Of a stretch of 58,820 nt of DNA, positions 1 to 58,820 are shown piece by piece. The notes beneath the pieces are model-generated. The model ran no database searches and was not told where the DNA came from. It worked only from the letters and a program-made list of their open reading frames with translations. A program made the position numbers and the translations under genes. Origin of the DNA: a virus (taxonomy: Duplodnaviria > Caudoviricetes); the IMG/VR virus record IMGVR_UViG_3300042923_001809, positions 1 through 58,820 of that record. One strand, given 5' to 3'. Each line of letters begins with the position of its first letter. Positions within the stretch are counted from its first letter, which is position 1.

Positions 1-1761
1 ATGAATAGGAGTGGAAAAAAATGTGTACTTTACCCTCGTGTAAGTACCGAAATGCAGGTTGATGGGTTCAGCTTGGACGGGCAGAAAAACAGTTTAAAGC
101 GTTTTGCAGACAGAGAAGAAATGAAGATTGTAGATATTTACGAAGATGCTGGTAAATCCGGCAAATCCATAGAAGGCAGACCCGCTTTTAAACAAATGCT
201 GTATGATATTGAAAATGGTTTGGAAATTGAATATATCTTATTCTATAAGCTCTCCCGCTTTGGCAGAAATGCAGCCGATATTTTAAATTCTTTGGAACAC
301 GTTCAATCCTTTGGCGTAAACCTAATTTGCATTGAGGAAGGAATTGATTCTTCGCAGACAAGCGGAAAGCTTTTGATTTCAGTGCTGTCTGCTGTTGCTG
401 AAATAGAGCGTGAAAATATCATAGAGCAGACTATGAACGGGAGAAAAGAAAAAGCCCGTCAAGGTGGCTGGAACGGCGGGTTTGCTCCCTATGGTTACTA
501 CCTCAAAGATAAACAGCTATATATCCAAGAAAATGAAGCAGAAGCGATACGAATTATATTTGATAAATATGTAAATGGCAATATGGGATTTTATAAAATT
601 GCTAACTACCTTAATTTGCAGGGTATCCCAAAAATCAAACGTGCCAATGGTACTCTTTCTGGGTGGAGTACGCATTTTGTCAGAATGATAATTGACAATC
701 CCGTGTACTCTGGGAAAATCGCTTTTGGCAGACGGACAAGAGAAAAGGTCAAGGGCACTAAAAATGAATACCGCCAAGTACACCAAGATGAATACATTAT
801 TGCAGACGGTCAGCACGAGGCTATTATAAGCGAGGAACTATGGAAAAAGGCACATGAAAAGCGGGAAATAACAGGCGTAAAATCCCCATCTAAAATTGGT
901 CGAGACAGGGCGCACTTATTAAGTGGTATTTTAAAATGCCCGAAATGTGGTGGCCCGATGTACACCAACAAACATGCTTGGACAAACAAAGACGGTACAT
1001 ATAAAGAGATTTACTATTATGTATGCAGTAAGGCTCGCACTGCACGGGGAAAAAGCTGTGACTATAAAGCTATGCTCAAAAAAACCGACATTGAGCCGCT
1101 TGTCGTTGAGGAAATCAGAGAGTTGATTAATAATCAGGATTTTGCAGCAGAAATTAAATCAAGGATAGGCAAGGAAATTGATACTTTCACTTTAAACAGA
1201 GAACTCAAAAACTATGAAAATAAACTTAGAGAAGTGGAACTCAATAAAACCCGTCTTGAAAATGAAATTGACAGTCTGCCGGAAGATACTCGTTTTAGAG
1301 AACGCAAGCTCCATGATATGACCCTCCGGCTTGATGGGCTGTATGACACCATCGTAGAGCTGGAAGAAAAAATTGAGGATGTAAAGCTGCGCCGCAAAGC
1401 CGTGGAGCAAGATGCTATCACACTGGAAAATATCTACACCCTGCTGGCAAACTTTGATAAGGTATATGATAAAATCAGCGATGAAGAGAAAAAATCTCTA
1501 ATTTCTTCGCTAATCAAAGAAATAGAGATTTTCCCTTGTAACGAGGCTGAATTGCCTTTGAAGTCTATTTTATTCAATTTTCCTGTTTATAAAGACGGTG
1601 GAGATGTTTGTGGGTTTTTGTGGGACAAAAGTACGCACGTCTCAACGTGGCTCGAGAGGACAGAATTGATGTCATTAGAACCGTCCGTCCATGGAAACAT
1701 ATCCACCTGTTTTTCGATGTTTTTTGTGAAATGTCCGTTCGTGGAAACATATCGATTATAA
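1..1761 (+). CDS. Large serine recombinase (resolvase + recombinase + Zn-ribbon + coiled coil) of a neighbouring integrative element; C-terminus reads through the att junction
   Basis: YPRVST catalytic Ser motif, KLSRFGRN, GGWNGGFAPYGY, CPKCG..C Zn ribbon; tail after WDKSTHV looks non-native. Confidence 0.93.
   Translation: MNRSGKKCVLYPRVSTEMQVDGFSLDGQKNSLKRFADREEMKIVDIYEDAGKSGKSIEGRPAFKQMLYDIENGLEIEYILFYKLSRFGRNAADILNSLEHVQSFGVNLICIEEGIDSSQTSGKLLISVLSAVAEIERENIIEQTMNGRKEKARQGGWNGGFAPYGYYLKDKQLYIQENEAEAIRIIFDKYVNGNMGFYKIANYLNLQGIPKIKRANGTLSGWSTHFVRMIIDNPVYSGKIAFGRRTREKVKGTKNEYRQVHQDEYIIADGQHEAIISEELWKKAHEKREITGVKSPSKIGRDRAHLLSGILKCPKCGGPMYTNKHAWTNKDGTYKEIYYYVCSKARTARGKSCDYKAMLKKTDIEPLVVEEIRELINNQDFAAEIKSRIGKEIDTFTLNRELKNYENKLREVELNKTRLENEIDSLPEDTRFRERKLHDMTLRLDGLYDTIVELEEKIEDVKLRRKAVEQDAITLENIYTLLANFDKVYDKISDEEKKSLISSLIKEIEIFPCNEAELPLKSILFNFPVYKDGGDVCGFLWDKSTHVSTWLERTELMSLEPSVHGNISTCFSMFFVKCPFVETYRL
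1587..1652 (-). pseudogene. rlmD: rlmD/rumA-like 3' end fragment (SHVETCVLLSHKNPQTSPPSL*), putative attachment junction
   Basis: Minus-strand translation gives the HVETxVLL C-terminal motif of 23S rRNA m5U methyltransferases; contains the inverted repeat CACGT-CTCA-ACGTG. Confidence 0.7.
1683..1753 (-). repeat. Two 21-bp direct repeats (1683-1703, 1733-1753) encoding DMFPxT, att-like sites
   Basis: gtccgtccatggaaacatatc vs gtccgttcgtggaaacatatc (19/21 identical); minus strand reads VDMFPWT / IDMFPRT. Confidence 0.8.
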
Positions 1762-1780
1762 TACAATTCCCATCTACAAA

Positions 1781-2875
1781 TTATGCTTGTCTTGCCTTTT
1801 TTATAAGACGCTTAATATCTATGAAATTCAGTACATTATCCATAGCATCCTGATCGAGTGAAAAACCGTATTTTTCACAAACCAAATTTGCCTTTTTTAC
1901 TAATTCCCGTATACTATTTACCAGTTTGTAATTATCTAATTTATCATTTATCTCAAGATAACAATCATCAAAAATCCCATTCAGTATATCATAATTTTTT
2001 CTTTTTGCATAATATTCTATTTTGATAATTTTCCCATTAGTCGTTAACGAAATTTGTCCAATATATTTACGCATTCCATTATCTGTTTTAGTCTTTTTAT
2101 ATATCTGTAATTCAAATATAGGTATTTCCGGTATGACTAATGGTTTCATGACTTCTGTTTTCGTCTTTTCATTAGTTATTAACCCTGCTTTAATCTTTAC
2201 TGTTTGAAGGAACTTTTTTATAAGTTCATCTCTATGTCCTTTAGAATAAGTCCACATATCCCCGTATTCACTATTAAAATCTTGATATATTTTATATATT
2301 TCATCTTTACCCACTAATACTTTATATTTTTCATACAAGTCCTTACTATCAAAAGCCCTTTCTAGAGCATTGTCTCTTTCTTTTTCAAGTTTTTCACAGA
2401 CATTATATAAATTTCTTGCAAATCCAGTAAAACTTGGCATAATGACACTACATTTTAGAGGTTTATCATTTTTACGCTTTTTATCTGACTTCAACTCTTT
2501 ATCTTCCTGCTCCCGCAGTCTTACATTAACGCAATCTATTTCAACAAATGGGCATCCTTCAATACTAGAATGATTTATAGAAATGCCATAGTGTTCAATC
2601 GCCTCTTCAGCTTCTTTTAATTGATAACTCAATATTGCATACATTTTATCATCGCCATGTAATTCTTTTCCCCTCTGATACTGAGGCAATTTTTCATCTG
2701 GGATAGTGAATGCTTCTATACTTCCTCTACAATTTATTAGTGTTTCATCAAATTCCAGACAGAATGAGTATTTTGCGTTTTTATCCAATTTCTTTATTTC
2801 TTCATTAACAGCTAATTGTATCTTTTCGTTCAATTTTTCCTCAAATAAATCTGTTCCCGGTATTGTTATTTTCAT
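1781..2875 (-). CDS. Hypothetical protein (364 aa)
   Basis: Long ORF with GGAGG RBS; no recognised motif. Confidence 0.75.
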   Translation of the reverse strand: MKITIPGTDLFEEKLNEKIQLAVNEEIKKLDKNAKYSFCLEFDETLINCRGSIEAFTIPDEKLPQYQRGKELHGDDKMYAILSYQLKEAEEAIEHYGISINHSSIEGCPFVEIDCVNVRLREQEDKELKSDKKRKNDKPLKCSVIMPSFTGFARNLYNVCEKLEKERDNALERAFDSKDLYEKYKVLVGKDEIYKIYQDFNSEYGDMWTYSKGHRDELIKKFLQTVKIKAGLITNEKTKTEVMKPLVIPEIPIFELQIYKKTKTDNGMRKYIGQISLTTNGKIIKIEYYAKRKNYDILNGIFDDCYLEINDKLDNYKLVNSIRELVKKANLVCEKYGFSLDQDAMDNVLNFIDIKRLIKKARQA

Positions 2876-3004
2876 ATAATCCCTCCGTATAAATATTTAC
2901 CTTTATATTGTGATCTTCATGGCATTTCACATTATTATCCATTTCTAAAATCACCATACATATTGAATAAATATTTATAGTTGGTATTAGCCCATTATCC
3001 AAAA

Positions 3005-3039
3005 AGTAAAGCCAACTGACATCCCAATTGGCTTTACTT
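3005..3039 (-). terminator. Intrinsic terminator downstream of the TIR gene
   Basis: aagtaaagccaa...ttggctttactt inverted repeat with an adjacent A-run. Confidence 0.7.
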
Positions 3040-3055
3040 CATATTATAAATATTT

Positions 3056-4189
3056 TCAGCTATTAATTAAATGAGATATGTAATCATACCCTTTAAGTGT
3101 AGTAACAAATATTTCACCTTTAGATCCTTTTTCCTCAATATATCCTTCCTTTAATAATTCTCTTAATGAATCCTCCCATTTAGCAACTTCACGACGTTCT
3201 TGAGATGTGATTAATTCAATCCTGCCAACGCATATAGATGTACCGTCAAAAGTAATCGTTTTTATGATAGTACCTTGTGGATCAGAACACGCAGTCTTCA
3301 AGAGAATTTGAGCATTCTCGCTTAATGTATTTTGTGTGTTTTGTTTATAAACGGCATTTATAAAGTCATTTCTATTATCTTCCCACCGAACATCATTTAT
3401 TTTCACTAATCCAAATTCTTCTATTATGTTATCTTTTAATTGTCCAAGTTTACTTTTAACATCAGTTAATTCGTTATCTAATTTCAATCCAATCTTGCGT
3501 GGATTGATTGCTCCTTTTATTTCCTTGAACTCAAAACCAGGTAATAGTATTGTTGTATATCTATTCTGTAATATCCAAGCGGCACCCATTTCATTCATAC
3601 ATGCAACGCTGTCATAATAATTATCTGATAAAATAAAAATAACATGCAAATCATGATTTTGAAACTGCAGTTTTAAGTAATCATAAATATCTTCACCAAG
3701 AGGGATATCATATCCCGTTTCAGAAGAACAAAATATTTGTTGTTCATTTAATCCAATATTTTCAAACAATCTTACTAATTTAGAAACATAACCTTTATCT
3801 AAGGATGCATGACTAATAAATATCTTTGGACTCTTTTGTTTCACTATGTGTACCTCCTCTATTTTTTGGGATGATGATATTTGCGGAGAATAATATTTGT
3901 CAATATTCTTACTAATCGCAGTCAATCCACCTGCGAGCTCATTAAAGTACCTCTCATCACTCCAACCATTAAACCTCTGATTAAGAATAACCAATATACC
4001 CCATATAAATTTGTCTTTTGTCCTATCATATATTTCTTGTAATAAAAGCTGTAGTTCCTGCTTCCAATTAGCAAATTCAGGAGTATCATATATGACATTA
4101 AGTGATGGTAAGCCTCCTCCGCCCGTAATGTGAAAATGTGATCTTATCATATCAGTTTGTTGAATTAAATCCATTAAGTCATTTTTCAT
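3056..4189 (-). CDS. TIR-domain protein (central TIR_2, C-terminal winged-helix-like region), probable anti-phage protein
   Basis: KIFISHAS..D, IFCSS, VIFILSDNYYDSVACMNEMGAAW with the catalytic Glu; start moved to the ATG after GAGGTG. Confidence 0.85.
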   Translation of the reverse strand: MKNDLMDLIQQTDMIRSHFHITGGGGLPSLNVIYDTPEFANWKQELQLLLQEIYDRTKDKFIWGILVILNQRFNGWSDERYFNELAGGLTAISKNIDKYYSPQISSSQKIEEVHIVKQKSPKIFISHASLDKGYVSKLVRLFENIGLNEQQIFCSSETGYDIPLGEDIYDYLKLQFQNHDLHVIFILSDNYYDSVACMNEMGAAWILQNRYTTILLPGFEFKEIKGAINPRKIGLKLDNELTDVKSKLGQLKDNIIEEFGLVKINDVRWEDNRNDFINAVYKQNTQNTLSENAQILLKTACSDPQGTIIKTITFDGTSICVGRIELITSQERREVAKWEDSLRELLKEGYIEEKGSKGEIFVTTLKGYDYISHLINS

Positions 4190-4233
4190 TTTATCCACCT
4201 CGTAATATACTAAAAATAGCAATTAAAAATATA

Positions 4234-5190
4234 TCAGAAATTATCATTTGTAAATTCTACAATATCAGCAATGAAAGCCTTTTTATCAAATAACATCTCA
4301 ACGTAATCACAATATTGTTTCAATTTTAATTTTAGATCATCTGGTTGCTTTGCTGCAAAGAGTCTGATATCTGATAAATATGATTCTACCTCATTAATGT
4401 GTTCCCACTTTTCAATATGTTTCTGAACCACTTCCTGATGTTTTATTCGTAATTCTTGTAACTTCCTTTGTTCGGCTTCTTCTTTTTCTCTTTGCCGTTG
4501 TATCTCCCACTTTCTATTTCTTTCTGCATATGCTTCATCTTCTAAACGCTTAGCTTCTCTATTTTTATTGCTGATTTCAATTAGTACAACTCGCAAGTCA
4601 ATAAAAATATCCTTAATCTGGTCTTTCAATGCATTAATATCTTCTTTATAAGTCAATTCAAAGAGTTTATCTTTGCCTTTATTAATTGAATAAATCCTAA
4701 ATTCCAACTTACCTGAATCCACCATATCATAAAACGGCTTCATTGTTTTCACATCTGTTGGCTTCAAATCCTTATACCTGCACTTTGTTTCTAACAATGA
4801 ACACTCAAGAGTACAATATGGAAATTGAATAATAGTATTGTCATTATTCCTATTTTCCACCGATATCGAACCACCAACCGCTTGTAAAGCTTCTATAAAA
4901 TAATCCATGAAAGTATAGGCTCTCGTCCTCTGCTTATCTGAAACTTCAATATTGAGAACCGGTCTACTTCCTTGATATTTTGTGTATTTTAATCTATGCT
5001 GCAACTCATATGACATATAATCTTTATACTTTTCTTTTTCATGTAAACGGCGTTTATCAATTTCTTTATTATGTTCATCGATTAAAGAATTGTAATAATT
5101 ACCTATCAGGTGAACATTCAAATGTTTACACCACTTTTCATATTCATCGTCATTTTCAATAATTACTTTTTCAATTCCGTTCTTCTTCAA
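4234..5190 (-). CDS. Hypothetical protein with C-terminal coiled coil
   Basis: 318-aa ORF overlapping the stop of the upstream gene; E/K/R-rich helix. Confidence 0.7.
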   Translation of the reverse strand: MKKNGIEKVIIENDDEYEKWCKHLNVHLIGNYYNSLIDEHNKEIDKRRLHEKEKYKDYMSYELQHRLKYTKYQGSRPVLNIEVSDKQRTRAYTFMDYFIEALQAVGGSISVENRNNDNTIIQFPYCTLECSLLETKCRYKDLKPTDVKTMKPFYDMVDSGKLEFRIYSINKGKDKLFELTYKEDINALKDQIKDIFIDLRVVLIEISNKNREAKRLEDEAYAERNRKWEIQRQREKEEAEQRKLQELRIKHQEVVQKHIEKWEHINEVESYLSDIRLFAAKQPDDLKLKLKQYCDYVEMLFDKKAFIADIVEFTNDNF

Positions 5191-6841
5191 GGTCAGTTAC
5201 CCCACTTTCAAAATAACATCCTCCACGATAAAGTGTATCAATCAGTATTTCCAATGCATCCGAGTTCTTAACAAAATTAGGTATAAAATATCTTGTCCTA
5301 CTATCTTGAAGAACCATTGATAAGCCCGCTATAAATGTTGATAACGACGGATAATCCATGGTATTTATATATTCATGCCTTTTGTCATTTTCATATATAT
5401 AACTATTCCTTCCCCATGATCCAATATCATTAATATGAAGTCCCACAATAAAATTTCTCATGGTTGCAAGTGTGTTTACCATATCTCCAATATTAGACTT
5501 TAGTGAATTTTTACCACTACGATCTGTCAAGTCCACGGCCAGCTTTAACTGCAGCTTCATTTCTTTACATGTATTTCGCAGCCGAACAATATCTTCTACA
5601 GTAGAATATAAATAACTTTTTCCTTTATTGGATTTTGTATATCCATTTATGATGGCAATTTTCATCTTACTGTGTCTACGCATGCTTTTTTCGAATAGCT
5701 GATACTTATTAAAGAAAGCTTCCTCATTATAACCTGGTGTACTGTATGGAGATATAAATTCCAATAATTCCGGTGCTCCAAATACTTTAAAGCTTGCATG
5801 TAAATTAGATATCATAATATCCATAGCCTCTTTATCTTTCCACATAGCATCATCATTCATCTTGTCATATGTTATGCAGAGGATATAATTTGCTCCAGGA
5901 TTTTCTTTTATTATGCCGTTAGCTGTTTCAATAAATTTTATATTAGTTGTAATTTCGTTCGGATAGTCCAACCCTGAAACAAATACAGGCTTCAAAATCC
6001 TTTTTTGGCTCGCTAGATTTACTCTCTCAGTAGTGATACATAAAGTAACATATTCTGGCCAATAATCCGGATCTTTAACATCCTCAAATAGCCAATAGTA
6101 CATAATCAGCATTTCAAGTTCGCCTTTATGATCAGAAACAAACTCCCTGTGCTTATTTCTTTCGTATATGTCGTCTATATTAAAAGGATTATTTTGATAC
6201 CGATAATCATATTTGTTAATACTGTAATGCGTTTCTGTTGAACCGTCATATTCCCTTTGGATATATCTATCATAAAAACTGTATGATACGCTCTGGGCAT
6301 ATTCTAATAAATTTACATGAAAATTCCGATAAACATCCAGCACCCAGTCTATTATGAGATTATCCATTTCCTTCATACCAGATAAACTAGGCTTTTCCGT
6401 TCTTGTGCTACAATATTCCTTCGCCATCACAGATATATTGTTAAGTAACTCATCTGATGGAGTAATATTTAACTTATCTTTACATACGTATTCAGCCACT
6501 TTTCTATAATCTTCTGGCAGATAGAATAATTCACAATCTTCCATTTCTCTAAAAGCTTTCTCTACATAGCTATCTAAACGCTTTTTGCTTTCCCAATAAT
6601 ATGAGACTATAAATTCGTACGTAGTCGGATAATGCTCCATTAATCCTGCTTTAAACTTATCAACTGTCTGCTGCATTTTCATCTGCTCGTAACTATAATG
6701 TTCTAGATTTAGGTATTGATTAAAGTAATCCATTATATACTGAATTACTGCACCCATATTTTCCGAATGTTTCTTAAAATCGAACTCATCCAGCTTATCT
6801 TTCTTTTTTCTCGAAGCTATATAATCTTCTATTGATAACAC
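5171..6841 (-). CDS. Hypothetical protein; helical N-terminal half, possible degenerate TIM-barrel (AP endonuclease 2/xylose isomerase-like) C-terminal half
   Basis: GTG start after GGAGGG; motifs KIAIING, LKLAVDL, IVGLHIND. Confidence 0.7.
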   Translation of the reverse strand: MLSIEDYIASRKKKDKLDEFDFKKHSENMGAVIQYIMDYFNQYLNLEHYSYEQMKMQQTVDKFKAGLMEHYPTTYEFIVSYYWESKKRLDSYVEKAFREMEDCELFYLPEDYRKVAEYVCKDKLNITPSDELLNNISVMAKEYCSTRTEKPSLSGMKEMDNLIIDWVLDVYRNFHVNLLEYAQSVSYSFYDRYIQREYDGSTETHYSINKYDYRYQNNPFNIDDIYERNKHREFVSDHKGELEMLIMYYWLFEDVKDPDYWPEYVTLCITTERVNLASQKRILKPVFVSGLDYPNEITTNIKFIETANGIIKENPGANYILCITYDKMNDDAMWKDKEAMDIMISNLHASFKVFGAPELLEFISPYSTPGYNEEAFFNKYQLFEKSMRRHSKMKIAIINGYTKSNKGKSYLYSTVEDIVRLRNTCKEMKLQLKLAVDLTDRSGKNSLKSNIGDMVNTLATMRNFIVGLHINDIGSWGRNSYIYENDKRHEYINTMDYPSLSTFIAGLSMVLQDSRTRYFIPNFVKNSDALEILIDTLYRGGCYFESGVTDLEEERN

Positions 6842-6952
6842 AGGTATCCCTCCTACAAAAAACAGATTATCCAACAGGCTTCAATAAGTATTCAAGTAAC
6901 TTGTCTTATTTAGATTATTATAAAACATTAGCAAGTTAAATCACAAGAAAAA

Positions 6953-6993
6953 AATTCCAATCAAGATATAACTTCATATTCTTGACTGGAATT
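6953..6993. terminator. Hairpin after the recombinase module
   Basis: aattccaatcaagatat...atattcttgactggaatt imperfect inverted repeat. Confidence 0.5.
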
Positions 6994-6997
6994 ATTG

Positions 6998-8572
6998 TTA
7001 CTGCTCTTGTATTTCTACATCAATCTCTACACATGATTTTAATTCAATCGTTACCTTATCTTCATACACAGTTATTTTCTCTATCAACTTTCTAACCAAC
7101 TGTTCATCATATTCTTCCATCTTGTATTCCTGTTCGCTCAGGAATTCTTCCATTATTGCAATACTCTGCCTTTTACCATGCCGTTCAGCATTGTCCGCCA
7201 GACTATTCTGCTTAAGCTCACGTAACCGGTAAATTTCATCTGCAACTGTATTATAGTCAGATTTTGATATTGCAAGCTGGAGGATTTCCTGTTGTAGTTC
7301 TTCCAGCCTTTTGTCAATTTCAGCAGTATTATTATCATATTCCTCATTCAGAGCCGTGGCAATGTTCTTCTGCAGGATTGACAAGAACTCGTCTCTGCTA
7401 CCAATGACTTTATTGATTGCCTTTATCACAGCCTTATGTAGTGTTTCTTCATTTATAGTCGGCGAAGAACAGTCTGAGCCTTTCTCCTCAAGCCTACTGA
7501 CGCACCGCCAAACAATTGATTTACAACCCCTGTTGTTCCAATGCACTCTCCGGTATATTTCTCCGCACCCACAGTAAACTATTCCTGACAAAGCGTATTT
7601 CCCACTATATATTCGTTTTTTACCAGCTTTGCCTGAATGCAGGTTTGCCCTCCGAGCTATCTCCTCTTGTACCTGCATGAAGATTTCACGCGGTATGATG
7701 GGGTCATGGTTGTTTTCTACATAGTATTGTGGAACTATACCATTGTTGGCCACACGTCTTTTGGAGAGGAAATCCACCGTATATGTCTTTTGAAGCAAGG
7801 CGTCTCCTATATATTTTTCATTCTGTAATATTTTTCTTAACGTTTCCTGTCGCCACTTACTTTTGTTTGCTGCAGTAAGTATCTCATCTGCTTCCAATCC
7901 CCTAGCAATCTGCAGCAGGCTTGCTCCTTCAAGGTATTCCAAATAAATACGCTTTACAACTTCTGCTTCCACCGGTTCAATTATAAGTCGCTTATTTTCA
8001 TCCTTGGTATACCCTAAGAAACGATTGTGATTAATCTGTATTTCACCCTGCTGATATCGGTATTGTATACCTAACTTCACATTTTGACTAAGCGACTGAC
8101 TCTCCTGTTGAGCAAGGGATGCCATGATGGTAAGCATAACCTCCCCCTTAGAGTCCATGCTATTAATATTCTCCTTTTCAAAAAACACGGGGATGTTCTT
8201 ATCTTTCAGCTGTCGTATGTATTTAAGACAATCCAAGGTATTTCTTGCAAAACGGCTAATTGACTTAGTTATTATCATGTCAATTTTACCTGACATACAG
8301 TCTTCAATCATACGGTTGAATTCATCACGTTTCTTGGTATTGGTTCCTGAAATACCGTCATCCGCATAGATACCCGCAAGTTCCCATTCTTGGTTTCCTT
8401 GAATATAGTTTGTATAATGTTCTATCTGAACTTCATAACTGGTAGCCTGCTCTTCACTATCTGTAGAAACGCGGCAGTAGGCTGCTACCCTAAGTTTAGG
8501 CTTTTCTTCCATTTGAATATTGTTGCCAACACGAATTCGTGCCGGTATAACTCTAACACTTTTACTCTGCAT
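6998..8572 (-). CDS. Large serine recombinase (prophage integrase module, third gene)
   Basis: [26 protein letters not shown], Cys cluster. Confidence 0.95.
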
Positions 8573-8990
8573 CCTCTGCCACCTCACATACTATCAAACT
8601 AAAAGCATACTCCGCTTGCATATAAGGATTTTCATACAATTGTTTAGGAACAGGCATTTTGAAACATATTTTAGTTGCTACTCCCCTCATATCATCAGAT
8701 TCCCTTATTCTGCCCAGCATCTTTGCACGCCTCATCCTTTCATCTTCAGTCTTATGAAAAGTATCCTCATCTATCAGCGGAGGATAGAAGCCGTCACCAT
8801 AGTATCGTCTATTTCTCAACATTTTACCTATGGAAGGGTGCGGTTTACATATTCCCGTTTCTTTAGCAACCTCAGCCAAAGAAAGTCCTGAGAGATAAAA
8901 ATTGAACATTTTCTTAATCTGCTCTGCTTCTTTCTCAATGATCATTGCTTTTCCATTCTTAATCTCATAACCAAATGGAGTATGACTCAC
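8562..8990 (-). CDS. Small recombinase-domain protein (middle gene of the triple-recombinase cassette)
   Basis: [26 protein letters not shown] recombinase DNA-binding signature; no catalytic domain. Confidence 0.85.
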
Positions 8991-10553
8991 TTACCGCACC
9001 AACCTTTCTTTTAATGTAATATTACATTTCATTTTAAATCCAATCTCTTCCTGAGAGTGAACGATAATTTTATCAACAAAGCGTTCAAAGATCTCTTCAT
9101 CAAAGTGATTAATATAGGCAGCTTTTGAAGTCCATTTGAGAAGCTGTTCCACTTCCGTAAGAACTGTCATTTCTCCGTTTATGGAATGTGATAAAGCTTT
9201 TTTCTGCTCCATAAGCGTGGCAGCTTCTTTTTTTAGCTCATTACTCTGTGAAACAAACAATGTCTGCTCAAGATATCCTTTGGCCATGAGTGTTGTCAGA
9301 ATGCGGTTACGTTCCAAATTTTCCTCCAGCTTTACTTCCAATTCCTGTATTTGCACTACATTCTCCAAATAGTCTGTTTCTTTTAGGCTCTGCAAAAGTG
9401 GTTTCAAAATGTTTTTATGGCCGTAAATTAGCTTGTTTATCATAATGACGAATGCCCTGTGAATGTCTTCTTCCCGTATAAACTTCATGGAACATTGACA
9501 AATATCCTCAATATGCTTTGAACAGCACCATGCTGCATATTCACTTTTACTGCTGCTATAATGGATCCTGCGTTTAAAAGAGCTGCCACATTCAGAACAT
9601 ATTATCTTTCCTGACAAAGAATAGCGCTTCTGATATTTATTACTTCCCTTCTCTATGTTTTTCTCTTCTCTGCGCTGATTTAACATTTTTTTTACCGTCT
9701 GGAATATCTCATGGCTTATGATTGCTTCATGGTTATTCTTGACTAGGTACTGCTCCTTTTCCCCATGGTTTCTGTGCCGTTTGAAATTCTCATCAGTATA
9801 TTTTTTTTGATATAGTGCATCCCCAACATACTTCTCATTGGTTAGAATACCGTTAATCGTACTAGCATTCCATTGTTTTCCTTTTCTTGGTGGTATGCTT
9901 TCTGCATTCAGATCTTTGGCTATTTTTGCTGTTCCTTTTCCTTCAAGCATTTCAGAAAACATACGTTTTACAATCGTTGCCTGCTCCTCATTTACCACCA
10001 TGCAGCCATTTTTATTTTCATAACCATACGGTGGACAGGACATTTTATATGTCCCATTCTGGAACCGCTTCTGGATCGACCATTTATTGTTACTAGATAT
10101 CGAAACGGATTCATTCTCCGCCAGGCTGCTTAGGATAGTCAGCATTAATTCTCCATCCATTGATTTGGTATTGATGTTTTCCTTTTCAAAATAAATGAAT
10201 ATACCAAGATTAGTCAACTTGCGTACCAGTTCGAGACAATCCATTGTATTTCTTGCAAAACGGCTTATGGACTTTGTTATAATTAAATCAATCTTCCTGC
10301 TTTCACAATCAGATATCAGCCTAGTCAGTTCCGCACGCTTTTCTTTCTTCGTACCCGTTATTCCCTCATCATAATAAATCCCTACATACTCCCAGTCTGA
10401 ATTTGCTTTTATGTAAGTTTCGTAATGATCTCTCTGCGCTTTTAGGCTGATCAATTGTTCATCTGAATCCGTGGAAACACGGCAATAAGCTGCAACCCTA
10501 AGCTTTGGTTTTAGCATGATGGGGTCAGTTGATATTTTCCTTACTATTCTCAC
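8991..10553 (-). CDS. Large serine recombinase (prophage integrase module, first gene)
   Basis: [32 protein letters not shown]. Confidence 0.95.
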   Translation of the reverse strand: MRIVRKISTDPIMLKPKLRVAAYCRVSTDSDEQLISLKAQRDHYETYIKANSDWEYVGIYYDEGITGTKKEKRAELTRLISDCESRKIDLIITKSISRFARNTMDCLELVRKLTNLGIFIYFEKENINTKSMDGELMLTILSSLAENESVSISSNNKWSIQKRFQNGTYKMSCPPYGYENKNGCMVVNEEQATIVKRMFSEMLEGKGTAKIAKDLNAESIPPRKGKQWNASTINGILTNEKYVGDALYQKKYTDENFKRHRNHGEKEQYLVKNNHEAIISHEIFQTVKKMLNQRREEKNIEKGSNKYQKRYSLSGKIICSECGSSFKRRIHYSSSKSEYAAWCCSKHIEDICQCSMKFIREEDIHRAFVIMINKLIYGHKNILKPLLQSLKETDYLENVVQIQELEVKLEENLERNRILTTLMAKGYLEQTLFVSQSNELKKEAATLMEQKKALSHSINGEMTVLTEVEQLLKWTSKAAYINHFDEEIFERFVDKIIVHSQEEIGFKMKCNITLKERLVR

Positions 10554-10578
10554 CGTTTCACCTCCCTTTCGGTATGTG

Positions 10579-10610
10579 ACATATTACCTCTAAATGCCGT
10601 GTTTATCAAG
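10579..10610 (-). promoter_or_regulatory. Promoter motif class B upstream of the recombinases
   Basis: acatattacctct-N12-tatcaag, resembling 36247-36279 and 37356-37388. Confidence 0.55.
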
Positions 10611-10614
10611 GAAT

Positions 10615-10836
10615 TCAAGACATTAATGAGGTATATAAAGGTGAGAAAGACTGCCGGTTCAGGTGGTCAATTTTGTGGAATTCTTCCTGGGTAATTAAAC
10701 CCTCATCCAGCATTTTATGAAGAATTTTTACGGATTGTATATAATCATATTCCCTCTGGAGTTCCTCAGTTATTAGTGGCTTTCGTTCTAAAATTGGCTT
10801 TGTTGTTGGCTTTTCAATAATTTTTATTATTTGCAT
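10615..10836 (-). CDS. SHOCT-like small protein (candidate recombination directionality/accessory factor)
   Basis: KMLDEGLITQEEF motif; typical position ahead of triple recombinases. Confidence 0.8.
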   Translation of the reverse strand: MQIIKIIEKPTTKPILERKPLITEELQREYDYIQSVKILHKMLDEGLITQEEFHKIDHLNRQSFSPLYTSLMS

Positions 10837-10868
10837 ATTAGAACCTCCATTCCTTTTCTTCACTGGAT

Positions 10869-10894
10869 AGCCATGGGAGGAAATGGATGTGAGG
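10869..10894 (-). promoter_or_regulatory. Putative phage-sigma promoter (CCTCACA-N13-ATGGCT)
   Basis: Same motif and spacing at 46155-46180 and 50439-50464. Confidence 0.7.
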
Positions 10895-11075
10895 TTTTTG
10901 CTAAAATAGTAACTAAATAATTAATTGAAGGTCGAATTAAAAATAATATGGTAAAATTATGTAACGTGGTTTATAATATTTTACAAATGAGTTCTTATTA
11001 AAAAACAAAGAATCAAATGAATGTAAAGGCTAGTATGATTTTTTGGCTACATATTATAGAAAGGCGGAGAGACAA

Positions 11076-13832
11076 ATGACAAATATTGCGAAGGATCCAG
11101 TGGTAGTTGTTACAATTTCTAAAATAGATAGGCAGATTTTGAATATTGATAAAGTTATCTGCCGTCACATAGACAACCTCGGTGTTTCGACACGAGGTGT
11201 TATTTCGCAGGACATTCTATCTCAACTGCGTAACTTTGTAGAGCATATAATGTTGAAATTCTATGCCAACGGCCGAGACATCGAAAACAGTTATGAAAAC
11301 ATCTGTAAAGCAATTGTTTTCGTTAAATCACGGGGTGATTTAAAAGTGCTATTACGGTTTCACGATTATTTACAAATTGTGGCTTCGCATTATACGCTTG
11401 ATGAGGAAAATTCTGAACGGTTAATGCTAAAATATTATGAATACCTTTTGAAAATTAAAAACCTATTATACGAGAGGTATTCTATAAAAGTCCTTGGTAA
11501 CCTCGATAAGTTCCCTCTGAGTACTGATTCCAACTTACAGGAGTACTATGAAAAGATTGCCAATAAAATAAAACGGTATAATAAACAGGGTGTTGGAAAA
11601 GCTGAGAAATATTATATTCAAAAGATTAAGCCATTCTTTGTCAATCAACGAATTTATTATGAAGTGACTTTCACACCCGCAAATGATTATGCGAGCAAAT
11701 TTAATCGAGTTATCGCATTCACAAGTTTGGAAATAACAGACAATTATGCTGTTAAATTTGCCTTAACTCGTGATAGCATTGAAATCCTTGGCAAGACTAT
11801 GCCTATTATTGTAATTGTGGATTGGGAAGTGGCAATTCGAGATTGCGAGTTTAAGAATTTCACAAGTATTATAAGAGGTAAAGCCGTTACAACGGGATAC
11901 ACCGAACAACAAGGTATCTCGCAGTTTCTAACTTCAACAGGATTTAATTTAACAGAACTCATTGATTTCTCTGATAGTGAATTTCAAAAGGTTAAGCAAA
12001 AAGTGACAGAACGAGCTAAGGTAATTGTGTTTTTTAATGACCTAGAGCGTTGTCGTGCTTTAATGAGAGTTAATGGTGCTGGTAGTAATCTCCTACGGTA
12101 TTTGCTTTACCATATGAATAATAAAGTTATTAAGAACCAGCAGCAAAATTATGCGAACGATAATTTATCTGGGCTTTATGTAAAAAATGGTTGTATCCCA
12201 TTCGATAGTATGCCCTTTAATTCCTCGCCAATAGAACATAACCCGAGACTTGGCGATTTGTTCGCTTGTATTGATGCCACTGATCGACAACACGAAATTC
12301 TTGCCCGATTGGTTAGGAACAACACCGAAATAAAAGGACAACTTTTTACGCCTATAAAAGATATTGTTGGGTTTGGAGATATAGACCCACTTATAAGGAC
12401 CTATAACAAAGCTCTATGGTATGGACATCGAGAAAACAGTAAATTAGTGATTGAAAACAACCATATCTTCATTAACGGCTATAAAAATGATACCTGTTAC
12501 ATTATTACTGAATTTAATAAATTAGTAAAAAACGGAGTCCAGAACTATTCAAACTCGGTTAAAGCGTGGTTGAGTGAACCTAACAATGGTGTTGATTGTG
12601 AAGAGAAAAAAGTGGCCTTAACCCATATGTTCGAAAACTCTAGAGTTGCTTTAGTATATGGCTCAGCTGGCACAGGAAAGTCTACGCTCATAAATCACAT
12701 TTCACATTTCTTTGCGGATAAGAAAAAATTATTTTTAGCACAAACCAACCCCGCTGTAGAAAATATGAAACGACGAGTGACAGCTTCAAACTGCACTTTT
12801 TCAACGATTACAAAGTTTCTAAAAAGAAAAAATGTCATTACTGAATATGACCTAGTTATCATAGACGAGTGCAGTACTGTGAACAATCGTGATATGAGAG
12901 ATATTCTTATCAAAGCTACATATACATTGTTGGTTTTAGTAGGCGATTCATATCAAATAGCCTCCATCCGGTTTGGCAACTGGTTTAGCGTTGCTCGTGC
13001 ATTTGTTCCCCAAACGTCAGTGTTTGATTTAACTAAGCCTTATCGGAGTAGCAAAGCAGGTTTACTTACATTATGGGACAGAGTACGAAAGATGGATGAT
13101 ACCATTCTTGAACTTATTACAAGACAAGGATATTCCTCCAGATTGGATGATTCCATTTTTTCATCTGCTTCTGCAGATGAAATTATTCTTTGTCTTAACT
13201 ATGATGGGCTATATGGAATTAACAACATTAATCGTTTCTTGCAAGAGAGCAATCCAAATTTAGCCGTCCACTGGGGAATTCAACAGTATAAGGTTAATGA
13301 TCCAATTTTATTTAATGAATCCGACCGTTTCGCACCAGTTATTTACAATAATATGAAAGGACGCATTGTAAGGATAACAATTCTTGATAGTGAAAAACCT
13401 ACTGAGCGCATACAGTTTGATATAGAACTTGATAAGGTAATCAATGGAATAGATGCCCTAGGTCAAGATTTCGAACTACTAGATAGTACTCAGAGAGGAA
13501 ACTCAGTTGTTCGTTTTTGTGTCAACAAACTAAAAAATGCCGATGAAGATGATGATGGTGCTTCAAAGGCAACTGTTCCGTTTCAAGTTGCCTATGCTGT
13601 TTCTATTCATAAAGCGCAAGGTCTAGAATACAACTCTGTCAAAATCGTAATAACAGACGAAATCGACGAGTTAATCACACACAATATCTTTTATACGGCT
13701 ATTACGCGAGCGCGGGAAAAACTAAACATTTATTGGACCCCTGAGGTTGAACAGAAAGTTCTGAGCAGTATTAAGCCACAAAACAATGGAAAAGACGTGG
13801 CTTTACTAAGGAGTTACATCCAAAAGCAATGA
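11076..13832 (+). CDS. SF1B RecD-like helicase with a long N-terminal extension (moron, possibly defence)
   Basis: GSAGTGKS, IIDECS, VGDSYQI, HKAQGLEY, YTAITRAR. Confidence 0.88.
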   Translation: MTNIAKDPVVVVTISKIDRQILNIDKVICRHIDNLGVSTRGVISQDILSQLRNFVEHIMLKFYANGRDIENSYENICKAIVFVKSRGDLKVLLRFHDYLQIVASHYTLDEENSERLMLKYYEYLLKIKNLLYERYSIKVLGNLDKFPLSTDSNLQEYYEKIANKIKRYNKQGVGKAEKYYIQKIKPFFVNQRIYYEVTFTPANDYASKFNRVIAFTSLEITDNYAVKFALTRDSIEILGKTMPIIVIVDWEVAIRDCEFKNFTSIIRGKAVTTGYTEQQGISQFLTSTGFNLTELIDFSDSEFQKVKQKVTERAKVIVFFNDLERCRALMRVNGAGSNLLRYLLYHMNNKVIKNQQQNYANDNLSGLYVKNGCIPFDSMPFNSSPIEHNPRLGDLFACIDATDRQHEILARLVRNNTEIKGQLFTPIKDIVGFGDIDPLIRTYNKALWYGHRENSKLVIENNHIFINGYKNDTCYIITEFNKLVKNGVQNYSNSVKAWLSEPNNGVDCEEKKVALTHMFENSRVALVYGSAGTGKSTLINHISHFFADKKKLFLAQTNPAVENMKRRVTASNCTFSTITKFLKRKNVITEYDLVIIDECSTVNNRDMRDILIKATYTLLVLVGDSYQIASIRFGNWFSVARAFVPQTSVFDLTKPYRSSKAGLLTLWDRVRKMDDTILELITRQGYSSRLDDSIFSSASADEIILCLNYDGLYGINNINRFLQESNPNLAVHWGIQQYKVNDPILFNESDRFAPVIYNNMKGRIVRITILDSEKPTERIQFDIELDKVINGIDALGQDFELLDSTQRGNSVVRFCVNKLKNADEDDDGASKATVPFQVAYAVSIHKAQGLEYNSVKIVITDEIDELITHNIFYTAITRAREKLNIYWTPEVEQKVLSSIKPQNNGKDVALLRSYIQKQ

Positions 13833-13936
13833 GACAGGCAAGTAAAATTATCTGTTTCCCCTAATTATTTAAAATAAATAACCGTAAGAGATATTTGAGA
13901 ATATTCAGAGAAGATAAAAGATATGGAGGTTCTAGG

Positions 13937-14314
13937 ATGAAATATTTTTGTGGTTCTATCAATCCAAAAGGTGAGTGGGATATTTTTAATTTTAATATTG
14001 GAGAAAAAGACAGTTTTTATGCTCACTCTAAAATGGTCCCAGGTGATATTATCGTTCTTGTTGTTGGCAAGCAAGAACCCAACGTATTAAGCGGTGCTTA
14101 TTCGATTCTTAAATGTGTTAGTGACATATATAAGGAAGAAGAAAATGGTAAAATCAGAAATAGAATTAATGCAGTCTGCCTATATCATAGCGGTTCGATT
14201 CCTTTTATTACACGAGAAAAATTAGAGTATTACATTCATTTTCCAATACGAGTTCCAATTCAAGTAAAAAGAAATATAGAAAAATTCTCTATATTATTGG
14301 ATGAATATTTGTAA
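13937..14314 (+). CDS. Small EVE/PUA-like domain protein
   Basis: MKYF..SINP..WD..KMVPGDIIVL..SGAYSI pattern; GGAGG RBS. Confidence 0.6.
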   Translation: MKYFCGSINPKGEWDIFNFNIGEKDSFYAHSKMVPGDIIVLVVGKQEPNVLSGAYSILKCVSDIYKEEENGKIRNRINAVCLYHSGSIPFITREKLEYYIHFPIRVPIQVKRNIEKFSILLDEYL

Positions 14315-14382
14315 TAATATTTGAATTTTCATAATGTTTATTAATTTTAAATATCCAACCTCTTTATTTATGAGGCAAAAAT

Positions 14383-14430
14383 AAAAGGCCCACAGTTATA
14401 TGATATACTTAACAATACTCTGGGCCTTTC
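14383..14430. terminator. Bidirectional terminator between the EVE-like gene and the endolysin
   Basis: aaaggccca...tgggccttt inverted repeat between convergent genes. Confidence 0.55.
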
Positions 14431-14441
14431 ACGTAGTGACT

Positions 14442-15158
14442 TTACTCTTGTTTGATATAACCGTCAAACCCTGCTGACTTCAATTTCTTTACCATCGTTT
14501 CTGCTCTGTTCTTAGAAGAAAATATGCCGACCTGAACACGGTATTTCATATCACTCTCTCCCTCCGCATTCTTCTTCTCCTCTTCGGCTTTCAGTCCTGC
14601 CTTGACTGCCGCCCTAAAGGAATTCATACTCTCTCCAAACTTCGGAAACCAGTGCATCACATCCGCATGGTTACTGGCGATACCAAGTTTATACCCTTCA
14701 CTGTGGCAGATAATATTCTCTTCAGTCAAACCATAAGCCTTGCAAAGATACACGCAAAGCTCCACAGCCTCCTTAAACACCTTACGGAAATATGCTTCAT
14801 TTGTTAAGTTATCCTCGCAGATTTCAAAACTGATATGTGTATCATTCCCGGATCCTTTCTTCCCGCTGCCGCAATGCCAAGAACGGTAGTTCCAAGGCAA
14901 TGTCTGATAGGTGGCAATGGTACCATCAGACAGCTTCCCGATAAAGGCATGGACGCAGACCTGCTTACCACCCGGTTTATACTGATTCCAGTGGTTGCCG
15001 GATAGGTTTACGCCCAGCTTTCCGTCATCTGGACCCACATATCGGTAGAGGAACGGGTTATTCGTCCCGGTTGAGTGAACCATAATACCCCTTGGCTTAA
15101 TCGTTCTGCTTGCTTTGAAGCAGGCATTATTCGTAAGTATTAGCTTATGCAAATTCAT
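14442..15158 (-). CDS. Endolysin, N-acetylmuramoyl-L-alanine amidase (Amidase_2) with SPOR-like C-terminus
   Basis: IMVHST, WHCG, FEICED, ICHSEG..HAD; YRVQVGIF..LKSAGFD. Confidence 0.93.
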   Translation of the reverse strand: MNLHKLILTNNACFKASRTIKPRGIMVHSTGTNNPFLYRYVGPDDGKLGVNLSGNHWNQYKPGGKQVCVHAFIGKLSDGTIATYQTLPWNYRSWHCGSGKKGSGNDTHISFEICEDNLTNEAYFRKVFKEAVELCVYLCKAYGLTEENIICHSEGYKLGIASNHADVMHWFPKFGESMNSFRAAVKAGLKAEEEKKNAEGESDMKYRVQVGIFSSKNRAETMVKKLKSAGFDGYIKQE

Positions 15159-15169
15159 TCCGGATCACC

Positions 15170-16579
15170 TCACTGTTCAAAAGGAGTAGTTGTCGCAAGT
15201 GCGACAGGATACAAATGGTAGGTAAATTTCAGATCACAGTAAGCAGTCGACGATGTGCCATTGCTACCCATACGGATGTACATTCCGTAACCTGTTGGGA
15301 TTCTACTCTGCCGCATTTCAATATGAACATGCTGAGATTCAGTAGTGCTATCTGCCCCGACAGGAGTACTCCGTGAAATTCTGGTGAAAGTTACTTCGTC
15401 GTTAGATATATATAAGTCCAATTCTTTCTCACTCGTATCTGATTGACGGCAAAGAGTCAACAGATGACAGTCATAAGTAGTCTCCGGATAAAGCGTTCCG
15501 CCCTGTCCGCCAATTACCACGCTGCCAATAGGGAGAACCGTGTGCAGAGGTCCACGAACGCTATTGGTGCCGCCCGAGCCAGAAACATTGCCCGACATGA
15601 CATATCTTAAGTAGCTTGCTCTGGTAAATGCATTGATGGTTGCTGTAGCAGTAGCCGTTAATATCAATGCGGTTATTATATTTTCTGCTCTTTCCAATAC
15701 GAACAAACTCTCGCCGGAAGCAACGAAAACATCACCGATGGAAAATATTTGACTCGTCCAGTATGATGTACAGGTTGGATTCGGATTAGTACCAACCCCA
15801 TAGGCAATATTTGATGCATCCTGGCTACCTCTGGTAGCTTCAGCAAGTTTCTTGATACTTCCGCGAAGAGTGCCTTGAATCCGTATCTGCACATTGTTTG
15901 CAGCCGGACTTCCCAAGGATGTAACAAACGTATAAGTCACTGTACCAACTACTACGTTATTACCATTTGCAATGTTCGTGAATGTGATGGATGCTCTTCT
16001 GCTTGCCATATCTGGTGCGGTCGCTGTTTCTATCGGATGCCAATGGTTAAGTAAAATTCCTGTCCGCATAAACAGCATGCTATGCGTATCATTGACCATA
16101 TCATACGTATTGTTAAGTAGATCATAGTTATCATTTAACAGGTTATAGGTAAGAGTAAGCATACTATATACATCATTCACATCAAGCGCGGCTAAGGCTG
16201 AAAGCACCTGGTTCAGCCACTCCTGTGCAGGAGGTTCCGGTGGTGTGACAATACCATCTGCAAGAGCCTCCTCAACAATGGTAAATATCCGAGCACTTTT
16301 CCCGACCACTTCCCCATAAGTAACCCTGATCTCCAACCGACCGACTCCAACGACCGATGTGTCTGTCGCGCTTGGTGACCATGTCAGAACTCCGGTATTG
16401 TAGTTCGTGACTACAGGATAGGCAATGCCATCGGGTCTTTTATATATTGCATTCAGGGCAGCTGATGGGTATTTATCTTCCAGTAAGCTGGATACATCAA
16501 ACTCGATGTTTCGATAATTATTCTCCCCTCGCCGCCCGATGAATACCGTTACTGCTTTTGTTAAGTCAATCATACTCAT
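15170..16579 (-). CDS. Putative structural/fibre protein (BppU-like N-terminus, heptad coil) between holin and endolysin
   Basis: IGRRGENNYRNIEFD..RPDG..YPV..LTW N-terminus; YxxLxxx repeats; T/S/G-rich C-terminus. Confidence 0.65.
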   Translation of the reverse strand: MSMIDLTKAVTVFIGRRGENNYRNIEFDVSSLLEDKYPSAALNAIYKRPDGIAYPVVTNYNTGVLTWSPSATDTSVVGVGRLEIRVTYGEVVGKSARIFTIVEEALADGIVTPPEPPAQEWLNQVLSALAALDVNDVYSMLTLTYNLLNDNYDLLNNTYDMVNDTHSMLFMRTGILLNHWHPIETATAPDMASRRASITFTNIANGNNVVVGTVTYTFVTSLGSPAANNVQIRIQGTLRGSIKKLAEATRGSQDASNIAYGVGTNPNPTCTSYWTSQIFSIGDVFVASGESLFVLERAENIITALILTATATATINAFTRASYLRYVMSGNVSGSGGTNSVRGPLHTVLPIGSVVIGGQGGTLYPETTYDCHLLTLCRQSDTSEKELDLYISNDEVTFTRISRSTPVGADSTTESQHVHIEMRQSRIPTGYGMYIRMGSNGTSSTAYCDLKFTYHLYPVALATTTPFEQ

Positions 16580-17016
16580 CCCTCCGGTGAAGATGGTCCA
16601 TTGTCATCACGTCCATGCAATTGCTTTAGTATATCCTTAAGCTTTTCTGGGATAGGCAGTCCGATATGTGCAGCATTTTCCAGAATTGAAATACCCTCAT
16701 TACTTAAGTAGAAGAAAATCACCGCCGTACGAAGCACACTGCCATTCGGGTTACCCGCTGAACCCAAAATATACGTGTCGAGTATGTGTCCTACTCCTAC
16801 CAGTGCAAATATAAGAATCTTTTTAAAGATGCCTTTGGCTCCGATTTTACTACAAAGATTCTTATCAATAATGGCACAAAGCACACCTGTTATATAATCG
16901 ATCACAACAAAAGCAATAAGCGCAAATAGGAATCCATCTAAGCCGCCAAGAAACCATCCCATGAACGCACCGGTTGCCACAAGAGCTGTCTGTATCCAGT
17001 TCCATATCACTTTCAT
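16576..17016 (-). CDS. Phage holin (toxin secretion/phage lysis holin family)
   Basis: GWFLGG.DG, DYITGV, NEGISILENA..GLPIP. Confidence 0.93.
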   Translation of the reverse strand: MKVIWNWIQTALVATGAFMGWFLGGLDGFLFALIAFVVIDYITGVLCAIIDKNLCSKIGAKGIFKKILIFALVGVGHILDTYILGSAGNPNGSVLRTAVIFFYLSNEGISILENAAHIGLPIPEKLKDILKQLHGRDDNGPSSPEG

Positions 17017-17091
17017 AATCCAAACCTCCAATCTTTTTTGCTAACAGAAAAGCGCCCTGCAATATAAGAGCGCTTGGAATTAAGTATGGCG

Positions 17092-19560
17092 TTACATCGT
17101 AAGAAGCAAGTTTTGTATTTGCTGTACCACATCCGCTTTTGGTCTGCCAGTACCAATAGGTAGCCATGTCACTGGCGGTATGTCAAAGGTTGAAGAAGTA
17201 TCAAAACTGTTTATCATCGTGATAACCGGTTCAAGTGCAGCACGCACCTCCATGACATGATATGGCCAGTCTCTTATGGTAGTCTTTGTTGCGGCGATTT
17301 CATCGTCCCATGATACGGTTGCCATACCATAATATTGGCGGATGGTATTTACCGCTGTACGAAGTGCCAGAATATGCATTGCCTTAACATGGGTTACATT
17401 AGCCGTAATCGTCTCAAAAGGAGAAGTCAGAACGTTAAATGTTCTGATAACCTCCGTACTTGGAGATAACAAATCACTGTCCAAACATCGGAAGGTCACG
17501 GTATGACTCCCTGCAGCCAGGGTTGAAGCCTGATACACTGTTTTAGTACTGTCACCGAGATAACCACTTGTGGAGAACATCTCCGAATCATCCACACTGT
17601 TATGCCATACGCCTGTGTCAATCTTTACTTCTACAATCTGCGTCCGACCATCCGGTTCCATGCCTGTTGTTATCATGAAACGTGGTGTTGTGTTATAAAT
17701 AGATCTACCTGATACCGGACTGCTTATAATTGGTGCAGTAGGCGGGCTGTTCTTTGTGACAGTGTTACTGACCACATAGGAAGATACTGCATCAAGCGTA
17801 TCAGTAACACTTAAGCGATATCTCGTTGATGTACCAGGAGTCTGGGAAGCTTCCGCCGTATAGTTTCCGTAAGTCTCACTTGATACAATGATTGCAAGCG
17901 TTTCGTAGGAAGACCATGTCGGGTTACCCATGCTGGATGTGCTGCGCTGAAGTAGGTACTGCTTGATTGGACTAGTACCCACTACAACACCACTCCAAGA
18001 TATAGTTACCGACTGCGACTCATATAAAGTTGGAGTTGCTGAGAAACTGATAGGCGGTGTCGGCAAGATATTCTTACGAACACTATTGTAGGAGAGCTTC
18101 CAAACGGAATAATAAGTACTTCCAGCAGATCCCAAGGTACGTATCTGATATCTTCGGTAATTTCCTCTCGTAGATGGTGGTGATACGCTTAAACTTCCAT
18201 CTGGTAAGGAAGATGATAAGGAAGTCAGCACTGTCCATGCATCCCAAGTGCTGTTATCAATGGAATCACTGTACTGTATCTCATAACCCGTAATCACATT
18301 TCCTGCTCCGGCAACTGCACCATTCCAGGAAAGAGTTAGATTTCCTTCTGCAATCGTAGCGTTTAGTGCAAATGTTGATGGCTCGGCACAAGCAGTAATG
18401 TTGCAGTAAATGCTGTTACTAATTTTTTCCGCAGAATAAGCATTCAGTGCATCAATCGTCCAGATACCAAACTGTGTATAAGTTCCCGAAATATTTGAAA
18501 CTGTCGGATGATAACTACCACCACTGGTATTCAAAATAAGCGTTGTAAGTTCTGACCAGCTACTCCAAGTACTGTTATCAGTTGAGGTTCGGCTTGAAAT
18601 CCAGTATCCCTTAATTGCACTTGTTCCTGCCACTGCCCCAGACCATGTCAGCGTGATTGTTTCATTACTGTGTATTTCTGGTAAAGCAACCGCTGTACTT
18701 GGAGCTGAAGGAAGGGTATTTTTCCGGACAGAGTTGGTGGAAACCTTCCATGCAGAATAATACGAACTGCCAGCACTACCACGCGTTCGAATGCGAAACC
18801 TACGAAAATTTCCTCTCGTAGTGGGCGGAGCAACCGACAAGCTTCCACTGGTAGTGGATGTAGTCACAGTCGTTAATGCCGTCCAACTTCCCCAAGTGGA
18901 ATTGTCTGTTGAATCACTATACTGAATTTCATAAGAGGTTATCGCATTGTTGGTGCCTGCCGTTGCACCACTCCATGATAAGGTTACATTGCTTTCTGCG
19001 AGGGTACTACTTAACGAGCAAAAAGTTGGTGCACCAGCTGTAGTCGTTCGGCTTGCCCATGCCACGGTTAGAATCACTTCGGTCAGATCATTTCTTCCGG
19101 TAAAAGACATATAATTTGTGGTACTGGAACCGCCATCCATAAAAATACAGTTACTCGCACCACTTCCAATGGAATTAATCAGCGCAGTTGCTATGTTAAA
19201 AGTTTTCTCACCAAGCCCTGCCAAAACCGTATAATTGTAACCAGAAGTCACTTTGCTAGGACGTGATGTAACAACATCTGTAGAGGAACTAACTGGCGGG
19301 ATATCAGTTTGATTTCCAGCATATAACGTCATCGTTCGGTCACTTCCCCAAGAACCTCCCGCTACACGTGTAAGAGTAAGAGTGGCACTGGTTGGATAAT
19401 AGTCTGCATATTGATCTCGAATGGTGGTGAGATTAAAAATCATAACACCTACACATTCTCCATATGGTTCGTAAACACCTTGCCTGATATTATCCGTAGT
19501 CGACGGAATGTATTTTCCATTACGCCAAGTACAGGCATTGATTGCTTGATAAGTTGCCAT
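17092..19560 (-). CDS. Minor tail protein with tandem fibronectin type III-like repeats
   Basis: Repeated TLSWSGA..G..I..Y.I..S...DNSTW..W units. Confidence 0.8.
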   Translation of the reverse strand: MATYQAINACTWRNGKYIPSTTDNIRQGVYEPYGECVGVMIFNLTTIRDQYADYYPTSATLTLTRVAGGSWGSDRTMTLYAGNQTDIPPVSSSTDVVTSRPSKVTSGYNYTVLAGLGEKTFNIATALINSIGSGASNCIFMDGGSSTTNYMSFTGRNDLTEVILTVAWASRTTTAGAPTFCSLSSTLAESNVTLSWSGATAGTNNAITSYEIQYSDSTDNSTWGSWTALTTVTTSTTSGSLSVAPPTTRGNFRRFRIRTRGSAGSSYYSAWKVSTNSVRKNTLPSAPSTAVALPEIHSNETITLTWSGAVAGTSAIKGYWISSRTSTDNSTWSSWSELTTLILNTSGGSYHPTVSNISGTYTQFGIWTIDALNAYSAEKISNSIYCNITACAEPSTFALNATIAEGNLTLSWNGAVAGAGNVITGYEIQYSDSIDNSTWDAWTVLTSLSSSLPDGSLSVSPPSTRGNYRRYQIRTLGSAGSTYYSVWKLSYNSVRKNILPTPPISFSATPTLYESQSVTISWSGVVVGTSPIKQYLLQRSTSSMGNPTWSSYETLAIIVSSETYGNYTAEASQTPGTSTRYRLSVTDTLDAVSSYVVSNTVTKNSPPTAPIISSPVSGRSIYNTTPRFMITTGMEPDGRTQIVEVKIDTGVWHNSVDDSEMFSTSGYLGDSTKTVYQASTLAAGSHTVTFRCLDSDLLSPSTEVIRTFNVLTSPFETITANVTHVKAMHILALRTAVNTIRQYYGMATVSWDDEIAATKTTIRDWPYHVMEVRAALEPVITMINSFDTSSTFDIPPVTWLPIGTGRPKADVVQQIQNLLLTM

Positions 19561-19571
19561 ATCAATTCACC

Positions 19572-20075
19572 TCACTCATATACTGCTGTTACCAGCGAAT
19601 TCACGATTCCACAAAGGGAAGAATTTAGCCTTATGTCGGTGATATTTCCTGTAGTTATTGATGTAGCCGCTTGTGGTACTAGAATTTCTGCAAGACATAA
19701 TTCATATACCTCTGCATTACGTGTCAGTGTTGGAGCAGTAGGCGTTGCTGCCGCTGTTCCTGTCAGTACCACAGCTGTGATACTTCGGTTAAGAAGACTC
19801 CACCGGATTACAATCCGGTCAATTCTTGGATAGGAACCGTTAGCAGTTGTCAGTGTCTTGTTCAGTGCTTCCGTATTCTCATATCGGTAGCCGTTAATCC
19901 ATGCACTTCCTGCCGCAATACTGACGGTCATTCCTGTTGTTGGTGTTACTTGCAAATTTGTATTATTTAAATAAAAGATACCATTAGAAACCAGACTTCC
20001 GAAATATGCTGCAAAGTCGGTAGCATTGTAAATTCTGTCGCCACTGGAAGAATTAAAAAAACCACTCTTTTCCAC
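19572..20075 (-). CDS. Phage tail/baseplate structural protein
   Basis: SGFFNS..GDR.YNA.DFA, G.AWING, RIDRIV. Confidence 0.8.
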   Translation of the reverse strand: MEKSGFFNSSSGDRIYNATDFAAYFGSLVSNGIFYLNNTNLQVTPTTGMTVSIAAGSAWINGYRYENTEALNKTLTTANGSYPRIDRIVIRWSLLNRSITAVVLTGTAAATPTAPTLTRNAEVYELCLAEILVPQAATSITTGNITDIRLNSSLCGIVNSLVTAVYE

Positions 20076-20124
20076 CTCTGATACCCTCCTTTCTCATCAT
20101 TTTGCAGTACTTGTTTCGAATGTA

Positions 20125-22380
20125 TCAACTTACAAACCATGTAGCATTAAACGTCAGCCACTCTGTTCCTGCAATGCTTGTTGCATAGGCATTTGTTCCA
20201 TATCTGCTACAGGAGCACACACCTGCGTTAGTTATCTGTAACAGCCAGGTATTAATTCCTGATCCCTGACATCTTACCGTAACATACCCTGACATGGGTC
20301 TATACGCGCTAGGCAAGGTGTAGAAGCTTAAGTTTGTTGCAGAATTTATAGCAGCTCCTGCAGCAGGTAGCAAAGCTCCATGAAAATGAACCGTTTTCCC
20401 TACTTTTCTTAATCTTGGGCGTTGAGCAGTAGAATAAATCGTAAAACTGTTTTCCAAATCTGTGTCCGATAATTCAATATACCCTGTATCCCCACCATAA
20501 ATAATGCCCGTAGTAGAGTCACCATTAACACATACTGCCCCTCCCTCAAGGTTGAGATACATAGGGGAAGCTGAACCATTATTTCGGGCTTGTATTTCGT
20601 TTGCATCGAAAACCATGTTCGCACTGGTGGAAGTGCCAATCTGTAATGGATTATCCGTTGATGTAAGGCTGACATCACGGTTTGGTAGCTGTAACTTATA
20701 AAATGCACCATCCTCACTGTAGGTAGCCGTTTTTACCACCCCATTATCAACAGCTGATACTGTGAATGTCTGACCACCATATGAGAAGGTAGATGATACC
20801 GCTGGAAGATTTGCCACAAGAATTAGTGCCCCGTTTGCGGGATCAGAAATCAGATTTCCTGATTCACTGAATGCATACAAACCATTCAAATAAGCAGTTC
20901 CGTAATCCGATAGCCAGATATAGATATCCCATATTGTCTTGGTGGAACTTGCTGATTTTACAATCTTTATATCTGTTGAAAGAAAAGGACTTTTATCCCT
21001 TGTATAGGACTGCACAAAGGACTGTATGGACATTGTTGCAAAGGAGGACGTCGAATAAACATAACCTTCTATCGTACCTGACTTTGGAGTTGTCCCCGTC
21101 CCAAAGTAATCAAACTTAAAAGCAATACGGTTATAAGAACCATTAACCACCACTCTTGTTGCATGAAAGTATTTTGCTTGAGTAGGGTCATTCCCTCCGG
21201 CAGTTGAGGTATTCACAGCCAACTTTGCAGAGCTTATCATGACACCGCTTAAAAACCTCTGTAAATCAGCCCAGCTATTTTCATCCACCAGCAAATCCGA
21301 AATACCCGCCGGAGCACCAAGAGCCGTCCTTACCTGACTAAAATCAGATTTAATCTTCTGTGTTATCGTAAGTTCTGCTTTTCCAAAGGTAACACTGATG
21401 CTCTGTCCGTCCCTGTCACAGCTTTCGTCTATCTCCACAATGCGAGTGGTCATGGATATACCCCACTTTTTCGAGATAACTTGTACTGTCTGACCAAGAT
21501 CATAATCCGTTTTATAAATTAAATTCCCATGGTTATTTACGGTAACATCAAAAGACTGCGCTGTGGCAAGTTCCGCAAGCCTTGTCTGCCCCCGATAGGT
21601 TAAAGTGTCCGTATAATCGGAAGGAAAATCTGCAGAGCGAAGATCCTTTGCATCTATAAAGGCTTCTCTTCGATTTTCTCCAGTACCATTTGTGATATAT
21701 GCAAAGATACGGTCTGCATCGCTCTCCCCTTCTCCTCCTATTTTGGCGGTATTTACATACCCTACTGTATTTTTTGTAAAGGTCTGATCAAGTAGGTTCT
21801 CATATTCCTTTGAAAATACAGCCTGAGAAGACTCTCCGATATAAAGTGTTACCGTAAGGTGCCCCGATGATGGTTCAAATACAGTTTTGATACCTACGGA
21901 TGATGCATCACAAAGTTCTAGTATTTCATCCAGAAGGTTGTTATAGGAAACCTGTTTTTTCACTGGTTTACTTAAAGATGATGATGAAAAGCTTAGGTTA
22001 GTAATCTTACGATTAGTGTCTGTAGGTGATATGACATTATGGTTTATTAGCTGTCCGATACAGGCTGAAAGATCACCGCTTAGGGTTTCCGTATTCCAAA
22101 TGATACGCCTACTTAGTAGTGCAGTGGCAAACCTCCCACTAACCGTGATGCTCTCACTATCAGTCTGCGACAGCTGCAGATATTCGATTAACCCTACTTC
22201 CTCATCGTCATTTTTCCAGATATAATTTCCTTCCTGAAGAAGGGTTGCGTTCTCGGAAGATGCATTTGCTTTTAGTTCAAAGGAACCGCACTGAGAGTAT
22301 CGTCTGGTCCATCTTAGATACTCAAAGGATTCCACAACTCCGATTAAGGCACGGTTCTGATTAAATACATATAGTTCCAT
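20125..22380 (-). CDS. Siphovirus Gp37-like tail (Tal/hub) protein with a C-terminal receptor-binding-like extension
   Basis: Follows Dit; SFEYLRWTRRY..G.FEL, YDLGQ.V; beta-rich C-terminal ~390 aa. Confidence 0.8.
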   Translation of the reverse strand: MELYVFNQNRALIGVVESFEYLRWTRRYSQCGSFELKANASSENATLLQEGNYIWKNDDEEVGLIEYLQLSQTDSESITVSGRFATALLSRRIIWNTETLSGDLSACIGQLINHNVISPTDTNRKITNLSFSSSSLSKPVKKQVSYNNLLDEILELCDASSVGIKTVFEPSSGHLTVTLYIGESSQAVFSKEYENLLDQTFTKNTVGYVNTAKIGGEGESDADRIFAYITNGTGENRREAFIDAKDLRSADFPSDYTDTLTYRGQTRLAELATAQSFDVTVNNHGNLIYKTDYDLGQTVQVISKKWGISMTTRIVEIDESCDRDGQSISVTFGKAELTITQKIKSDFSQVRTALGAPAGISDLLVDENSWADLQRFLSGVMISSAKLAVNTSTAGGNDPTQAKYFHATRVVVNGSYNRIAFKFDYFGTGTTPKSGTIEGYVYSTSSFATMSIQSFVQSYTRDKSPFLSTDIKIVKSASSTKTIWDIYIWLSDYGTAYLNGLYAFSESGNLISDPANGALILVANLPAVSSTFSYGGQTFTVSAVDNGVVKTATYSEDGAFYKLQLPNRDVSLTSTDNPLQIGTSTSANMVFDANEIQARNNGSASPMYLNLEGGAVCVNGDSTTGIIYGGDTGYIELSDTDLENSFTIYSTAQRPRLRKVGKTVHFHGALLPAAGAAINSATNLSFYTLPSAYRPMSGYVTVRCQGSGINTWLLQITNAGVCSCSRYGTNAYATSIAGTEWLTFNATWFVS

Positions 22381-22383
22381 AAG

Positions 22384-23235
22384 CTACACCCCCAGAAACT
22401 GTGGACGATAATAAATACTGACATCAAGTAGTTCAAGATTAGCTGATGCATCATAACGAAGGTTGTTTATTCCAGGTGCGAGCTGAAAAAAATCCGAATC
22501 GGTATCCAACAGATAAAAGGCATTGCTCTGTGTAGTACCGATGATGCTTATCACCCGTTTTCCTGCAAAGTGTGTATATATGTGAAATTCATCCCCTGAA
22601 CTCATCGTGGTGAGAATTTTTACATACTCTCCGGTATCTAAATACAGAAGCTCCGGATTTGTAACAGAGCCAAGTGCCTTGAATACAATCTCACAACCAC
22701 AAGGTACATCACCGATGTTATCCAATGCAATAATCTGACTTGGCTGTCTTGCTCCAAATTCCATACCACTCACTGGTATCTCTAAATCAAACTCAAGCAT
22801 TGCATCCCAAGAGGCAAGCTCCTGTCTCACCTCTTCGAGCAATTCAAAGAAAGGTGAAGGACAAAGTAAACTTAAGAAAAACTTTGGTATTCTCTCTCTT
22901 ACAGATACAATCAGTGTTACTTCCTCCACAATGCAAGAAATCTGCCTATCACGATAGCATAAGATCCCCGACTTCTTTGGACTGAAAAAGCGAAGGAATT
23001 CTTTTCGTAGCTCATAGGCTTTACTTGCATCTTCTGCTACAATCGTTCCCTCTAATGTGATGTTTCGCATATCCAGGGTGGAAGATACGAAAAAAGCACC
23101 ATCTTGCTCCGGTGCTTTGAAGGTATTGATAATGTTTCGGATACTTCCCGTTCCATCCATCTTTTCTAAAAAATAGGGTTTTGCTTGCTTTATCGTAAGA
23201 CTTTCTCCATTGGAATTAATATAGGTTATTTCCAC
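22384..23235 (-). CDS. Distal tail protein (Dit)
   Basis: Follows the tape measure gene; QDG, CPSPFF, L.PG.N.L.Y. Confidence 0.85.
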   Translation of the reverse strand: MEITYINSNGESLTIKQAKPYFLEKMDGTGSIRNIINTFKAPEQDGAFFVSSTLDMRNITLEGTIVAEDASKAYELRKEFLRFFSPKKSGILCYRDRQISCIVEEVTLIVSVRERIPKFFLSLLCPSPFFELLEEVRQELASWDAMLEFDLEIPVSGMEFGARQPSQIIALDNIGDVPCGCEIVFKALGSVTNPELLYLDTGEYVKILTTMSSGDEFHIYTHFAGKRVISIIGTTQSNAFYLLDTDSDFFQLAPGINNLRYDASANLELLDVSIYYRPQFLGV

Positions 23236-23249
23236 AAGAGCCCTCCTTC

Positions 23250-25676
23250 CTAATATGACATGGCTAACTTCTGTGATAGGTTCTTGAACTCTCTTGCCAG
23301 TTCCTTTTCAGAGAGAGCCTTAGGTGTCACAACAGAAAGATTTTGTGTGATGTTTGTACCGGTAGGTGCAATTCCCCCTTGTCTGGCTTGACTGCTGTAA
23401 TTTAAATCAAGGTTAGTTGGAATCGCATTTTGCATATCTCTCGCAACATCTGCCATAGCAGCTTCAAATCCCACACCAATTCCTTCACCCATGTTATGAC
23501 CTAGTCCTGCAAACAGAGTGGATGGTGAATGGATACCAAAAAAGTCTTTAATACTTGATACCACACCTCCAAAAAAGCCGGAGATTTTTTCTCGTAACCA
23601 TCCTCCTGCATCCGAAATACCATTCCATAAACCATGAATCAAATCGGTTCCTACCTGCTTTATATCTTCAAGCGAATCCGTAAAACCTTTTACAATCCCC
23701 TCGATAATCTGTGGTACTGCTTTGACTATTTCTACAATAATGGTAGGTAAATTTTCAATGAGTGCAACAAAGAGTTGAACTCCAGCTAAGATTATCTTAT
23801 CGATATTACTTACAACGGCACTCACCAGAGAGCCAACGATTTGTGGAATTGCTGGCACAATCGTTGCAATGATCGTAGGTAGTGCTTGAATGAGGGCTAC
23901 TAATAACTTGATACCTGCGTCAATAATAATTGGAATAGACTTAATCACTGCAGTGATAATACTATTCACAATTTTAGGAATGGCCGGAACAATCGCCGTT
24001 ATAATGGTAGGTAGTGCGGTCACCAAGGAAGTCAGTAATTGAATACCTGCATCAATAATCAGAGGAATGGACTCCACAAGAAAATTTACAAGCGCTGTAA
24101 TAATAGCAGGCAAAGCAGAAACAAGCTGAGGAATTGCATCAAGTAGTCCTTGTGCCAAACCAAGAATCAGCTGTAAGGCTGCCTCCAGGAGCATAGGCAG
24201 GTTATCTACCAAACCTTGTACGATGGTTGTAATTGCACCTACTGCCACTGGTATAAGCTGTGGCAAAGTCTCACCGATGCCACTCACAAGAGCCGTCACA
24301 AGTTGCACCGCTGCATCAATGAGAAGAGGTAGGCTTTCAATCAAAGCACCAACGATTGTCATCACTGCGTCAACAACGGCTGGGATAAGTTCTGGAAGTA
24401 GACTTAAAATAGTTTGCAATACCTGTGTGAACAGTTCCGTTACAGTTTCAAGTAGCATTGGCAAGAGTTCACCTACCGCTTGTAAAATTGCTCCTGTAGC
24501 CTGTGGTAGGGCTTTCACGATATTCTCAAGCACAGGCACGATATTTTTTACCACGACCTGAAAGGCATCCACAAGATTTTCTGTCAGGTTTGTCATATCA
24601 GCATCTGCGTTTCCAAGTCCCGCTGTAAAGCTACCGACTGCGGCTTGCAGAAGACCAATAGAGCCTGTGACAGTTTGTGTTGCCTCACGGGCGAAGTTTC
24701 CTGCATATTGCTCCGTGTTCTCAAAGAACATCTGCATGGCAACTTCTGCTTTTTCCGCTTGCGTTGCAGTATTCCAGGTAAAATCCAATCCTTTAGCAAG
24801 TGCATAGGCTTCGATATTAGTAGCGTTCATGGCAACACCGAGATTATCCATCATGTCGAAATTTCCCTTTGCAGCACCTGTAACAGCCTCCATTGCCATA
24901 GACATATCAATACCCATGACGGATGCCATATCCGCAGCACGTTGCATTGCTTTTTTAGTGAGTTCCAGTGATTTTTGTTGTTCAATGCCACTACCTTGAA
25001 ACAATGCCCCCATTTTGTTGGCTGTGGCGAGATATTGGCTTTGAGACACACCGAGGTTTTTATAAGCCTCCTCTCCAGACTTCTGAATGGAGCTAGCATA
25101 CTTTCCAAATACAGCTTCACTGCCACCGAGGTTTTGCTCTAGTTCGCCAAATTGTTGAACGACATCTTTACCCAGTTTAATTGCCACAGCACCTATGGCA
25201 ACAGTAACAGCACCCATTGCCACACCGATGCCTTTAAGGACTCCACCCATCTTTTCAAACTTACCACCGGACTTCTCAGCTTCATCACCTGTTGCTTTCA
25301 GTTCATCACCAAGCTCATCGATATTCTCAGTAGTCTCTGCAAGTTCACGCTCCATTCCGTTAAGTTCAGCCTGAGCCTTATTTAGCTGTATCTGCCAATT
25401 CTGTGTACGGCGGTCGTTTTCGCCAAAAGAGGAAGATGCATTGTCAAGTGCAGCCTTGAGGGTAGAGATTTTCTCCTTTTGTGCATCGATTTCTTTATTT
25501 AGAACTGCATTACGGGCGGTGAGTGCAGTAATGGATTTATCGTTTTTATCAAACTGACTAGTCACGAGTGTCATCTCACTACCTAGTACCTTAAAGGATT
25601 GGTTAATATCAGAGAGTGCCTTTTTAAACTCACGTTCCCCTTCAACACCAATTTTTAATCCAAAATTATCTGGCAT
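23250..25676 (-). CDS. Tail tape measure protein
   Basis: FGLKIGVEGEREFK start, hydrophobic LP.I repeats, FFGIHSPS. Confidence 0.93.
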   Translation of the reverse strand: MPDNFGLKIGVEGEREFKKALSDINQSFKVLGSEMTLVTSQFDKNDKSITALTARNAVLNKEIDAQKEKISTLKAALDNASSSFGENDRRTQNWQIQLNKAQAELNGMERELAETTENIDELGDELKATGDEAEKSGGKFEKMGGVLKGIGVAMGAVTVAIGAVAIKLGKDVVQQFGELEQNLGGSEAVFGKYASSIQKSGEEAYKNLGVSQSQYLATANKMGALFQGSGIEQQKSLELTKKAMQRAADMASVMGIDMSMAMEAVTGAAKGNFDMMDNLGVAMNATNIEAYALAKGLDFTWNTATQAEKAEVAMQMFFENTEQYAGNFAREATQTVTGSIGLLQAAVGSFTAGLGNADADMTNLTENLVDAFQVVVKNIVPVLENIVKALPQATGAILQAVGELLPMLLETVTELFTQVLQTILSLLPELIPAVVDAVMTIVGALIESLPLLIDAAVQLVTALVSGIGETLPQLIPVAVGAITTIVQGLVDNLPMLLEAALQLILGLAQGLLDAIPQLVSALPAIITALVNFLVESIPLIIDAGIQLLTSLVTALPTIITAIVPAIPKIVNSIITAVIKSIPIIIDAGIKLLVALIQALPTIIATIVPAIPQIVGSLVSAVVSNIDKIILAGVQLFVALIENLPTIIVEIVKAVPQIIEGIVKGFTDSLEDIKQVGTDLIHGLWNGISDAGGWLREKISGFFGGVVSSIKDFFGIHSPSTLFAGLGHNMGEGIGVGFEAAMADVARDMQNAIPTNLDLNYSSQARQGGIAPTGTNITQNLSVVTPKALSEKELAREFKNLSQKLAMSY

Positions 25677-25702
25677 GCCGCCTCACCTCCAAAAAAGGCA
25701 TG

Positions 25703-25730
25703 AAAAAGGAGCAACCTTTTTGATTGCTCC
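25703..25730 (-). terminator. Terminator after the moron, ahead of the tape measure RBS
   Basis: ggagcaa...ttgctcc with a U-tract on the minus strand. Confidence 0.6.
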
Positions 25731-25796
25731 AGATTAAACCTTATCTATTTTTTATACTACTTATTATGGTTACAATTGGAATTTGTAAGCGTTCCA

Positions 25797-26765
25797 TTAT
25801 GCTCTTAATTGTGTCTGTTCAAATATCCTTAAGCACAAATACGTAAGATAAGGTGAGGGTGTTTTCTTTTGTCCGAAATCTAAACCTTTATACTTTTGAT
25901 ATACCGCTTCTGGTGTAAAAAAACCATTTTCATCCTGTTTGTTTTGAATAAGTGAAAGCATTTCTTTGAAACGGGTGTCGTTTCTAACGCTTTCATATCT
26001 ACTCAATACATCTGTCACACTTACAATGTCATACCATATGGCTGGTGCTTTCAATTTGCGGAAATCAGTTCCCATGTAAAACATATATGGATGCTTGTCT
26101 AAACTGCTTTCCCATAGGGAAAGTAATGTACTGGCAATATTCTTGGCAATGTCGCTGCATTGATATTCAGGAATATGGGACAGTAATCTTGCCATTATTA
26201 GCGTTGCATATGGGCAACAGTCTTCTTTTTTTCCTGGGCCTCTAAATTTCCCAAGATCAGAGGATACTGTACAAGGAAATCCATTCACTTTATAAAATGA
26301 TACAAGATAATCAACACCAGCTTTAATATGTTTATCATAGTCAATACCAGCTTTTACAAGAGCTAGGAGCAATAATGGTGCATCGCATAAACACCAACTA
26401 AATGTATCTTCTCCACTGCCTCCAAAGTGCTTTGGAATATTAATAAGCGACTGGTACACACCATTTTCATCTTGATGTTTCATAATTTCATCCACTGCAA
26501 TTTGGATCTCCGGAACAGTAGTGTCCAATCCAATATCCAATAGAAAATGAAGCTTGTGTATAGGCAAATCAGGATTTTTGTGATTAGTTACTAGAGTGCT
26601 ATGAAAATCAGTAATATCGCGTAAGTACGATTGTATCAGTTCACAATCTAATGTTCGAATTTTTTGCTCAATTAAATTGTCTTTATTTTCATGTAAAAGA
26701 TGAAGTTGGATGGCATACTTTAGCCAGTCATCACTCATGTCTAATAACTTCCTATATAGTAGCAT
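25797..26765 (-). CDS. Moron: alpha/alpha-toroid (prenyltransferase/terpene-cyclase-repeat-like) protein
   Basis: HQDENG and KQDENG QW-like repeats; AT-rich insert between the tail chaperone and tape measure genes. Confidence 0.65.
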   Translation of the reverse strand: MLLYRKLLDMSDDWLKYAIQLHLLHENKDNLIEQKIRTLDCELIQSYLRDITDFHSTLVTNHKNPDLPIHKLHFLLDIGLDTTVPEIQIAVDEIMKHQDENGVYQSLINIPKHFGGSGEDTFSWCLCDAPLLLLALVKAGIDYDKHIKAGVDYLVSFYKVNGFPCTVSSDLGKFRGPGKKEDCCPYATLIMARLLSHIPEYQCSDIAKNIASTLLSLWESSLDKHPYMFYMGTDFRKLKAPAIWYDIVSVTDVLSRYESVRNDTRFKEMLSLIQNKQDENGFFTPEAVYQKYKGLDFGQKKTPSPYLTYLCLRIFEQTQLRA

Positions 26766-26885
26766 ACTATTCTCCCTGTTATAAAAATTCGGATTTATTC
26801 ATACACCACAGTTCAAAACTGCTTAATAAATTCTGATTTGTAATCCTATCTCCTAAAAATCAGCATATCACATTTTGTATTATTT

Positions 26886-27095
26886 TTAAATGCCCAGCGG
26901 GATAATGTCATCAATCGTAATAATTTTCTTTGGCTTTTCCAACCTAAGGAACTGTTTATGGCATGCCCATAGGTCAAAAAACAAACCAATGGGTATAAGC
27001 CAGAATTCATCTGTGCTCATACCCATCTGCACTGTTCCATAATAATAAAGCCGGGTAAAGACTTCATTGTCCGTTACCCGACTTCCACGTTTTTT
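26886..27095 (-). CDS. Tail assembly chaperone, -1 frameshift extension (gpGT-like)
   Basis: A AAA AAC at 27095-27089; the -1 frame stays open as RGSRVTDNEVFTRLYYYG..DDIIPLGI*. Confidence 0.8.
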   Translation of the reverse strand, partial: KKRGSRVTDNEVFTRLYYYGTVQMGMSTDEFWLIPIGLFFDLWACHKQFLRLEKPKKIITIDDIIPLGI

Positions 27096-27466
27096 GTTGC
27101 AATGCCTTCTTCCTCACTTTCCACATTTCGCTTGGTACCTCGAAACATGGCTTCGGTAATCGCATTTTTATATGCTGCTAAATCAAGTGGAGAAGTCAGT
27201 AGTTCCACCTCTTCCTCAGTTAGCAAATCTTCTGGTGTATTCTTGTTTTTAAGGTTGTGGATTAGAATTGACTGATTAGCCAAAAGTGTCAAAAGCCACA
27301 CAATCTCATCCAATGCCATTTCAAAATTCTCAGATTTCATTAGTTTTTCTCCGAGGTTCTCAAGACCTCCATATCGATTTGCTATAGCTTTTGTAGCACG
27401 CGTAGTTAATATCAGTTCAAACTCTTTATCACCAATCTTAATCGTGGCACTTCTATCATGATCCAT
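27074..27466 (-). CDS. Tail assembly chaperone (gpG-like)
   Basis: Between major tail and tape measure genes; ends at the slippery site. Confidence 0.85.
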   Translation of the reverse strand: MDHDRSATIKIGDKEFELILTTRATKAIANRYGGLENLGEKLMKSENFEMALDEIVWLLTLLANQSILIHNLKNKNTPEDLLTEEEVELLTSPLDLAAYKNAITEAMFRGTKRNVESEEEGIATKNVEVG

Positions 27467-27481
27467 TATTTTTTCCTCCCA

Positions 27482-28072
27482 TTATGGTGCTGGTGTATAG
27501 ACTGGTTCATAAACCTGTGTATACCAACCGGTGATAACAAGAGCTGGAACACCTGCATCCCCTTCGGTAACTTCTGCTTTCCATGGGTGTTTCCCATTAC
27601 CATCTAATTTATTTCTTCGCATCACCGTTCCCTCAATGGTAGGTGTAGAAAAGGTGATGGATTCACCCTTCGTCTGTAAATTGGTCGCAGGGAGACCAAA
27701 TTTCACGCGATAAAGCCAAAAATAACGGTACTTCCCATTGGCTTTCTTAGCGCGAAAACCGACTGCGACTGGTGCTCCCGTACTTTCACTGGCAGAGATC
27801 AATACTCCGTTATCATCTGCTGTTGCTCCGGTTAAATCCGAAGCTACTGACGTGCCAATATCGTCAATACCAAGAGAAAGTGTCCCATTGTTAAAATCCT
27901 TTACTACTTCAGCAGCACCATCATCTGCATATAGAATTGCTTCTACTAGTTCCACCGATAACTCAGCACTTATTGCTTTGGCTAATACTTTGGGAGTGCC
28001 ATAAGTTTCTTCTCCTAAGGTATCTTCTGTAATTGATGCATAGTATAATTTATCAAGACCAATTGTTGCCAT
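27482..28072 (-). CDS. Major tail protein (phi13 family)
   Basis: MATIGLDKLYYA, LYADDG, YFWLYRVKF. Confidence 0.92.
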   Translation of the reverse strand: MATIGLDKLYYASITEDTLGEETYGTPKVLAKAISAELSVELVEAILYADDGAAEVVKDFNNGTLSLGIDDIGTSVASDLTGATADDNGVLISASESTGAPVAVGFRAKKANGKYRYFWLYRVKFGLPATNLQTKGESITFSTPTIEGTVMRRNKLDGNGKHPWKAEVTEGDAGVPALVITGWYTQVYEPVYTPAP

Positions 28073-28075
28073 TTA

Positions 28076-28417
28076 CTATTCCTCCAATCCGTAATATTTT
28101 TCTACATCTATCGCAACATGGTGATACCCCGTATCATTTTCGTACCCAAGGTAACGACGATCTGTCAACGTAAAGTCTAATTCAATCAGATCTCCCACAA
28201 TTTGCGCAATGATTTGCTGATAGTTTCCTTTGGAAAACAAGGATATCCTTGCTTCCTGTACATCAAAATTGGGTTGGTTATCTGCAAAGTATCCAAAGGT
28301 ATTTGCAATTGGTGTAATTACAACGTAGACGTCCGGCGCTGTATCACTAAATACCCCCGTTTCCACGGGAATTGGTAGGTTATTAAAATAACTGATAAGC
28401 TCTGTCAGAATACTCAT
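28076..28417 (-). CDS. Tail terminator/completion protein
   Basis: Position; ADN, YENDTGYHH. Confidence 0.75.
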   Translation of the reverse strand: MSILTELISYFNNLPIPVETGVFSDTAPDVYVVITPIANTFGYFADNQPNFDVQEARISLFSKGNYQQIIAQIVGDLIELDFTLTDRRYLGYENDTGYHHVAIDVEKYYGLEE

Positions 28418-28845
28418 ATCTTCCCTATCTCCTCATCGAGTTTTGATACGATAGCTGCAACACAGGCACGCCGAGAAGCGGATTTTGCAGGTGCCAGGAA
28501 TGGCTTTGCAGGCTGACCATGTTTCCCATACTCGATAATACTTGCTATTTTAGCATTGGAAACTCCATTGGAACGTGGCTCCGCAAAGCCTACCTTCACG
28601 TTATGATTGCTGTTCTTATCAATCATTGCTTTCGATAGTCCAAGCGATCTCTGGAGCTCTCCCGTGGCTTTTGAAGGATATTTTGTGTCACTACCAGTGA
28701 CAGATCGAAGATTATCCTTAACCTTGTTTAGCACCACTTCTCCTCCCGCCTCTAGCGCTTTTGGAAGTATCTCATCCGTTTGATTTCCTAGTCTAGATAC
28801 CTTTTGCAAAAAATCTTCTGGTAACTTTGCTTGCAACTTAGCCAT
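28414..28845 (-). CDS. HK97 gp10-family protein
   Basis: TGELQRSL, IEYG..QPAKPFL.PA. Confidence 0.88.
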   Translation of the reverse strand: MAKLQAKLPEDFLQKVSRLGNQTDEILPKALEAGGEVVLNKVKDNLRSVTGSDTKYPSKATGELQRSLGLSKAMIDKNSNHNVKVGFAEPRSNGVSNAKIASIIEYGKHGQPAKPFLAPAKSASRRACVAAIVSKLDEEIGKI

Positions 28846-28850
28846 TCTTA

Positions 28851-29186
28851 TCACCTCACGGAAGGTTCCAACTTCTCTGCAAGAACCTCGATATACATTT
28901 TTCTGCCACGAACATCTTCCGCACTTAGGATACGAAATCTCTCTCCCATGCAGACAATGGTCATTTTCGTGGTTACTATTAATCTGGGAATCCTACGAAA
29001 TCGAAAAAGAGCACTCGCATTTTGAAATACCGCTTGGTTTGCCCATCGCTCGCTACCATGACGCTCCTCTCGGTATGCCCGAACGGATGCCAATACCGTA
29101 TCCGTCTGTGTTGCAAACCCCTCACTGTCTTTTTGGGTAACTGTGTGAACAATATCAATTGGTGTACTCATCTTTCCGAAGCTCAT
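28851..29186 (-). CDS. Head closure / head-tail adaptor
   Basis: SFGKM, DSEGF, FRFR; position. Confidence 0.85.
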   Translation of the reverse strand: MSFGKMSTPIDIVHTVTQKDSEGFATQTDTVLASVRAYREERHGSERWANQAVFQNASALFRFRRIPRLIVTTKMTIVCMGERFRILSAEDVRGRKMYIEVLAEKLEPSVR

Positions 29187-29187
29187 A

Positions 29188-29508
29188 TCAAACACTCCAT
29201 TCCCGATCCAGTCTCAAAAGCATATTAACTGTGTTCCATACCTGCTGACTCGCCTGCACGTTATCGGCAAAAAAGCCTGCTGTCGAGCCATCTCTGCTTT
29301 CATAGAAATGGCCAGACAGCATAATAACCGCCTGCTCGGTGGTGGGTGGCATCATATGAGTTTCGTACCAACTAGCAACAATGTGCTGGTAGCTTTCCGC
29401 ATAGTTAACAGCAGCCGTAATGTAGCTTATGAGAAGTTCATCATCCTGATCATGTGTCAGGATCAGATTTGCTTTGACCCTTGGTAAAAGGTTATCTGCT
29501 ATTGCCAT
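29188..29508 (-). CDS. Head-tail connector (gp6-like)
   Basis: VKANL, DDELL..YI.AA..YAE, HFYESR. Confidence 0.88.
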   Translation of the reverse strand: MAIADNLLPRVKANLILTHDQDDELLISYITAAVNYAESYQHIVASWYETHMMPPTTEQAVIMLSGHFYESRDGSTAGFFADNVQASQQVWNTVNMLLRLDREWSV

Positions 29509-29534
29509 ATCGTCTGCCTCCTATTTGTTCACAT

Positions 29535-29747
29535 TTAGTCGGCTTCCATAAGCCCGGCAGCTTTTAACTTTGCAAGCAGTGCATTAAAATCAGAGACCAA
29601 TCCCGCTACATCTGTAGCTACGCTGTTTGCCTGATTTTCAGCAACCGGGAGCCCGGTTACCGTTGCTCCCGGAAGTATTTCAAGTGTTCCTCCGATTACC
29701 CACTTCTCAGCACCTTGTTGCATATAATTCTTTGAGTTATAGCTCAT
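29535..29747 (-). CDS. Head fibre/decoration protein
   Basis: NQANS.ATDVAGLVSDFNALLAKLKAAGLM after the capsid gene. Confidence 0.8.
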   Translation of the reverse strand: MSYNSKNYMQQGAEKWVIGGTLEILPGATVTGLPVAENQANSVATDVAGLVSDFNALLAKLKAAGLMEAD

Positions 29748-29760
29748 AAATCAGACCTCC

Positions 29761-30957
29761 TTAAGCATGCTGCTGGAGAACCTTGATGGCTTCCGGCAGA
29801 ATTAGCTTGCCGTCTACGCGCTGTGTGGCAAGGAAACCAACCTGACCTGTGGTTGCGTAAAGCTCGTTAAGCCGTTTGAACGCCCGGCCCTGTCTGTCGG
29901 CAACCCAATAATAGCTGAAATCACCAAAAACGATACTCTTGGCGGATGCAGCTAGAACAGGCATATACGCGGAAGTGCGTATCGGTCTATTTAGGATGGT
30001 ATCGGGAGTTCCCGCCTGAAGGGAAGGCTGCCACAGATACTGTCCATTACCGTCCTTCAGTTTACGGATAGCTTTTATTGTGGCATCATTTAGTACAAAA
30101 ACTGCCCTATTCCGGTAAGGAGCTTTCAGGGAATAGAAAAGATCAAGTACTTCATCAATCGTGACAGCTGCAGCAGCCGCTGCTGTAACTCCAACCTGCG
30201 CACCACCCGTGGCTGCTAGAATTCCGGTTGGCTTACCGGTACCATCACCCGTGAAAAATGCCTCTTCTTCCTTATTACCAATCCGGCGAGCAAATTCCCT
30301 GGTTATATAAGCTTCCAAGTTAAAAACTGAGTCATTTAACAGTTCTTCGGATACCTTTATCAAGGTAGCCAACTTATAGGCTCCAATGGAAACCTGCCCA
30401 AAGCTGTCGTCACTCTCCGGAATGATGCCCTCTTCGTCAACCCAGCTTGCTGTACCCTTGGTAGCCACCACCGGTATCTTACGGTCTCCGGAAGATGTAA
30501 TGATAACATTGGCCAGTGAACGGAAAATATTCTCATCCTCCAATGCTTCTACAAGAGTCCTCTCAAACTCATCCGGTACAAGGTATCCGCCTTCGGAGTC
30601 AGTACCAATCTGCAGGGCATCCAGTACCTCGTATTTAGGTTTCTGTGAACGCATTGCATTCCAGAATGCTTTCTTATAATCGTTGGAGGCTCTTCCAATC
30701 TTTTCTTCTGTACCCTTTGTCGGGTCATTTGTGATAGGCTTTCCGGTAACTTTATTCAGTTCCGCATCAATGGCTGCCTGACGTTCCAATCGCTCGATCT
30801 CATGGCCCAGTGCCACAACATCCCCTTCCATTTTGTCATAAGTGGCAGTATCTTCAGCAGACAAAAGTCCATCGTTCCCTCTTTTTGTATCGAGAAATGC
30901 CTTCGTTGCGTCCCATGCTTTTGCACGCTTTTCACGAAGTTTTAAAATTTCGCTCAT
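29761..30957 (-). CDS. Major capsid protein (HK97 fold)
   Basis: EGGYLVP, LKDGNGQYLW, FGDFS, RVDGK. Confidence 0.96.
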   Translation of the reverse strand: MSEILKLREKRAKAWDATKAFLDTKRGNDGLLSAEDTATYDKMEGDVVALGHEIERLERQAAIDAELNKVTGKPITNDPTKGTEEKIGRASNDYKKAFWNAMRSQKPKYEVLDALQIGTDSEGGYLVPDEFERTLVEALEDENIFRSLANVIITSSGDRKIPVVATKGTASWVDEEGIIPESDDSFGQVSIGAYKLATLIKVSEELLNDSVFNLEAYITREFARRIGNKEEEAFFTGDGTGKPTGILAATGGAQVGVTAAAAAAVTIDEVLDLFYSLKAPYRNRAVFVLNDATIKAIRKLKDGNGQYLWQPSLQAGTPDTILNRPIRTSAYMPVLAASAKSIVFGDFSYYWVADRQGRAFKRLNELYATTGQVGFLATQRVDGKLILPEAIKVLQQHA

Positions 30958-30977
30958 AGTTGTTATCCTCCTTGAAT

Positions 30978-31685
30978 TTAGTGAGAAATTAAAGAGAGCC
31001 GCTGATAAAGCGACTCAATCGGGGTTCCAGTCTTCGGTTTTACTTTCTGTTGTTTAGGGATTTTCCCAAGTAGGGAGTTGGTAACGGCTGTACGAGAAAA
31101 AATAAGCACCTGACCGGTATCAAGAGAGCTTCGTTCCCCCTCAGCACTAAACAGGATTTTATCAGCAAAACCAAGCTCAATGGCTTTGTTGGCATTCATC
31201 CACGTTTCAGCATCCATAAGGTGTGATAGCTTTGTGCGTGCAAGCCCGGACTTTAACTCGTAAGCATTGATAATGCTTTCCTTAACCTCATCCAGGAGGG
31301 CTTTGGCACGAAGCATTTCCTCGCTGTCACCGATGGCTATTGTACTTGGATTGTGAATCATCAGCATAGATACCGGTGACATATACACATCTCCTCCCGC
31401 CATTGCGATAACACTTGCTGCAGAAGCTGCAAGCCCGTCAATCTTGACTGTGACACGCCCTTTATAATCCATGAGCATGTTGTAAATCTGAGCAGCTGCA
31501 AACACATCTCCGCCGGGGGAATTGATCCAAACCGTAACATTTCCGCTACCCGCCTCCAGCTCATCTTTAAATATCTTTGGTGTAATTTCGTCACCCCACC
31601 AGGTTTCATCAGAAATGACCCCATTGAGATAAAGAGTACGTTCTTCACTGTCCTCAACACGCACCCAATTCCAGAACTTTTTCAT
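30978..31685 (-). CDS. ClpP-type head maturation protease
   Basis: INSPGGDVF, LAASAASVIAMAG, MIHNP. Confidence 0.95.
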   Translation of the reverse strand: MKKFWNWVRVEDSEERTLYLNGVISDETWWGDEITPKIFKDELEAGSGNVTVWINSPGGDVFAAAQIYNMLMDYKGRVTVKIDGLAASAASVIAMAGGDVYMSPVSMLMIHNPSTIAIGDSEEMLRAKALLDEVKESIINAYELKSGLARTKLSHLMDAETWMNANKAIELGFADKILFSAEGERSSLDTGQVLIFSRTAVTNSLLGKIPKQQKVKPKTGTPIESLYQRLSLISH

Positions 31686-32932
31686 CTGGTTTCCTCCTTT
31701 CCTGCCTTATTGGCAAATAGGCCAGCATCGGCCAGTTTCGTCATGTTTCCGTTGATCAGATACAAGTCACCGCCCTCCTCCGGCGAGATACGGTTCATGT
31801 TCTCAAGCTCTCTTATGTCGTTGGCAGATAGCCAGCCGTTCTGCCGTCCTGTTGCATAGCCTGTCATACGGCTCTGATAATCACCACGTAGTAGACCATC
31901 CAGATTGAACTTGATGAACAGAGACGATTTCTCAGATGGCATCAGCAAGGACTGCTGCAATGCCTGTTCCCATCGAACCACCCACGGATCCAGGGTGTAT
32001 TTTACGAACTCCAGAGACTGCTGCTCGATATTGCTAAAGCTGGACTTTTCTAAATCGCCAACCATATGTGGAGGAACTCTGAATATACGGGCAATTTCAT
32101 TAATCTGAAACTTCCGTGTTTCAAGAAACTGTGCCTGTTCAGGAGGGATTGACATCTGTTGGAACTTCAAACCCTCCTCAAGAACAGCCACCTTGTGGGC
32201 GTTTACACCGGAAAACTGGGCTTGCCAGCTCTCTCTTAAGCGGTCTGGATCCTTTACCACGCCAGGATGTTCAAGGACACCGCCTGGATTTGCACCATTA
32301 GCAAAAAAGGAAGCTCCGTACTCCTCAGTAGCCAGAGACATACCAATAGCATTCTTAGCCATAGCAATGGGACTGTAACCGATAAGCCCATCAAAACCCA
32401 AGCCAGGGATATGCAGAATTTCATCACTTCTGAGGGTAATATAACCTCCCTTTGGATTTATTCCGCTTTCATCTGCATCACGGTAATAGGTATAAACCAT
32501 TGCACCACTCACACTACGACTCACTTCCATCTTGCTCGGTAATAAAGGATAAAGTGCTACTGCCTGCCCACGCCCATTACGAAGTATTTGAGCATAGGCA
32601 TTGCCCCAAATTAAAAGATGACCCATCAGTGTCTCTCGGAACACGAATGAGGTCATCTCCGGATTTGGTTCATCATGAAGAAGGTAATACAAAGGATGGG
32701 AAGGAATCTTTTCCTTTCCACCATCGGAACGGTATCGGTACAAATGGAGTGGAAGTCCCGCAATAGCTTCTGAAAGTATCCTCACACAGGCATACACTGC
32801 AGTAGTCTGCATTGCAGTCCGTTCGTTAACACTCTTACCACTGCTGGTACTGCCAAACAAAAATGATGATCCAAATCCTAAGCGGTTCTTAGGCTTATCA
32901 CGAGATTTGAATAGTCCTGAAAGTAAATTCAT
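31682..32932 (-). CDS. Portal protein (HK97 family)
   Basis: VYACVRILSE.IA.LP, GNAY, IARIFRVPP. Confidence 0.96.
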   Translation of the reverse strand: MNLLSGLFKSRDKPKNRLGFGSSFLFGSTSSGKSVNERTAMQTTAVYACVRILSEAIAGLPLHLYRYRSDGGKEKIPSHPLYYLLHDEPNPEMTSFVFRETLMGHLLIWGNAYAQILRNGRGQAVALYPLLPSKMEVSRSVSGAMVYTYYRDADESGINPKGGYITLRSDEILHIPGLGFDGLIGYSPIAMAKNAIGMSLATEEYGASFFANGANPGGVLEHPGVVKDPDRLRESWQAQFSGVNAHKVAVLEEGLKFQQMSIPPEQAQFLETRKFQINEIARIFRVPPHMVGDLEKSSFSNIEQQSLEFVKYTLDPWVVRWEQALQQSLLMPSEKSSLFIKFNLDGLLRGDYQSRMTGYATGRQNGWLSANDIRELENMNRISPEEGGDLYLINGNMTKLADAGLFANKAGKEETR

Positions 32933-34536
32933 AATATTAATAACCCCCTATTGTCATATACAGATTCTCCACTACCTGAACCACATCGAAGAGCACGGTC
33001 AAGCGCCATGATGGTTGCAACCGCTCCATCTATCTTCTCCGTGCTCTTTTCCTTATCCGGTTTGATATTGCCAGCCGGATCAGTTCGAATAAAAATGTTA
33101 TCCATCATCCATCGGAGTACAGGGTGACCGCCATGAGCAATTTTCTCTTCCAATGTCAGCTTCATTAGTTCCTTTGTGGGTGGGCTCATATCCTTAAATC
33201 CCTGTCCAAATGGAACCACTGTAAAGCCTAAGCCTTCCAGGTTCTGAACCATCTGCACTGCACCCCATCGGTCAAAGGCTATTTCACGAATGTTAAATTT
33301 CACTCCCAATTTCTCTATGAAGTGTTCAATAAAACCGTAATGTACTACATTTCCCTCCGTGGTCATGAGGTGTCCCTGCTTTTCCCACAAATCATACTGA
33401 ACGTGATCACGGCGAACCCGTAAATTAATGTTATCCTCCGGTATCCAGAAGAAGGGTAGGATTTCATATTTCTCACTTTCTGTTATTGGAGGGAATACCA
33501 GTACAAATGCTGTGATGTCAGTGGTAGAGGATAGATCCAGTCCGCCGTAGCAAACTCTGCCTTCAAGGTTTTTTCCTTCAACGGAAAAGGCACAGGCGTC
33601 CCATCTTGCCATGGGCATCCAGCGCACTGCCTGCTTCACCCACTGATTGAGCCGAAGCTGACGGAAGCTATTCTCCTCTGCAGGGTTCTGTTTTGCTGAC
33701 TCACAGGCTGCCTTAACTTTATCAATCGCGACTGTAATTCCAAGAGATGGGTTGGCTTTCTTCCACACCTTAGGATCAGTCCAGTCCTCATCCTCTTTAG
33801 CTCCGTAAATTACAGGGTAAAAGGTCATATCTTTTTTGCGGCCTTCCAAAATATCCAGTGCCTTTTGGTGGGTTTCGTAGCAAATGCTTTGTGTGTCAGT
33901 TCCTGCTGTAGTGATTAGAAAATACAGTGGTTGCATTCTTGCGTCCCCTGACCCTTTTGTCATAACATCAAATAGCTTCCGATTTGGCTGCGTATGGAGC
34001 TCATCGAATACTACCCCGTGTATGTTAAAGCCATGTTTTGAATATGCTTCTGCAGAAAGCACCTGATAGAAGCTGTTGGTAGGAAGATATACCAAGCGCT
34101 TAGTGGAGGCTAAAAGCTTTACTCTTCTAGAAAGAGCCGGACACATCCGCACCATATCAGCTGCCACCTCAAATACGATGGATGCCTGTTGGCGGTCTGC
34201 AGCACAACCATACACCTCTGCTCGCTCCTCCCCATCTCCGCAAGTAAGAAGAAGGGCGATTGCAGCAGCAAGTTCACTTTTTCCCATCTTTTTAGGAATT
34301 TCCACATAAGTTGTATTGAACTGCCGATAACCGTTAGGTTTGAGTATTCCAAACAAATCCCTTACAATCTGCTCCTGCCAATCAATAAGTTCAAAAGACT
34401 TCCCTGCCCAGGACCCCTTCGTATGAGATAGTGCTTCAATAAATGAAACCGCATAGTCAGCAGCCTTCTTATCATAATAAGAGTCTTTGCACATAAAGGC
34501 AGTTGGTTTGTACTTTTTCAATTTCCGCAAAAGCAT
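32929..34536 (-). CDS. terL: Terminase large subunit
   Basis: PKKMGKSEL Walker A, FDELH, ITTAG, GLDLS, KIDG.VA. Confidence 0.96.
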   Translation of the reverse strand: MLLRKLKKYKPTAFMCKDSYYDKKAADYAVSFIEALSHTKGSWAGKSFELIDWQEQIVRDLFGILKPNGYRQFNTTYVEIPKKMGKSELAAAIALLLTCGDGEERAEVYGCAADRQQASIVFEVAADMVRMCPALSRRVKLLASTKRLVYLPTNSFYQVLSAEAYSKHGFNIHGVVFDELHTQPNRKLFDVMTKGSGDARMQPLYFLITTAGTDTQSICYETHQKALDILEGRKKDMTFYPVIYGAKEDEDWTDPKVWKKANPSLGITVAIDKVKAACESAKQNPAEENSFRQLRLNQWVKQAVRWMPMARWDACAFSVEGKNLEGRVCYGGLDLSSTTDITAFVLVFPPITESEKYEILPFFWIPEDNINLRVRRDHVQYDLWEKQGHLMTTEGNVVHYGFIEHFIEKLGVKFNIREIAFDRWGAVQMVQNLEGLGFTVVPFGQGFKDMSPPTKELMKLTLEEKIAHGGHPVLRWMMDNIFIRTDPAGNIKPDKEKSTEKIDGAVATIMALDRALRCGSGSGESVYDNRGLLIL

Positions 34537-34640
34537 CATCTCCTCTAATAAAACAGGCAAAAGCAAAGAGCCTGTTATAAAGCCCTTTGCTTTTGCCCGT
34601 TTTCAGTTGTTAATATTTTAAGTTTCGACTGCCTTTCCTG

Positions 34641-34802
34641 TTAAGATAAATCGGTGTATTCTGCTTTATGTTCAATGAGATACACTATGAGTTCATAATA
34701 TCCAAGCTCATTTGCAATATATTGCACTCTCGGGATATCAAACATGTTTGTGATACCGCTGCTTCGTATGGCCAGAATCTGTTTCTTTACCTTATCATTC
34801 AT
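34641..34802 (-). CDS. DUF5049-like small protein (possible 3' frameshift)
   Basis: QILAIR.SG.TNMFD..VQ.IA...GYYEL. Confidence 0.7.
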   Translation of the reverse strand: MNDKVKKQILAIRSSGITNMFDIPRVQYIANELGYYELIVYLIEHKAEYTDLS

Positions 34803-35259
34803 TTTCAGCATCCTCTGATTCAACGGAAGCCTTTGTAGCCTTACGCAGGATATCCAAGTTAAAACCAGCATCCTTATAGCCTTCCATTATTGTTGTATAG
34901 TAATAGCTGCTTGGCTGCCCAAACGGTCGTCCTTCATTCATAATATAAGCAAAAGCCTTAATGGATTTTCCTTTCAGTTTCACTTGAATCGTTTCCTTAC
35001 GGTAAAGAAATGGCCACCCCTCATAACGGTCAAGAGAAGTTTCATCGGCAGGTGTCACCTCCCATACTAATACCGGTACTCTTCCACCTTTGAATGGTTC
35101 TACGGTAGCCACTGATGCAGCATGAGCACCCCGAAACAGAAGCCTATAATCCTTCATTTCACTTGCCCCGACGATTCTTGCCGTGGGGCATCGATATGAC
35201 ATTTGCTTTAAATTTAAATTTGATCCGTAGGCAAGGTACAATCTTATATTCTTATCCAT
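34795..35259 (-). CDS. Gamma-glutamylcyclotransferase (AIG2-like) protein
   Basis: YLAYGSNL, LDRYEG.P..Y. Confidence 0.9.
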   Translation of the reverse strand: MDKNIRLYLAYGSNLNLKQMSYRCPTARIVGASEMKDYRLLFRGAHAASVATVEPFKGGRVPVLVWEVTPADETSLDRYEGWPFLYRKETIQVKLKGKSIKAFAYIMNEGRPFGQPSSYYYTTIMEGYKDAGFNLDILRKATKASVESEDAENE

Positions 35260-35290
35260 TCTCGTTTTCCTCCATCATTCTTTCGCTTTT

Positions 35291-36190
35291 TCAGGCTGCC
35301 CGAAATCGCCATGCCGCCGACCCATCCAAATGCGCAATCAGATGTTCACGGCAGTTAGCAAATTCGTCACCGATGAAGCCGATGCGGTTTAAATAAGTCC
35401 GCATTGCAAACTTCTCATTCTCAGTCTGCGGTTTTCTTGCTGATGCACATTTCTGAGTCAACGCCTGATTGTTTAGTGCAAGGGCAAGAACAATGTAACT
35501 CCTAATCTTACCTGCATGAAGCTCCGAATTAAATCCCCTGAGTTCCACGGTGTGGTTTCCGGTAAAGAAGCTGTGGAGGTTTAGGAAGTGATATCGACTT
35601 TGATGGTAGTGTTGGCTACGTGTTTCACTGTATCCTTCATACCAGATCTCCTCAATCGCACGCATTTTCTTTGGTTTCTTTCGGTTCATCTTTTCTACCA
35701 AGAGGCTATCCATCTTTTTGCAATAACCCATTCTCGCAGGTGCTATTTGCAGGGCCTTGTAGAAAAGGTCATTCTTGCTTGCAATGATATTCACAAAGTT
35801 GCGGATGCTCCTTGGTGTATGGTTTGACCCATCAAGGTGAATGTGGATGCCGCATGACGAATTTGCAACTCCCCCTGCGTGTCGGAGCTGCCGAACCAGT
35901 TCCTGCAAGGTTTCAATATCCTCCTTGTAGGTTAGTACCGGACTGACCAGCTCTACACTGTACTCCTTGGTTGCAACGACCTTTGTTCCTCCCTGCTTTT
36001 TCTCGCAGGCTATACTTCCATCGTACATCAGCTTCCAAACCCTGCCGTCGGGAGCAGTTACCATCTTGGTGTCATAATAGTCGCCTGCCTCAGTAATTGT
36101 TCCGTGCAGATATTCAGCAGCTACCTTCGCAGCTTCTTTTCTTGTTATCCCAGTAAATTCGATTTCAATTCCAAATCTGCTTGTAAACAT
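35291..36190 (-). CDS. Amidoligase (COOH-NH2 ligase type 2)
   Basis: FGIEIE, DGSI, ELVSP, CGIHIH, RYHFLN, TVELR. Confidence 0.92.
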   Translation of the reverse strand: MFTSRFGIEIEFTGITRKEAAKVAAEYLHGTITEAGDYYDTKMVTAPDGRVWKLMYDGSIACEKKQGGTKVVATKEYSVELVSPVLTYKEDIETLQELVRQLRHAGGVANSSCGIHIHLDGSNHTPRSIRNFVNIIASKNDLFYKALQIAPARMGYCKKMDSLLVEKMNRKKPKKMRAIEEIWYEGYSETRSQHYHQSRYHFLNLHSFFTGNHTVELRGFNSELHAGKIRSYIVLALALNNQALTQKCASARKPQTENEKFAMRTYLNRIGFIGDEFANCREHLIAHLDGSAAWRFRAA

Positions 36191-36246
36191 TGTTGTCTTC
36201 CTCCTTAAAGTGATGTGCTTTTTGCGCGTTATTGCTTTTCGCATGT

Positions 36247-36279
36247 ACATATATCACTCTAAATAGGGATAATATCAAG
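36247..36279 (-). promoter_or_regulatory. Promoter motif class B upstream of the amidoligase
   Basis: acatatatcactct-N12-tatcaag. Confidence 0.65.
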
Positions 36280-36341
36280 CGATATTAAGAGAATAAAAGA
36301 CACAAATAGTCAGCTGTAACTGTCCTTTAAAATGTGTACTT

Positions 36342-36566
36342 TTAAGGTTTTTTGATGCTATCCTCTCCGTACACCACACCAAGAGTCGAGCCACAATCCC
36401 AATTGCAGAAAATAGTTCCAATATCATCAATAACTGAAACCGCTCCTTGATCGCCCGGCTTGAGCTTCGAATAAGGATCATCCATGTGTACCAGTTCAAC
36501 TCGAGTTCCAATAGGGTATTCCCTACGGAGCTTTTCTACCATTTCTTTTGATAGGAACTTATTCAT
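36342..36566 (-). CDS. DUF4314-like protein
   Basis: YPIGTRVEL.HMDDP, IDDIGT, WD.GS.L. Confidence 0.85.
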   Translation of the reverse strand: MNKFLSKEMVEKLRREYPIGTRVELVHMDDPYSKLKPGDQGAVSVIDDIGTIFCNWDCGSTLGVVYGEDSIKKP

Positions 36567-37326
36567 CTGCACTCACCTCTGTCTTTGCCTTCCCATTCTT
36601 GAAAGCGCTGTTTCCCGAGAGGTTCCGTAGTAAAATTTTACGTGTAACTTTGTATTCATTACCCACGAATCCTAACCTTATAAGGAATACACGAAAAGCG
36701 AACTTCTCATTATCTACAGGTTTCTCCTTCGCTGTCACCCTCGACTGCTCTTTAGCTGCTTTACATAACGCACTGATAAAATGTAAATAAGCAGCCACCT
36801 CATCTCCAGTTGATTCAGCGGAGAACCAAGGGAAATTAATTGTTGTTTCTGTTTTCTCAATAGAGAGTTTATCCGTAACGATGGCTCTCTTGATGAGCTC
36901 TGCCTTGCTGGCAATCATCCGCTCCAAGTTCTTAAGGGAGCTCTCATTAAAGCCATCTAATGGAATTTCAATTGTAATCCTGTCTAGACCTTCGTTTGGA
37001 GAAGGACCGTCATAACAATAATCACAGTCATAATTTCTCTGAGGTACCAACTCAGGTATATAAATCTCTACCGGCTCCTCCATAAGTTCTTCGATTACAA
37101 ATGCCCTTCCACTTTCGGGATCGACAAATCCCCTCTCTGCCAGAGCATCTAACAGCTCCTGCGTAAGTTCCCCAGAAAGCTCTCCATACTTGCCAATGGT
37201 AAGATCCCCTACCGCATAGTCGAAGGAGGGAGCACCCTTGTATTCCAGTTCATTATTCATAATCTCACCGACCGCTATGGCTAGTTCCTTTCGGCTCGTG
37301 CTTCTTAAGTTGTAATGAGCAATCAT
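36559..37326 (-). CDS. Conserved phage protein (virulence-related protein family)
   Basis: RKEL..A, NEKFAFRVFLIRLGF.G.EYK..RK.LL.NLSG. Confidence 0.75.
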   Translation of the reverse strand: MIAHYNLRSTSRKELAIAVGEIMNNELEYKGAPSFDYAVGDLTIGKYGELSGELTQELLDALAERGFVDPESGRAFVIEELMEEPVEIYIPELVPQRNYDCDYCYDGPSPNEGLDRITIEIPLDGFNESSLKNLERMIASKAELIKRAIVTDKLSIEKTETTINFPWFSAESTGDEVAAYLHFISALCKAAKEQSRVTAKEKPVDNEKFAFRVFLIRLGFVGNEYKVTRKILLRNLSGNSAFKNGKAKTEVSADE

Positions 37327-37355
37327 AAAATTACCTACCTTTCATTTTGGTAGTT

Positions 37356-37388
37356 ACATATATCACTCTGAAACTGTTAAATATCAAG
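37356..37388 (-). promoter_or_regulatory. Promoter motif class B
   Basis: acatatatcactct-N12-tatcaag; conserved blocks identical to 36247-36279. Confidence 0.65.
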
Positions 37389-37431
37389 TGTTTTATGATA
37401 GTGATTATAAGAAATCAAAGCCAAGGGTACG

Positions 37432-38676
37432 TTAACTATTCAAGTCTGAAACCTGTATATCATCAAAATGTACTTTATTACCGCCACGGATGAGATATAC
37501 ATTCTCCGCACTTCCTACTAGTTCAATATATCGTCTTGTAACCACGTCGCAGAATTTTTCATCCAGCTCTGTCATGTAGCAACTCCTACCTGTTTGTTCG
37601 CAGGCAATTAGTGTAGATCCGCTTCCTCCAAATGGATCAAGAACAATGCATCCGGTCATGCTGGAGTTTAGTATTGGATAAGCCAAAAGCGGTACCGGCT
37701 TCATGGTAGGATGGTCTGCGTTTTTCCTCGGTTTGTCAAATTCCCATATGGTCGATTGCTTGCGATCGGAGTACCATGAGTGCTTGCCTGACTTCTTCCA
37801 TCCAAAGAGAACCGGCTCATGTTGCCATTGATACGGTGAGCGTCCCAAAACTAGCGATTGCTTTTTCCAGATGCATGTGCCTGAGAGATAGAACCCAGCA
37901 TCCGCAAACGCTCTTCTGAAATTAAGTCCCTCGGTATCTGCATGAAATACATAAATAGACGCGTCCTTTGCCATCACCTTTTCAGCGAGGCAGAACGCGT
38001 CCAATAGGAACTTATAAAATTTTTCATCAGCCATATTATCATTTTTAATTTTACCCGCTGTTCCTTCGTAATTGACATTATACGGTGGATCCGTTACCAC
38101 AAGGTTAGCCAGGTTTCCATCCATGAGCAGGTCGTAGGTTTCCTGCCTTGTGCTGTCACCACAGACAAGTCGGTGTCTGCCCAAAAGCCATAAATCACCG
38201 GGCTTTGTTACCGCAGGTTTTTGTAGTTCACTATCAACATCAAAGTCATCATCCTTGACATCATCAACAGTACCCATCAGCTTATTTAATTCTGCATCGT
38301 CAAAGCCCAGGAGTGACACATCAAAGTCGGCAGCTTGTAAATCAGCAATCTCCACCGATAACATTTGCTCATCCCATCCCGCATTCATTGCGAGGCGGTT
38401 ATCGGCAAGTATGTATGCTCTTTTCTGCGCTTCCGTTAGATACTCTGCAAAGACACAAGGTACTTCCGTTACTCCTTCTTCCTTTGCAGCAAGAATTCGT
38501 CCATGGCCCGCTATAATGTTCAGGTCTTTATCTACGATGACAGGATTGACAAATCCAAATTCACGCAGGGAAGATCGAAGTTGGAGTATCTGCTCCTTAC
38601 TATGTGTACGTGCATTCCTGGCATAAGGCACAAGCCGATCTATATTAACTTTTTCAAAGCGTTCCGTTGTGTTCAT
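37432..38676 (-). CDS. ParB-N + N6/N4 DNA methyltransferase
   Basis: PYARNAR.H, IAGHGR; TDPPYN, HPTMKP, LDPFGGSGST. Confidence 0.94.
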   Translation of the reverse strand: MNTTERFEKVNIDRLVPYARNARTHSKEQILQLRSSLREFGFVNPVIVDKDLNIIAGHGRILAAKEEGVTEVPCVFAEYLTEAQKRAYILADNRLAMNAGWDEQMLSVEIADLQAADFDVSLLGFDDAELNKLMGTVDDVKDDDFDVDSELQKPAVTKPGDLWLLGRHRLVCGDSTRQETYDLLMDGNLANLVVTDPPYNVNYEGTAGKIKNDNMADEKFYKFLLDAFCLAEKVMAKDASIYVFHADTEGLNFRRAFADAGFYLSGTCIWKKQSLVLGRSPYQWQHEPVLFGWKKSGKHSWYSDRKQSTIWEFDKPRKNADHPTMKPVPLLAYPILNSSMTGCIVLDPFGGSGSTLIACEQTGRSCYMTELDEKFCDVVTRRYIELVGSAENVYLIRGGNKVHFDDIQVSDLNS

Positions 38677-39260
38677 ACGTTATACCGTCCTTTCCTACCT
38701 GACAGCAGAGCCTCCATGATATCATCCTGCGGATTGCTGGTAAAAGCAGTTGTACAATTTTGCTTTACTATGTCAAAAATCTCATACCATATGAGATTTG
38801 CCTGTTTCTGAAACGACTGACTCATCTGTACAAAAGGACTTGCAATAGCGCCACCCGTGGTTGGATGCTTCCCTAAAAGCCCGTAAGTACTTATGGCTTC
38901 CTCGCATTGAATATAACGGGTGAATGCCTGGGCATATGCTTCAATCAGCCTGGGATTGACGAATTTCTCACACCCGCGATCCTTTAACCATCTCCATGTT
39001 TCTTTAAACAGAGCATCGGCGCCCAGTGGTCTTCCATCCTTCTGCCTTGTACTTAGGTATTCACTTGGTTCTGGCATATCCTCACCATTTAAATCCGCTG
39101 CATCCTCCAAATCATCTGCCTCCAGTATTGACTCGGGATGTAAGTCAGGAACCTCTAATACCCTAGCCGCCTTCCCTAAAGGGATTTTATCTGCAAGAGG
39201 TTTCGGTTTATCACCAGCACGAACCCTGCGGCCGCCTCTGTTAGTTCCATCTTTAGCCAT
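38673..39260 (-). CDS. terS: Terminase small subunit (P27-like)
   Basis: GTNRGG.R..AG.K.K start; position between HNH and terL. Confidence 0.85.
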   Translation of the reverse strand: MAKDGTNRGGRRVRAGDKPKPLADKIPLGKAARVLEVPDLHPESILEADDLEDAADLNGEDMPEPSEYLSTRQKDGRPLGADALFKETWRWLKDRGCEKFVNPRLIEAYAQAFTRYIQCEEAISTYGLLGKHPTTGGAIASPFVQMSQSFQKQANLIWYEIFDIVKQNCTTAFTSNPQDDIMEALLSGRKGRYNV

Positions 39261-39289
39261 ACCCTTCACCTCCCTGGGTCAATCCCTCG

Positions 39290-39370
39290 TTTGAACTGTG
39301 ATTTTTGTGCGTGTGACCCCACGCCCGTTCCTCAATTGATAAGTCACAGAGATCTCTACCCCCCCCTTCC
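39290..39370. other. Probable cos/packaging region
   Basis: GC-rich motif with a G-run (minus strand) just upstream of terS, as in HNH-associated cos phages. Confidence 0.5.
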
Positions 39371-39405
39371 CAAATAAAAATATTAGTTATCTTCTTGTTA
39401 TCTAC

Positions 39406-39434
39406 TTGACAACAAATACGAAACCTGTTATTAT
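39406..39434 (+). promoter_or_regulatory. Sigma-A promoter of the + strand moron
   Basis: TTGACA-17-TATTAT with extended TG; palindrome GTTGATATC-N5-GATATCAAC at 39446-39468. Confidence 0.7.
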
Positions 39435-39492
39435 ACATTTATCAAGTTGATATCTTCTTGATATCAACCAAAAAATCAGGAGGTAACATATT

Positions 39493-40116
39493 ATGAATAC
39501 TTGGCTCATACGCCCCGTTCCCCACGGAACAAACAGAATAACAGAATTCCGTACTCTAGATTTAATTGCCATTGGCTGGCCAGGCATAGGCGATCTAACT
39601 GGACAGTCTCGCGAGAACTTAAAAACCCTTCTTGCAGGTCCTCCATACAACCAAAGTGGCCTTGCACTCGGCAATGCTTACGCAACCATCGACATCTTTG
39701 TTAACCAGATGAACGTTGGAGATATCGTCCTTGTAGCAAATGGAGAAGATATATACTTTGCAGAAATTACAAGTGATTACCAGTTTGATATCTCTGTCGA
39801 ACAATATGGGTACTCCCACCAACGTCAGGTTCGATGGCTTTCAGACACTTCGCGTAAAACACTGTCAAAAGAACTACGATCATCACTTAAAGTTCACAGG
39901 ACAGCTGCAAATCTATCACACCACATAGCTGAGATTAAAGCCCTTGCTTCAGGGAGTCCTGTTTCAGTGAGAGACACACAGTCAACAGCCACAATTGATG
40001 TCAGCTATCCGCTTCGATCAAACTTTAATGTAGATTTCAAAATCCCAACCGATATATCAAAAACCGAAGCTGATCGTCTTAGTACGTATTTTAGATCCTT
40101 ATATTTCACCGAATAA
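39493..40116 (+). CDS. Moron: Mrr/McrB N-terminal-like (EVE/PUA-like) protein with no evident nuclease domain
   Basis: WLIRP, IAIGW..GDL, FVNQM.VGDIVLV, ITSDY.F, HQRQVRW. Confidence 0.7.
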   Translation: MNTWLIRPVPHGTNRITEFRTLDLIAIGWPGIGDLTGQSRENLKTLLAGPPYNQSGLALGNAYATIDIFVNQMNVGDIVLVANGEDIYFAEITSDYQFDISVEQYGYSHQRQVRWLSDTSRKTLSKELRSSLKVHRTAANLSHHIAEIKALASGSPVSVRDTQSTATIDVSYPLRSNFNVDFKIPTDISKTEADRLSTYFRSLYFTE

Positions 40117-40494
40117 TCAAAGGCTGGGAGTAACTCCCGGCCTTTTCCACCGTCCTCCTTCTTTTGCTGTAATCTCAGAGTGGCAGGGAGTACACAACGA
40201 CATAAGATTAGCAAAGTCATTGCAACCTCCCTGCGAGAGGGGTTTAATATGGTGAACCTCCATTGCAGGTGTGATGCGTCCATTCCTTTCACATCGTTCG
40301 CATAATGGGTGTGCTGCGATGTAGCGGTCACGAATACGCTTCCACGTCCTGTTGTAACGCTTCTTAACAGCCGGATCGCGGTCGTACTTTTCATAACGCT
40401 TTGCTTCTTCTTTTTCATGTTGCTCACAGAAACGGCCATCCGTAAGGTTCGGACAGCCTGGGTAGGAACACGGTCTTTTAGGTCTGTAAGGCAT
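40117..40494 (-). CDS. Phage HNH endonuclease (packaging-associated)
   Basis: CSYPGC, PLCERC, EVHHI.PL..GG, NLMSLC..CH. Confidence 0.93.
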   Translation of the reverse strand: MPYRPKRPCSYPGCPNLTDGRFCEQHEKEEAKRYEKYDRDPAVKKRYNRTWKRIRDRYIAAHPLCERCERNGRITPAMEVHHIKPLSQGGCNDFANLMSLCTPCHSEITAKEGGRWKRPGVTPSL

Positions 40495-40593
40495 AGGGGA
40501 TCCACCTTTCTTTGGGTAAAGAAAAAGCCCTCACAGGGCTAACCCAGGAAGGCCTTGTCACAATATCTGACACTATTAGTTTATCACTTACTT

Positions 40594-40612
40594 ATCGGAC
40601 AAAACGGACAAT
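40594..40612 (-). promoter_or_regulatory. Candidate late-activator binding repeat
   Basis: Tandem cggacaa-aa-cggacaa upstream of the HNH/terS late operon. Confidence 0.5.
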
Positions 40613-40623
40613 TTTAAATTTTG

Positions 40624-40893
40624 TTAGCTGATATCATGATTTCTCTTCTCTCGTCGTGATAAATCATTCCTATCGGCTACTCTTGCTACTGTTGCATCTG
40701 AAACACCGTTTCGCTTCCCAATTTCACCATAGGTAAAAAGGGGTTTACCCGAGCCAGGAAAACGCTCTTTTGTTAGATCATCAACAACATTTCGTTCCTT
40801 CATTGATGCTACATCAGTTTTGACAGTTTTCATTTCGGATTTTAGGTTTTCTACATCTGATCTTAGTTTTTTTACTTGATTGTTAACGGACAT
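40624..40893 (-). CDS. Small coiled-coil + HTH-like protein (moron)
   Basis: FTYGEIGKRNGVSDATVARV; AT-rich upstream region, GGAGG RBS. Confidence 0.65.
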   Translation of the reverse strand: MSVNNQVKKLRSDVENLKSEMKTVKTDVASMKERNVVDDLTKERFPGSGKPLFTYGEIGKRNGVSDATVARVADRNDLSRREKRNHDIS

Positions 40894-41042
40894 TTAATAC
40901 CTCCATCAATTAAAATAAAGTGTAATAAAATATTACTTTGTTACATGATTTATAGTGCCCTTCTGAAGGCTTTTATATTCATTTATTTTCAATTGCCTAA
41001 AATCAAACATGAAATAAATTATTACAATAAAAATCAAAATGT

Positions 41043-41438
41043 CTAATTACCTTCTAAAAATCTATCATGAGCTTTTCTAACACTTTCCCCAGTTATGCAA
41101 TGACTGATACTCGCAGCAACCTGCTCCCAACTAAGACCATTAATATATCTAAGACTTAATATCATACGCATTTGGCTATCATCCACACTTTCTATATACC
41201 GATTAAGTCGATTAAGTTCGTAAAAGCATTTCTTTAAATTTAAATCAAGCAACCCCTTTAAATCTGCAATTTCTGCCGCATACTTTCCAACTTTATCAAC
41301 CCAATCGGTGCCTTTGGGCATACCAGTTATCTTACTTGTATAGGATATAGCTAAATCCTCAAGTTCATGAAGTCTTCGTTGCTGCTCCTCAATTTCACGA
41401 TTTAGGTAATATAACTGAGACAATTCCTTTTTAGTCAT
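41043..41438 (-). CDS. ArpU/RinA-like late transcriptional activator
   Basis: LSQLYYLNREI, ILSLRYINGLSWEQVA. Confidence 0.85.
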   Translation of the reverse strand: MTKKELSQLYYLNREIEEQQRRLHELEDLAISYTSKITGMPKGTDWVDKVGKYAAEIADLKGLLDLNLKKCFYELNRLNRYIESVDDSQMRMILSLRYINGLSWEQVAASISHCITGESVRKAHDRFLEGN

Positions 41439-42796
41439 TTACTTACACCCCCTCAGGTTTACTTTTACTGCATCAATCAGTGCTGTCTGGGTTTTGTCCT
41501 TATGCCTTAATGCGTTCATTACCTGCTCGTCTATCGTGCTTTTTGTAATAATGTGATGTATTACTACCGTAAATCTCTGACCCTGTCTCCACAGTCTTGC
41601 ATTGGTCTGCTGATATAGCTCCAACGACCATGTCAGTCCGAACCACACAAGGGTGGAACCTCCGGTCTGAAGATTAAGACCATGTCCGGCAGAAGCCGGG
41701 TGGATAACTGCAACAGGTATCTCTCCTTCATTCCACCGCTTAATGCTATCTGCCGAAATAATCTGTTGTGCTGGAAATCGCTCTAAAATCCGTTCAAGAT
41801 CATGCTTATACCAATATGCAATAAGAACTGGTTTTCCGTTTGATGCTTCTATTATGTCCTCCAGTGCATCCAGTTTTCTGTCATGGATACGGACTACACT
41901 TCCATTCCCGTCATAGACTGCACCATTGGCCATCTGGAGAAGTTTGTTGCTTAAAGCAGCAGCATTAGCAACATCAATCTCTTTATCATTTAAGGAAACC
42001 ACCATTTCTTTCTTTAAGGTTTTGTAATGTCCCATTTCTTTCTCAGATAGCTTTACCGAAATTTCATTCATAACAAACTCCGGCAGTTTTAAGTAATCGG
42101 TATTCTTCATGCTGATGCTGATATCGGAAATCAAGTGGTAGATTGCTTCTTCAGCTCCCTGTTTTGGTTTATAACTGAAGATGACCTGTTGGTTTCTTTT
42201 ATCCGGCTCGAAAAAGTTATCTCTGAAGCGGGTAATATACCTTCCAAGTCTCTGACCCATATCCAGAATACCAATTTCTGCCCAAAGGTCGATAAGACCG
42301 TTAGAAGCAGGTGTTCCAGTCAAGCCTATCATCCTTTTTATTCCCGGACGCACTTTCCGAAGTGCCCGAAAGCGTTTTGAACTATATGCCTTGAAGGATG
42401 ACAATTCATCGATAACCACCATGTCATAATCAAACGGAATACCGCTTTTCGTTACAAGCCAATCTACATTTTCCCTGTTGATTATGTAGACCTGTGCTCT
42501 CTTAAGCAATTCAACCTTCCGCTGGCGTTCACTCCCAATTGCGATGGCATAGGTTAAGCCTTTTAAGTCATCCCATTTTTCAACTTCTGCAGGCCATGTC
42601 ATGGTTGCTACACGTAGTGGCGCGATAACCAGCACTTTGCGGATCAGGAAAGAATCCAGTGTCAGATCAAAAATTGCAGTCAGGGTAATCATAGTTTTAC
42701 TCAACCCAAGCCCATATCAAGGAATATCGCAGCAATTGGATTCTCAAGAAGATAATCAATTGCATATTGCTGATAAGTGTGTGGTATGAACTTCAT
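41439..42796 (-). pseudogene. SNF2-like helicase interrupted in Walker A by a 5-nt insertion (downstream ORF 41439-42704 intact)
   Basis: MKFIPHTYQ..DMGLG-TGAGT-KTMITL; DELSS, LTGTP, HGLNLQ, NARLWRQGQ. Confidence 0.8.
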
Positions 42797-43083
42797 TTGG
42801 CATCACCTCCTAAAATCTCTATAAGTATTGATTTTATCTGCTCCTCATCATCAATAACAAACACTTTAATTCCAAGACGTCGTAACATTTCATGTCTTTG
42901 TAACTGCAATAGCCTGGGTTTCATCCCATGCTTTTTTACTTCAGCAAACGCAGCCCTGCCACCTGGAAGTAGTATCAATCTGTCCGGTACTCCGTCAAAA
43001 CCAGGAGAAGTAAACTTTAATGCAATACCACCGGCATTCTTGACTTCCTTGACCAGTTTTTGTTCAATATATTTTTCTTTCAT
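42793..43083 (-). CDS. VRR-NUC domain nuclease
   Basis: EKYIE..L, GVPDRL, FAEVK. Confidence 0.9.
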   Translation of the reverse strand: MKEKYIEQKLVKEVKNAGGIALKFTSPGFDGVPDRLILLPGGRAAFAEVKKHGMKPRLLQLQRHEMLRRLGIKVFVIDDEEQIKSILIEILGGDAK

Positions 43084-43096
43084 AACCGCCTCCACG

Positions 43097-43337
43097 TGTT
43101 CCCCAAATCCAAAAATTCTCTATACGCGCGTATATACGTGTATGCGTGCACCCAATAGCTCTTTATCATTACTATTATTTTTAATAATAATTATTGGAAC
43201 AATGGAACACAGAGTATTACGCACCATATTACAAAAGGGGCTGCCGCCCGTTCCCATGTGATGTACCTAAACGAGGTTCGTGGTTCATAGGAACAGGTGG
43301 CGGATGTTCCCATTACGATTGTTGTTCCACATGTTCC
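43097..43337. repeat. Iteron-like TGTTCC/GGAACA cluster, probable replication origin
   Basis: Seven exact copies (43097, 43196, 43204, 43290, 43305, 43323, 43332), the palindrome tatacgcgcgtata and an AT-rich stretch. Confidence 0.65.
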
Positions 43338-43345
43338 AAACCCAT

Positions 43346-45691
43346 TCATGGTTTGAGAACATAGAGCCATTGAGGACCATAGAGTGGGATTCGCTCCTTC
43401 CTAACAAGACCGCTCCAGCCACCAATCCCCGCCATAATCGCAGAAATCTCGTTGCCGTCCAGTCTCCTAAGATTGGCGCGGTCTTTACCGAAGCATTCAC
43501 ACCAAATCTCCATGTTGGATACAGACTCACGTTTGCGAACCCCGATATGGTGGCTTTCCCCGAATTCCGTACCGCTGACAAATGCACGGCGTTCATATAA
43601 GTCCATACTGTCCCATTCCTCGGGTAGGAGGATTTCGAGGAAGTCACGAACCAAACCTTCGCGTTCATCAGACTCTATCGCTTCCCGCTGTTCTTCCTTA
43701 GCAAGCTTTTCAAGTCCTGAATCAAGGTATAGCTTTTCACCTGCTTTAACATAAGTACGTGCTTCTGCCCATATCTGCAGAATCTCATCCTTTGAAAGTT
43801 GCCATGACTGTTTCTTAATACTTCCGGGTGTTTTAACCGGCCAAAACCGTCGGTTACCAGTAGTATCACGGAGATACCCTTTCTCGGCATTGGTAGTTCC
43901 AAAGAACACGCACTGCCTGAGGTGTGGTGTAGCACGTCGCCCAAAACTGGCACGGTAGATGTCGTTCTGCCTGGAAAGGAAGCTGCGCAGTGTCTCCAGC
44001 TCTGCTTTCTTAAGCCCTGCGAGCTCACCAATCTCCAATATCCAATAACCCTGTAATTTCTCAGCAGCTGTTTTATCCTTGGTGTCCGATAACGAAAGGC
44101 TGTCAGAAAACCATTCTCCACCCAGCTTTGTAATAAGAGTGCTTTTACCGACTCCCTGTGGACCGTTAAGCACCAGCATGGAATCGAACTTAATGCCGGG
44201 AGTTAGGATACGTGCAATTGCTGCACAAAGGGTTTTCCTTGTGACTGAGCGAACATAGGAATTATCCGTTGCACCAAGATAATCCACCAAAAGGGTATCC
44301 ACTCGGGGGTTCTTATCCCATTCCGGTAATGCTTCGATAAACTCCCTGATCGGATGATAGGAACGGTCATCAGTTACCTTAGTCACCGCGATCTCGTAAT
44401 TTCTCGCAGAAAAGGAACCATAATGACCATCGACGTAACTGATCAGCTGCGCATCATCTGCATCACGCCAGAACCTTGAGGGATGTGGCCACGGAACCTC
44501 TCCTTTTATCTCCATACCATCAGATAATTGGTTAAACACAATGCTCTCAAGTACAGGATCATTCTCCAGAATCATTGTAAGGTTACGAAGTGTATTCTTT
44601 ACCGTTCCTGTCTTATCAAGGTCAAGATGCTTCTGCCAATCCCCATCGGAAAATTCCGATGCTGCCTGTACTTTGCGCTCTTCAGCAAATTGTTCCCTAA
44701 CTCTCTCGTCCTTTACGGCAAGCTCATTCATTGCTTTAAAGGATGGAAGCTTGCCGGGTGGTGTATTATCAGAGACCTTATCATCAAGTTCCCTGAACCG
44801 GTGAATTCTAACAAGGTCAAAGGCATTCAGCAAACGACCGCAGGCAGGGTCAGTGGCATGGTGGCTATAGGCAAACTTGCCATCATATTTTACTAAGCCT
44901 GCGGACGAATCGGCAGGGATATAATCATAGCGGCCATTCATAACGCTTGGTTCATATACATCTGATAGAAAAGTTTCAATTGCTTCTTCTATGGAATATG
45001 ATCTGCAGAACACTCCAATAATTCCTTCCTTCGTAAGTGGATCAGATTGCTTTATTATCTGCCTCCGCACGACCTCTGACTGTCTGGAGGATACTGGCCA
45101 CACGGAAGCATCACGCCAATCGGCATATCTGGCAAGATATTCATCCGGATCAAGCAGCCCGCCATCCTTTTCCCTGAACACAAACTCTCCATCAGCCGGT
45201 GTGGATGGCCAATACATCAGCCGGGATGCTTCGTAAGTGGTATCATCGAAAAGATCAATACCGATCTCCTTTGCCACCATGCGACCCAGCGCAGGGTATT
45301 CATCCTCGACTACCTCACGCGAAAGTGGGATGATGAGCCTTAAGCGTGGAGCCTCCGGTGTATGTTTGTGTGTAGAATAAGCTAGACAACGCCAGTCGTG
45401 AAGTAAATCTATCTGGTCCCATATGTTCGGCTTTGCATAATCCATATCCAAAGTGAGCATGGAACGGCATAGGACATAGCCGTTCCTGCGCTTACCTTCA
45501 CGCAAGGCTCCGCCAACAAATCCTCCTACATCTTTAATAGAATCCTGTCGGGCACGGCTCATCTTACGAAATTCAGACACAGTCTCTGTGGTACGCTTCG
45601 TTATTTGTACGGTATTCCTAAAATCCTCCCATGAAATATCCCTGTTCTTCCATTTCTTATCCATGCGGCTGTTGCCTACTGCAATTTTCAT
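43346..45691 (-). CDS. Virulence-associated E (VapE) primase/helicase
   Basis: KDVGGFVGG, STHKH..PRLR; GPQGVGKST, GTTN, GNRRFWPV. Confidence 0.92.
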   Translation of the reverse strand: MKIAVGNSRMDKKWKNRDISWEDFRNTVQITKRTTETVSEFRKMSRARQDSIKDVGGFVGGALREGKRRNGYVLCRSMLTLDMDYAKPNIWDQIDLLHDWRCLAYSTHKHTPEAPRLRLIIPLSREVVEDEYPALGRMVAKEIGIDLFDDTTYEASRLMYWPSTPADGEFVFREKDGGLLDPDEYLARYADWRDASVWPVSSRQSEVVRRQIIKQSDPLTKEGIIGVFCRSYSIEEAIETFLSDVYEPSVMNGRYDYIPADSSAGLVKYDGKFAYSHHATDPACGRLLNAFDLVRIHRFRELDDKVSDNTPPGKLPSFKAMNELAVKDERVREQFAEERKVQAASEFSDGDWQKHLDLDKTGTVKNTLRNLTMILENDPVLESIVFNQLSDGMEIKGEVPWPHPSRFWRDADDAQLISYVDGHYGSFSARNYEIAVTKVTDDRSYHPIREFIEALPEWDKNPRVDTLLVDYLGATDNSYVRSVTRKTLCAAIARILTPGIKFDSMLVLNGPQGVGKSTLITKLGGEWFSDSLSLSDTKDKTAAEKLQGYWILEIGELAGLKKAELETLRSFLSRQNDIYRASFGRRATPHLRQCVFFGTTNAEKGYLRDTTGNRRFWPVKTPGSIKKQSWQLSKDEILQIWAEARTYVKAGEKLYLDSGLEKLAKEEQREAIESDEREGLVRDFLEILLPEEWDSMDLYERRAFVSGTEFGESHHIGVRKRESVSNMEIWCECFGKDRANLRRLDGNEISAIMAGIGGWSGLVRKERIPLYGPQWLYVLKP

Positions 45692-46106
45692 AAGTTTGCA
45701 CCTCCTCGCAGTTTTCCTTAAAATACCGTACTTGGATTCCGCGCCTTTTTGCTTTTTCTATTTCACCCTTCATCCCAGCGGATATATAATCACCGAATGC
45801 CCAGAGTTCATCACACTTACAAAGCCACACCATACCGAAGAACAATCCAAGTTCTCGCTGAGTGGGGTCGCTATCATCCAGTACCAGAGGATAAAGCAGG
45901 TGAGATGCAAAAGGGATGGCACCTTTATCTGCTGCGAATTTTAAGTACCGCCGGGCATTATGCGTATTCTGGCTAATATCTCCGGAATAGGGAGAACAGA
46001 TAAACACGCAGGGTTTCCACTCCTTTAACTTTTCTTCCCGTCTTACGTTTGCCAGAGCCTCCGCCGCCGTTGGGTCTGGATAGCCTTCACTGTTACGCAG
46101 ATTCAT
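45657..46106 (-). CDS. DUF4406/nucleoside deoxyribosyltransferase-like phage protein
   Basis: NSEGYPDPTA, FICSPY.GD, CDELW.FG..IS.GM..EI. Confidence 0.8.
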   Translation of the reverse strand: MNLRNSEGYPDPTAAEALANVRREEKLKEWKPCVFICSPYSGDISQNTHNARRYLKFAADKGAIPFASHLLYPLVLDDSDPTQRELGLFFGMVWLCKCDELWAFGDYISAGMKGEIEKAKRRGIQVRYFKENCEEVQTYENCSRQQPHG

Positions 46107-46154
46107 ATCAATCGATACCTCCTGAAATTTATTTGATGAATATCCTCACTGCAT

Positions 46155-46180
46155 AGCCATGAAAACGGCTGTTTGTGAGG
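46155..46180 (-). promoter_or_regulatory. Putative phage-sigma promoter, set within a 12-bp inverted repeat
   Basis: CCTCACA-N13-ATGGCT; gaatatcctcac (46138-46149) / gtgaggatattc (46175-46186). Confidence 0.7.
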
Positions 46181-46195
46181 ATATTCGTTAATTTG

Positions 46196-48169
46196 TTAAT
46201 CCTTTTTATAAAACTGACATTCATAACCATCAGCACGGAGTAATAGCCCTTTTACCCATGACGGTGTTTCACCCATATAGCTACAGACCATCTCCGTTGA
46301 GATATCCTCAGATGCTTCAATAACTACTTCATCATGTACATGTATTACGATAGAAAACCCGATACTATTTAGGCGTCGCATGGCATAACAGAGAATATCA
46401 CGACTAATTGCCTGGACAATATTCTCTACAAACTTCGGGCCATAGCTTTCTATCCTTTCCCACTTCTTCGTGGCACCTACTCCTTCATATGTCACTGTCT
46501 CGCTACCAAAATGGTTGAAACCCATTTTAGGTTTCACATATGCAAGACGTCTGTCGGAGGGAAGCGTGATGAAAAGAAAACCACTGCGATATTCAAACCG
46601 TATCCCGTGAGTCTGTGTATTGGTTCGTTCCCGGACTGCAGTTGTTACAGCATGATCCACATCCCACCACAACCGAACAATATTCGGATTGGCTGCTCGC
46701 CATGCCGTCACCAAAGGCTGCAGCTCCTCTTCGGTGAGTCCCATCTCCAGGGCGCCCATAGCCTTTAACGCCCCGACAGATCCGCCATATCCTAGGGCTA
46801 GTTCTGCAACCTTACCTTTCTGACGCAAAGGACTGCCCTTAGTAATATCCTCAATTGGGACACGAAACATCTGGCTTGCCGACGCTTCATAAATCTTGCC
46901 ATGTGTGGCAAACACCTCATTTCGCCAGGACTCTCCTGCAATCCAGGCAATAACCCTCGCTTCAATGGCCGAGAAATCTGCCACGATGAATTTCTTTCCT
47001 ATTTCCGGTACAAATGCGGTCCTGATCAATTCTGAAAGAACAACCGGAACAGAATCATATAGCATTTCCAAGGCATCAAAATTCCCTACTTTCAAAAGAC
47101 TGCGTGCCTGTGACAAATCAGGTAAATGGTTCTGCGGAAGATTTTGAACCTGCACAAGCCGACCTGCAAATCTACCGGTCCGGTTGGCTCCGTAGAATTG
47201 AAGAAGTCCTCTGACCCTTCCGTCTTTACATAAGGCATTATCCATTGCCGTGTATTTCTTCACGCTGCTCTTAGCCAGTGATTGCCTCATCATCAATACT
47301 TCTGCAAGCTCCTCCGGCGCTGTCTTCAGTAATTCCTTAACCGCCTCTTTACCAAGCGTATCCGTCTCCAGTCCATTTTCTCCAAGCCATGCCTTCATCT
47401 GAACGACCGAATTTGGATTTTCAAGATCAGTGATTTCTCTCATGGTTCTGGTGAGTTCCTCCTTTGACTGCTCATCACATCGGATTGCTTCCCTTACAAG
47501 GTCTATATCCAACTGAATACCCCTGTCATTAATTTCTTGGTCAAGGCGATAATATTTCCATTCATCCTCCGGTACCGGAAACTTAAAGAGCTTACTTGCA
47601 ATCGCCATCTCAGTTTCCACATCCCTTGCATTATAAGCAATAAAACGCTCCCACTTATCCGGAGCATGGCTTGGTAGGTTTCTCGTACGTCCTCCGTTTG
47701 CTTTGGTTGATTTGCAGGGCGAACAGAAAAACCGAATGAGATCTTTACCTTCAGAAAGCTTTTTCTTTTCGGATCCCGTTACAATTGCAGCCTGTTCCAG
47801 TGATAGTGGCAATCCCAGATAGGCAGACCATACCATGGTACACCGCCAGGCTACCGGATTTAAAAACCTGCTCTTTTTATTCCATGAAGCAAATGTTATG
47901 CCCTGTTGCTTAAGCCACCTTGACAGGCAAACCCGTTCAAACTGTGCATTATGTGCCCACTTAATAATATTTTCATTTATTAATGCTTCCCTGATTTCCT
48001 TCGGAAGGACTTCACCGGAGGCGAGGTCAATGACACGAACCTCACCTCCGTCTATGCTGTAACCAAATAGGAGAATTTCAAAGTCTGGTGATTCCGAATA
48101 ACGATACACACCGCATTTACTTAGGTCTGCACTCGAGTAGGTTTCCAAATCCAGATATAGTGCCCTCAT
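46196..48169 (-). CDS. Phage DNA polymerase, family A
   Basis: LDLETYS, AHNAQFER, ADFSAIEAR, RQKGK.AELALGYGG, HVHDE. Confidence 0.95.
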   Translation of the reverse strand: MRALYLDLETYSSADLSKCGVYRYSESPDFEILLFGYSIDGGEVRVIDLASGEVLPKEIREALINENIIKWAHNAQFERVCLSRWLKQQGITFASWNKKSRFLNPVAWRCTMVWSAYLGLPLSLEQAAIVTGSEKKKLSEGKDLIRFFCSPCKSTKANGGRTRNLPSHAPDKWERFIAYNARDVETEMAIASKLFKFPVPEDEWKYYRLDQEINDRGIQLDIDLVREAIRCDEQSKEELTRTMREITDLENPNSVVQMKAWLGENGLETDTLGKEAVKELLKTAPEELAEVLMMRQSLAKSSVKKYTAMDNALCKDGRVRGLLQFYGANRTGRFAGRLVQVQNLPQNHLPDLSQARSLLKVGNFDALEMLYDSVPVVLSELIRTAFVPEIGKKFIVADFSAIEARVIAWIAGESWRNEVFATHGKIYEASASQMFRVPIEDITKGSPLRQKGKVAELALGYGGSVGALKAMGALEMGLTEEELQPLVTAWRAANPNIVRLWWDVDHAVTTAVRERTNTQTHGIRFEYRSGFLFITLPSDRRLAYVKPKMGFNHFGSETVTYEGVGATKKWERIESYGPKFVENIVQAISRDILCYAMRRLNSIGFSIVIHVHDEVVIEASEDISTEMVCSYMGETPSWVKGLLLRADGYECQFYKKD

Positions 48170-48744
48170 GATAGAAAATCATCATCCACATCAGTAGCAA
48201 AGTCATCCTCTGCGTTAGAACGACCACCTAACGGTTCTCCGTCCTTTATCTTCTGAATGTTACCTAAACCGCAGGCAATGCCTTTATTCCCGTTTGAGTT
48301 GAATGCATAAAAGTTAATTGATACCCTTGCATAAACACCAGAATAGACTTCCGAACGATCCAATATTGGTTGTACCTGTAGATCTACAATCTGTGGAGCT
48401 GTGTTGGAATTTGCATTCACAAAATAGCTGTCTGCATAAGCTTCATCATCGGGGCGGTCAATATCCCCATCACGGAGAGGAAGTTTTAAAGCAGTCCTGT
48501 TTGGAACCTTACCACCGAACTTGCCTTTTCCTTCTTCGATGGCTGCATTTACTGCTGCATTAATAGCAGCAATCGTCTTTGTATCGCTTTTGGGGATGAT
48601 CAGGCTGACACTGTATTTTTCTGCACTTCCGTTAATGCTCTTTGGTTCCCACACATTTGCAAAACTGAGACGAACTACCCCTGTTACAACCTTTGTAGAG
48701 TTTTTGCTTTCATTATGTTTTACACTGTTTGCTGTATTTGACAT
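48166..48744 (-). CDS. DUF2815 ssDNA-binding protein
   Basis: RLSFANVWEP, PLRDGD, YSG.YAR, acidic tail. Confidence 0.9.
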   Translation of the reverse strand: MSNTANSVKHNESKNSTKVVTGVVRLSFANVWEPKSINGSAEKYSVSLIIPKSDTKTIAAINAAVNAAIEEGKGKFGGKVPNRTALKLPLRDGDIDRPDDEAYADSYFVNANSNTAPQIVDLQVQPILDRSEVYSGVYARVSINFYAFNSNGNKGIACGLGNIQKIKDGEPLGGRSNAEDDFATDVDDDFLS

Positions 48745-48745
48745 T

Positions 48746-49870
48746 TTATGTTTCCTCCTTAAAATCCTGATTTGCCGATAGGTTCATTGCCGGTCGCTTA
48801 TCGCTGACAGGCACAAGGGTCGGACGCCCTTGTGGTTTGATGATGTAGTCTCCAAGGACTTCATTGAACTTTTTCTTTCCAAGCAGCTTCTCTGCCTCGG
48901 TGATGGTGATAAGAATCTGCCGGTAAATATCACGATACCCTGCTGCCTTCAGTGACGCTGCTACCGCTTCCTCATCGGTATATCTGCGGTTTGAACGTCC
49001 CTCCACCAGTTTGTAACCTGGCCATTCCTTGCCTTCAATTGCTGTTGCCAGGGCATAATCCTTTATTGTATTAGCCCATGAAACCAAATCATCCAGTTTT
49101 TCTAGTATTTCGGCAATCTCCTCATCTGAAAGCAGGGGTGGTAATTCGAACTCAAAAGCTGCAAGCTTTAGCTTTGCTTCTGCTCTTGCTCGGCATTTAA
49201 CCTCCGCCCGACAGAACTGGCAGTGCTCACCCGGAACAAATTCGCCGCCACCTTCAAAGGCAATCTTGGCAGTGGGTATCAGTACTTTTGCCGCCCACAG
49301 ATAAAGTGATTCCTTTGGCACCGTGAATGTGCTTACATTCTCCCGTCTTGGCTGGAATATGGTCATGGACACATTATCGATGTCATAGATGTCATCGAAA
49401 TACTCCAGTGCACCAAGAGCATACAGTTTCATCTGTGGATTTTCCTCAGCTTCAACCAGAATTCCCTGCCCATATTTAAAATCGATGATGTGCATAGTAC
49501 CATCCGCTATAATTAGGCAGTCCCCGGTACCAAAGCCATCGGGTACATAATTTGAAAAGTTCAATTTCTGCTCAATAAGCACAAGGGGATCCGGGCATTG
49601 TAGTTTAACCTTGGCAAGCTGCTCAAGAATAAAGCTTACATAATCATCCGTAAGTGCATCCATCTCATCACAGTCATACTCTGATACTGGTTTCTTGGAG
49701 CGCATCTTCAGGGCTTTCCTCAATTTGTGTTCTGCGAGAGCATGCGCAGCGGAGCCTTCTTCTGCTGCTTTGCTGGCAGTATCCTTAAACTCCTGTTCCA
49801 ATCTGGCTGATGGAGTGCATACCATCCAGCGATGGGCGGAGGATGCTGATAAAATTGCATGACTGCTCAT
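48746..49870 (-). CDS. DUF2800 PD-(D/E)xK (Cas4-like) nuclease
   Basis: HAILSAS..HRW..C, FGTGD, IDFKYG, HCQFC....C. Confidence 0.9.
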   Translation of the reverse strand: MSSHAILSASSAHRWMVCTPSARLEQEFKDTASKAAEEGSAAHALAEHKLRKALKMRSKKPVSEYDCDEMDALTDDYVSFILEQLAKVKLQCPDPLVLIEQKLNFSNYVPDGFGTGDCLIIADGTMHIIDFKYGQGILVEAEENPQMKLYALGALEYFDDIYDIDNVSMTIFQPRRENVSTFTVPKESLYLWAAKVLIPTAKIAFEGGGEFVPGEHCQFCRAEVKCRARAEAKLKLAAFEFELPPLLSDEEIAEILEKLDDLVSWANTIKDYALATAIEGKEWPGYKLVEGRSNRRYTDEEAVAASLKAAGYRDIYRQILITITEAEKLLGKKKFNEVLGDYIIKPQGRPTLVPVSDKRPAMNLSANQDFKEET

Positions 49871-50190
49871 TTCAATTCCTCCGCATCCGCTAAAAGTGCG
49901 GCATAGTTTGCCTGATTGATTTTACTAAGCTTATCTGCCCCATACTTTTCAAGCAGTGCTCTGATCTCTGCTGTGAAACCATCATGTGACTTCTCTGCCA
50001 GTACTGCTCTGACCTGCTCAAGTGTAATTTTTTTCTCAGCAGGCTTTGTCTCAGTTACCTGAGCAGGTGTTTCTCTTTGTGCCTCACCCGCTGATGCCTT
50101 GGTATCCAAAGTATCTGCCAATGTCTGCAGGCTTCCAGCCAACTTTTTGAGGTCATTAACCACATCCAATAACAAATCAACTTTACTCAT
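49867..50190 (-). CDS. Conserved phage replication-module protein
   Basis: TLEQVRAVLAEKS..G, LLEKYGA.KLS. Confidence 0.8.
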   Translation of the reverse strand: MSKVDLLLDVVNDLKKLAGSLQTLADTLDTKASAGEAQRETPAQVTETKPAEKKITLEQVRAVLAEKSHDGFTAEIRALLEKYGADKLSKINQANYAALLADAEELK

Positions 50191-50386
50191 GCTCTTTGCC
50201 TCCTTCCCCACCTACCTCATTGATGGATAGCGTTTCCACGCTGTCACCTGGAACGATGACGGTTAACCGCTGCCTTTTCCCCAGAAGAAATCGTAGGAGC
50301 TTTTCTCTGACTGTCACATGACGGCAACTGATAATCCCACCACCCGGCGTTTCTTTTGAAACACTGATCTGCACTGTGTGTCTCAT
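50183..50386 (-). CDS. Conserved small phage protein
   Basis: REKLLRFLLG, IVPGDSV. Confidence 0.75.
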   Translation of the reverse strand: MRHTVQISVSKETPGGGIISCRHVTVREKLLRFLLGKRQRLTVIVPGDSVETLSINEVGGEGGKEHE

Positions 50387-50438
50387 ATGTTGTTCCTTCC
50401 TTTCCAAAGGCTTCATTTCATATGTGCCTTCATTAAAC

Positions 50439-50464
50439 AGCCACGGCAGGTAAAGGATGTGAGG
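50439..50464 (-). promoter_or_regulatory. Putative phage-sigma promoter heading the replication operon
   Basis: CCTCACA-N13-GTGGCT immediately after the sigma gene stop. Confidence 0.7.
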
Positions 50465-50468
50465 ATAT

Positions 50469-50912
50469 TTACAAAAGTTTATTTAAAGCTTTATAAGCTG
50501 TATGTAATCGATGAGATATAGCCGAGTGGTCCACTCCCTCCCGTTTTGCATAGTCATTTACAGATACTCCGTTAAAATAAATAGCAGTAATAAGTTCCCT
50601 CTGCTTCGGCTTCAGCCTGCCCACCGTATTCCGGATATGCTGCCTTGTATATTTACTCTCTAAGTCAGCGGCTATTTCAGCACTCTCAGAACAAATGCTA
50701 TTTTTAAATTCAAAAGCATCACGTGATAAGTGAGGATTGGTATCTGCTTGTCCATCAATATAGTCATAACCATCCAGTGAATTATGACGGCGAGTTTCTT
50801 TCCGGTTGACGTTATATTCTTTCCTGTCAAGTTCGAGGATGATTTCTCCCCACTCCTCTGAAACCTCAATTTCATGAGTTTGTCCAGTTACTGATGTGTA
50901 CCTGATTTTCAT
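50469..50912 (-). CDS. Phage sigma-70 region 4 / ECF-like factor
   Basis: L.PKQRELI.AIYFNG.SV.DYA.REGV..SAISHRL; ATG after AGGAG. Confidence 0.85.
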   Translation of the reverse strand: MKIRYTSVTGQTHEIEVSEEWGEIILELDRKEYNVNRKETRRHNSLDGYDYIDGQADTNPHLSRDAFEFKNSICSESAEIAADLESKYTRQHIRNTVGRLKPKQRELITAIYFNGVSVNDYAKREGVDHSAISHRLHTAYKALNKLL

Positions 50913-50915
50913 ACT

Positions 50916-51125
50916 GGTATCTCCTTTCTTTGCTGCCGGACAAGCCGGAAACAGGAGATACCTGAAAAAAGGCACAAAAAAATAAGACCTTGGCAACACT
51001 GTTTCCAGCGTTACCCCGGTCTTGGGTGGTGGCTTCTATATCGCTAATTCTACGGGAGAATCGTGAGCGGCGTCCTTGCGTAGAAGGTTGTACCAGGCGA
51101 TATATGCCCCTATTGACTCAGTCGG
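50916..51125 (-). ncRNA. Candidate structured cis-regulatory leader RNA (nested stems, attenuator, RBS-sequestering hairpin)
   Basis: Stems 51037-44/51097-104 and 51048-54/51079-85; GAAA-capped terminator 50976-51023; anti-SD 50953-62 pairing with 50916-25. Confidence 0.6.
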
Positions 51126-51139
51126 TAATTCTTGCTCTA

Positions 51140-51322
51140 TTAATTATTTTTGGAATTTGCTTTCGCTTTCACTGCCCTCTGGGTATTAAAATTAATATGA
51201 TAAATCTTACCACATTCATGGCACCGGCATGATACCTTAATATCAGCCGGCTTATCTGCAAATGTCTTTCCTGTCCCACACCAGGGGCAGGTTATTACGA
51301 TAGGAAACTTGATATCATGCAT
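51140..51322 (-). CDS. Small Zn-finger (CxxC..CxxC) protein
   Basis: CPWCG..CHECG; GGAG RBS. Confidence 0.75.
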   Translation of the reverse strand: MHDIKFPIVITCPWCGTGKTFADKPADIKVSCRCHECGKIYHINFNTQRAVKAKANSKNN

Positions 51323-51467
51323 TTACAATCTCTCCTTTTAGTAGTCCCTATGTAAGCAAGTTTGTTAACACCATGAGAATAAAATAGCAGGACAATTTCA
51401 TCCTGCGTAATCTGCATTTTATATCTGTACAGTTTTTATCTTTTAGCTTTTGTCATTGGTTGGTGAT

Positions 51468-51878
51468 TCAATGGCATCCCTCCTCCTGCATTTTCTTCAT
51501 GCCACAAATCTGATCAATAAAATCTTGCCACTGAGTATTAGAGATATTCAGATCCCGTGCTTTTCGTAATGCCACACGAGCTATCTCTGTCTTTCCGATA
51601 TAATCTACTAAATCTGGATAAATATTATTTCTACTCTTACCTGCAAGATCGTAGAAATAATAGGAATCATCCCCTTCGATACACAATACCTCGGTCATTT
51701 TTTCGAGATATTTCTCCGGTGCATAGCGGTTTCCTTTTTCAATATCGCTCAGATATGCCGGTGTCATATCCAGTTCCAAAGCTAGTCCACGTATTGACTT
51801 GCCGAGCGCCTCTCTGCGTGCTTTTACATATTCTCCAAATGAACAATGACATTCATTTGGTACTAATATATTCATCAT
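51468..51878 (-). CDS. XRE-family HTH repressor
   Basis: FGEYVKARRE..GKSIRGLA..L.MTPAYLSDIEKGNR. Confidence 0.92.
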   Translation of the reverse strand: MMNILVPNECHCSFGEYVKARREALGKSIRGLALELDMTPAYLSDIEKGNRYAPEKYLEKMTEVLCIEGDDSYYFYDLAGKSRNNIYPDLVDYIGKTEIARVALRKARDLNISNTQWQDFIDQICGMKKMQEEGCH

Positions 51879-51903
51879 GTAATTAATCCGCCTTTTACAT
51901 AAT

Positions 51904-51952
51904 ATGTAAGCTTTTATGCTTACATTGTACTACTTGTTTATATGTTTGTCAA
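51904..51952 (-). promoter_or_regulatory. XRE gene promoter with an overlapping palindromic operator
   Basis: TTGACA-17-TACAAT; ATGTAAGC-N6-GCTTACAT at 51904-51925, with a related site at 51350-51371. Confidence 0.75.
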
Positions 51953-52069
51953 TATTTAACATTTTTATGTTGTCAATAATCTACCGAAAATACATTTACA
52001 TTGTTTCACAAAAATCTATAATAAATTAGCTTTGTCCCATAATGGGAATATTTTACGTTTATTTTAGAA

Positions 52070-52098
52070 ATAAAGCCAATCGTCATGATTGGCTTTAT
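52070..52098 (-). terminator. Terminator after the S8 peptidase gene
   Basis: ataaagccaatc..gattggctttat inverted repeat. Confidence 0.7.
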
Positions 52099-52101
52099 CC
52101 T

Positions 52102-54324
52102 TTATCTTACAGTAACTCTTACCGGTTGAACTGGTGTAAAACGTCCTGCTGTTTCTTTTATTATTTCTGAATACAAATTTCCTGCTTCCGTTAAATCCTC
52201 AACTGTTATTACCAATGAATATGGTATTTCGTCATCATCCGCAACTCCCCATCGAGTAAACAACTCAAGCCATATTTCCCAACTTCCAGCGTCAAAACTT
52301 GAGAAGGTATTTGAAAAATGGAAGCATGAATCCCACTTATTACGATTATCTGCAACCGGTGGATTATCTACTACATTATTACCATTTGAATTTAATCTAT
52401 GTATAGATGTTGTAATGTAAGCTGCAGAATATTCACTTCCTTTTGTTCTATCTACTGGTGGTTGAGCTAAACACGTAACAGTAACCTTAACTTTTGATTC
52501 ACCCCGTTTTACCTTTGCCTCGGCAATTACCGTTGGAATATGAAATTTAACTCTTTTTTTTGTTAAACGGTTTAAGCTTCCTGCGTGTAAGAAAGACACT
52601 TTATTCTCAGAAGAATACATGCTATTTCTTGGTGATGATAGTCCTCTTCCATATAAATTTCCGGCAAAATCTGCCTCTTCTTGTGTTATATCTTCCTTTG
52701 TAAAAAGTGGAATTGCTCCATTATATAGTAAAGCCTGTGCCAGACCTACATCTTCATTAGGCACTGTTAGTAGTATTTCTGCAAGGTCACCTGCTACCGT
52801 TGGCGTTGTAAAACTCGTTCCTGGCAAAGCACAATAACCGGTTGATGAAAGGCACAACGCGTATGGATCACTTGGTGTCATACCATTTTTAAATTGAGTA
52901 GCTCCATAGGCAACAATATCCGGTTTATAAAAACCGCAAAATCCCGGGCCACGTCTTGAATAAGGAGCAATGTCTTTTTCCTTACTTACACTACCAGGGT
53001 GTGTTTGACCTACGACTGAGCCCACTGTAATTGCAAGCATAGCATCTGCAGGTTCAGCAATCTTGCTGTCGTCATCATCCAAAATGTCTTTCAGGTTATT
53101 TTCCGAAAAACCTAATTGATGATTTCCTGCCGATACAACGAATTTAACACCATATTTTCTAGTAAGCATATCCAGTTCACATCCTAATATACTCATTTCG
53201 TCCCCATCGATTGGCTGACTTGCATTGTATGAAAAGTTATAAATTTTTGCTACTGATGCAAAAGTATCAACAGCCTCTCTTATTCTTTTGATGACAACAT
53301 TTGATGGTGTTTTGTCGCTATCAATTATATTAGCATCAATAATTTTTGCTCTTGGTGTTAAATAAGGGTCTGGCAAATGAAATCCAAGCTCTTCGAAAGC
53401 CGCTCTACTCGCAACAGGAGTACCATGATTTCCAAAGAAAGAGGGTACGCTACATCCTGTTGCTCTCCAATGGACAGGTACGATACCAGCTAAACCTGCT
53501 GGTAAATTAACGCCATCATCCAATATAACAATTGCAGGTAAATCTTCAATTTTAATACCTGGATCTAGTTGCAGTCCTTTTCCTAATGGAATAGACGCAC
53601 TAGGAGCGTAGACTTGAAAAAAAGATGTTTCCTCGATTCTGTAGATTGCTTGATCATCTGCAATTTCATTAAAACTTGCCATAGTAACCATTGCTCTGAT
53701 AATTGCTGTTCCATCAGTTAACCGATACGGTTCACCTTGGAGAGTTCCATTTTTACTTACAATTTTCTCAGTCAATTTAGTCTGAGCCCTTTGTTGGATA
53801 TCCTCTCCTAAATTTGGTAATAACATCATTTGAACGTCTACGGAAATCCGCTCTTTGTTTTCTTCAAGGTAACGCGCTAAAGACGATGATTGTTTATCAA
53901 CAGATCTAAACGGCTCAAATCCATTAATATACTGAAAATCATGTACTGTTCCTTGATCTCTGTATCTATTAATTCGCCCCTGTAAGCTATCAAAAATGTC
54001 TCTTTTTGCGGAAACAACAGCATGATTTTTATCTCTTACTGCATTTATTTTTAAGCCTTCATCTTCCATTAATTTTTTACGGTTAGAAAAATCCTCACCA
54101 TCCTGGAGCACTACCTTAAAGGTCATTATATCTTCATCACTTAAAGAATCTCCTGCTCTTAACCTTTGAAATACATCAAATATTTCCTGCAGTCCCTGAG
54201 ATAATTTATTGCCATGTTCTGCATAATCTAATCCATACTCCTTATTTCGGCCGGTTGGCTTTTTTATTATATCCTTAATTTCTTCTGATGGTATCCATAA
54301 ATGTCGTTTTTGTTCATCATTCAT
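52102..54324 (-). CDS. ietS: S8 subtilisin-like serine protease (IetS)
   Basis: ILDDGV, NHGT.VAS, SAGN, GTSF; overlaps the AAA gene. Confidence 0.9.
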   Translation of the reverse strand: MNDEQKRHLWIPSEEIKDIIKKPTGRNKEYGLDYAEHGNKLSQGLQEIFDVFQRLRAGDSLSDEDIMTFKVVLQDGEDFSNRKKLMEDEGLKINAVRDKNHAVVSAKRDIFDSLQGRINRYRDQGTVHDFQYINGFEPFRSVDKQSSSLARYLEENKERISVDVQMMLLPNLGEDIQQRAQTKLTEKIVSKNGTLQGEPYRLTDGTAIIRAMVTMASFNEIADDQAIYRIEETSFFQVYAPSASIPLGKGLQLDPGIKIEDLPAIVILDDGVNLPAGLAGIVPVHWRATGCSVPSFFGNHGTPVASRAAFEELGFHLPDPYLTPRAKIIDANIIDSDKTPSNVVIKRIREAVDTFASVAKIYNFSYNASQPIDGDEMSILGCELDMLTRKYGVKFVVSAGNHQLGFSENNLKDILDDDDSKIAEPADAMLAITVGSVVGQTHPGSVSKEKDIAPYSRRGPGFCGFYKPDIVAYGATQFKNGMTPSDPYALCLSSTGYCALPGTSFTTPTVAGDLAEILLTVPNEDVGLAQALLYNGAIPLFTKEDITQEEADFAGNLYGRGLSSPRNSMYSSENKVSFLHAGSLNRLTKKRVKFHIPTVIAEAKVKRGESKVKVTVTCLAQPPVDRTKGSEYSAAYITTSIHRLNSNGNNVVDNPPVADNRNKWDSCFHFSNTFSSFDAGSWEIWLELFTRWGVADDDEIPYSLVITVEDLTEAGNLYSEIIKETAGRFTPVQPVRVTVR

Positions 54325-55465
54325 TATCTAACACCCCCTTATATTTTTTTACTTGATAGTCTAGCGTATTATGTGATATTCCCATAGCCTTTGCTGCGGC
54401 TCTCAATGAAACGCCGCGCTCCAACATCTCACAAATTACTTTCATTGATTCATCTCCGCTATCTGAGAATTTTGTTAATTGTTGAATTAATATAGCCATC
54501 ACATCTTCTGTTTTCAGTTTCTGATCAATTAAATATTTTTTAGCTGCTGCTGTCATCAATTCTTCAAGCTGTGCTCCACTTATTCCTTCTGAAACTTTTG
54601 CAATCGCTTTACAATCAACCTTTGCCTCAATTCCATACTTTTCAATACCTTTTTGTATTAATGTTTTTCTTTGCTCTTCATTTGGTAATTCTAGATTAAT
54701 TGTAACATTAAATCTACGCCAAATAGCTGGATCCAATAAGTGTTCATGATTTGTAGCAGCAATCAAAAAAACATTAGCTGGCATATTATCAAAATTTTGA
54801 AGCAAAGTTGTAACTACACGCTTTAGCTCTCCTAGTTCGTTACTATCATCACGTTTTTTTGCAATGGCATCAAACTCATCCAAGAATAATATTATTCTCT
54901 GATTTCTTACTGAATCAAAAACTTTCCTTAGATTTGTACTTGTTTGCCCTAAATAGGATGAAACCAATCCATCTAAACGTACGTATGCTATTGGTAAATC
55001 TAACTCATGTCCTAATGCATATGCTGTAATAGTTTTTCCACAACCTGGCGGACCACACAATAAAACTCTATTTACTGGTGTCATACTATGCTTCAATAGA
55101 TTTGCAGCATTCTTTTGTTCTGACATAATTTGTTCCAATATTTTTTTTTGGTTTTCTGGCAAGATAACATCATTAAAAGATACATTAGGTCTAACTACTT
55201 CATACAATTCTAATAAGCTATCTTTATCTCTTGGTGTTGCTGTCTGTGATGATTGGGCAGAAAACCCTGATATACTTCCGCCAATATCAGATGATGCATT
55301 TCCACTCTTTTTTCTATTTTCATAAGCCCGCCTAAGCCGTGATGCTGTTGGAACATTTCCTTTTTTCTCTTCATCACTCACCAATTTATTTATCGCTTCT
55401 AAGAATTCTCGTTCATCACCGCTACAATGAGCTATAATTAAATTTTCTATAAGCTCTGATTTCAT
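54317..55465 (-). CDS. ietA: AAA+ ATPase (IetA) with a C-terminal HTH
   Basis: GPPGCGKT, FLDEFDAI, AATN, LDPAIWRRF; GVSLRAAAKAMGISHNTL. Confidence 0.9.
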   Translation of the reverse strand: MKSELIENLIIAHCSGDEREFLEAINKLVSDEEKKGNVPTASRLRRAYENRKKSGNASSDIGGSISGFSAQSSQTATPRDKDSLLELYEVVRPNVSFNDVILPENQKKILEQIMSEQKNAANLLKHSMTPVNRVLLCGPPGCGKTITAYALGHELDLPIAYVRLDGLVSSYLGQTSTNLRKVFDSVRNQRIILFLDEFDAIAKKRDDSNELGELKRVVTTLLQNFDNMPANVFLIAATNHEHLLDPAIWRRFNVTINLELPNEEQRKTLIQKGIEKYGIEAKVDCKAIAKVSEGISGAQLEELMTAAAKKYLIDQKLKTEDVMAILIQQLTKFSDSGDESMKVICEMLERGVSLRAAAKAMGISHNTLDYQVKKYKGVLDNE

Positions 55466-55487
55466 ATTGCACTCTCCTATATATCAT

Positions 55488-55573
55488 TTTTTCGTACACT
55501 TTCAGACATTTGCAATATTATAGTATCATTTCAGTAATCATATGTCAATATTTTTCGGACACATTCGGACATT
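55488..55573 (-). promoter_or_regulatory. ietAS promoter flanked by 23-bp direct repeats
   Basis: TTGACA-17-TACTAT; repeats 55488-55510 and 55551-55573 (20/23 identical). Confidence 0.65.
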
Positions 55574-56010
55574 ATTGTTTATTGCACAAAAATAGCAATG
55601 GTCTTAATAACCACCTACTATATGTATAACTAACGGAAACCAATGTCTCCATCTGTACACTTTCTTATAAAATATCATAAAATGAGCACTCCTGTATAAT
55701 TTGATCCACCACTCAGTTTGATAATCGGTCACTTTATTATAATTTGTAAAGGATACTCGCCAAGATAGTTTTTATTAAGAGTGTACCACAGCTAACGCAA
55801 CTTACTAAGTAATGCGTAGTTAAGGCAAATAAAGATAAGTCTAGCTAAATATGTCATACACAAATTATTAGTAGCACTGGCTCAGTTCGTACCGGACAGC
55901 TGTTCTCTGAATGACAAGATTATTCAATAGCATAGAAATCAGAAAACTAATATTACTCTATCATTATATACGCTACCAGATCTGCCAATATTTCTTATCG
56001 CCATATGAAC

Positions 56011-56733
56011 TCACTTAATAAAAATAAATATATACTCGTGTGCCAACAACAAAAAGGAACTATGTTGTTTCTCCCAAAACTTTGTTGATTTACAATTATG
56101 TTGCTCTTTTATAACTATTTCCTTAGACTTAAATTTTGCATTTAGAAAACAATTCATGACTTGGAAACCTAATGGAACAACACAACCTTTACTGCGGATG
56201 TCACCCATCATAACCGCACAAAGTCTTCCCTTTTTTAATACTCGATATGCCTCTCTCGCAACATTATTCATTTGATGTATAAATTCTTCTACTCCTAATA
56301 ACGACAGATCTCCATCTAGACTTTGGCTATAATTAATGATATCTGCATATGGTGGATGCGTGCAAATAAGATCCATACTCTCATTTGTAATAAATGACAA
56401 ATTGCGTGCATCGCCTTTTTTAACATTTTGCTGGGTTTTAGTATTGCATTGGAAATTAAGATTTTGGTTAGATAATAAAATAGATTGCTCATTGATATCG
56501 ACACCAATGGCATTACGATCAAGTAGTTTTGCTTCGACTAATGTAGTACCACTTCCTAAGAATTGATCTAGAATCCATTCATTTGGTTGACTATAACGAA
56601 GAATAATATTTCTTGGTACATATGGGGACCAATTTCCTCTGTATACCCCACAATGAGTAGCCCAATCACCTCTTTCAGGAAATGACCAAACAGTTGTTGA
56701 CTCCAACTCAAATTTATTTGGTTCTAATTTTAT
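56011..56733 (-). CDS. DNA methyltransferase (HPPY-type amino-MTase), probable ATA start
   Basis: LDQFLGSGTT, THPPY; AAGGAGGT upstream of an in-frame ATA at 56733. Confidence 0.85.
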   Translation of the reverse strand: MKLEPNKFELESTTVWSFPERGDWATHCGVYRGNWSPYVPRNIILRYSQPNEWILDQFLGSGTTLVEAKLLDRNAIGVDINEQSILLSNQNLNFQCNTKTQQNVKKGDARNLSFITNESMDLICTHPPYADIINYSQSLDGDLSLLGVEEFIHQMNNVAREAYRVLKKGRLCAVMMGDIRSKGCVVPLGFQVMNCFLNAKFKSKEIVIKEQHNCKSTKFWEKQHSSFLLLAHEYIFIFIK

Positions 56734-56844
56734 ATCAATACCTCCTTACACTATATTTTATCTGCATTATACTACTAAACACATAATAATACTAGTAAAT
56801 TTTTCCTCTTTCCCTCTTATTAAATCATAGAAATCATTTTACAG

Positions 56845-56894
56845 AAAAAAGAGACAAGCCATCATTCACCTACTTGATGACTTATCTCATTTTT
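56845..56894 (-). terminator. Terminator after the AlwI-family gene
   Basis: gagacaagccatca..tgatgacttatctc imperfect inverted repeat with an A-run. Confidence 0.5.
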
Positions 56895-56987
56895 GATTTC
56901 TTTTCTTCCTTTTCATTATTAGAAGTAATTTTGACACTAATAAACAAATTTATATTTTCCGATAATCTTACAATCAATCCAAATCTT

Positions 56988-58820
56988 TTAAGCTTGTATC
57001 ATTTTATTCTTTATCAATTCTGAAATCATAAAATCAATATCTCGTTTCCACTCTGGTGCTTCTCTTCCGTACTTTAAATCAAAACACGCAGTGAATAAAC
57101 TTAATAATTTGTCAGGATGCACAGTATTATTCTCAAATAAACTTTTAAAAAATGATGCAAATTGACTTAATGTAAATGGTACAATTCTCAATGCCATTTT
57201 TTTGTCATCTTGAGTATACCAAACCCCAATTCGAAAAGTTTCTGCTGTATTTGAATCTATTTTATTAGCAATAAACATTCCATAAACAGGCTTATTATTA
57301 TTTAAAACAAGATCTGCTACATGTCGACGAACTGGTTCACCCTCCATGGCCTCCTGCCTTGAATTTGTTGACATAGTAACTTCAACTACAATAATATACT
57401 CATCAAATTCAAAAATCATGTCTGGTCCGCCGCCTGGTGCTGTTCCTACAGGCAAATAATCTTGATCTATACTAAATCCCCTGGCTTCATATGGCTTATT
57501 AGATATATGATTTATTGCTAAAAAAGCTCGCCATAAAATCCATTCTAAGTATGCTGCAGCCTCAGACTTAGGAACTTTAATTGTATAATCTTCATTCAAC
57601 TCTTTTTCCTGTCCATTATTAACAACTAACAAATTCATATACTCATAAATTTCTTTCCACTCATTATATTGATTTTTAGCGTATTCCTCCTCTTTGAACT
57701 TATCAATGTCCCTCTTTAAGCTGTTTCGTACCATATTTATATTAGCTGCTGAATCAAGAGGTACATCTGGAATAGTATATTGGATATTATATGTAGTCAA
57801 CTCCGAAACCAGATCTTGTAAAACTTGATTTGCTGTATCAATATTGTCCGTTGGTAACGGCGCACCATTACATAATTGCTTGTATCGCTCAATTAACGGC
57901 TCTGAACTTGTAACTTTCTTACTAAGTTCAAAAGCTAAAGTTCGATACTCTGGTACAATACAGATACCTCTTCCTGCTCTCTTGACAATTCCTGAAGATA
58001 CAATATATCGTAGATTCATATCAGCATAATCACTAAAGTTTACTTTTAGTTTTAAGTAATGTTCCCATGCTAAATCGATCAAATCTCGATCATACTTTTT
58101 CTTATTATTTGCTGCCATCCTATTTTTTCTTATATCCAAAACCTTCTCAACAACTTTATCAACATCATAATTAGGATTAGTTGTTTGAACACATATTGCA
58201 AATTCAATAAAATTAATCCTTGTATCTCCTGTAATTTCCTCCAACTTAAACATCACAGTAAGTACCCATAGAAGCGGTGAATAACTAAGTTCCTCGGTTA
58301 GCTTTTCCATTGGTACAACTAACCCTCTCAAAAAGCACTCTTGTTGTGCAGAAATAGTATCGGCATTATAAAATGTTTTGCCAATAGGTGTTATGTCATC
58401 CACTGGACCCAATTCAGTTTGAGAAAAACCATCTTTTAATGTTACTTCTGGATATGCAAATCCATATTTATTAAACATAAGTCTATATTTACGAGTTATA
58501 CTAGCATCTTGATCTTTATTTAAGTCACCACCTATTTCACCTGTATGGAATAGTAGTTTTTTAAAAGCCACCTGATCTTTTGGTTCACGTAATTTCCCTA
58601 CTAAATTTGACTCGACATATACTTTAAATCCACTGGGTATACGCCATGGATTTCTCATTCCTGTATTCCCAATTAGCCAAATATCTATTGGTTCTTTTAC
58701 AACCCTGGTCTCTTCAACTGTTTTTTCCTTAGTTTTTTCGCCATCCTTATATTTAATTTTCTTTGATTCTGTTACCTGATAAACATCCTGTCCAATTTTA
58801 ATTATTTTTGCCTTCGCCAT
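56988..58820 (-). CDS. AlwI-family type IIS restriction/nicking endonuclease
   Basis: GNTGMRNPWR, APGGGPDM, VEVTM..QEAMEGEPVRRH. Confidence 0.88.
   Translation of the reverse strand: MAKAKIIKIGQDVYQVTESKKIKYKDGEKTKEKTVEETRVVKEPIDIWLIGNTGMRNPWRIPSGFKVYVESNLVGKLREPKDQVAFKKLLFHTGEIGGDLNKDQDASITRKYRLMFNKYGFAYPEVTLKDGFSQTELGPVDDITPIGKTFYNADTISAQQECFLRGLVVPMEKLTEELSYSPLLWVLTVMFKLEEITGDTRINFIEFAICVQTTNPNYDVDKVVEKVLDIRKNRMAANNKKKYDRDLIDLAWEHYLKLKVNFSDYADMNLRYIVSSGIVKRAGRGICIVPEYRTLAFELSKKVTSSEPLIERYKQLCNGAPLPTDNIDTANQVLQDLVSELTTYNIQYTIPDVPLDSAANINMVRNSLKRDIDKFKEEEYAKNQYNEWKEIYEYMNLLVVNNGQEKELNEDYTIKVPKSEAAAYLEWILWRAFLAINHISNKPYEARGFSIDQDYLPVGTAPGGGPDMIFEFDEYIIVVEVTMSTNSRQEAMEGEPVRRHVADLVLNNNKPVYGMFIANKIDSNTAETFRIGVWYTQDDKKMALRIVPFTLSQFASFFKSLFENNTVHPDKLLSLFTACFDLKYGREAPEWKRDIDFMISELIKNKMIQA

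Follow-up and report, generated by a model that had tools for sequence, protein, structure and literature searches.

A zinc-ribbon gene and a structured leader RNA ahead of the replication genes in a temperate phage related to Ca. Heliusvirales

In the PR operon of lambda, with its N/nut system, a repressor-controlled promoter is followed by the gene of a small HTH regulator, then by an RNA site and a terminator, and then by the replication genes. Among the Firmicutes, antitermination of the BglG/LicT (RAT) type and attenuation by TRAP and PyrR both leave it to an RNA-binding protein to decide whether a leader terminator forms. In the ImmR/ImmA system of ICEBs1, the regulated genes are read from a divergent promoter. 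To our knowledge, the choice between lysogeny and lysis is almost unexplored in prophages of gut and soil Clostridia. Com of phage Mu is described as binding to a short hairpin beside the structure that hides the mom start signals (PMC6483171). RinA, ArpU and LtrC are described as phage late-gene activators distantly related to sigma factors (PMC3753634).

The window analyzed here, by which we mean the whole stretch of 58,820 bases, is a complete provirus record. It belongs to a temperate siphovirus with Ca. Heliusvirales phages of Clostridia among its relatives, and the region described below is its immunity and early-control module, in which the pairing of a zinc-ribbon gene with an RNA looks like an undescribed gate before phage lytic genes. 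A blastn search of positions 50183-52110 against 50,697 phage records gave no match. A module with 95 to 97% identity to that of the window occurs in a cultured strain, Anaerocolumna sp. MB42-C2 (relative L002). All genes of the module are labeled “hypothetical protein” in the deposited Heliusvirales genomes that we examined, and the main text of the paper describing Heliusvirales does not use the words repressor, sigma, zinc, lysogen or antitermination. No counterpart of the zinc-ribbon/RNA gate was found in those parts of the ImmR/ImmA literature that were covered.

Layout of the immunity and early-control region

The genes and signals of the module all read from the minus strand, in the order promoter P1 with operator O1, XRE gene, hairpin t1, operator-like site O2, zinc-ribbon gene, leader and region-4-only gene, the last of which heads the replication module. 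This anatomy is established and comprises the following features:

51924..51952, minus strand: promoter P1 of the XRE operon, TTGACA-17-TACAAT, 11 of 12 consensus positions
51904..51925, no strand assigned: operator O1, a perfect 8-6-8 palindrome (ATGTAAGC-N6-GCTTACAT) that begins within the -10 hexamer and overlaps the transcription start
51468..51878, minus strand: XRE-family repressor gene, 136 amino acids (aa), similar in size to ImmR
51377..51406, minus strand: t1, hairpin with a U-rich tail, a weak terminator 3' of the XRE gene (terminator scan)
51350..51371, no strand assigned: operator-like site O2, right half-site perfect, left half-site matching at 5 of 8 positions
51140..51322, minus strand: gene of the 60-aa zinc-ribbon protein, which has four cysteines (CPWC ... 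CxxC) and a basic tail
50913..51139, minus strand: leader, 227 nt, between the zinc-ribbon gene and the region-4-only gene
51113..51128, minus strand: 5' single-stranded motif of the leader, UUACCGACUGAGUCAA, family core CYGACUG, starting 12 nt past the stop codon
51028..51110, minus strand: helix P0 (GGGGC with GCC-A-CC), with the lineage-specific helices P1 and P2 inside it
50976..51023, minus strand: intrinsic terminator t2, a stem of about 17 pairs with a GAAA loop (50984-51023), then U7 (50976-50982)
50916..50962, minus strand: Shine-Dalgarno hairpin pairing the AGGAG of the next gene, with perfectly complementary 10-nt arms
50469..50912, minus strand: sigma-region-4-only regulator gene, 147 aa, the first gene past the gate

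The original prediction had described these genes as co-directional and as lacking a divergent cro. Both statements hold, and so do its coordinates: no plus-strand gene adjoins the XRE gene, and between 14442 and 58820 there is no long plus-strand ORF with a family match. The two divergent repressors sharing operators that make up a CI/Cro bistable switch are therefore absent. A plus-strand promoter-like site was seen at 51995-52022, facing only about 80 nt and then a terminator.

The -35 and -10 hexamers of promoter P1 and the O1 palindrome are conserved in all five relatives with upstream sequence; homology to these relatives begins only there, the sequence beyond about -45 being unrelated. 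The right half-site of O1 is retained in five of six sequences. O1 is the sole perfect copy in the window. When up to three mismatches are allowed, all 58,820 bases contain just one further site, O2, which lies about 20 nt 5' of the zinc-ribbon gene's ribosome-binding site. The number of such matches is by itself weak evidence, since two or more were also obtained in 6 of 100 shuffles. Conservation is the stronger argument for the operators, and an O2-like site occupies the same position in six of six relatives. Thus, the palindromic operator proposed over the XRE promoter and the related site proposed before the zinc-finger gene were both confirmed, the former as a perfect and conserved repeat and the latter by its conserved position, while binding of the XRE protein to either site is putative. 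Reading of the sequence around O2 did not reveal a sigma-70-type promoter. Hairpin t1 is conserved in all seven sequences compared, with a variable loop.

A similar arrangement was found in more distant relatives that carry an ImmA-like gene. In all six that we inspected by eye, the gap 5' of the zinc-ribbon gene holds a terminator, seen as a hairpin with a T-run, followed by an inverted repeat, which is perfect in four of them and in relative L146 has the O1 sequence of the window. The type of repeat tracks the XRE clade: TTACGC-N6-GCGTAA is found with the clade of L144, L147 and L148, and GTAAGC- or GTTAAC-type repeats are found with the clade of L145, L146 and L151 and with that of the window. 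A script searching the 160 nt upstream of the XRE gene detected no perfect palindrome with 7-nt arms in any of the five ImmA-bearing relatives with sequence there.

The XRE protein matches the Pfam families HTH_31 (E value of 2.3e-8) and HTH_3 (E value of 2.9e-8). Judging from these HTH domains and from the palindrome over promoter P1, it would be an XRE-type repressor with a site at its own promoter, as in ImmR/ImmA systems; the adjacent M78 metallopeptidase of such systems is missing from the window. Peptidase_M78 has no match anywhere in the whole provirus record, and the peptidase is also absent from five close relatives in which the XRE-to-zinc-ribbon interval is in view. The claim that the locus has no ImmA is thus correct for the lineage of the window but fails for other relatives, in which XRE homologues of 31 to 41% identity are followed by an M78 (ImmA-like) peptidase gene (four of the four proteins tested). 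The family therefore varies on the ImmR/ImmA type and does not form an entirely distinct class of switch.

The zinc-ribbon gene, its leader RNA and the gene behind them

The zinc-ribbon protein of the window matches phrog_6504 (function unknown; E value of 2.4e-6) and belongs to a family with 70 cluster representatives at an E value of ≤0.001. Three cysteines are invariant in 50 family sequences and the fourth nearly so. The AlphaFold2 model (pLDDT of 84.7) has five predicted strands. When it was compared with the PDB using Foldseek, nothing was retrieved at an E value of ≤0.001 (the best match was LysW, TM of 0.6 and E value of 0.38), so the model points to a generic zinc ribbon only, and PDB sequence searches with both zinc-ribbon profiles returned only generic zinc motifs and repeat artefacts. 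The window protein shares with Com the four-cysteine zinc module and the length of about 60 aa, and it does not match PF10122 (Zn_ribbon_Com) even at an E value of ≤1, nor PHROG 6417. A weak similarity is seen through positional homologues in other lineages, which match the PHROG entries “translational regulator” (L008, E value of 9.2e-8) and “gpCom” (E value of 3.2e-4) and, under the cut-off, Pfam Zn_ribbon_Com (E value of 1.6e-4; 16.2 bits for L003 and 21.5 bits for L008, cut-off of 22.9). By hhalign, the family of the window aligns to these Com-like homologues with 94% probability (E value of 1e-7). PF10122 is matched at an E value of ≤0.01 by 2 of 50 family members, and among the 30 nearest ESM Atlas clusters, the two at ranks 10 and 11 carry the name Com, which is a lead only. 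The window protein also has a weak Zn_ribbon_4 score and stays below the cut-off of the Lar restriction-alleviation family PF14354 (17.4 versus 28.6 bits), to which 23 of 50 family members give a weak match. Cysteine-less small proteins are found at the same position in other relatives (72 aa, largest lineage; L004, L022, L032, L078 and L009); the idea, formed by eye, that they are degenerate Com folds was dropped because hhalign against the Com-like set gave a probability of 0.1%.

Covariation shows the leader to be a structured RNA; it contains a strong intrinsic terminator as well as a hairpin in which the Shine-Dalgarno sequence is sequestered. RNAalifold on seven leader sequences gave 65 pairs, 9 of them with compensatory changes; shuffled alignments gave 3.4 ± 1.3 (none of 500 reached 9) and slid registers gave 0 to 3. 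Eight pairs with compensatory changes were assigned to helices P1 and P2. When the RNA core alone was analyzed in 11 other sequences, compensatory changes were found in 5 of 18 pairs (shuffles, 1.7 ± 1.0, with 3 of 500 reaching 5). Helix P0 is retained in short forms of the motif, such as the 85-nt one of L148, and shows a G-C to A-U swap in L149. At the base of the t2 stem, the family shares a conserved sequence (GGCCGGAG / CUCCGGCC), in which compensatory changes also occur. In the arms of the Shine-Dalgarno hairpin there is a single change, compatible with G-U pairing. As expected of an intrinsic terminator, t2 is a G+C-rich hairpin directly followed by a U-tract.

These elements were also compared with control gene starts. 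Pairing of 75% or more of the Shine-Dalgarno sequence is seen in 65 of 66 related upstream regions and in 109 of 252 controls. A terminator lies within 200 nt upstream of the sigma-like gene in 54 of 73 distinct regions (20 of 252 controls), and terminator and sequestered Shine-Dalgarno sequence occur together in 46 of 73 (7 of 252 controls). Rfam yielded no gathering-score match in the whole window and only chance-level matches (E value of ≥0.2) in 50300-52200. An alternative antiterminator helix competing with t2 was looked for by reading and not found. Pairing of the 5' motif with sequence past the terminator, in a long-range helix, is predicted in three relatives and is unconvincing in the window. 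A model of the full-length leader (R1) found its one copy in the window, with only weak, generic terminator-like matches in other lineages.

The zinc-ribbon gene and the RNA core directly past its stop codon are inseparable, and their linkage is established from both directions. Searching viral contigs with the protein only, by means of a 12-sequence zinc-ribbon alignment, we obtained 12 loci, of which 9 were new, and all 9 have the RNA core at most 33 nt from the stop codon. In the other direction, a core model (R2) built without the lineage of the window matched the window at 50977-51128 (37 bits, E value of 3.2e-7) and 11 other loci outside the training set. All 23 of its sense-strand matches with an E value of <1e-4 are located within 260 nt downstream of a zinc-ribbon gene, and no locus without this gene has a match at that threshold. 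Over 151 genomes of one bacterial family, R2 matched four, each with a zinc-ribbon ORF of 62 to 70 aa ending 3 to 13 nt before the RNA.

Protein subtype and 5' motif also vary together. Of 20 zinc-ribbon genes belonging to the same subtype as that of the window, 19 are followed by CYGACUG, as against none of 13 of the Com-like subtype, 7 of which are followed by CMGAGCA instead (L153 is an example). Seven loci of the Com-like subtype have no R2 match at an E value of ≤0.1. The pair stays constant while its neighbors vary, the downstream gene being region-4-like or HTH_11/DeoR-like and the upstream ImmA present or absent. Such tight reciprocal linkage is what the antiterminator role originally suggested for the zinc-finger protein predicts. 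The loci belong to related phages, and part of the linkage is therefore shared descent; in addition, motifs and profiles were defined on the very data used for the counts. Among 79 distinct loci with relatives of the sigma-like gene, 63 have neither the zinc-ribbon protein nor the motif. Terminator and Shine-Dalgarno hairpin are still present there, so the gate can exist with other partners or with none.

The first gene past the leader encodes an HTH protein that matches phrog_11138 (function unknown; E value of 1.9e-33). In Pfam, it matches only Sigma70_r4_2 (27.9 bits, cut-off of 25.7), and both Pfam and NCBIfam match region 4 alone (residues ~94 to 145), with no sigma-70 region 2. In its AlphaFold2 model, the place of region 2 is taken by a beta-hairpin and a single long helix, and the C-terminal part is an HTH. 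Foldseek gave a good fit only over the last ~55 to 70 residues, to region 4 of ECF sigma factors (SigL and SigE, rmsd of ~2 Å over 62 to 67 columns), the longer alignments being few and poor (rmsd of 11 to 23 Å). Having region 4 only, it does not qualify as a sigma factor and is instead a small regulator of the HTH kind. The name “sigma” given to it at first must be abandoned, also in view of the HTH_11/DeoR-type proteins that take its place in relatives, and the proposal that antitermination of the leader releases sigma has to be changed, as the terminator precedes the whole replication operon and not just this gene. The predicted complex of the region-4 protein with the zinc-ribbon protein scored 0.11 against a mark of 0.32 in a run without controls, which counts neither for nor against an interaction. 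A second sigma-region-4-like gene is found at 41043-41438 (phrog_36), in the usual pre-terminase position.

A candidate gate and the alternatives to it

In the reading that we consider most likely, though its chances are no better than even, the region acts downstream of an ImmR-like repressor as a gate on antitermination and translation that depends on a protein. The ImmR-like XRE protein would bind O1, which covers its own promoter, and also the degenerate O2 just past t1, keeping transcription from promoter P1 low. Transcripts that pass t1 would encode the zinc-ribbon protein and would then meet the RNA core, with CYGACUG, the small hairpin P0 and the strong terminator, and, further on, the hairpin that buries the ribosome-binding site of the next gene. 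The zinc-ribbon protein would bind the RNA core and let RNA polymerase read through t2, possibly also opening the ribosome-binding site; both the binding and the positive action are putative. Once the repressor is lost and promoter P1 is strong, the zinc-ribbon protein would accumulate and open the region-4-only regulator and the replication genes.

Contigs from RNA libraries bear on how the zinc-ribbon gene is transcribed. Contigs of relatives (90 to 99% alike) bridge t1 in all four runs, and one of 660 nt spans the zinc-ribbon gene, with one end in the XRE gene and the other in the 5' domain of the leader. None of the contigs in the four runs crosses the terminator at 50984-51023, and one ends at 51029, but for assembled contigs this proves nothing. 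The contigs that bridge t1 may suggest that the zinc-ribbon gene is co-transcribed with the XRE gene in lysogens, in which case a pure activator would need restraint by dose or by O2.

The shared transcription unit is also what would be expected if the zinc-ribbon protein were a gatekeeper, made together with XRE in the lysogen, that binds the RNA core and strengthens termination or keeps the ribosome-binding site closed. This would give immunity a further, post-transcriptional layer, and the lytic genes would open as the supply of the protein falls. TRAP and PyrR of Bacillus are proteins that promote termination on leader RNAs, and the protein-RNA linkage fits a gatekeeper equally well. However, t2 is already strong alone, derepression of promoter P1 raises the supply of the protein instead of lowering it, and the terminator and operator-like repeat that precede the gene in every lineage inspected suggest that it is kept low in lysogens. 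We therefore regard a gatekeeper role as unlikely.

It is similarly improbable that protein and RNA are mere neighbors, with the leader working by itself or together with host factors, either as an insulating terminator or as a put-like RNA that modifies RNA polymerase unaided, and the protein engaged in Lar-like restriction alleviation, DNA binding or region-4 binding. The weak Lar_restr_allev matches would fit the first of these activities, and zinc-binding anti-sigma factors that hold region 4 are known, such structures being among the fold matches of the regulator (3hug and 5wuq); an independent leader would also agree with the finding that most relatives of the sigma-like gene have the terminator and hairpin without the zinc-ribbon gene. 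Against it, the RNA-only search recovered the protein in four of four loci, the protein-only search led to the RNA, no more than 33 nt past the stop codon, in nine of nine new loci, and protein subtype and RNA motif co-vary. That the pair is kept though the downstream regulator is swapped for an unrelated HTH protein argues against a partnership with region 4. Finally, the XRE protein might be a Cro-like early regulator at the start of an ordinary early operon, with lysogeny held elsewhere or otherwise, given that its gene opens a long co-directional operon and is followed by a terminator, like cro in the lambda PR operon, and that the record has no peptidase or sensor domain, but this is very unlikely, as the scanned ORFs include no other repressor candidate, its homologues in relatives are paired with the ImmA-like M78 peptidase that marks a cleavable maintenance repressor, and a palindrome covers its own promoter.

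Returning to the antitermination gate, the protein and the CYGACUG-P0-terminator RNA could represent a new self-contained antitermination cassette of Firmicutes phages, with the factor encoded just 5' of its own loading site, that commits ImmR-type prophages, including the abundant gut Heliusvirales, to lytic growth; this is a tentative proposal, somewhat more apt to be wrong than right. The same cassette may render RNA polymerase terminator resistant along the co-directional lytic operon of about 35 kb. If true, the RNA would be a new regulatory family, since it has no Rfam match, and the cassette would offer a means of predicting induction in these phages or of manipulating it. Being compact and portable, it would also give Gram-positive synthetic biology a candidate part for orthogonal antitermination.

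Comparison with described systems

The upstream half of the module resembles the ImmR/ImmA system of ICEBs1 and related prophages in its XRE-type repressor of ImmR size and in the M78 (ImmA/IrrE-like) gene that adjoins it in relatives, and differs in that the regulated genes are co-directional and separated by terminators. The proteins of the BglG/LicT and TRAP/PyrR systems have folds unrelated to the zinc ribbon, and the overlapping antiterminator hairpin was not found in the window. Lambda N/nut has the same co-directional order, and there too the opening of a terminator would depend on a small basic protein and an RNA site close by. Unlike lambda, with which there is no sequence relation, the window has no divergent CI/PRM, and its candidate factor, a zinc ribbon, is encoded immediately 5' of the RNA site on the same transcript.

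The region-4-only regulator is comparable to RinA, ArpU and LtrC in being a small phage protein with a sigma-region-4-like HTH that would switch on a later gene block. It differs from them in preceding the replication module, in having its own N-terminal domain (PHROG 11138) and in being gated by a leader.

In Mu Com/mom, as at this locus, the gene just 5' of the target encodes a zinc protein with four cysteines, a length of about 60 aa and a basic or disordered tail, and in the target mRNA a short hairpin adjoins a structure that hides the start signals (PMC6483171). Profile similarity via positional homologues is weak. For a putative Com-like action, in which the protein would bind a hairpin in the mRNA of the next gene and free its start signals, the context in the window consists of the RNA core past the stop codon and the Shine-Dalgarno hairpin. 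The motif here is CYGACUG, whereas that of Com is CC(N)2-3GAG, and the window protein stays under the Com family threshold. The core in the window also includes a strong intrinsic terminator 40 to 250 nt ahead of the start-site hairpin, and the target is not a DNA-modification gene but a regulator with its replication operon.

Provirus layout

The record is a complete provirus of 58,820 bases in IMG/VR, in which all long ORFs with a family match from 14442 to 58820 lie on the minus strand. Along the direction of transcription, the gene order is as follows.

56011-58820, minus strand: N6/N4 DNA methylase and AlwI-type (AlwI-family) restriction endonuclease
52102-55465, minus strand: IteA/IteS-like pair, an AAA ATPase (382 aa) and an S8 peptidase (740 aa)
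Minus strand: regulatory region studied here, with the XRE, zinc-ribbon and region-4 genes
DUF2800 nuclease, Enc34-type SSB, family-A polymerase, VapE-type primase and SNF2 helicase
41043-41438, minus strand: second small region-4-like regulator
Packaging, head, tail and lysis genes
Three large serine recombinases

Among deposited phages, the nearest are members of Ca. Heliusvirales, and the chromosome of Anaerocolumna sp. MB42-C2 carries the module at 95 to 97% identity. The ATPase/S8 peptidase pair, directly upstream of the XRE promoter, resembles the IteA/IteS anti-phage pair (NCBIfam E values of 2.9e-89 and 5.2e-52, both under the curated cut-offs) and represents variable cargo or flanking DNA, because homology with relatives stops just upstream of that promoter. 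Together with the adjoining methylase and endonuclease, the pair makes up a small defence island, located at the provirus's regulatory end. At the far end (1-1761, plus strand; 6998-10553, minus; 3056-4222, minus; 11043-13832, plus) are four genes for large serine recombinases, including a plus-strand one where the record starts, along with a TIR-domain protein and an SF1 helicase encoded on the plus strand; all these look like cargo and integration modules. The second region-4-like regulator (phrog_36 "transcriptional regulator," E 4.1e-18) comes after the SNF2 helicase and ahead of the HNH and small-terminase genes, the usual position of a late-gene activator.

Repressor, putative operators and transcription

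The XRE protein has 136 aa and an HTH_3/HTH_31 domain. The sites around its gene are the following.

51952..51924, minus strand: XRE promoter, TTGACA-17-TACAAT, matching 11 of 12 consensus positions
51904-51925: perfect palindrome ATGTAAGC-N6-GCTTACAT, overlapping the XRE promoter
51350-51371: second, degenerate site, just ahead of the zinc-ribbon gene
51995-52022, plus strand: promoter-like site TTTACA-16-TATAAT, 11 of 12 positions
52070-52098: two-way terminator

The degenerate site is the only other one in the window with three mismatches or fewer. Since 6 of 100 shuffles gave at least two such matches, the number of sites is weak evidence alone, and conservation is the stronger argument. 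Both promoter hexamers (-35 and -10) and the palindrome are conserved in five relatives whose sequences are unrelated upstream of about -45, while a hairpin with a U-rich tail after the XRE gene (t1) and a site like the degenerate one keep their positions between the XRE and zinc-ribbon genes in all six relatives that cover this stretch. The original observation of an operator-like palindrome over the XRE promoter and a related site before the zinc-finger gene holds. A sigma-70 promoter was looked for at the second site and was not found. The plus-strand promoter-like site is directed away from the XRE gene, with the two-way terminator about 80 nt beyond it. A related locus, L002, has a similar sequence followed by a divergent 346-aa gene; here, the site could drive a short RNA or be a remnant.

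XRE homologues with 31 to 41% identity are found upstream of the sigma-like (region-4) gene in many relatives, and in all four lineages tested the homologue is followed by a 254-to-314-aa Peptidase_M78 (ImmA/IrrE) protein. No Peptidase_M78 domain was found anywhere in the window, and the interval from the XRE to the zinc-ribbon gene in its close relatives is too short for such a gene. The proposed lack of an ImmA-like protease therefore holds for the window and its close relatives but not for the wider family, which is of the ImmR/ImmA type, the window's lineage having lost the peptidase or never had one. Read by eye, the gap before the zinc-ribbon gene in six ImmA-bearing relatives contains a T-run hairpin followed by an inverted repeat, perfect in four of them and in one (L146) identical to the palindrome over the window's XRE promoter. 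The type of repeat tracks the XRE clade, as would be expected if XRE binds it. A scripted search upstream of XRE in these relatives gave no perfect palindrome with 7-nt arms.

Contigs 90 to 99% alike from four metatranscriptomic runs (four studies) bridge t1, one of them (660 nt) running from the XRE gene through the second site and the zinc-ribbon gene into the leader 5' domain, although RNA libraries may contain DNA and contigs reveal neither transcript ends nor levels.

The leader RNA and the gene behind it

The 227 nt from the zinc-ribbon gene to the region-4 gene are conserved above the flanking coding sequence. RNAalifold predicted 65 pairs from seven leader sequences, nine with compensatory changes (versus 3.4 +/- 1.3 in shuffles and 0 to 3 in slid registers). 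The leader is a structured RNA, for which Rfam searches of the whole window and of the region gave no family match. Its elements are, in order:

5' motif, single-stranded
Helix P0, around two lineage-specific helices
Terminator of 17 pairs with a GAAA loop and U7
10-pair hairpin hiding the AGGAG of the next gene

Among distinct regions upstream of the sigma-like gene, 54 of 73 have a terminator within 200 nt, compared to 20 of 252 control gene starts, and the Shine-Dalgarno sequence is paired in 65 of 66 compared to 109 of 252, the controls being drawn from the same loci. This terminator and Shine-Dalgarno-hairpin design is general among relatives of the gene. One lineage (L001, L015 and L026) keeps such a leader without the XRE or zinc-ribbon gene there, having a DUF3825 protein gene directly upstream and a further region-4 protein before that. 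At another locus (L139, 1914-2207; PV036438.1, 43413-43706), the record annotates over the leader RNA and terminator a 98-aa "hypothetical protein" that is probably a false gene call.

The gene behind the leader had been taken to encode a sigma factor. Its product has Sigma70_r4_2 as sole family-domain match and matches a PHROG of unknown function along its whole length. The AlphaFold2 model (pLDDT 80) consists of a beta-hairpin, a long helix, a low-confidence linker and a C-terminal HTH, and only the latter superposes well on solved sigma factors, namely on their region 4. With region 4 only, the product is a small DNA-binding regulator rather than a sigma factor.

A zinc-ribbon protein linked to an RNA core

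The zinc-ribbon protein (60 aa) is one of a modest family, for which 70 cluster representatives reach E <= 0.001 among 1.84 billion and whose motif is CPWCxKGKxxAD...SCxCxxCGxxY, with a basic tail after it. Like the window's protein, 24 of 50 family members match phrog_6504 (function unknown); 23 match Lar_restr_allev weakly, 7 match PHROG 6417 "translational regulator" and 2 match Zn_ribbon_Com. Model and fold search gave a generic five-strand ribbon. Zinc ribbons of other lineages at the same position show a Com-like CPxCGRRxxD...KCxxC pattern, with that of locus L008 scoring best (PHROG 6417, E 9.2e-8; "gpCom," E 3.2e-4; Pfam Com, E 1.6e-4, slightly below the cut-off), and profile comparison (94% probability, E 1e-7) indicates that both types are related.

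A protein-only search of viral contigs retrieved 12 loci. All nine new ones have the same compact RNA at the stop codon or within 33 nt of it, namely UUACUGACUGACC, GGGGC-loop-GCCACCA and a terminator with base GGCCGGAG/CUCCGGCC. The arrangement recurs in a deposited Heliusvirales genome, where all module genes are annotated as hypothetical. Viral contig L114 has the same protein and a leader reduced to 5' motif, P0 and terminator, and then a different HTH gene. A covariance model (R2) built from 11 compact cores, the window's lineage left out, contains 18 pairs, of which 5 show compensatory changes (versus 1.7 +/- 1.0 in shuffles). It recovers 50977-51128 of the window (37 bits, E 3.2e-7) and matches 11 other loci outside the training set. 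All 23 sense-strand matches with E < 1e-4 lie at most 260 nt downstream of a zinc-ribbon gene, and none as strong was found in loci without one. Among 151 genomes of one bacterial family, four gave matches, each preceded by a zinc-ribbon ORF (62 to 70 aa) ending 3 to 13 nt ahead. The surroundings vary, as the first gene past the leader is region-4-like or HTH_11/DeoR-like and ImmA upstream is present or absent. CYGACUG comes after 19 of 20 zinc-ribbon genes in the window's subtype and after none of 13 Com-like ones, 7 of which are followed by CMGAGCA; protein subtype and RNA 5' motif co-vary. By these counts, which come from related phages with motifs and profiles defined on the same data, the zinc-ribbon gene and the RNA core form a linked pair. 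R2 found no match at seven Com-like loci, and among relatives of the sigma-like gene, 63 of 79 lack both protein and motif. A gatekeeper role for the protein and mere neighborhood of protein and RNA are less likely readings.

The region is best read as an ImmR-like repressor circuit with a protein-dependent gate downstream. XRE would keep its promoter low through the palindrome and block or loop at the second site. The zinc-ribbon protein, originally predicted to be an antiterminator, would bind the RNA core beginning beside its own stop codon, let polymerase through the terminator and perhaps open the ribosome-binding site, exposing the replication operon with the small HTH regulator at its head. 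We infer which way the protein acts, that it binds the RNA, and a trigger that removes XRE in a lineage lacking ImmA. The 5' motif UGACUGA holds UGA in two reading frames, and the zinc-ribbon stop codon falls inside it in five of nine loci (L145, L146 and L148-L150), where terminating ribosomes would therefore occupy the proposed binding site.

The module's parts are of known kinds, and its layout is like that of the lambda PR operon. Neither the zinc-ribbon/RNA-terminator cassette nor the RNA motif seems to have been described before: the module is not described in the literature searched (chiefly abstracts and passages of PMC6483171), and a word search of the main text of a Heliusvirales paper gave no match. 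The proposed gate shares the logic of Mu Com/mom (PMC6483171).

Follow-up and report, generated by a model that had tools for sequence, protein, structure and literature searches.

The locus examined here raises the question of whether the gap in front of an early phage gene acts as an RNA switch, and what such a switch would control. To our knowledge, almost nothing is known about lysis-lysogeny control in phages that infect anaerobic Firmicutes, a group with abundant Clostridia of the gut, soil, and digesters. The window, i.e., the whole stretch of DNA analyzed (58,820 nt), is an IMG/VR provirus record, and its minus strand carries a 232-nt gap (51141..50910) between a 60-aa zinc-ribbon ORF and a 147-aa ORF. 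A preliminary description had proposed that a structured leader RNA in this region gates a sigma factor by means of an attenuator and a sequestered ribosome-binding site.

Downstream Gene and Prophage Context

The regulator encoded by the 147-aa ORF heads a one-directional Clostridia prophage. On the minus strand, the genes are arranged in the order XRE HTH, zinc-ribbon ORF, leader, regulator, two small PHROG genes, and DUF2800 nuclease, followed by Enc34-type SSB, PolA, VapE, SNF2, terminase, capsid, amidase, and two serine recombinases. The elements flanking the leader were as follows.

51952..51924 (-): strong promoter-like site TTGACA-17-TACAAT, before the XRE gene
51468..51878 (-): XRE-type HTH gene, upstream of the leader
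51406..51387 (-): terminator-like hairpin after the XRE gene
51140..51322 (-): small zinc-ribbon ORF, 60 aa, CPWC...CHEC (from the ORF list)
50469..50912 (-): regulated gene, 147 aa; sigma-70 region 4 HTH at the C-terminus, domain without assigned function at the N-terminus (Pfam, PHROG)

Region 4 (Sigma70_r4_2 / r4) was detected at residues 93-143 of the regulated protein, with 28 bits against a cut-off of 25.7. Sigma region 2 was not found in the 147-aa protein, PDB profile matches covered region 4 only, every NCBIfam sigma model stayed below its cut-off for this protein, and the best PHROG was a family of unknown function. Judged from its sequence, the product is a region-4-type regulator and not a demonstrated sigma factor, the combination of sigma-70 regions 2 and 4 being absent from these matches; the gated sigma factor of the preliminary description was borne out with respect to region 4 and not with respect to region 2 or the NCBIfam models. 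An in-frame GTG at 50999 was rejected as the start codon, as it lies inside the terminator and the homologues start at MKI.

Layout and Predicted Folding of the Leader

The leader was divided into the following parts, given in the order of transcription.

51115..51128 (-): conserved 5' core UUACCGACUGAGUC, forming the 5' strand of the antiterminator (AT); its positions are invariant or covary in 12 sequences
51028..51110 (-): P0 stem with a bulged A, GGGGC (51110..51106) with GCC-A-CC (51033..51028), enclosing the apical insert (from the MFE)
51036..51105 (-): apical insert P1-P2-P3, lineage-specific
51104..51097 / 51044..51037 (-): P1, UAUAUCGC/GCGAUAUA
51085..51079 / 51054..51048 (-): P2, UUCUACG/CGUAGAA
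51023..50984 (-): intrinsic terminator hairpin, AAGACC-GG-GGUAACGCUG-GAAA-CAGUGUUGCC-AA-GGUCUU
51021..51011 (-): portion of the terminator 5' strand common to the AT helix
50983..50976 (-): A+U7 tract of the terminator, conserved in 8/8 close relatives
50899..50976 (-): translation lock; the SD, the AUG, and codons 2-5 lie within a long interrupted helix
50976..50963 with 50911..50899 (-): extension of the lock helix, UGUGCCU-U-UUUUCA with UGAAAA..AGGUACA
50962..50953 / 50925..50916 (-): lock core, GGUAUCUCCU/AGGAGAUACC, perfect pairing
50938..50955 (-): segment X, CUGUUUCCGGCUUGUCC, inside the SD hairpin and complementary to the terminator 5' strand and loop
50925..50921 (-): SD AGGAG, inside the lock helix
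50912..50910 (-): start codon AUG, 3 nt after AGGAGAUACC

The MFE structure of 50900-51140 on the minus strand (-86.3 kcal/mol, RNAfold) contained every helix named in the preliminary description, namely the nested stems, the terminator hairpin with its U-run, and the SD-pairing helix, each in its proposed place. Dinucleotide shuffles (n = 200) gave -61.6 +/- 5.0 kcal/mol, and none of them was as stable as the leader (z = -4.92). The opposite strand folded with -79.8 kcal/mol (z = -3.26; 2/200 shuffles as stable), its terminator stem being broken at the wobbles. The strand-specific G-U wobbles that had been noted were confirmed, since the two wobbles of the terminator (U.G and G.U) occurred in 8/8 close relatives and become C.A mismatches on the other strand. 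Folded in isolation, the terminator, the SD hairpin, and the 5' domain had energies of -26.0, -21.0, and -25.7 kcal/mol, respectively. The terminator consists of an 18-bp interrupted stem followed by UU-A-U7, i.e., a G+C-rich hairpin plus U-tract, and is predicted to be intrinsic.

The proposed sequestration of the SD agreed with the fold, in which the pairing of GGUAUCUCCU with the SD-containing AGGAGAUACC was perfect and the unpaired probability of GGAG in the ensemble was <=0.001. The lock helix runs past the coordinates of the preliminary description, and therefore the start codon and the first codons are buried as well; in the ensemble, the second U-run covers the UG of the AUG together with codons 2-5. 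Assembled contigs from four RNA library runs, which may include DNA, give no readout of transcript ends or levels, and carry no meaning where they leave gaps, spanned 51029-51689 (X20; the 3' part of the XRE gene, the zinc-ribbon ORF, and the 5' domain) and 50843-50990 (X21).

Terminator and SD Lock in Homologous Leaders

Protein-guided scans for the regulated gene yielded 47 genome loci, all from Clostridia/Bacillota, and 78 viral loci; the best genome locus was found in an Anaerocolumna isolate (95% identity). Together with the window, 110 of the 125 loci were used, which gave 94 distinct leaders. Seven loci were dropped because the match did not begin at residue 1 (L036, L042, L046, L053, L058, L062, and L116) and eight because the upstream region was short or the locus was a duplicate (L063, L088, L095, L099, L118, L120, L126, and L129). 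The leader sequences belonged to many unrelated classes (at least 30 clusters among the 70 leaders used in later tests), and the same architecture recurred among them.

The terminator and the SD lock were conserved family-wide upstream of the homologous genes. A proximal hairpin with a U-run, proximal meaning that the U-run starts 40-110 nt before the AUG, was present in 86/94 leaders and in 36/308 controls, which were mechanical ORFs of at least 80 aa from the same loci and not curated genes. For the lock, the leaders with a recognizable SD core (92) served as the denominator. SD stems of at least 8 bp were found in 89 of these 92 homologous leaders, compared with 33 of 88 control ORF starts. 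The SD core was fully paired in the MFE of -75..+3 in 69/92 leaders and 18/92 control ORF starts (Fisher 3e-14), and the median energy of the SD hairpin was -17.6 kcal/mol in leaders and -3.0 kcal/mol in controls (Mann-Whitney 2e-13), although these p-values overstate independence because the leaders are related to one another. The arrangement described in front of the regulator, in which a strand-specific structured leader contains a terminator and hides the ribosome-binding site, is conserved far above controls.

The Core-P0-Terminator Motif

The full leader was common to eight sequences (the window, L016, L270, L017, L268, L300, L020, and L209), in whose alignment 95.3% of 553 cells were paired. 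Five pairs of the apical stems showed compensatory changes (one in P1 and four in P2), which 1/500 shuffles reached. P3 showed changes from G.U to G-C, and its loop was invariant in 8/8 close relatives. The terminator and the SD helix were invariant within this group and carried no covariation information there.

More distant relatives were found with a pattern for the conserved junction. L305 had a short P1 only, and L076, L312, and L106 had no P1-P3; all four kept the core UAC[C/U]GACUGAG[U/C]C, the 5-bp P0 GGGGC/GCC-A-CC, and the terminator. A covariance model (R1) was built on the terminator state of 12 sequences. Its hits at E<1e-4 comprised these seeds plus six other loci scoring 35-44 bits (L315, L072, L109, L043, L133, and L125). 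The core-P0-terminator motif thereby comprised 18 examples in 10 lineages, mostly right behind a small zinc-ribbon ORF. P1-P3 were missing in L076, L312, L106, L315, L072, L043, and L125 and reduced in L305 and L109, all of which keep the core, P0, and the terminator, and the nested stems are therefore a lineage-specific insert on P0. The nested stems of the preliminary description are accordingly real, with five compensatory pairs, and do not form a conserved sensor, being absent or truncated in L305, L076, L312, and L106.

Among the 18 sequences, 26/44 pairs had changed on both sides, including 17/18 terminator pairs and 3/5 P0 pairs, a count reached by 0/500 shuffles in an alignment that was fitted to R1 and therefore leans towards the model. 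Covariation, the check that the preliminary description had suggested, was thus present in leader helices in the 8-, 12-, and 18-sequence alignments.

The motif was seen only in prophage or viral contexts beside small ORFs. In L072, L043, and L109, a distance of 200-310 nt containing further leader sequence separates it from the regulator downstream, and in L305 it precedes a different gene, encoding a 110-aa HTH protein. When 151 genomes from the family to which the closest isolate belongs were searched with R1, two matched, including that isolate itself. A blastn search with the leader retrieved none of 50,697 phage records. Scans with a 15-mer of the P3 loop returned mostly chance matches (119 metagenome stretches, with 80 loci among the matches listed, and 43 viral stretches); the five that passed a filter for the flanking motif comprised one false match (L162), three known contigs, and one new locus (L209). 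A gapped-pattern scan returned 14 viral stretches, of which L305 and L312 were new and useful and L306 was the L076 contig.

Several further pairings were considered and discarded. An outer stem, GAGCAAGAA:UUUUUGYGC, was dropped with 84.8% of cells paired and no double changes. The P1 strands as SD/anti-SD mimics and an extension of the terminator by GCCAC:GUGC were not borne out across relatives, and a small hairpin GAC-UGA-GUC was not kept in L076-type sequences. In addition, a putative plus-strand transcript from a promoter-like site at 51995..52022 had no special complementarity to the leader (126/300 shuffles as good).

Antiterminator and Terminator

The 5' core and the 3' strand of the terminator compete for the same partner. 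The core (UUACC-GA-CUG-A-GUC) pairs with the terminator 5' strand GAC-CGG-GGUAA (the core:GACCGGGGUAA pairing) through the helices UUACC:GGUAA, CUG:CGG, and GUC:GAC, which were exposed by folding with the terminator 3' strand masked. The AT and the terminator form a mutually exclusive pair with covariation. It is this AT helix, made of the 5' core and the terminator 5' strand, that makes the element an attenuator and not a plain terminator; the preliminary description had the terminator right and missed the AT.

In 12 sequences, the 11 pairs of the AT were standard pairs in 132/132 cells, with double changes in seven cells of three pairs (U-A/A-U; U-A/C-G via U.G; C-G/U.G/U-A). The paired percentage, the number of double-change cells, and the covariation score were each reached by 0/500 shuffles, and controls in which the partners were slid by 1-3 columns had 30-52% of cells paired. 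The number of pairs changed on both sides (three) was not above shuffles (60/500 reached it) and thus reflects few independent events; the compensatory events mostly separate two or three lineages. With 18 sequences, 175/196 cells were paired (89.3%) and 15 were double-change cells, again with 0/500 shuffles reaching these values or the covariation score, and the count of pairs changed on both sides was again not above shuffles (314/500). Since R1 excludes the AT, this second test was made on a helix absent from the model.

An alignment-free comparison over the 10 lineages gave a congruent result. The core of a lineage paired with its own terminator strand at -10.0 kcal/mol and with those of mismatched lineages at -6.85 kcal/mol (permutation p ~2e-5), and each core paired best, or nearly so, with its own strand. 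A generic AT energy test across 30 leader clusters was negative (own -12.5 vs -12.65, p = 0.63), and the AT claim is therefore limited to the family with the core-P0-terminator motif.

The order in which the two helices appear was followed by folding nascent RNAs. When the RNA ended at nt 131, 136, or 140, the MFE structure was the AT; at nt 150, the upper stem of the terminator had invaded, and at nt 158, the terminator was complete and had replaced the AT. The duplex energies were -10.0 kcal/mol for the AT and -25.7 kcal/mol for the terminator, a difference of 16 kcal/mol in favor of the terminator. Being so much weaker, the AT may never matter without a stabilizer.

Upstream Zinc-Ribbon ORF

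A scripted search found a CxxC...CxxC ORF upstream of the motif in 8/10 lineages. In 6/10 lineages, its stop lay close to the AT 5' strand, within -5..+11 nt; the distances from stop to core were 11 nt in the window, 10 in L017, 8 in L315, 7 in L305, and 4 in L072, and in L125 the two overlap by 5. The CxxC...CxxC ORFs of L076 and L106 end 41 and 105 nt before the core, respectively. For L043 and L109, the script returned no such ORF. The core of L043 falls within the final codons of an 80-aa ORF rich in Cys, and a non-CxxC ORF of L109 stops ~43 nt short of the core. Across the gene family at large, only 22/88 upstream ORFs were of the zinc-ribbon (CxxC...CxxC) type. From the textbook footprint of the ribosome, a ribosome terminating at this ORF would cover the core where the stop lies close.

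Pfam searches with the zinc-ribbon protein of the window gave sub-threshold hits only, including PF10122 Zn_ribbon_Com (9.2 bits, E = 1.1, cut-off 22.9), and Zn_ribbon_Com was absent at E<=5 for the ORFs of six relatives. A protein-language Atlas returned "Mu-like prophage protein Com" clusters at 0.93 (158 shared features), which is in the range of chance hits.

Complementarity Between the Terminator Strand and the SD Hairpin

The terminator 5' strand and GAAA loop (GGGUAAC-G-CUGGAAACAG) are complementary to CUGUUUCCGGC-UUGUCC in the SD hairpin. This duplex with segment X has 17 bp including three wobbles and an energy of -23.0 kcal/mol, which 3/1000 shuffles reached in the window; the corresponding values were 3/1000 in L106, 22/1000 in L076, and 177/1000 in L305. 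When the duplex was enforced, most of the SD was freed, in a state 28 kcal/mol above the MFE.

Across 30 clusters, the 5' element in or before the terminator paired with the anti-SD arm of its own leader at -18.5 kcal/mol and with mismatched arms at -13.7 kcal/mol (permutation p ~5e-5). A rank of 5 or better for the own arm was reached in 21/30 clusters, including both loci with DUF2800 RNA (L137 and L084), and the class of the window ranked 22 of 30. In L137 and L084, an SD mimic (CGGAAUGGAGGA and CCGAAACGGAG, respectively) tracks the anti-SD arm.

Proposed Mechanism and Alternative Explanations

We consider it probable that the leader, an intercistronic element in the first operon of a temperate Clostridia phage, silences the region-4 early regulator by an attenuator combined with a translation lock, so that its structures would gate expression at two layers. 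In the first layer, the emerging core would pair with GAC-CGG-GGUAA, closing the P0 stem with its variable apical hairpin. The terminator 3' strand would then capture GAC-CGG-GGUAA in a far more stable hairpin followed by U7, and because the AT partner is taken over in this way, the default would be termination. Read-through would need a factor that holds the weak AT while the polymerase crosses the U-tract. In the second layer, translation of leaky read-through transcripts would be prevented by the long helix, which takes up the SD together with the AUG and the first codons after it. The upstream zinc-ribbon protein, acting on the leader as Mu Com does on mom mRNA, is the candidate trigger that we prefer; alternatively, the trigger might be the ribosome terminating the zinc-ribbon ORF, whose stop abuts the AT strand. 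When the AT was enforced in folding, the SD stayed locked, and opening the leader would therefore take two inputs or one factor acting on both layers. The entire early and replication operon is entered through this leader, and a factor that opens the leader would therefore probably set off the lytic programme.

Passive insulation is a rather unlikely explanation for the same features. The hairpin would then be a constitutive terminator of the XRE/zinc-ribbon (maintenance) transcript, the SD helix would block stray read-through as in IS10, and the regulator would be expressed from a promoter not recognizable by sequence. Such a role would suit the 16 kcal/mol advantage of the terminator over the AT, the negative generic AT test over 30 clusters, and the position of the motif, whose association with the zinc-ribbon 3' end is, as seen in L072, L043, L109, and L305, closer than that with the regulator. 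However, a plain terminator would not be expected to show covariation between the core and the terminator strand or their lineage-matched complementarity. From the terminator to the AUG, a sigma-70-type promoter was looked for and not found, and the ~60 nt separating the two are wholly taken up by the lock helix. The complementarity to segment X invites another, distinctly improbable account, namely RNA-RNA control, in which the terminator 5' strand and loop would pair with X and open the lock, acting in cis once read-through has occurred or in trans when supplied by the abundant terminated leader, with an SD mimic taking this role in other leader classes. The duplexes of the window, L106, and L076, seldom matched by shuffles, the preference for the own anti-SD arm over 30 clusters, and the mimics of L137 and L084 are consistent with it; against it stand the cost of the enforced state in the window, the low rank of the window's own class in the cross-class test, the lack of significance in L305, and the 4-nt GAAA loop, which would be a poor nucleation site.

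Whether the leader senses a metabolite or is read as DNA was also weighed. A riboswitch with the 5' domain as aptamer would account for the order of the parts, in which a structured 5' domain precedes the AT/terminator choice, and for the invariant P3 loop, but is very improbable: relatives that retain the switch do without the nested stems, so that a conserved multi-helix aptamer was not found, the conserved part is short (the core, the 5-bp P0 with one bulged A, and the terminator), and the motif is confined to prophage or viral contexts, with matches in 2/151 genomes of the family and none in Rfam. Equally hard to credit is the reading of the inverted repeats as DNA operators for the XRE or the region-4 protein instead of RNA helices. 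Helix arms are inverted repeats by definition and two DNA-binding proteins are encoded next door; however, G.U/U.G pairs, which would be mismatches in DNA, were kept in 8/8 terminators and also occur in the AT and P2/P3, the two strands fold differently, the arm spacings range from 4 to ~100 nt, and the U-tract and the position of the SD make sense only as RNA. The attenuator with a translation lock remains the reading that we favor. What had been a guess from a single sequence is now a defined motif consisting of the core, the P0 stem, and the AT/terminator choice, with a prediction that can be tested by compensatory mutation.

Comparison With Known RNA Families and Regulatory Systems

No Rfam 15 family matched the whole window at gathering thresholds, and at E<=10 the region 50700-51500 gave only chance hits to eukaryotic miRNA, lncRNA, and snoRNA families; in line with the preliminary suggestion of a novel element, the leader is absent from Rfam, although the class of mechanism, an attenuator with SD sequestration, is classical. 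Literature searches gave no published description of the leader element among the matches listed.

Rfam was also scanned against 39 related loci and the window's own stretch. DUF2800 RNA (RF02960; gathering 60.2 bits) was found in L137 (995-1157, AUG at 1201, 128.4 bits) and L084 (668-822, AUG at 863, 135.3 bits), in both immediately preceding a homologue of the region-4 gene considered here, and gut-2 RNA lay ~280 nt upstream in three other loci. RF02960 had no match in the window at E<=10 (50700-51500) or in L001 at E<=1, and conversely R1 matched neither L137 nor L084 at E<=1. The motif can thereby be set alongside an orphan Rfam family found at the equivalent site in relatives. As in DUF2800 RNA, a terminator-like hairpin with a U-run is followed by an SD-sequestering hairpin, and a DUF2800 gene (49870..48746) lies ~1 kb downstream of the leader in the same operon, the location associated with RF02960. 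In contrast, the window leader is without the 5' hairpin with a CUGAUCA loop of the Rfam consensus. The DUF2800 motif was reportedly introduced by Weinberg et al. 2017 as a candidate cis-regulatory RNA. The main text of that work has 0 occurrences of the DUF2800 motif, which its supplements may describe. We found no function assigned to DUF2800 RNA, and no paper on this RNA among the literature matches listed.

It is conceivable, if rather unlikely, that the dissimilar leaders of the gene family, including DUF2800 RNA, are one phage decision device, in which an attenuator and an SD lock are combined with a 5' element (the AT strand or an SD mimic) competing for the strands that close both locks, and in which the classes linked to a zinc ribbon are run by a Com-like mini-protein or by the ribosome finishing it. 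If this were the case, a small upstream ORF would be the timer that releases the master early regulator in a widespread group of Clostridia prophages, and DUF2800 RNA would gain its first function.

Classical attenuators include the ribosome-coupled trp/pyr type, the BglG/SacY RAT systems, and PyrR. The leader shares with them a strand common to a weak early helix and a strong terminator, termination as the predicted default, and the presumed dependence on an external stabilizing factor; as in the ribosome-coupled type, the stop of an upstream ORF abuts the AT strand. It differs in that the upstream ORF encodes a 60-aa folded protein and not a leader peptide with regulatory codons, and in that a second, translational lock follows. 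Inhibition by fold-back of the SD is known from the rpoS leader and IS10, where, as here, an upstream anti-SD arm ties up the SD in a long helix. Unlike those systems, the present one belongs to a phage of a Gram-positive anaerobe, and no Hfq-type sRNA partner is known for it.

The closest parallel for the zinc-ribbon ORF is com-mom of phage Mu, in which Com binds mom mRNA at a hairpin adjoining the translation inhibition structure, and the start signals become exposed (PMC6483171). Mu likewise has a gene for a small CxxC...CxxC protein just upstream of a start-burying hairpin in a phage regulatory operon; the Mu scheme is without an attenuator, and the zinc-ribbon protein has no detectable homology to Com. 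The resemblance is functional only, and RNA binding by the zinc-ribbon protein is hypothetical. If the zinc-ribbon ORF were indeed the operator of the leader, Mu Com would have an equivalent on the Gram-positive side, with a reach that includes transcription attenuation.

Surroundings of the leader and the far end of the prophage

Two promoter-like sites lie back-to-back by the XRE gene, an HTH gene on the minus strand, and a hairpin follows the plus-strand site. Upstream of the first operon of the prophage, an AAA ATPase gene and an S8 subtilase gene form an overlapping pair. The prophage is one-directional, and two large serine recombinase genes stand in tandem at its far end.

51952..51924, minus strand, promoter-like site TTGACA-17-TACAAT in front of the XRE gene
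51995..52022, plus strand, promoter-like site TTTACA-16-TATAAT
52070..52098, 13-bp hairpin, about 50 nt after the plus-strand site
54324..52102, S8 subtilase
55465..54317, AAA ATPase
6998..10553, two large serine recombinases, one of 529 aa and one of 520 aa

A switch region that yields a short divergent transcript may occupy 51924..52098; the hairpin doubles as the end of the S8 peptidase gene on the opposite strand. Past the ATPase/subtilase pair, a fragment of a DNA methylase was identified along with an AlwI-type restriction endonuclease, and the interval 52102..58820 as a whole looks like a defence island, located inside the provirus record or adjoining it.

Related leaders and known RNA families

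The module of 5' core, P0 stem and intrinsic terminator was also found at L305:10822-10936 (minus strand), where the regulator gene that follows is a different one, encoding an HTH protein of 110 aa with the N-terminus VNTNERRNEIM. As in the window, this copy was preceded by a homologous zinc-ribbon ORF, and the SD of the HTH gene likewise lay within a short hairpin. In another related locus, L106, a second strong terminator-like hairpin (979-1025) was present just some 25 nt 5' of the core, so that two terminators bracket the motif in this lineage.

A class of leaders (loci L019, L026, L027, L033, L067, L108, L127, L128, and L133-L138) carried the segment AAUCCGC(C)AGAGC directly 5' of the terminator. 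This segment had two alternative potential pairing partners, a copy immediately 3' of the U-run (CUACGGAUU) and the anti-SD arm (GCUCCUGCGGAUU). Relative to L027, L031 carried a C-to-U substitution that preserved a G.U pair.

Known RNA families also occurred near homologues of the region-4 gene, whose product in the window has sigma region 4 only. The gut-2 RNA (RF02990) was located about 280 nt upstream of the gene in three loci (L093:878-925, L121:872-919, and L123:514-561), and the pemK RNA (RF02913) was located downstream of it in one (L052:1355-1435). The DUF2800 RNA (RF02960; L137:995-1157 and L084:668-822) contained an SD-like run in the apical part of its terminator-like hairpin, CGGAAUGGAGGA in L137 and CCGAAACGGAG in L084. 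The run was complementary to the anti-SD arm of a hairpin downstream of the Rfam model, and between the two loci, run and arm were altered in step.
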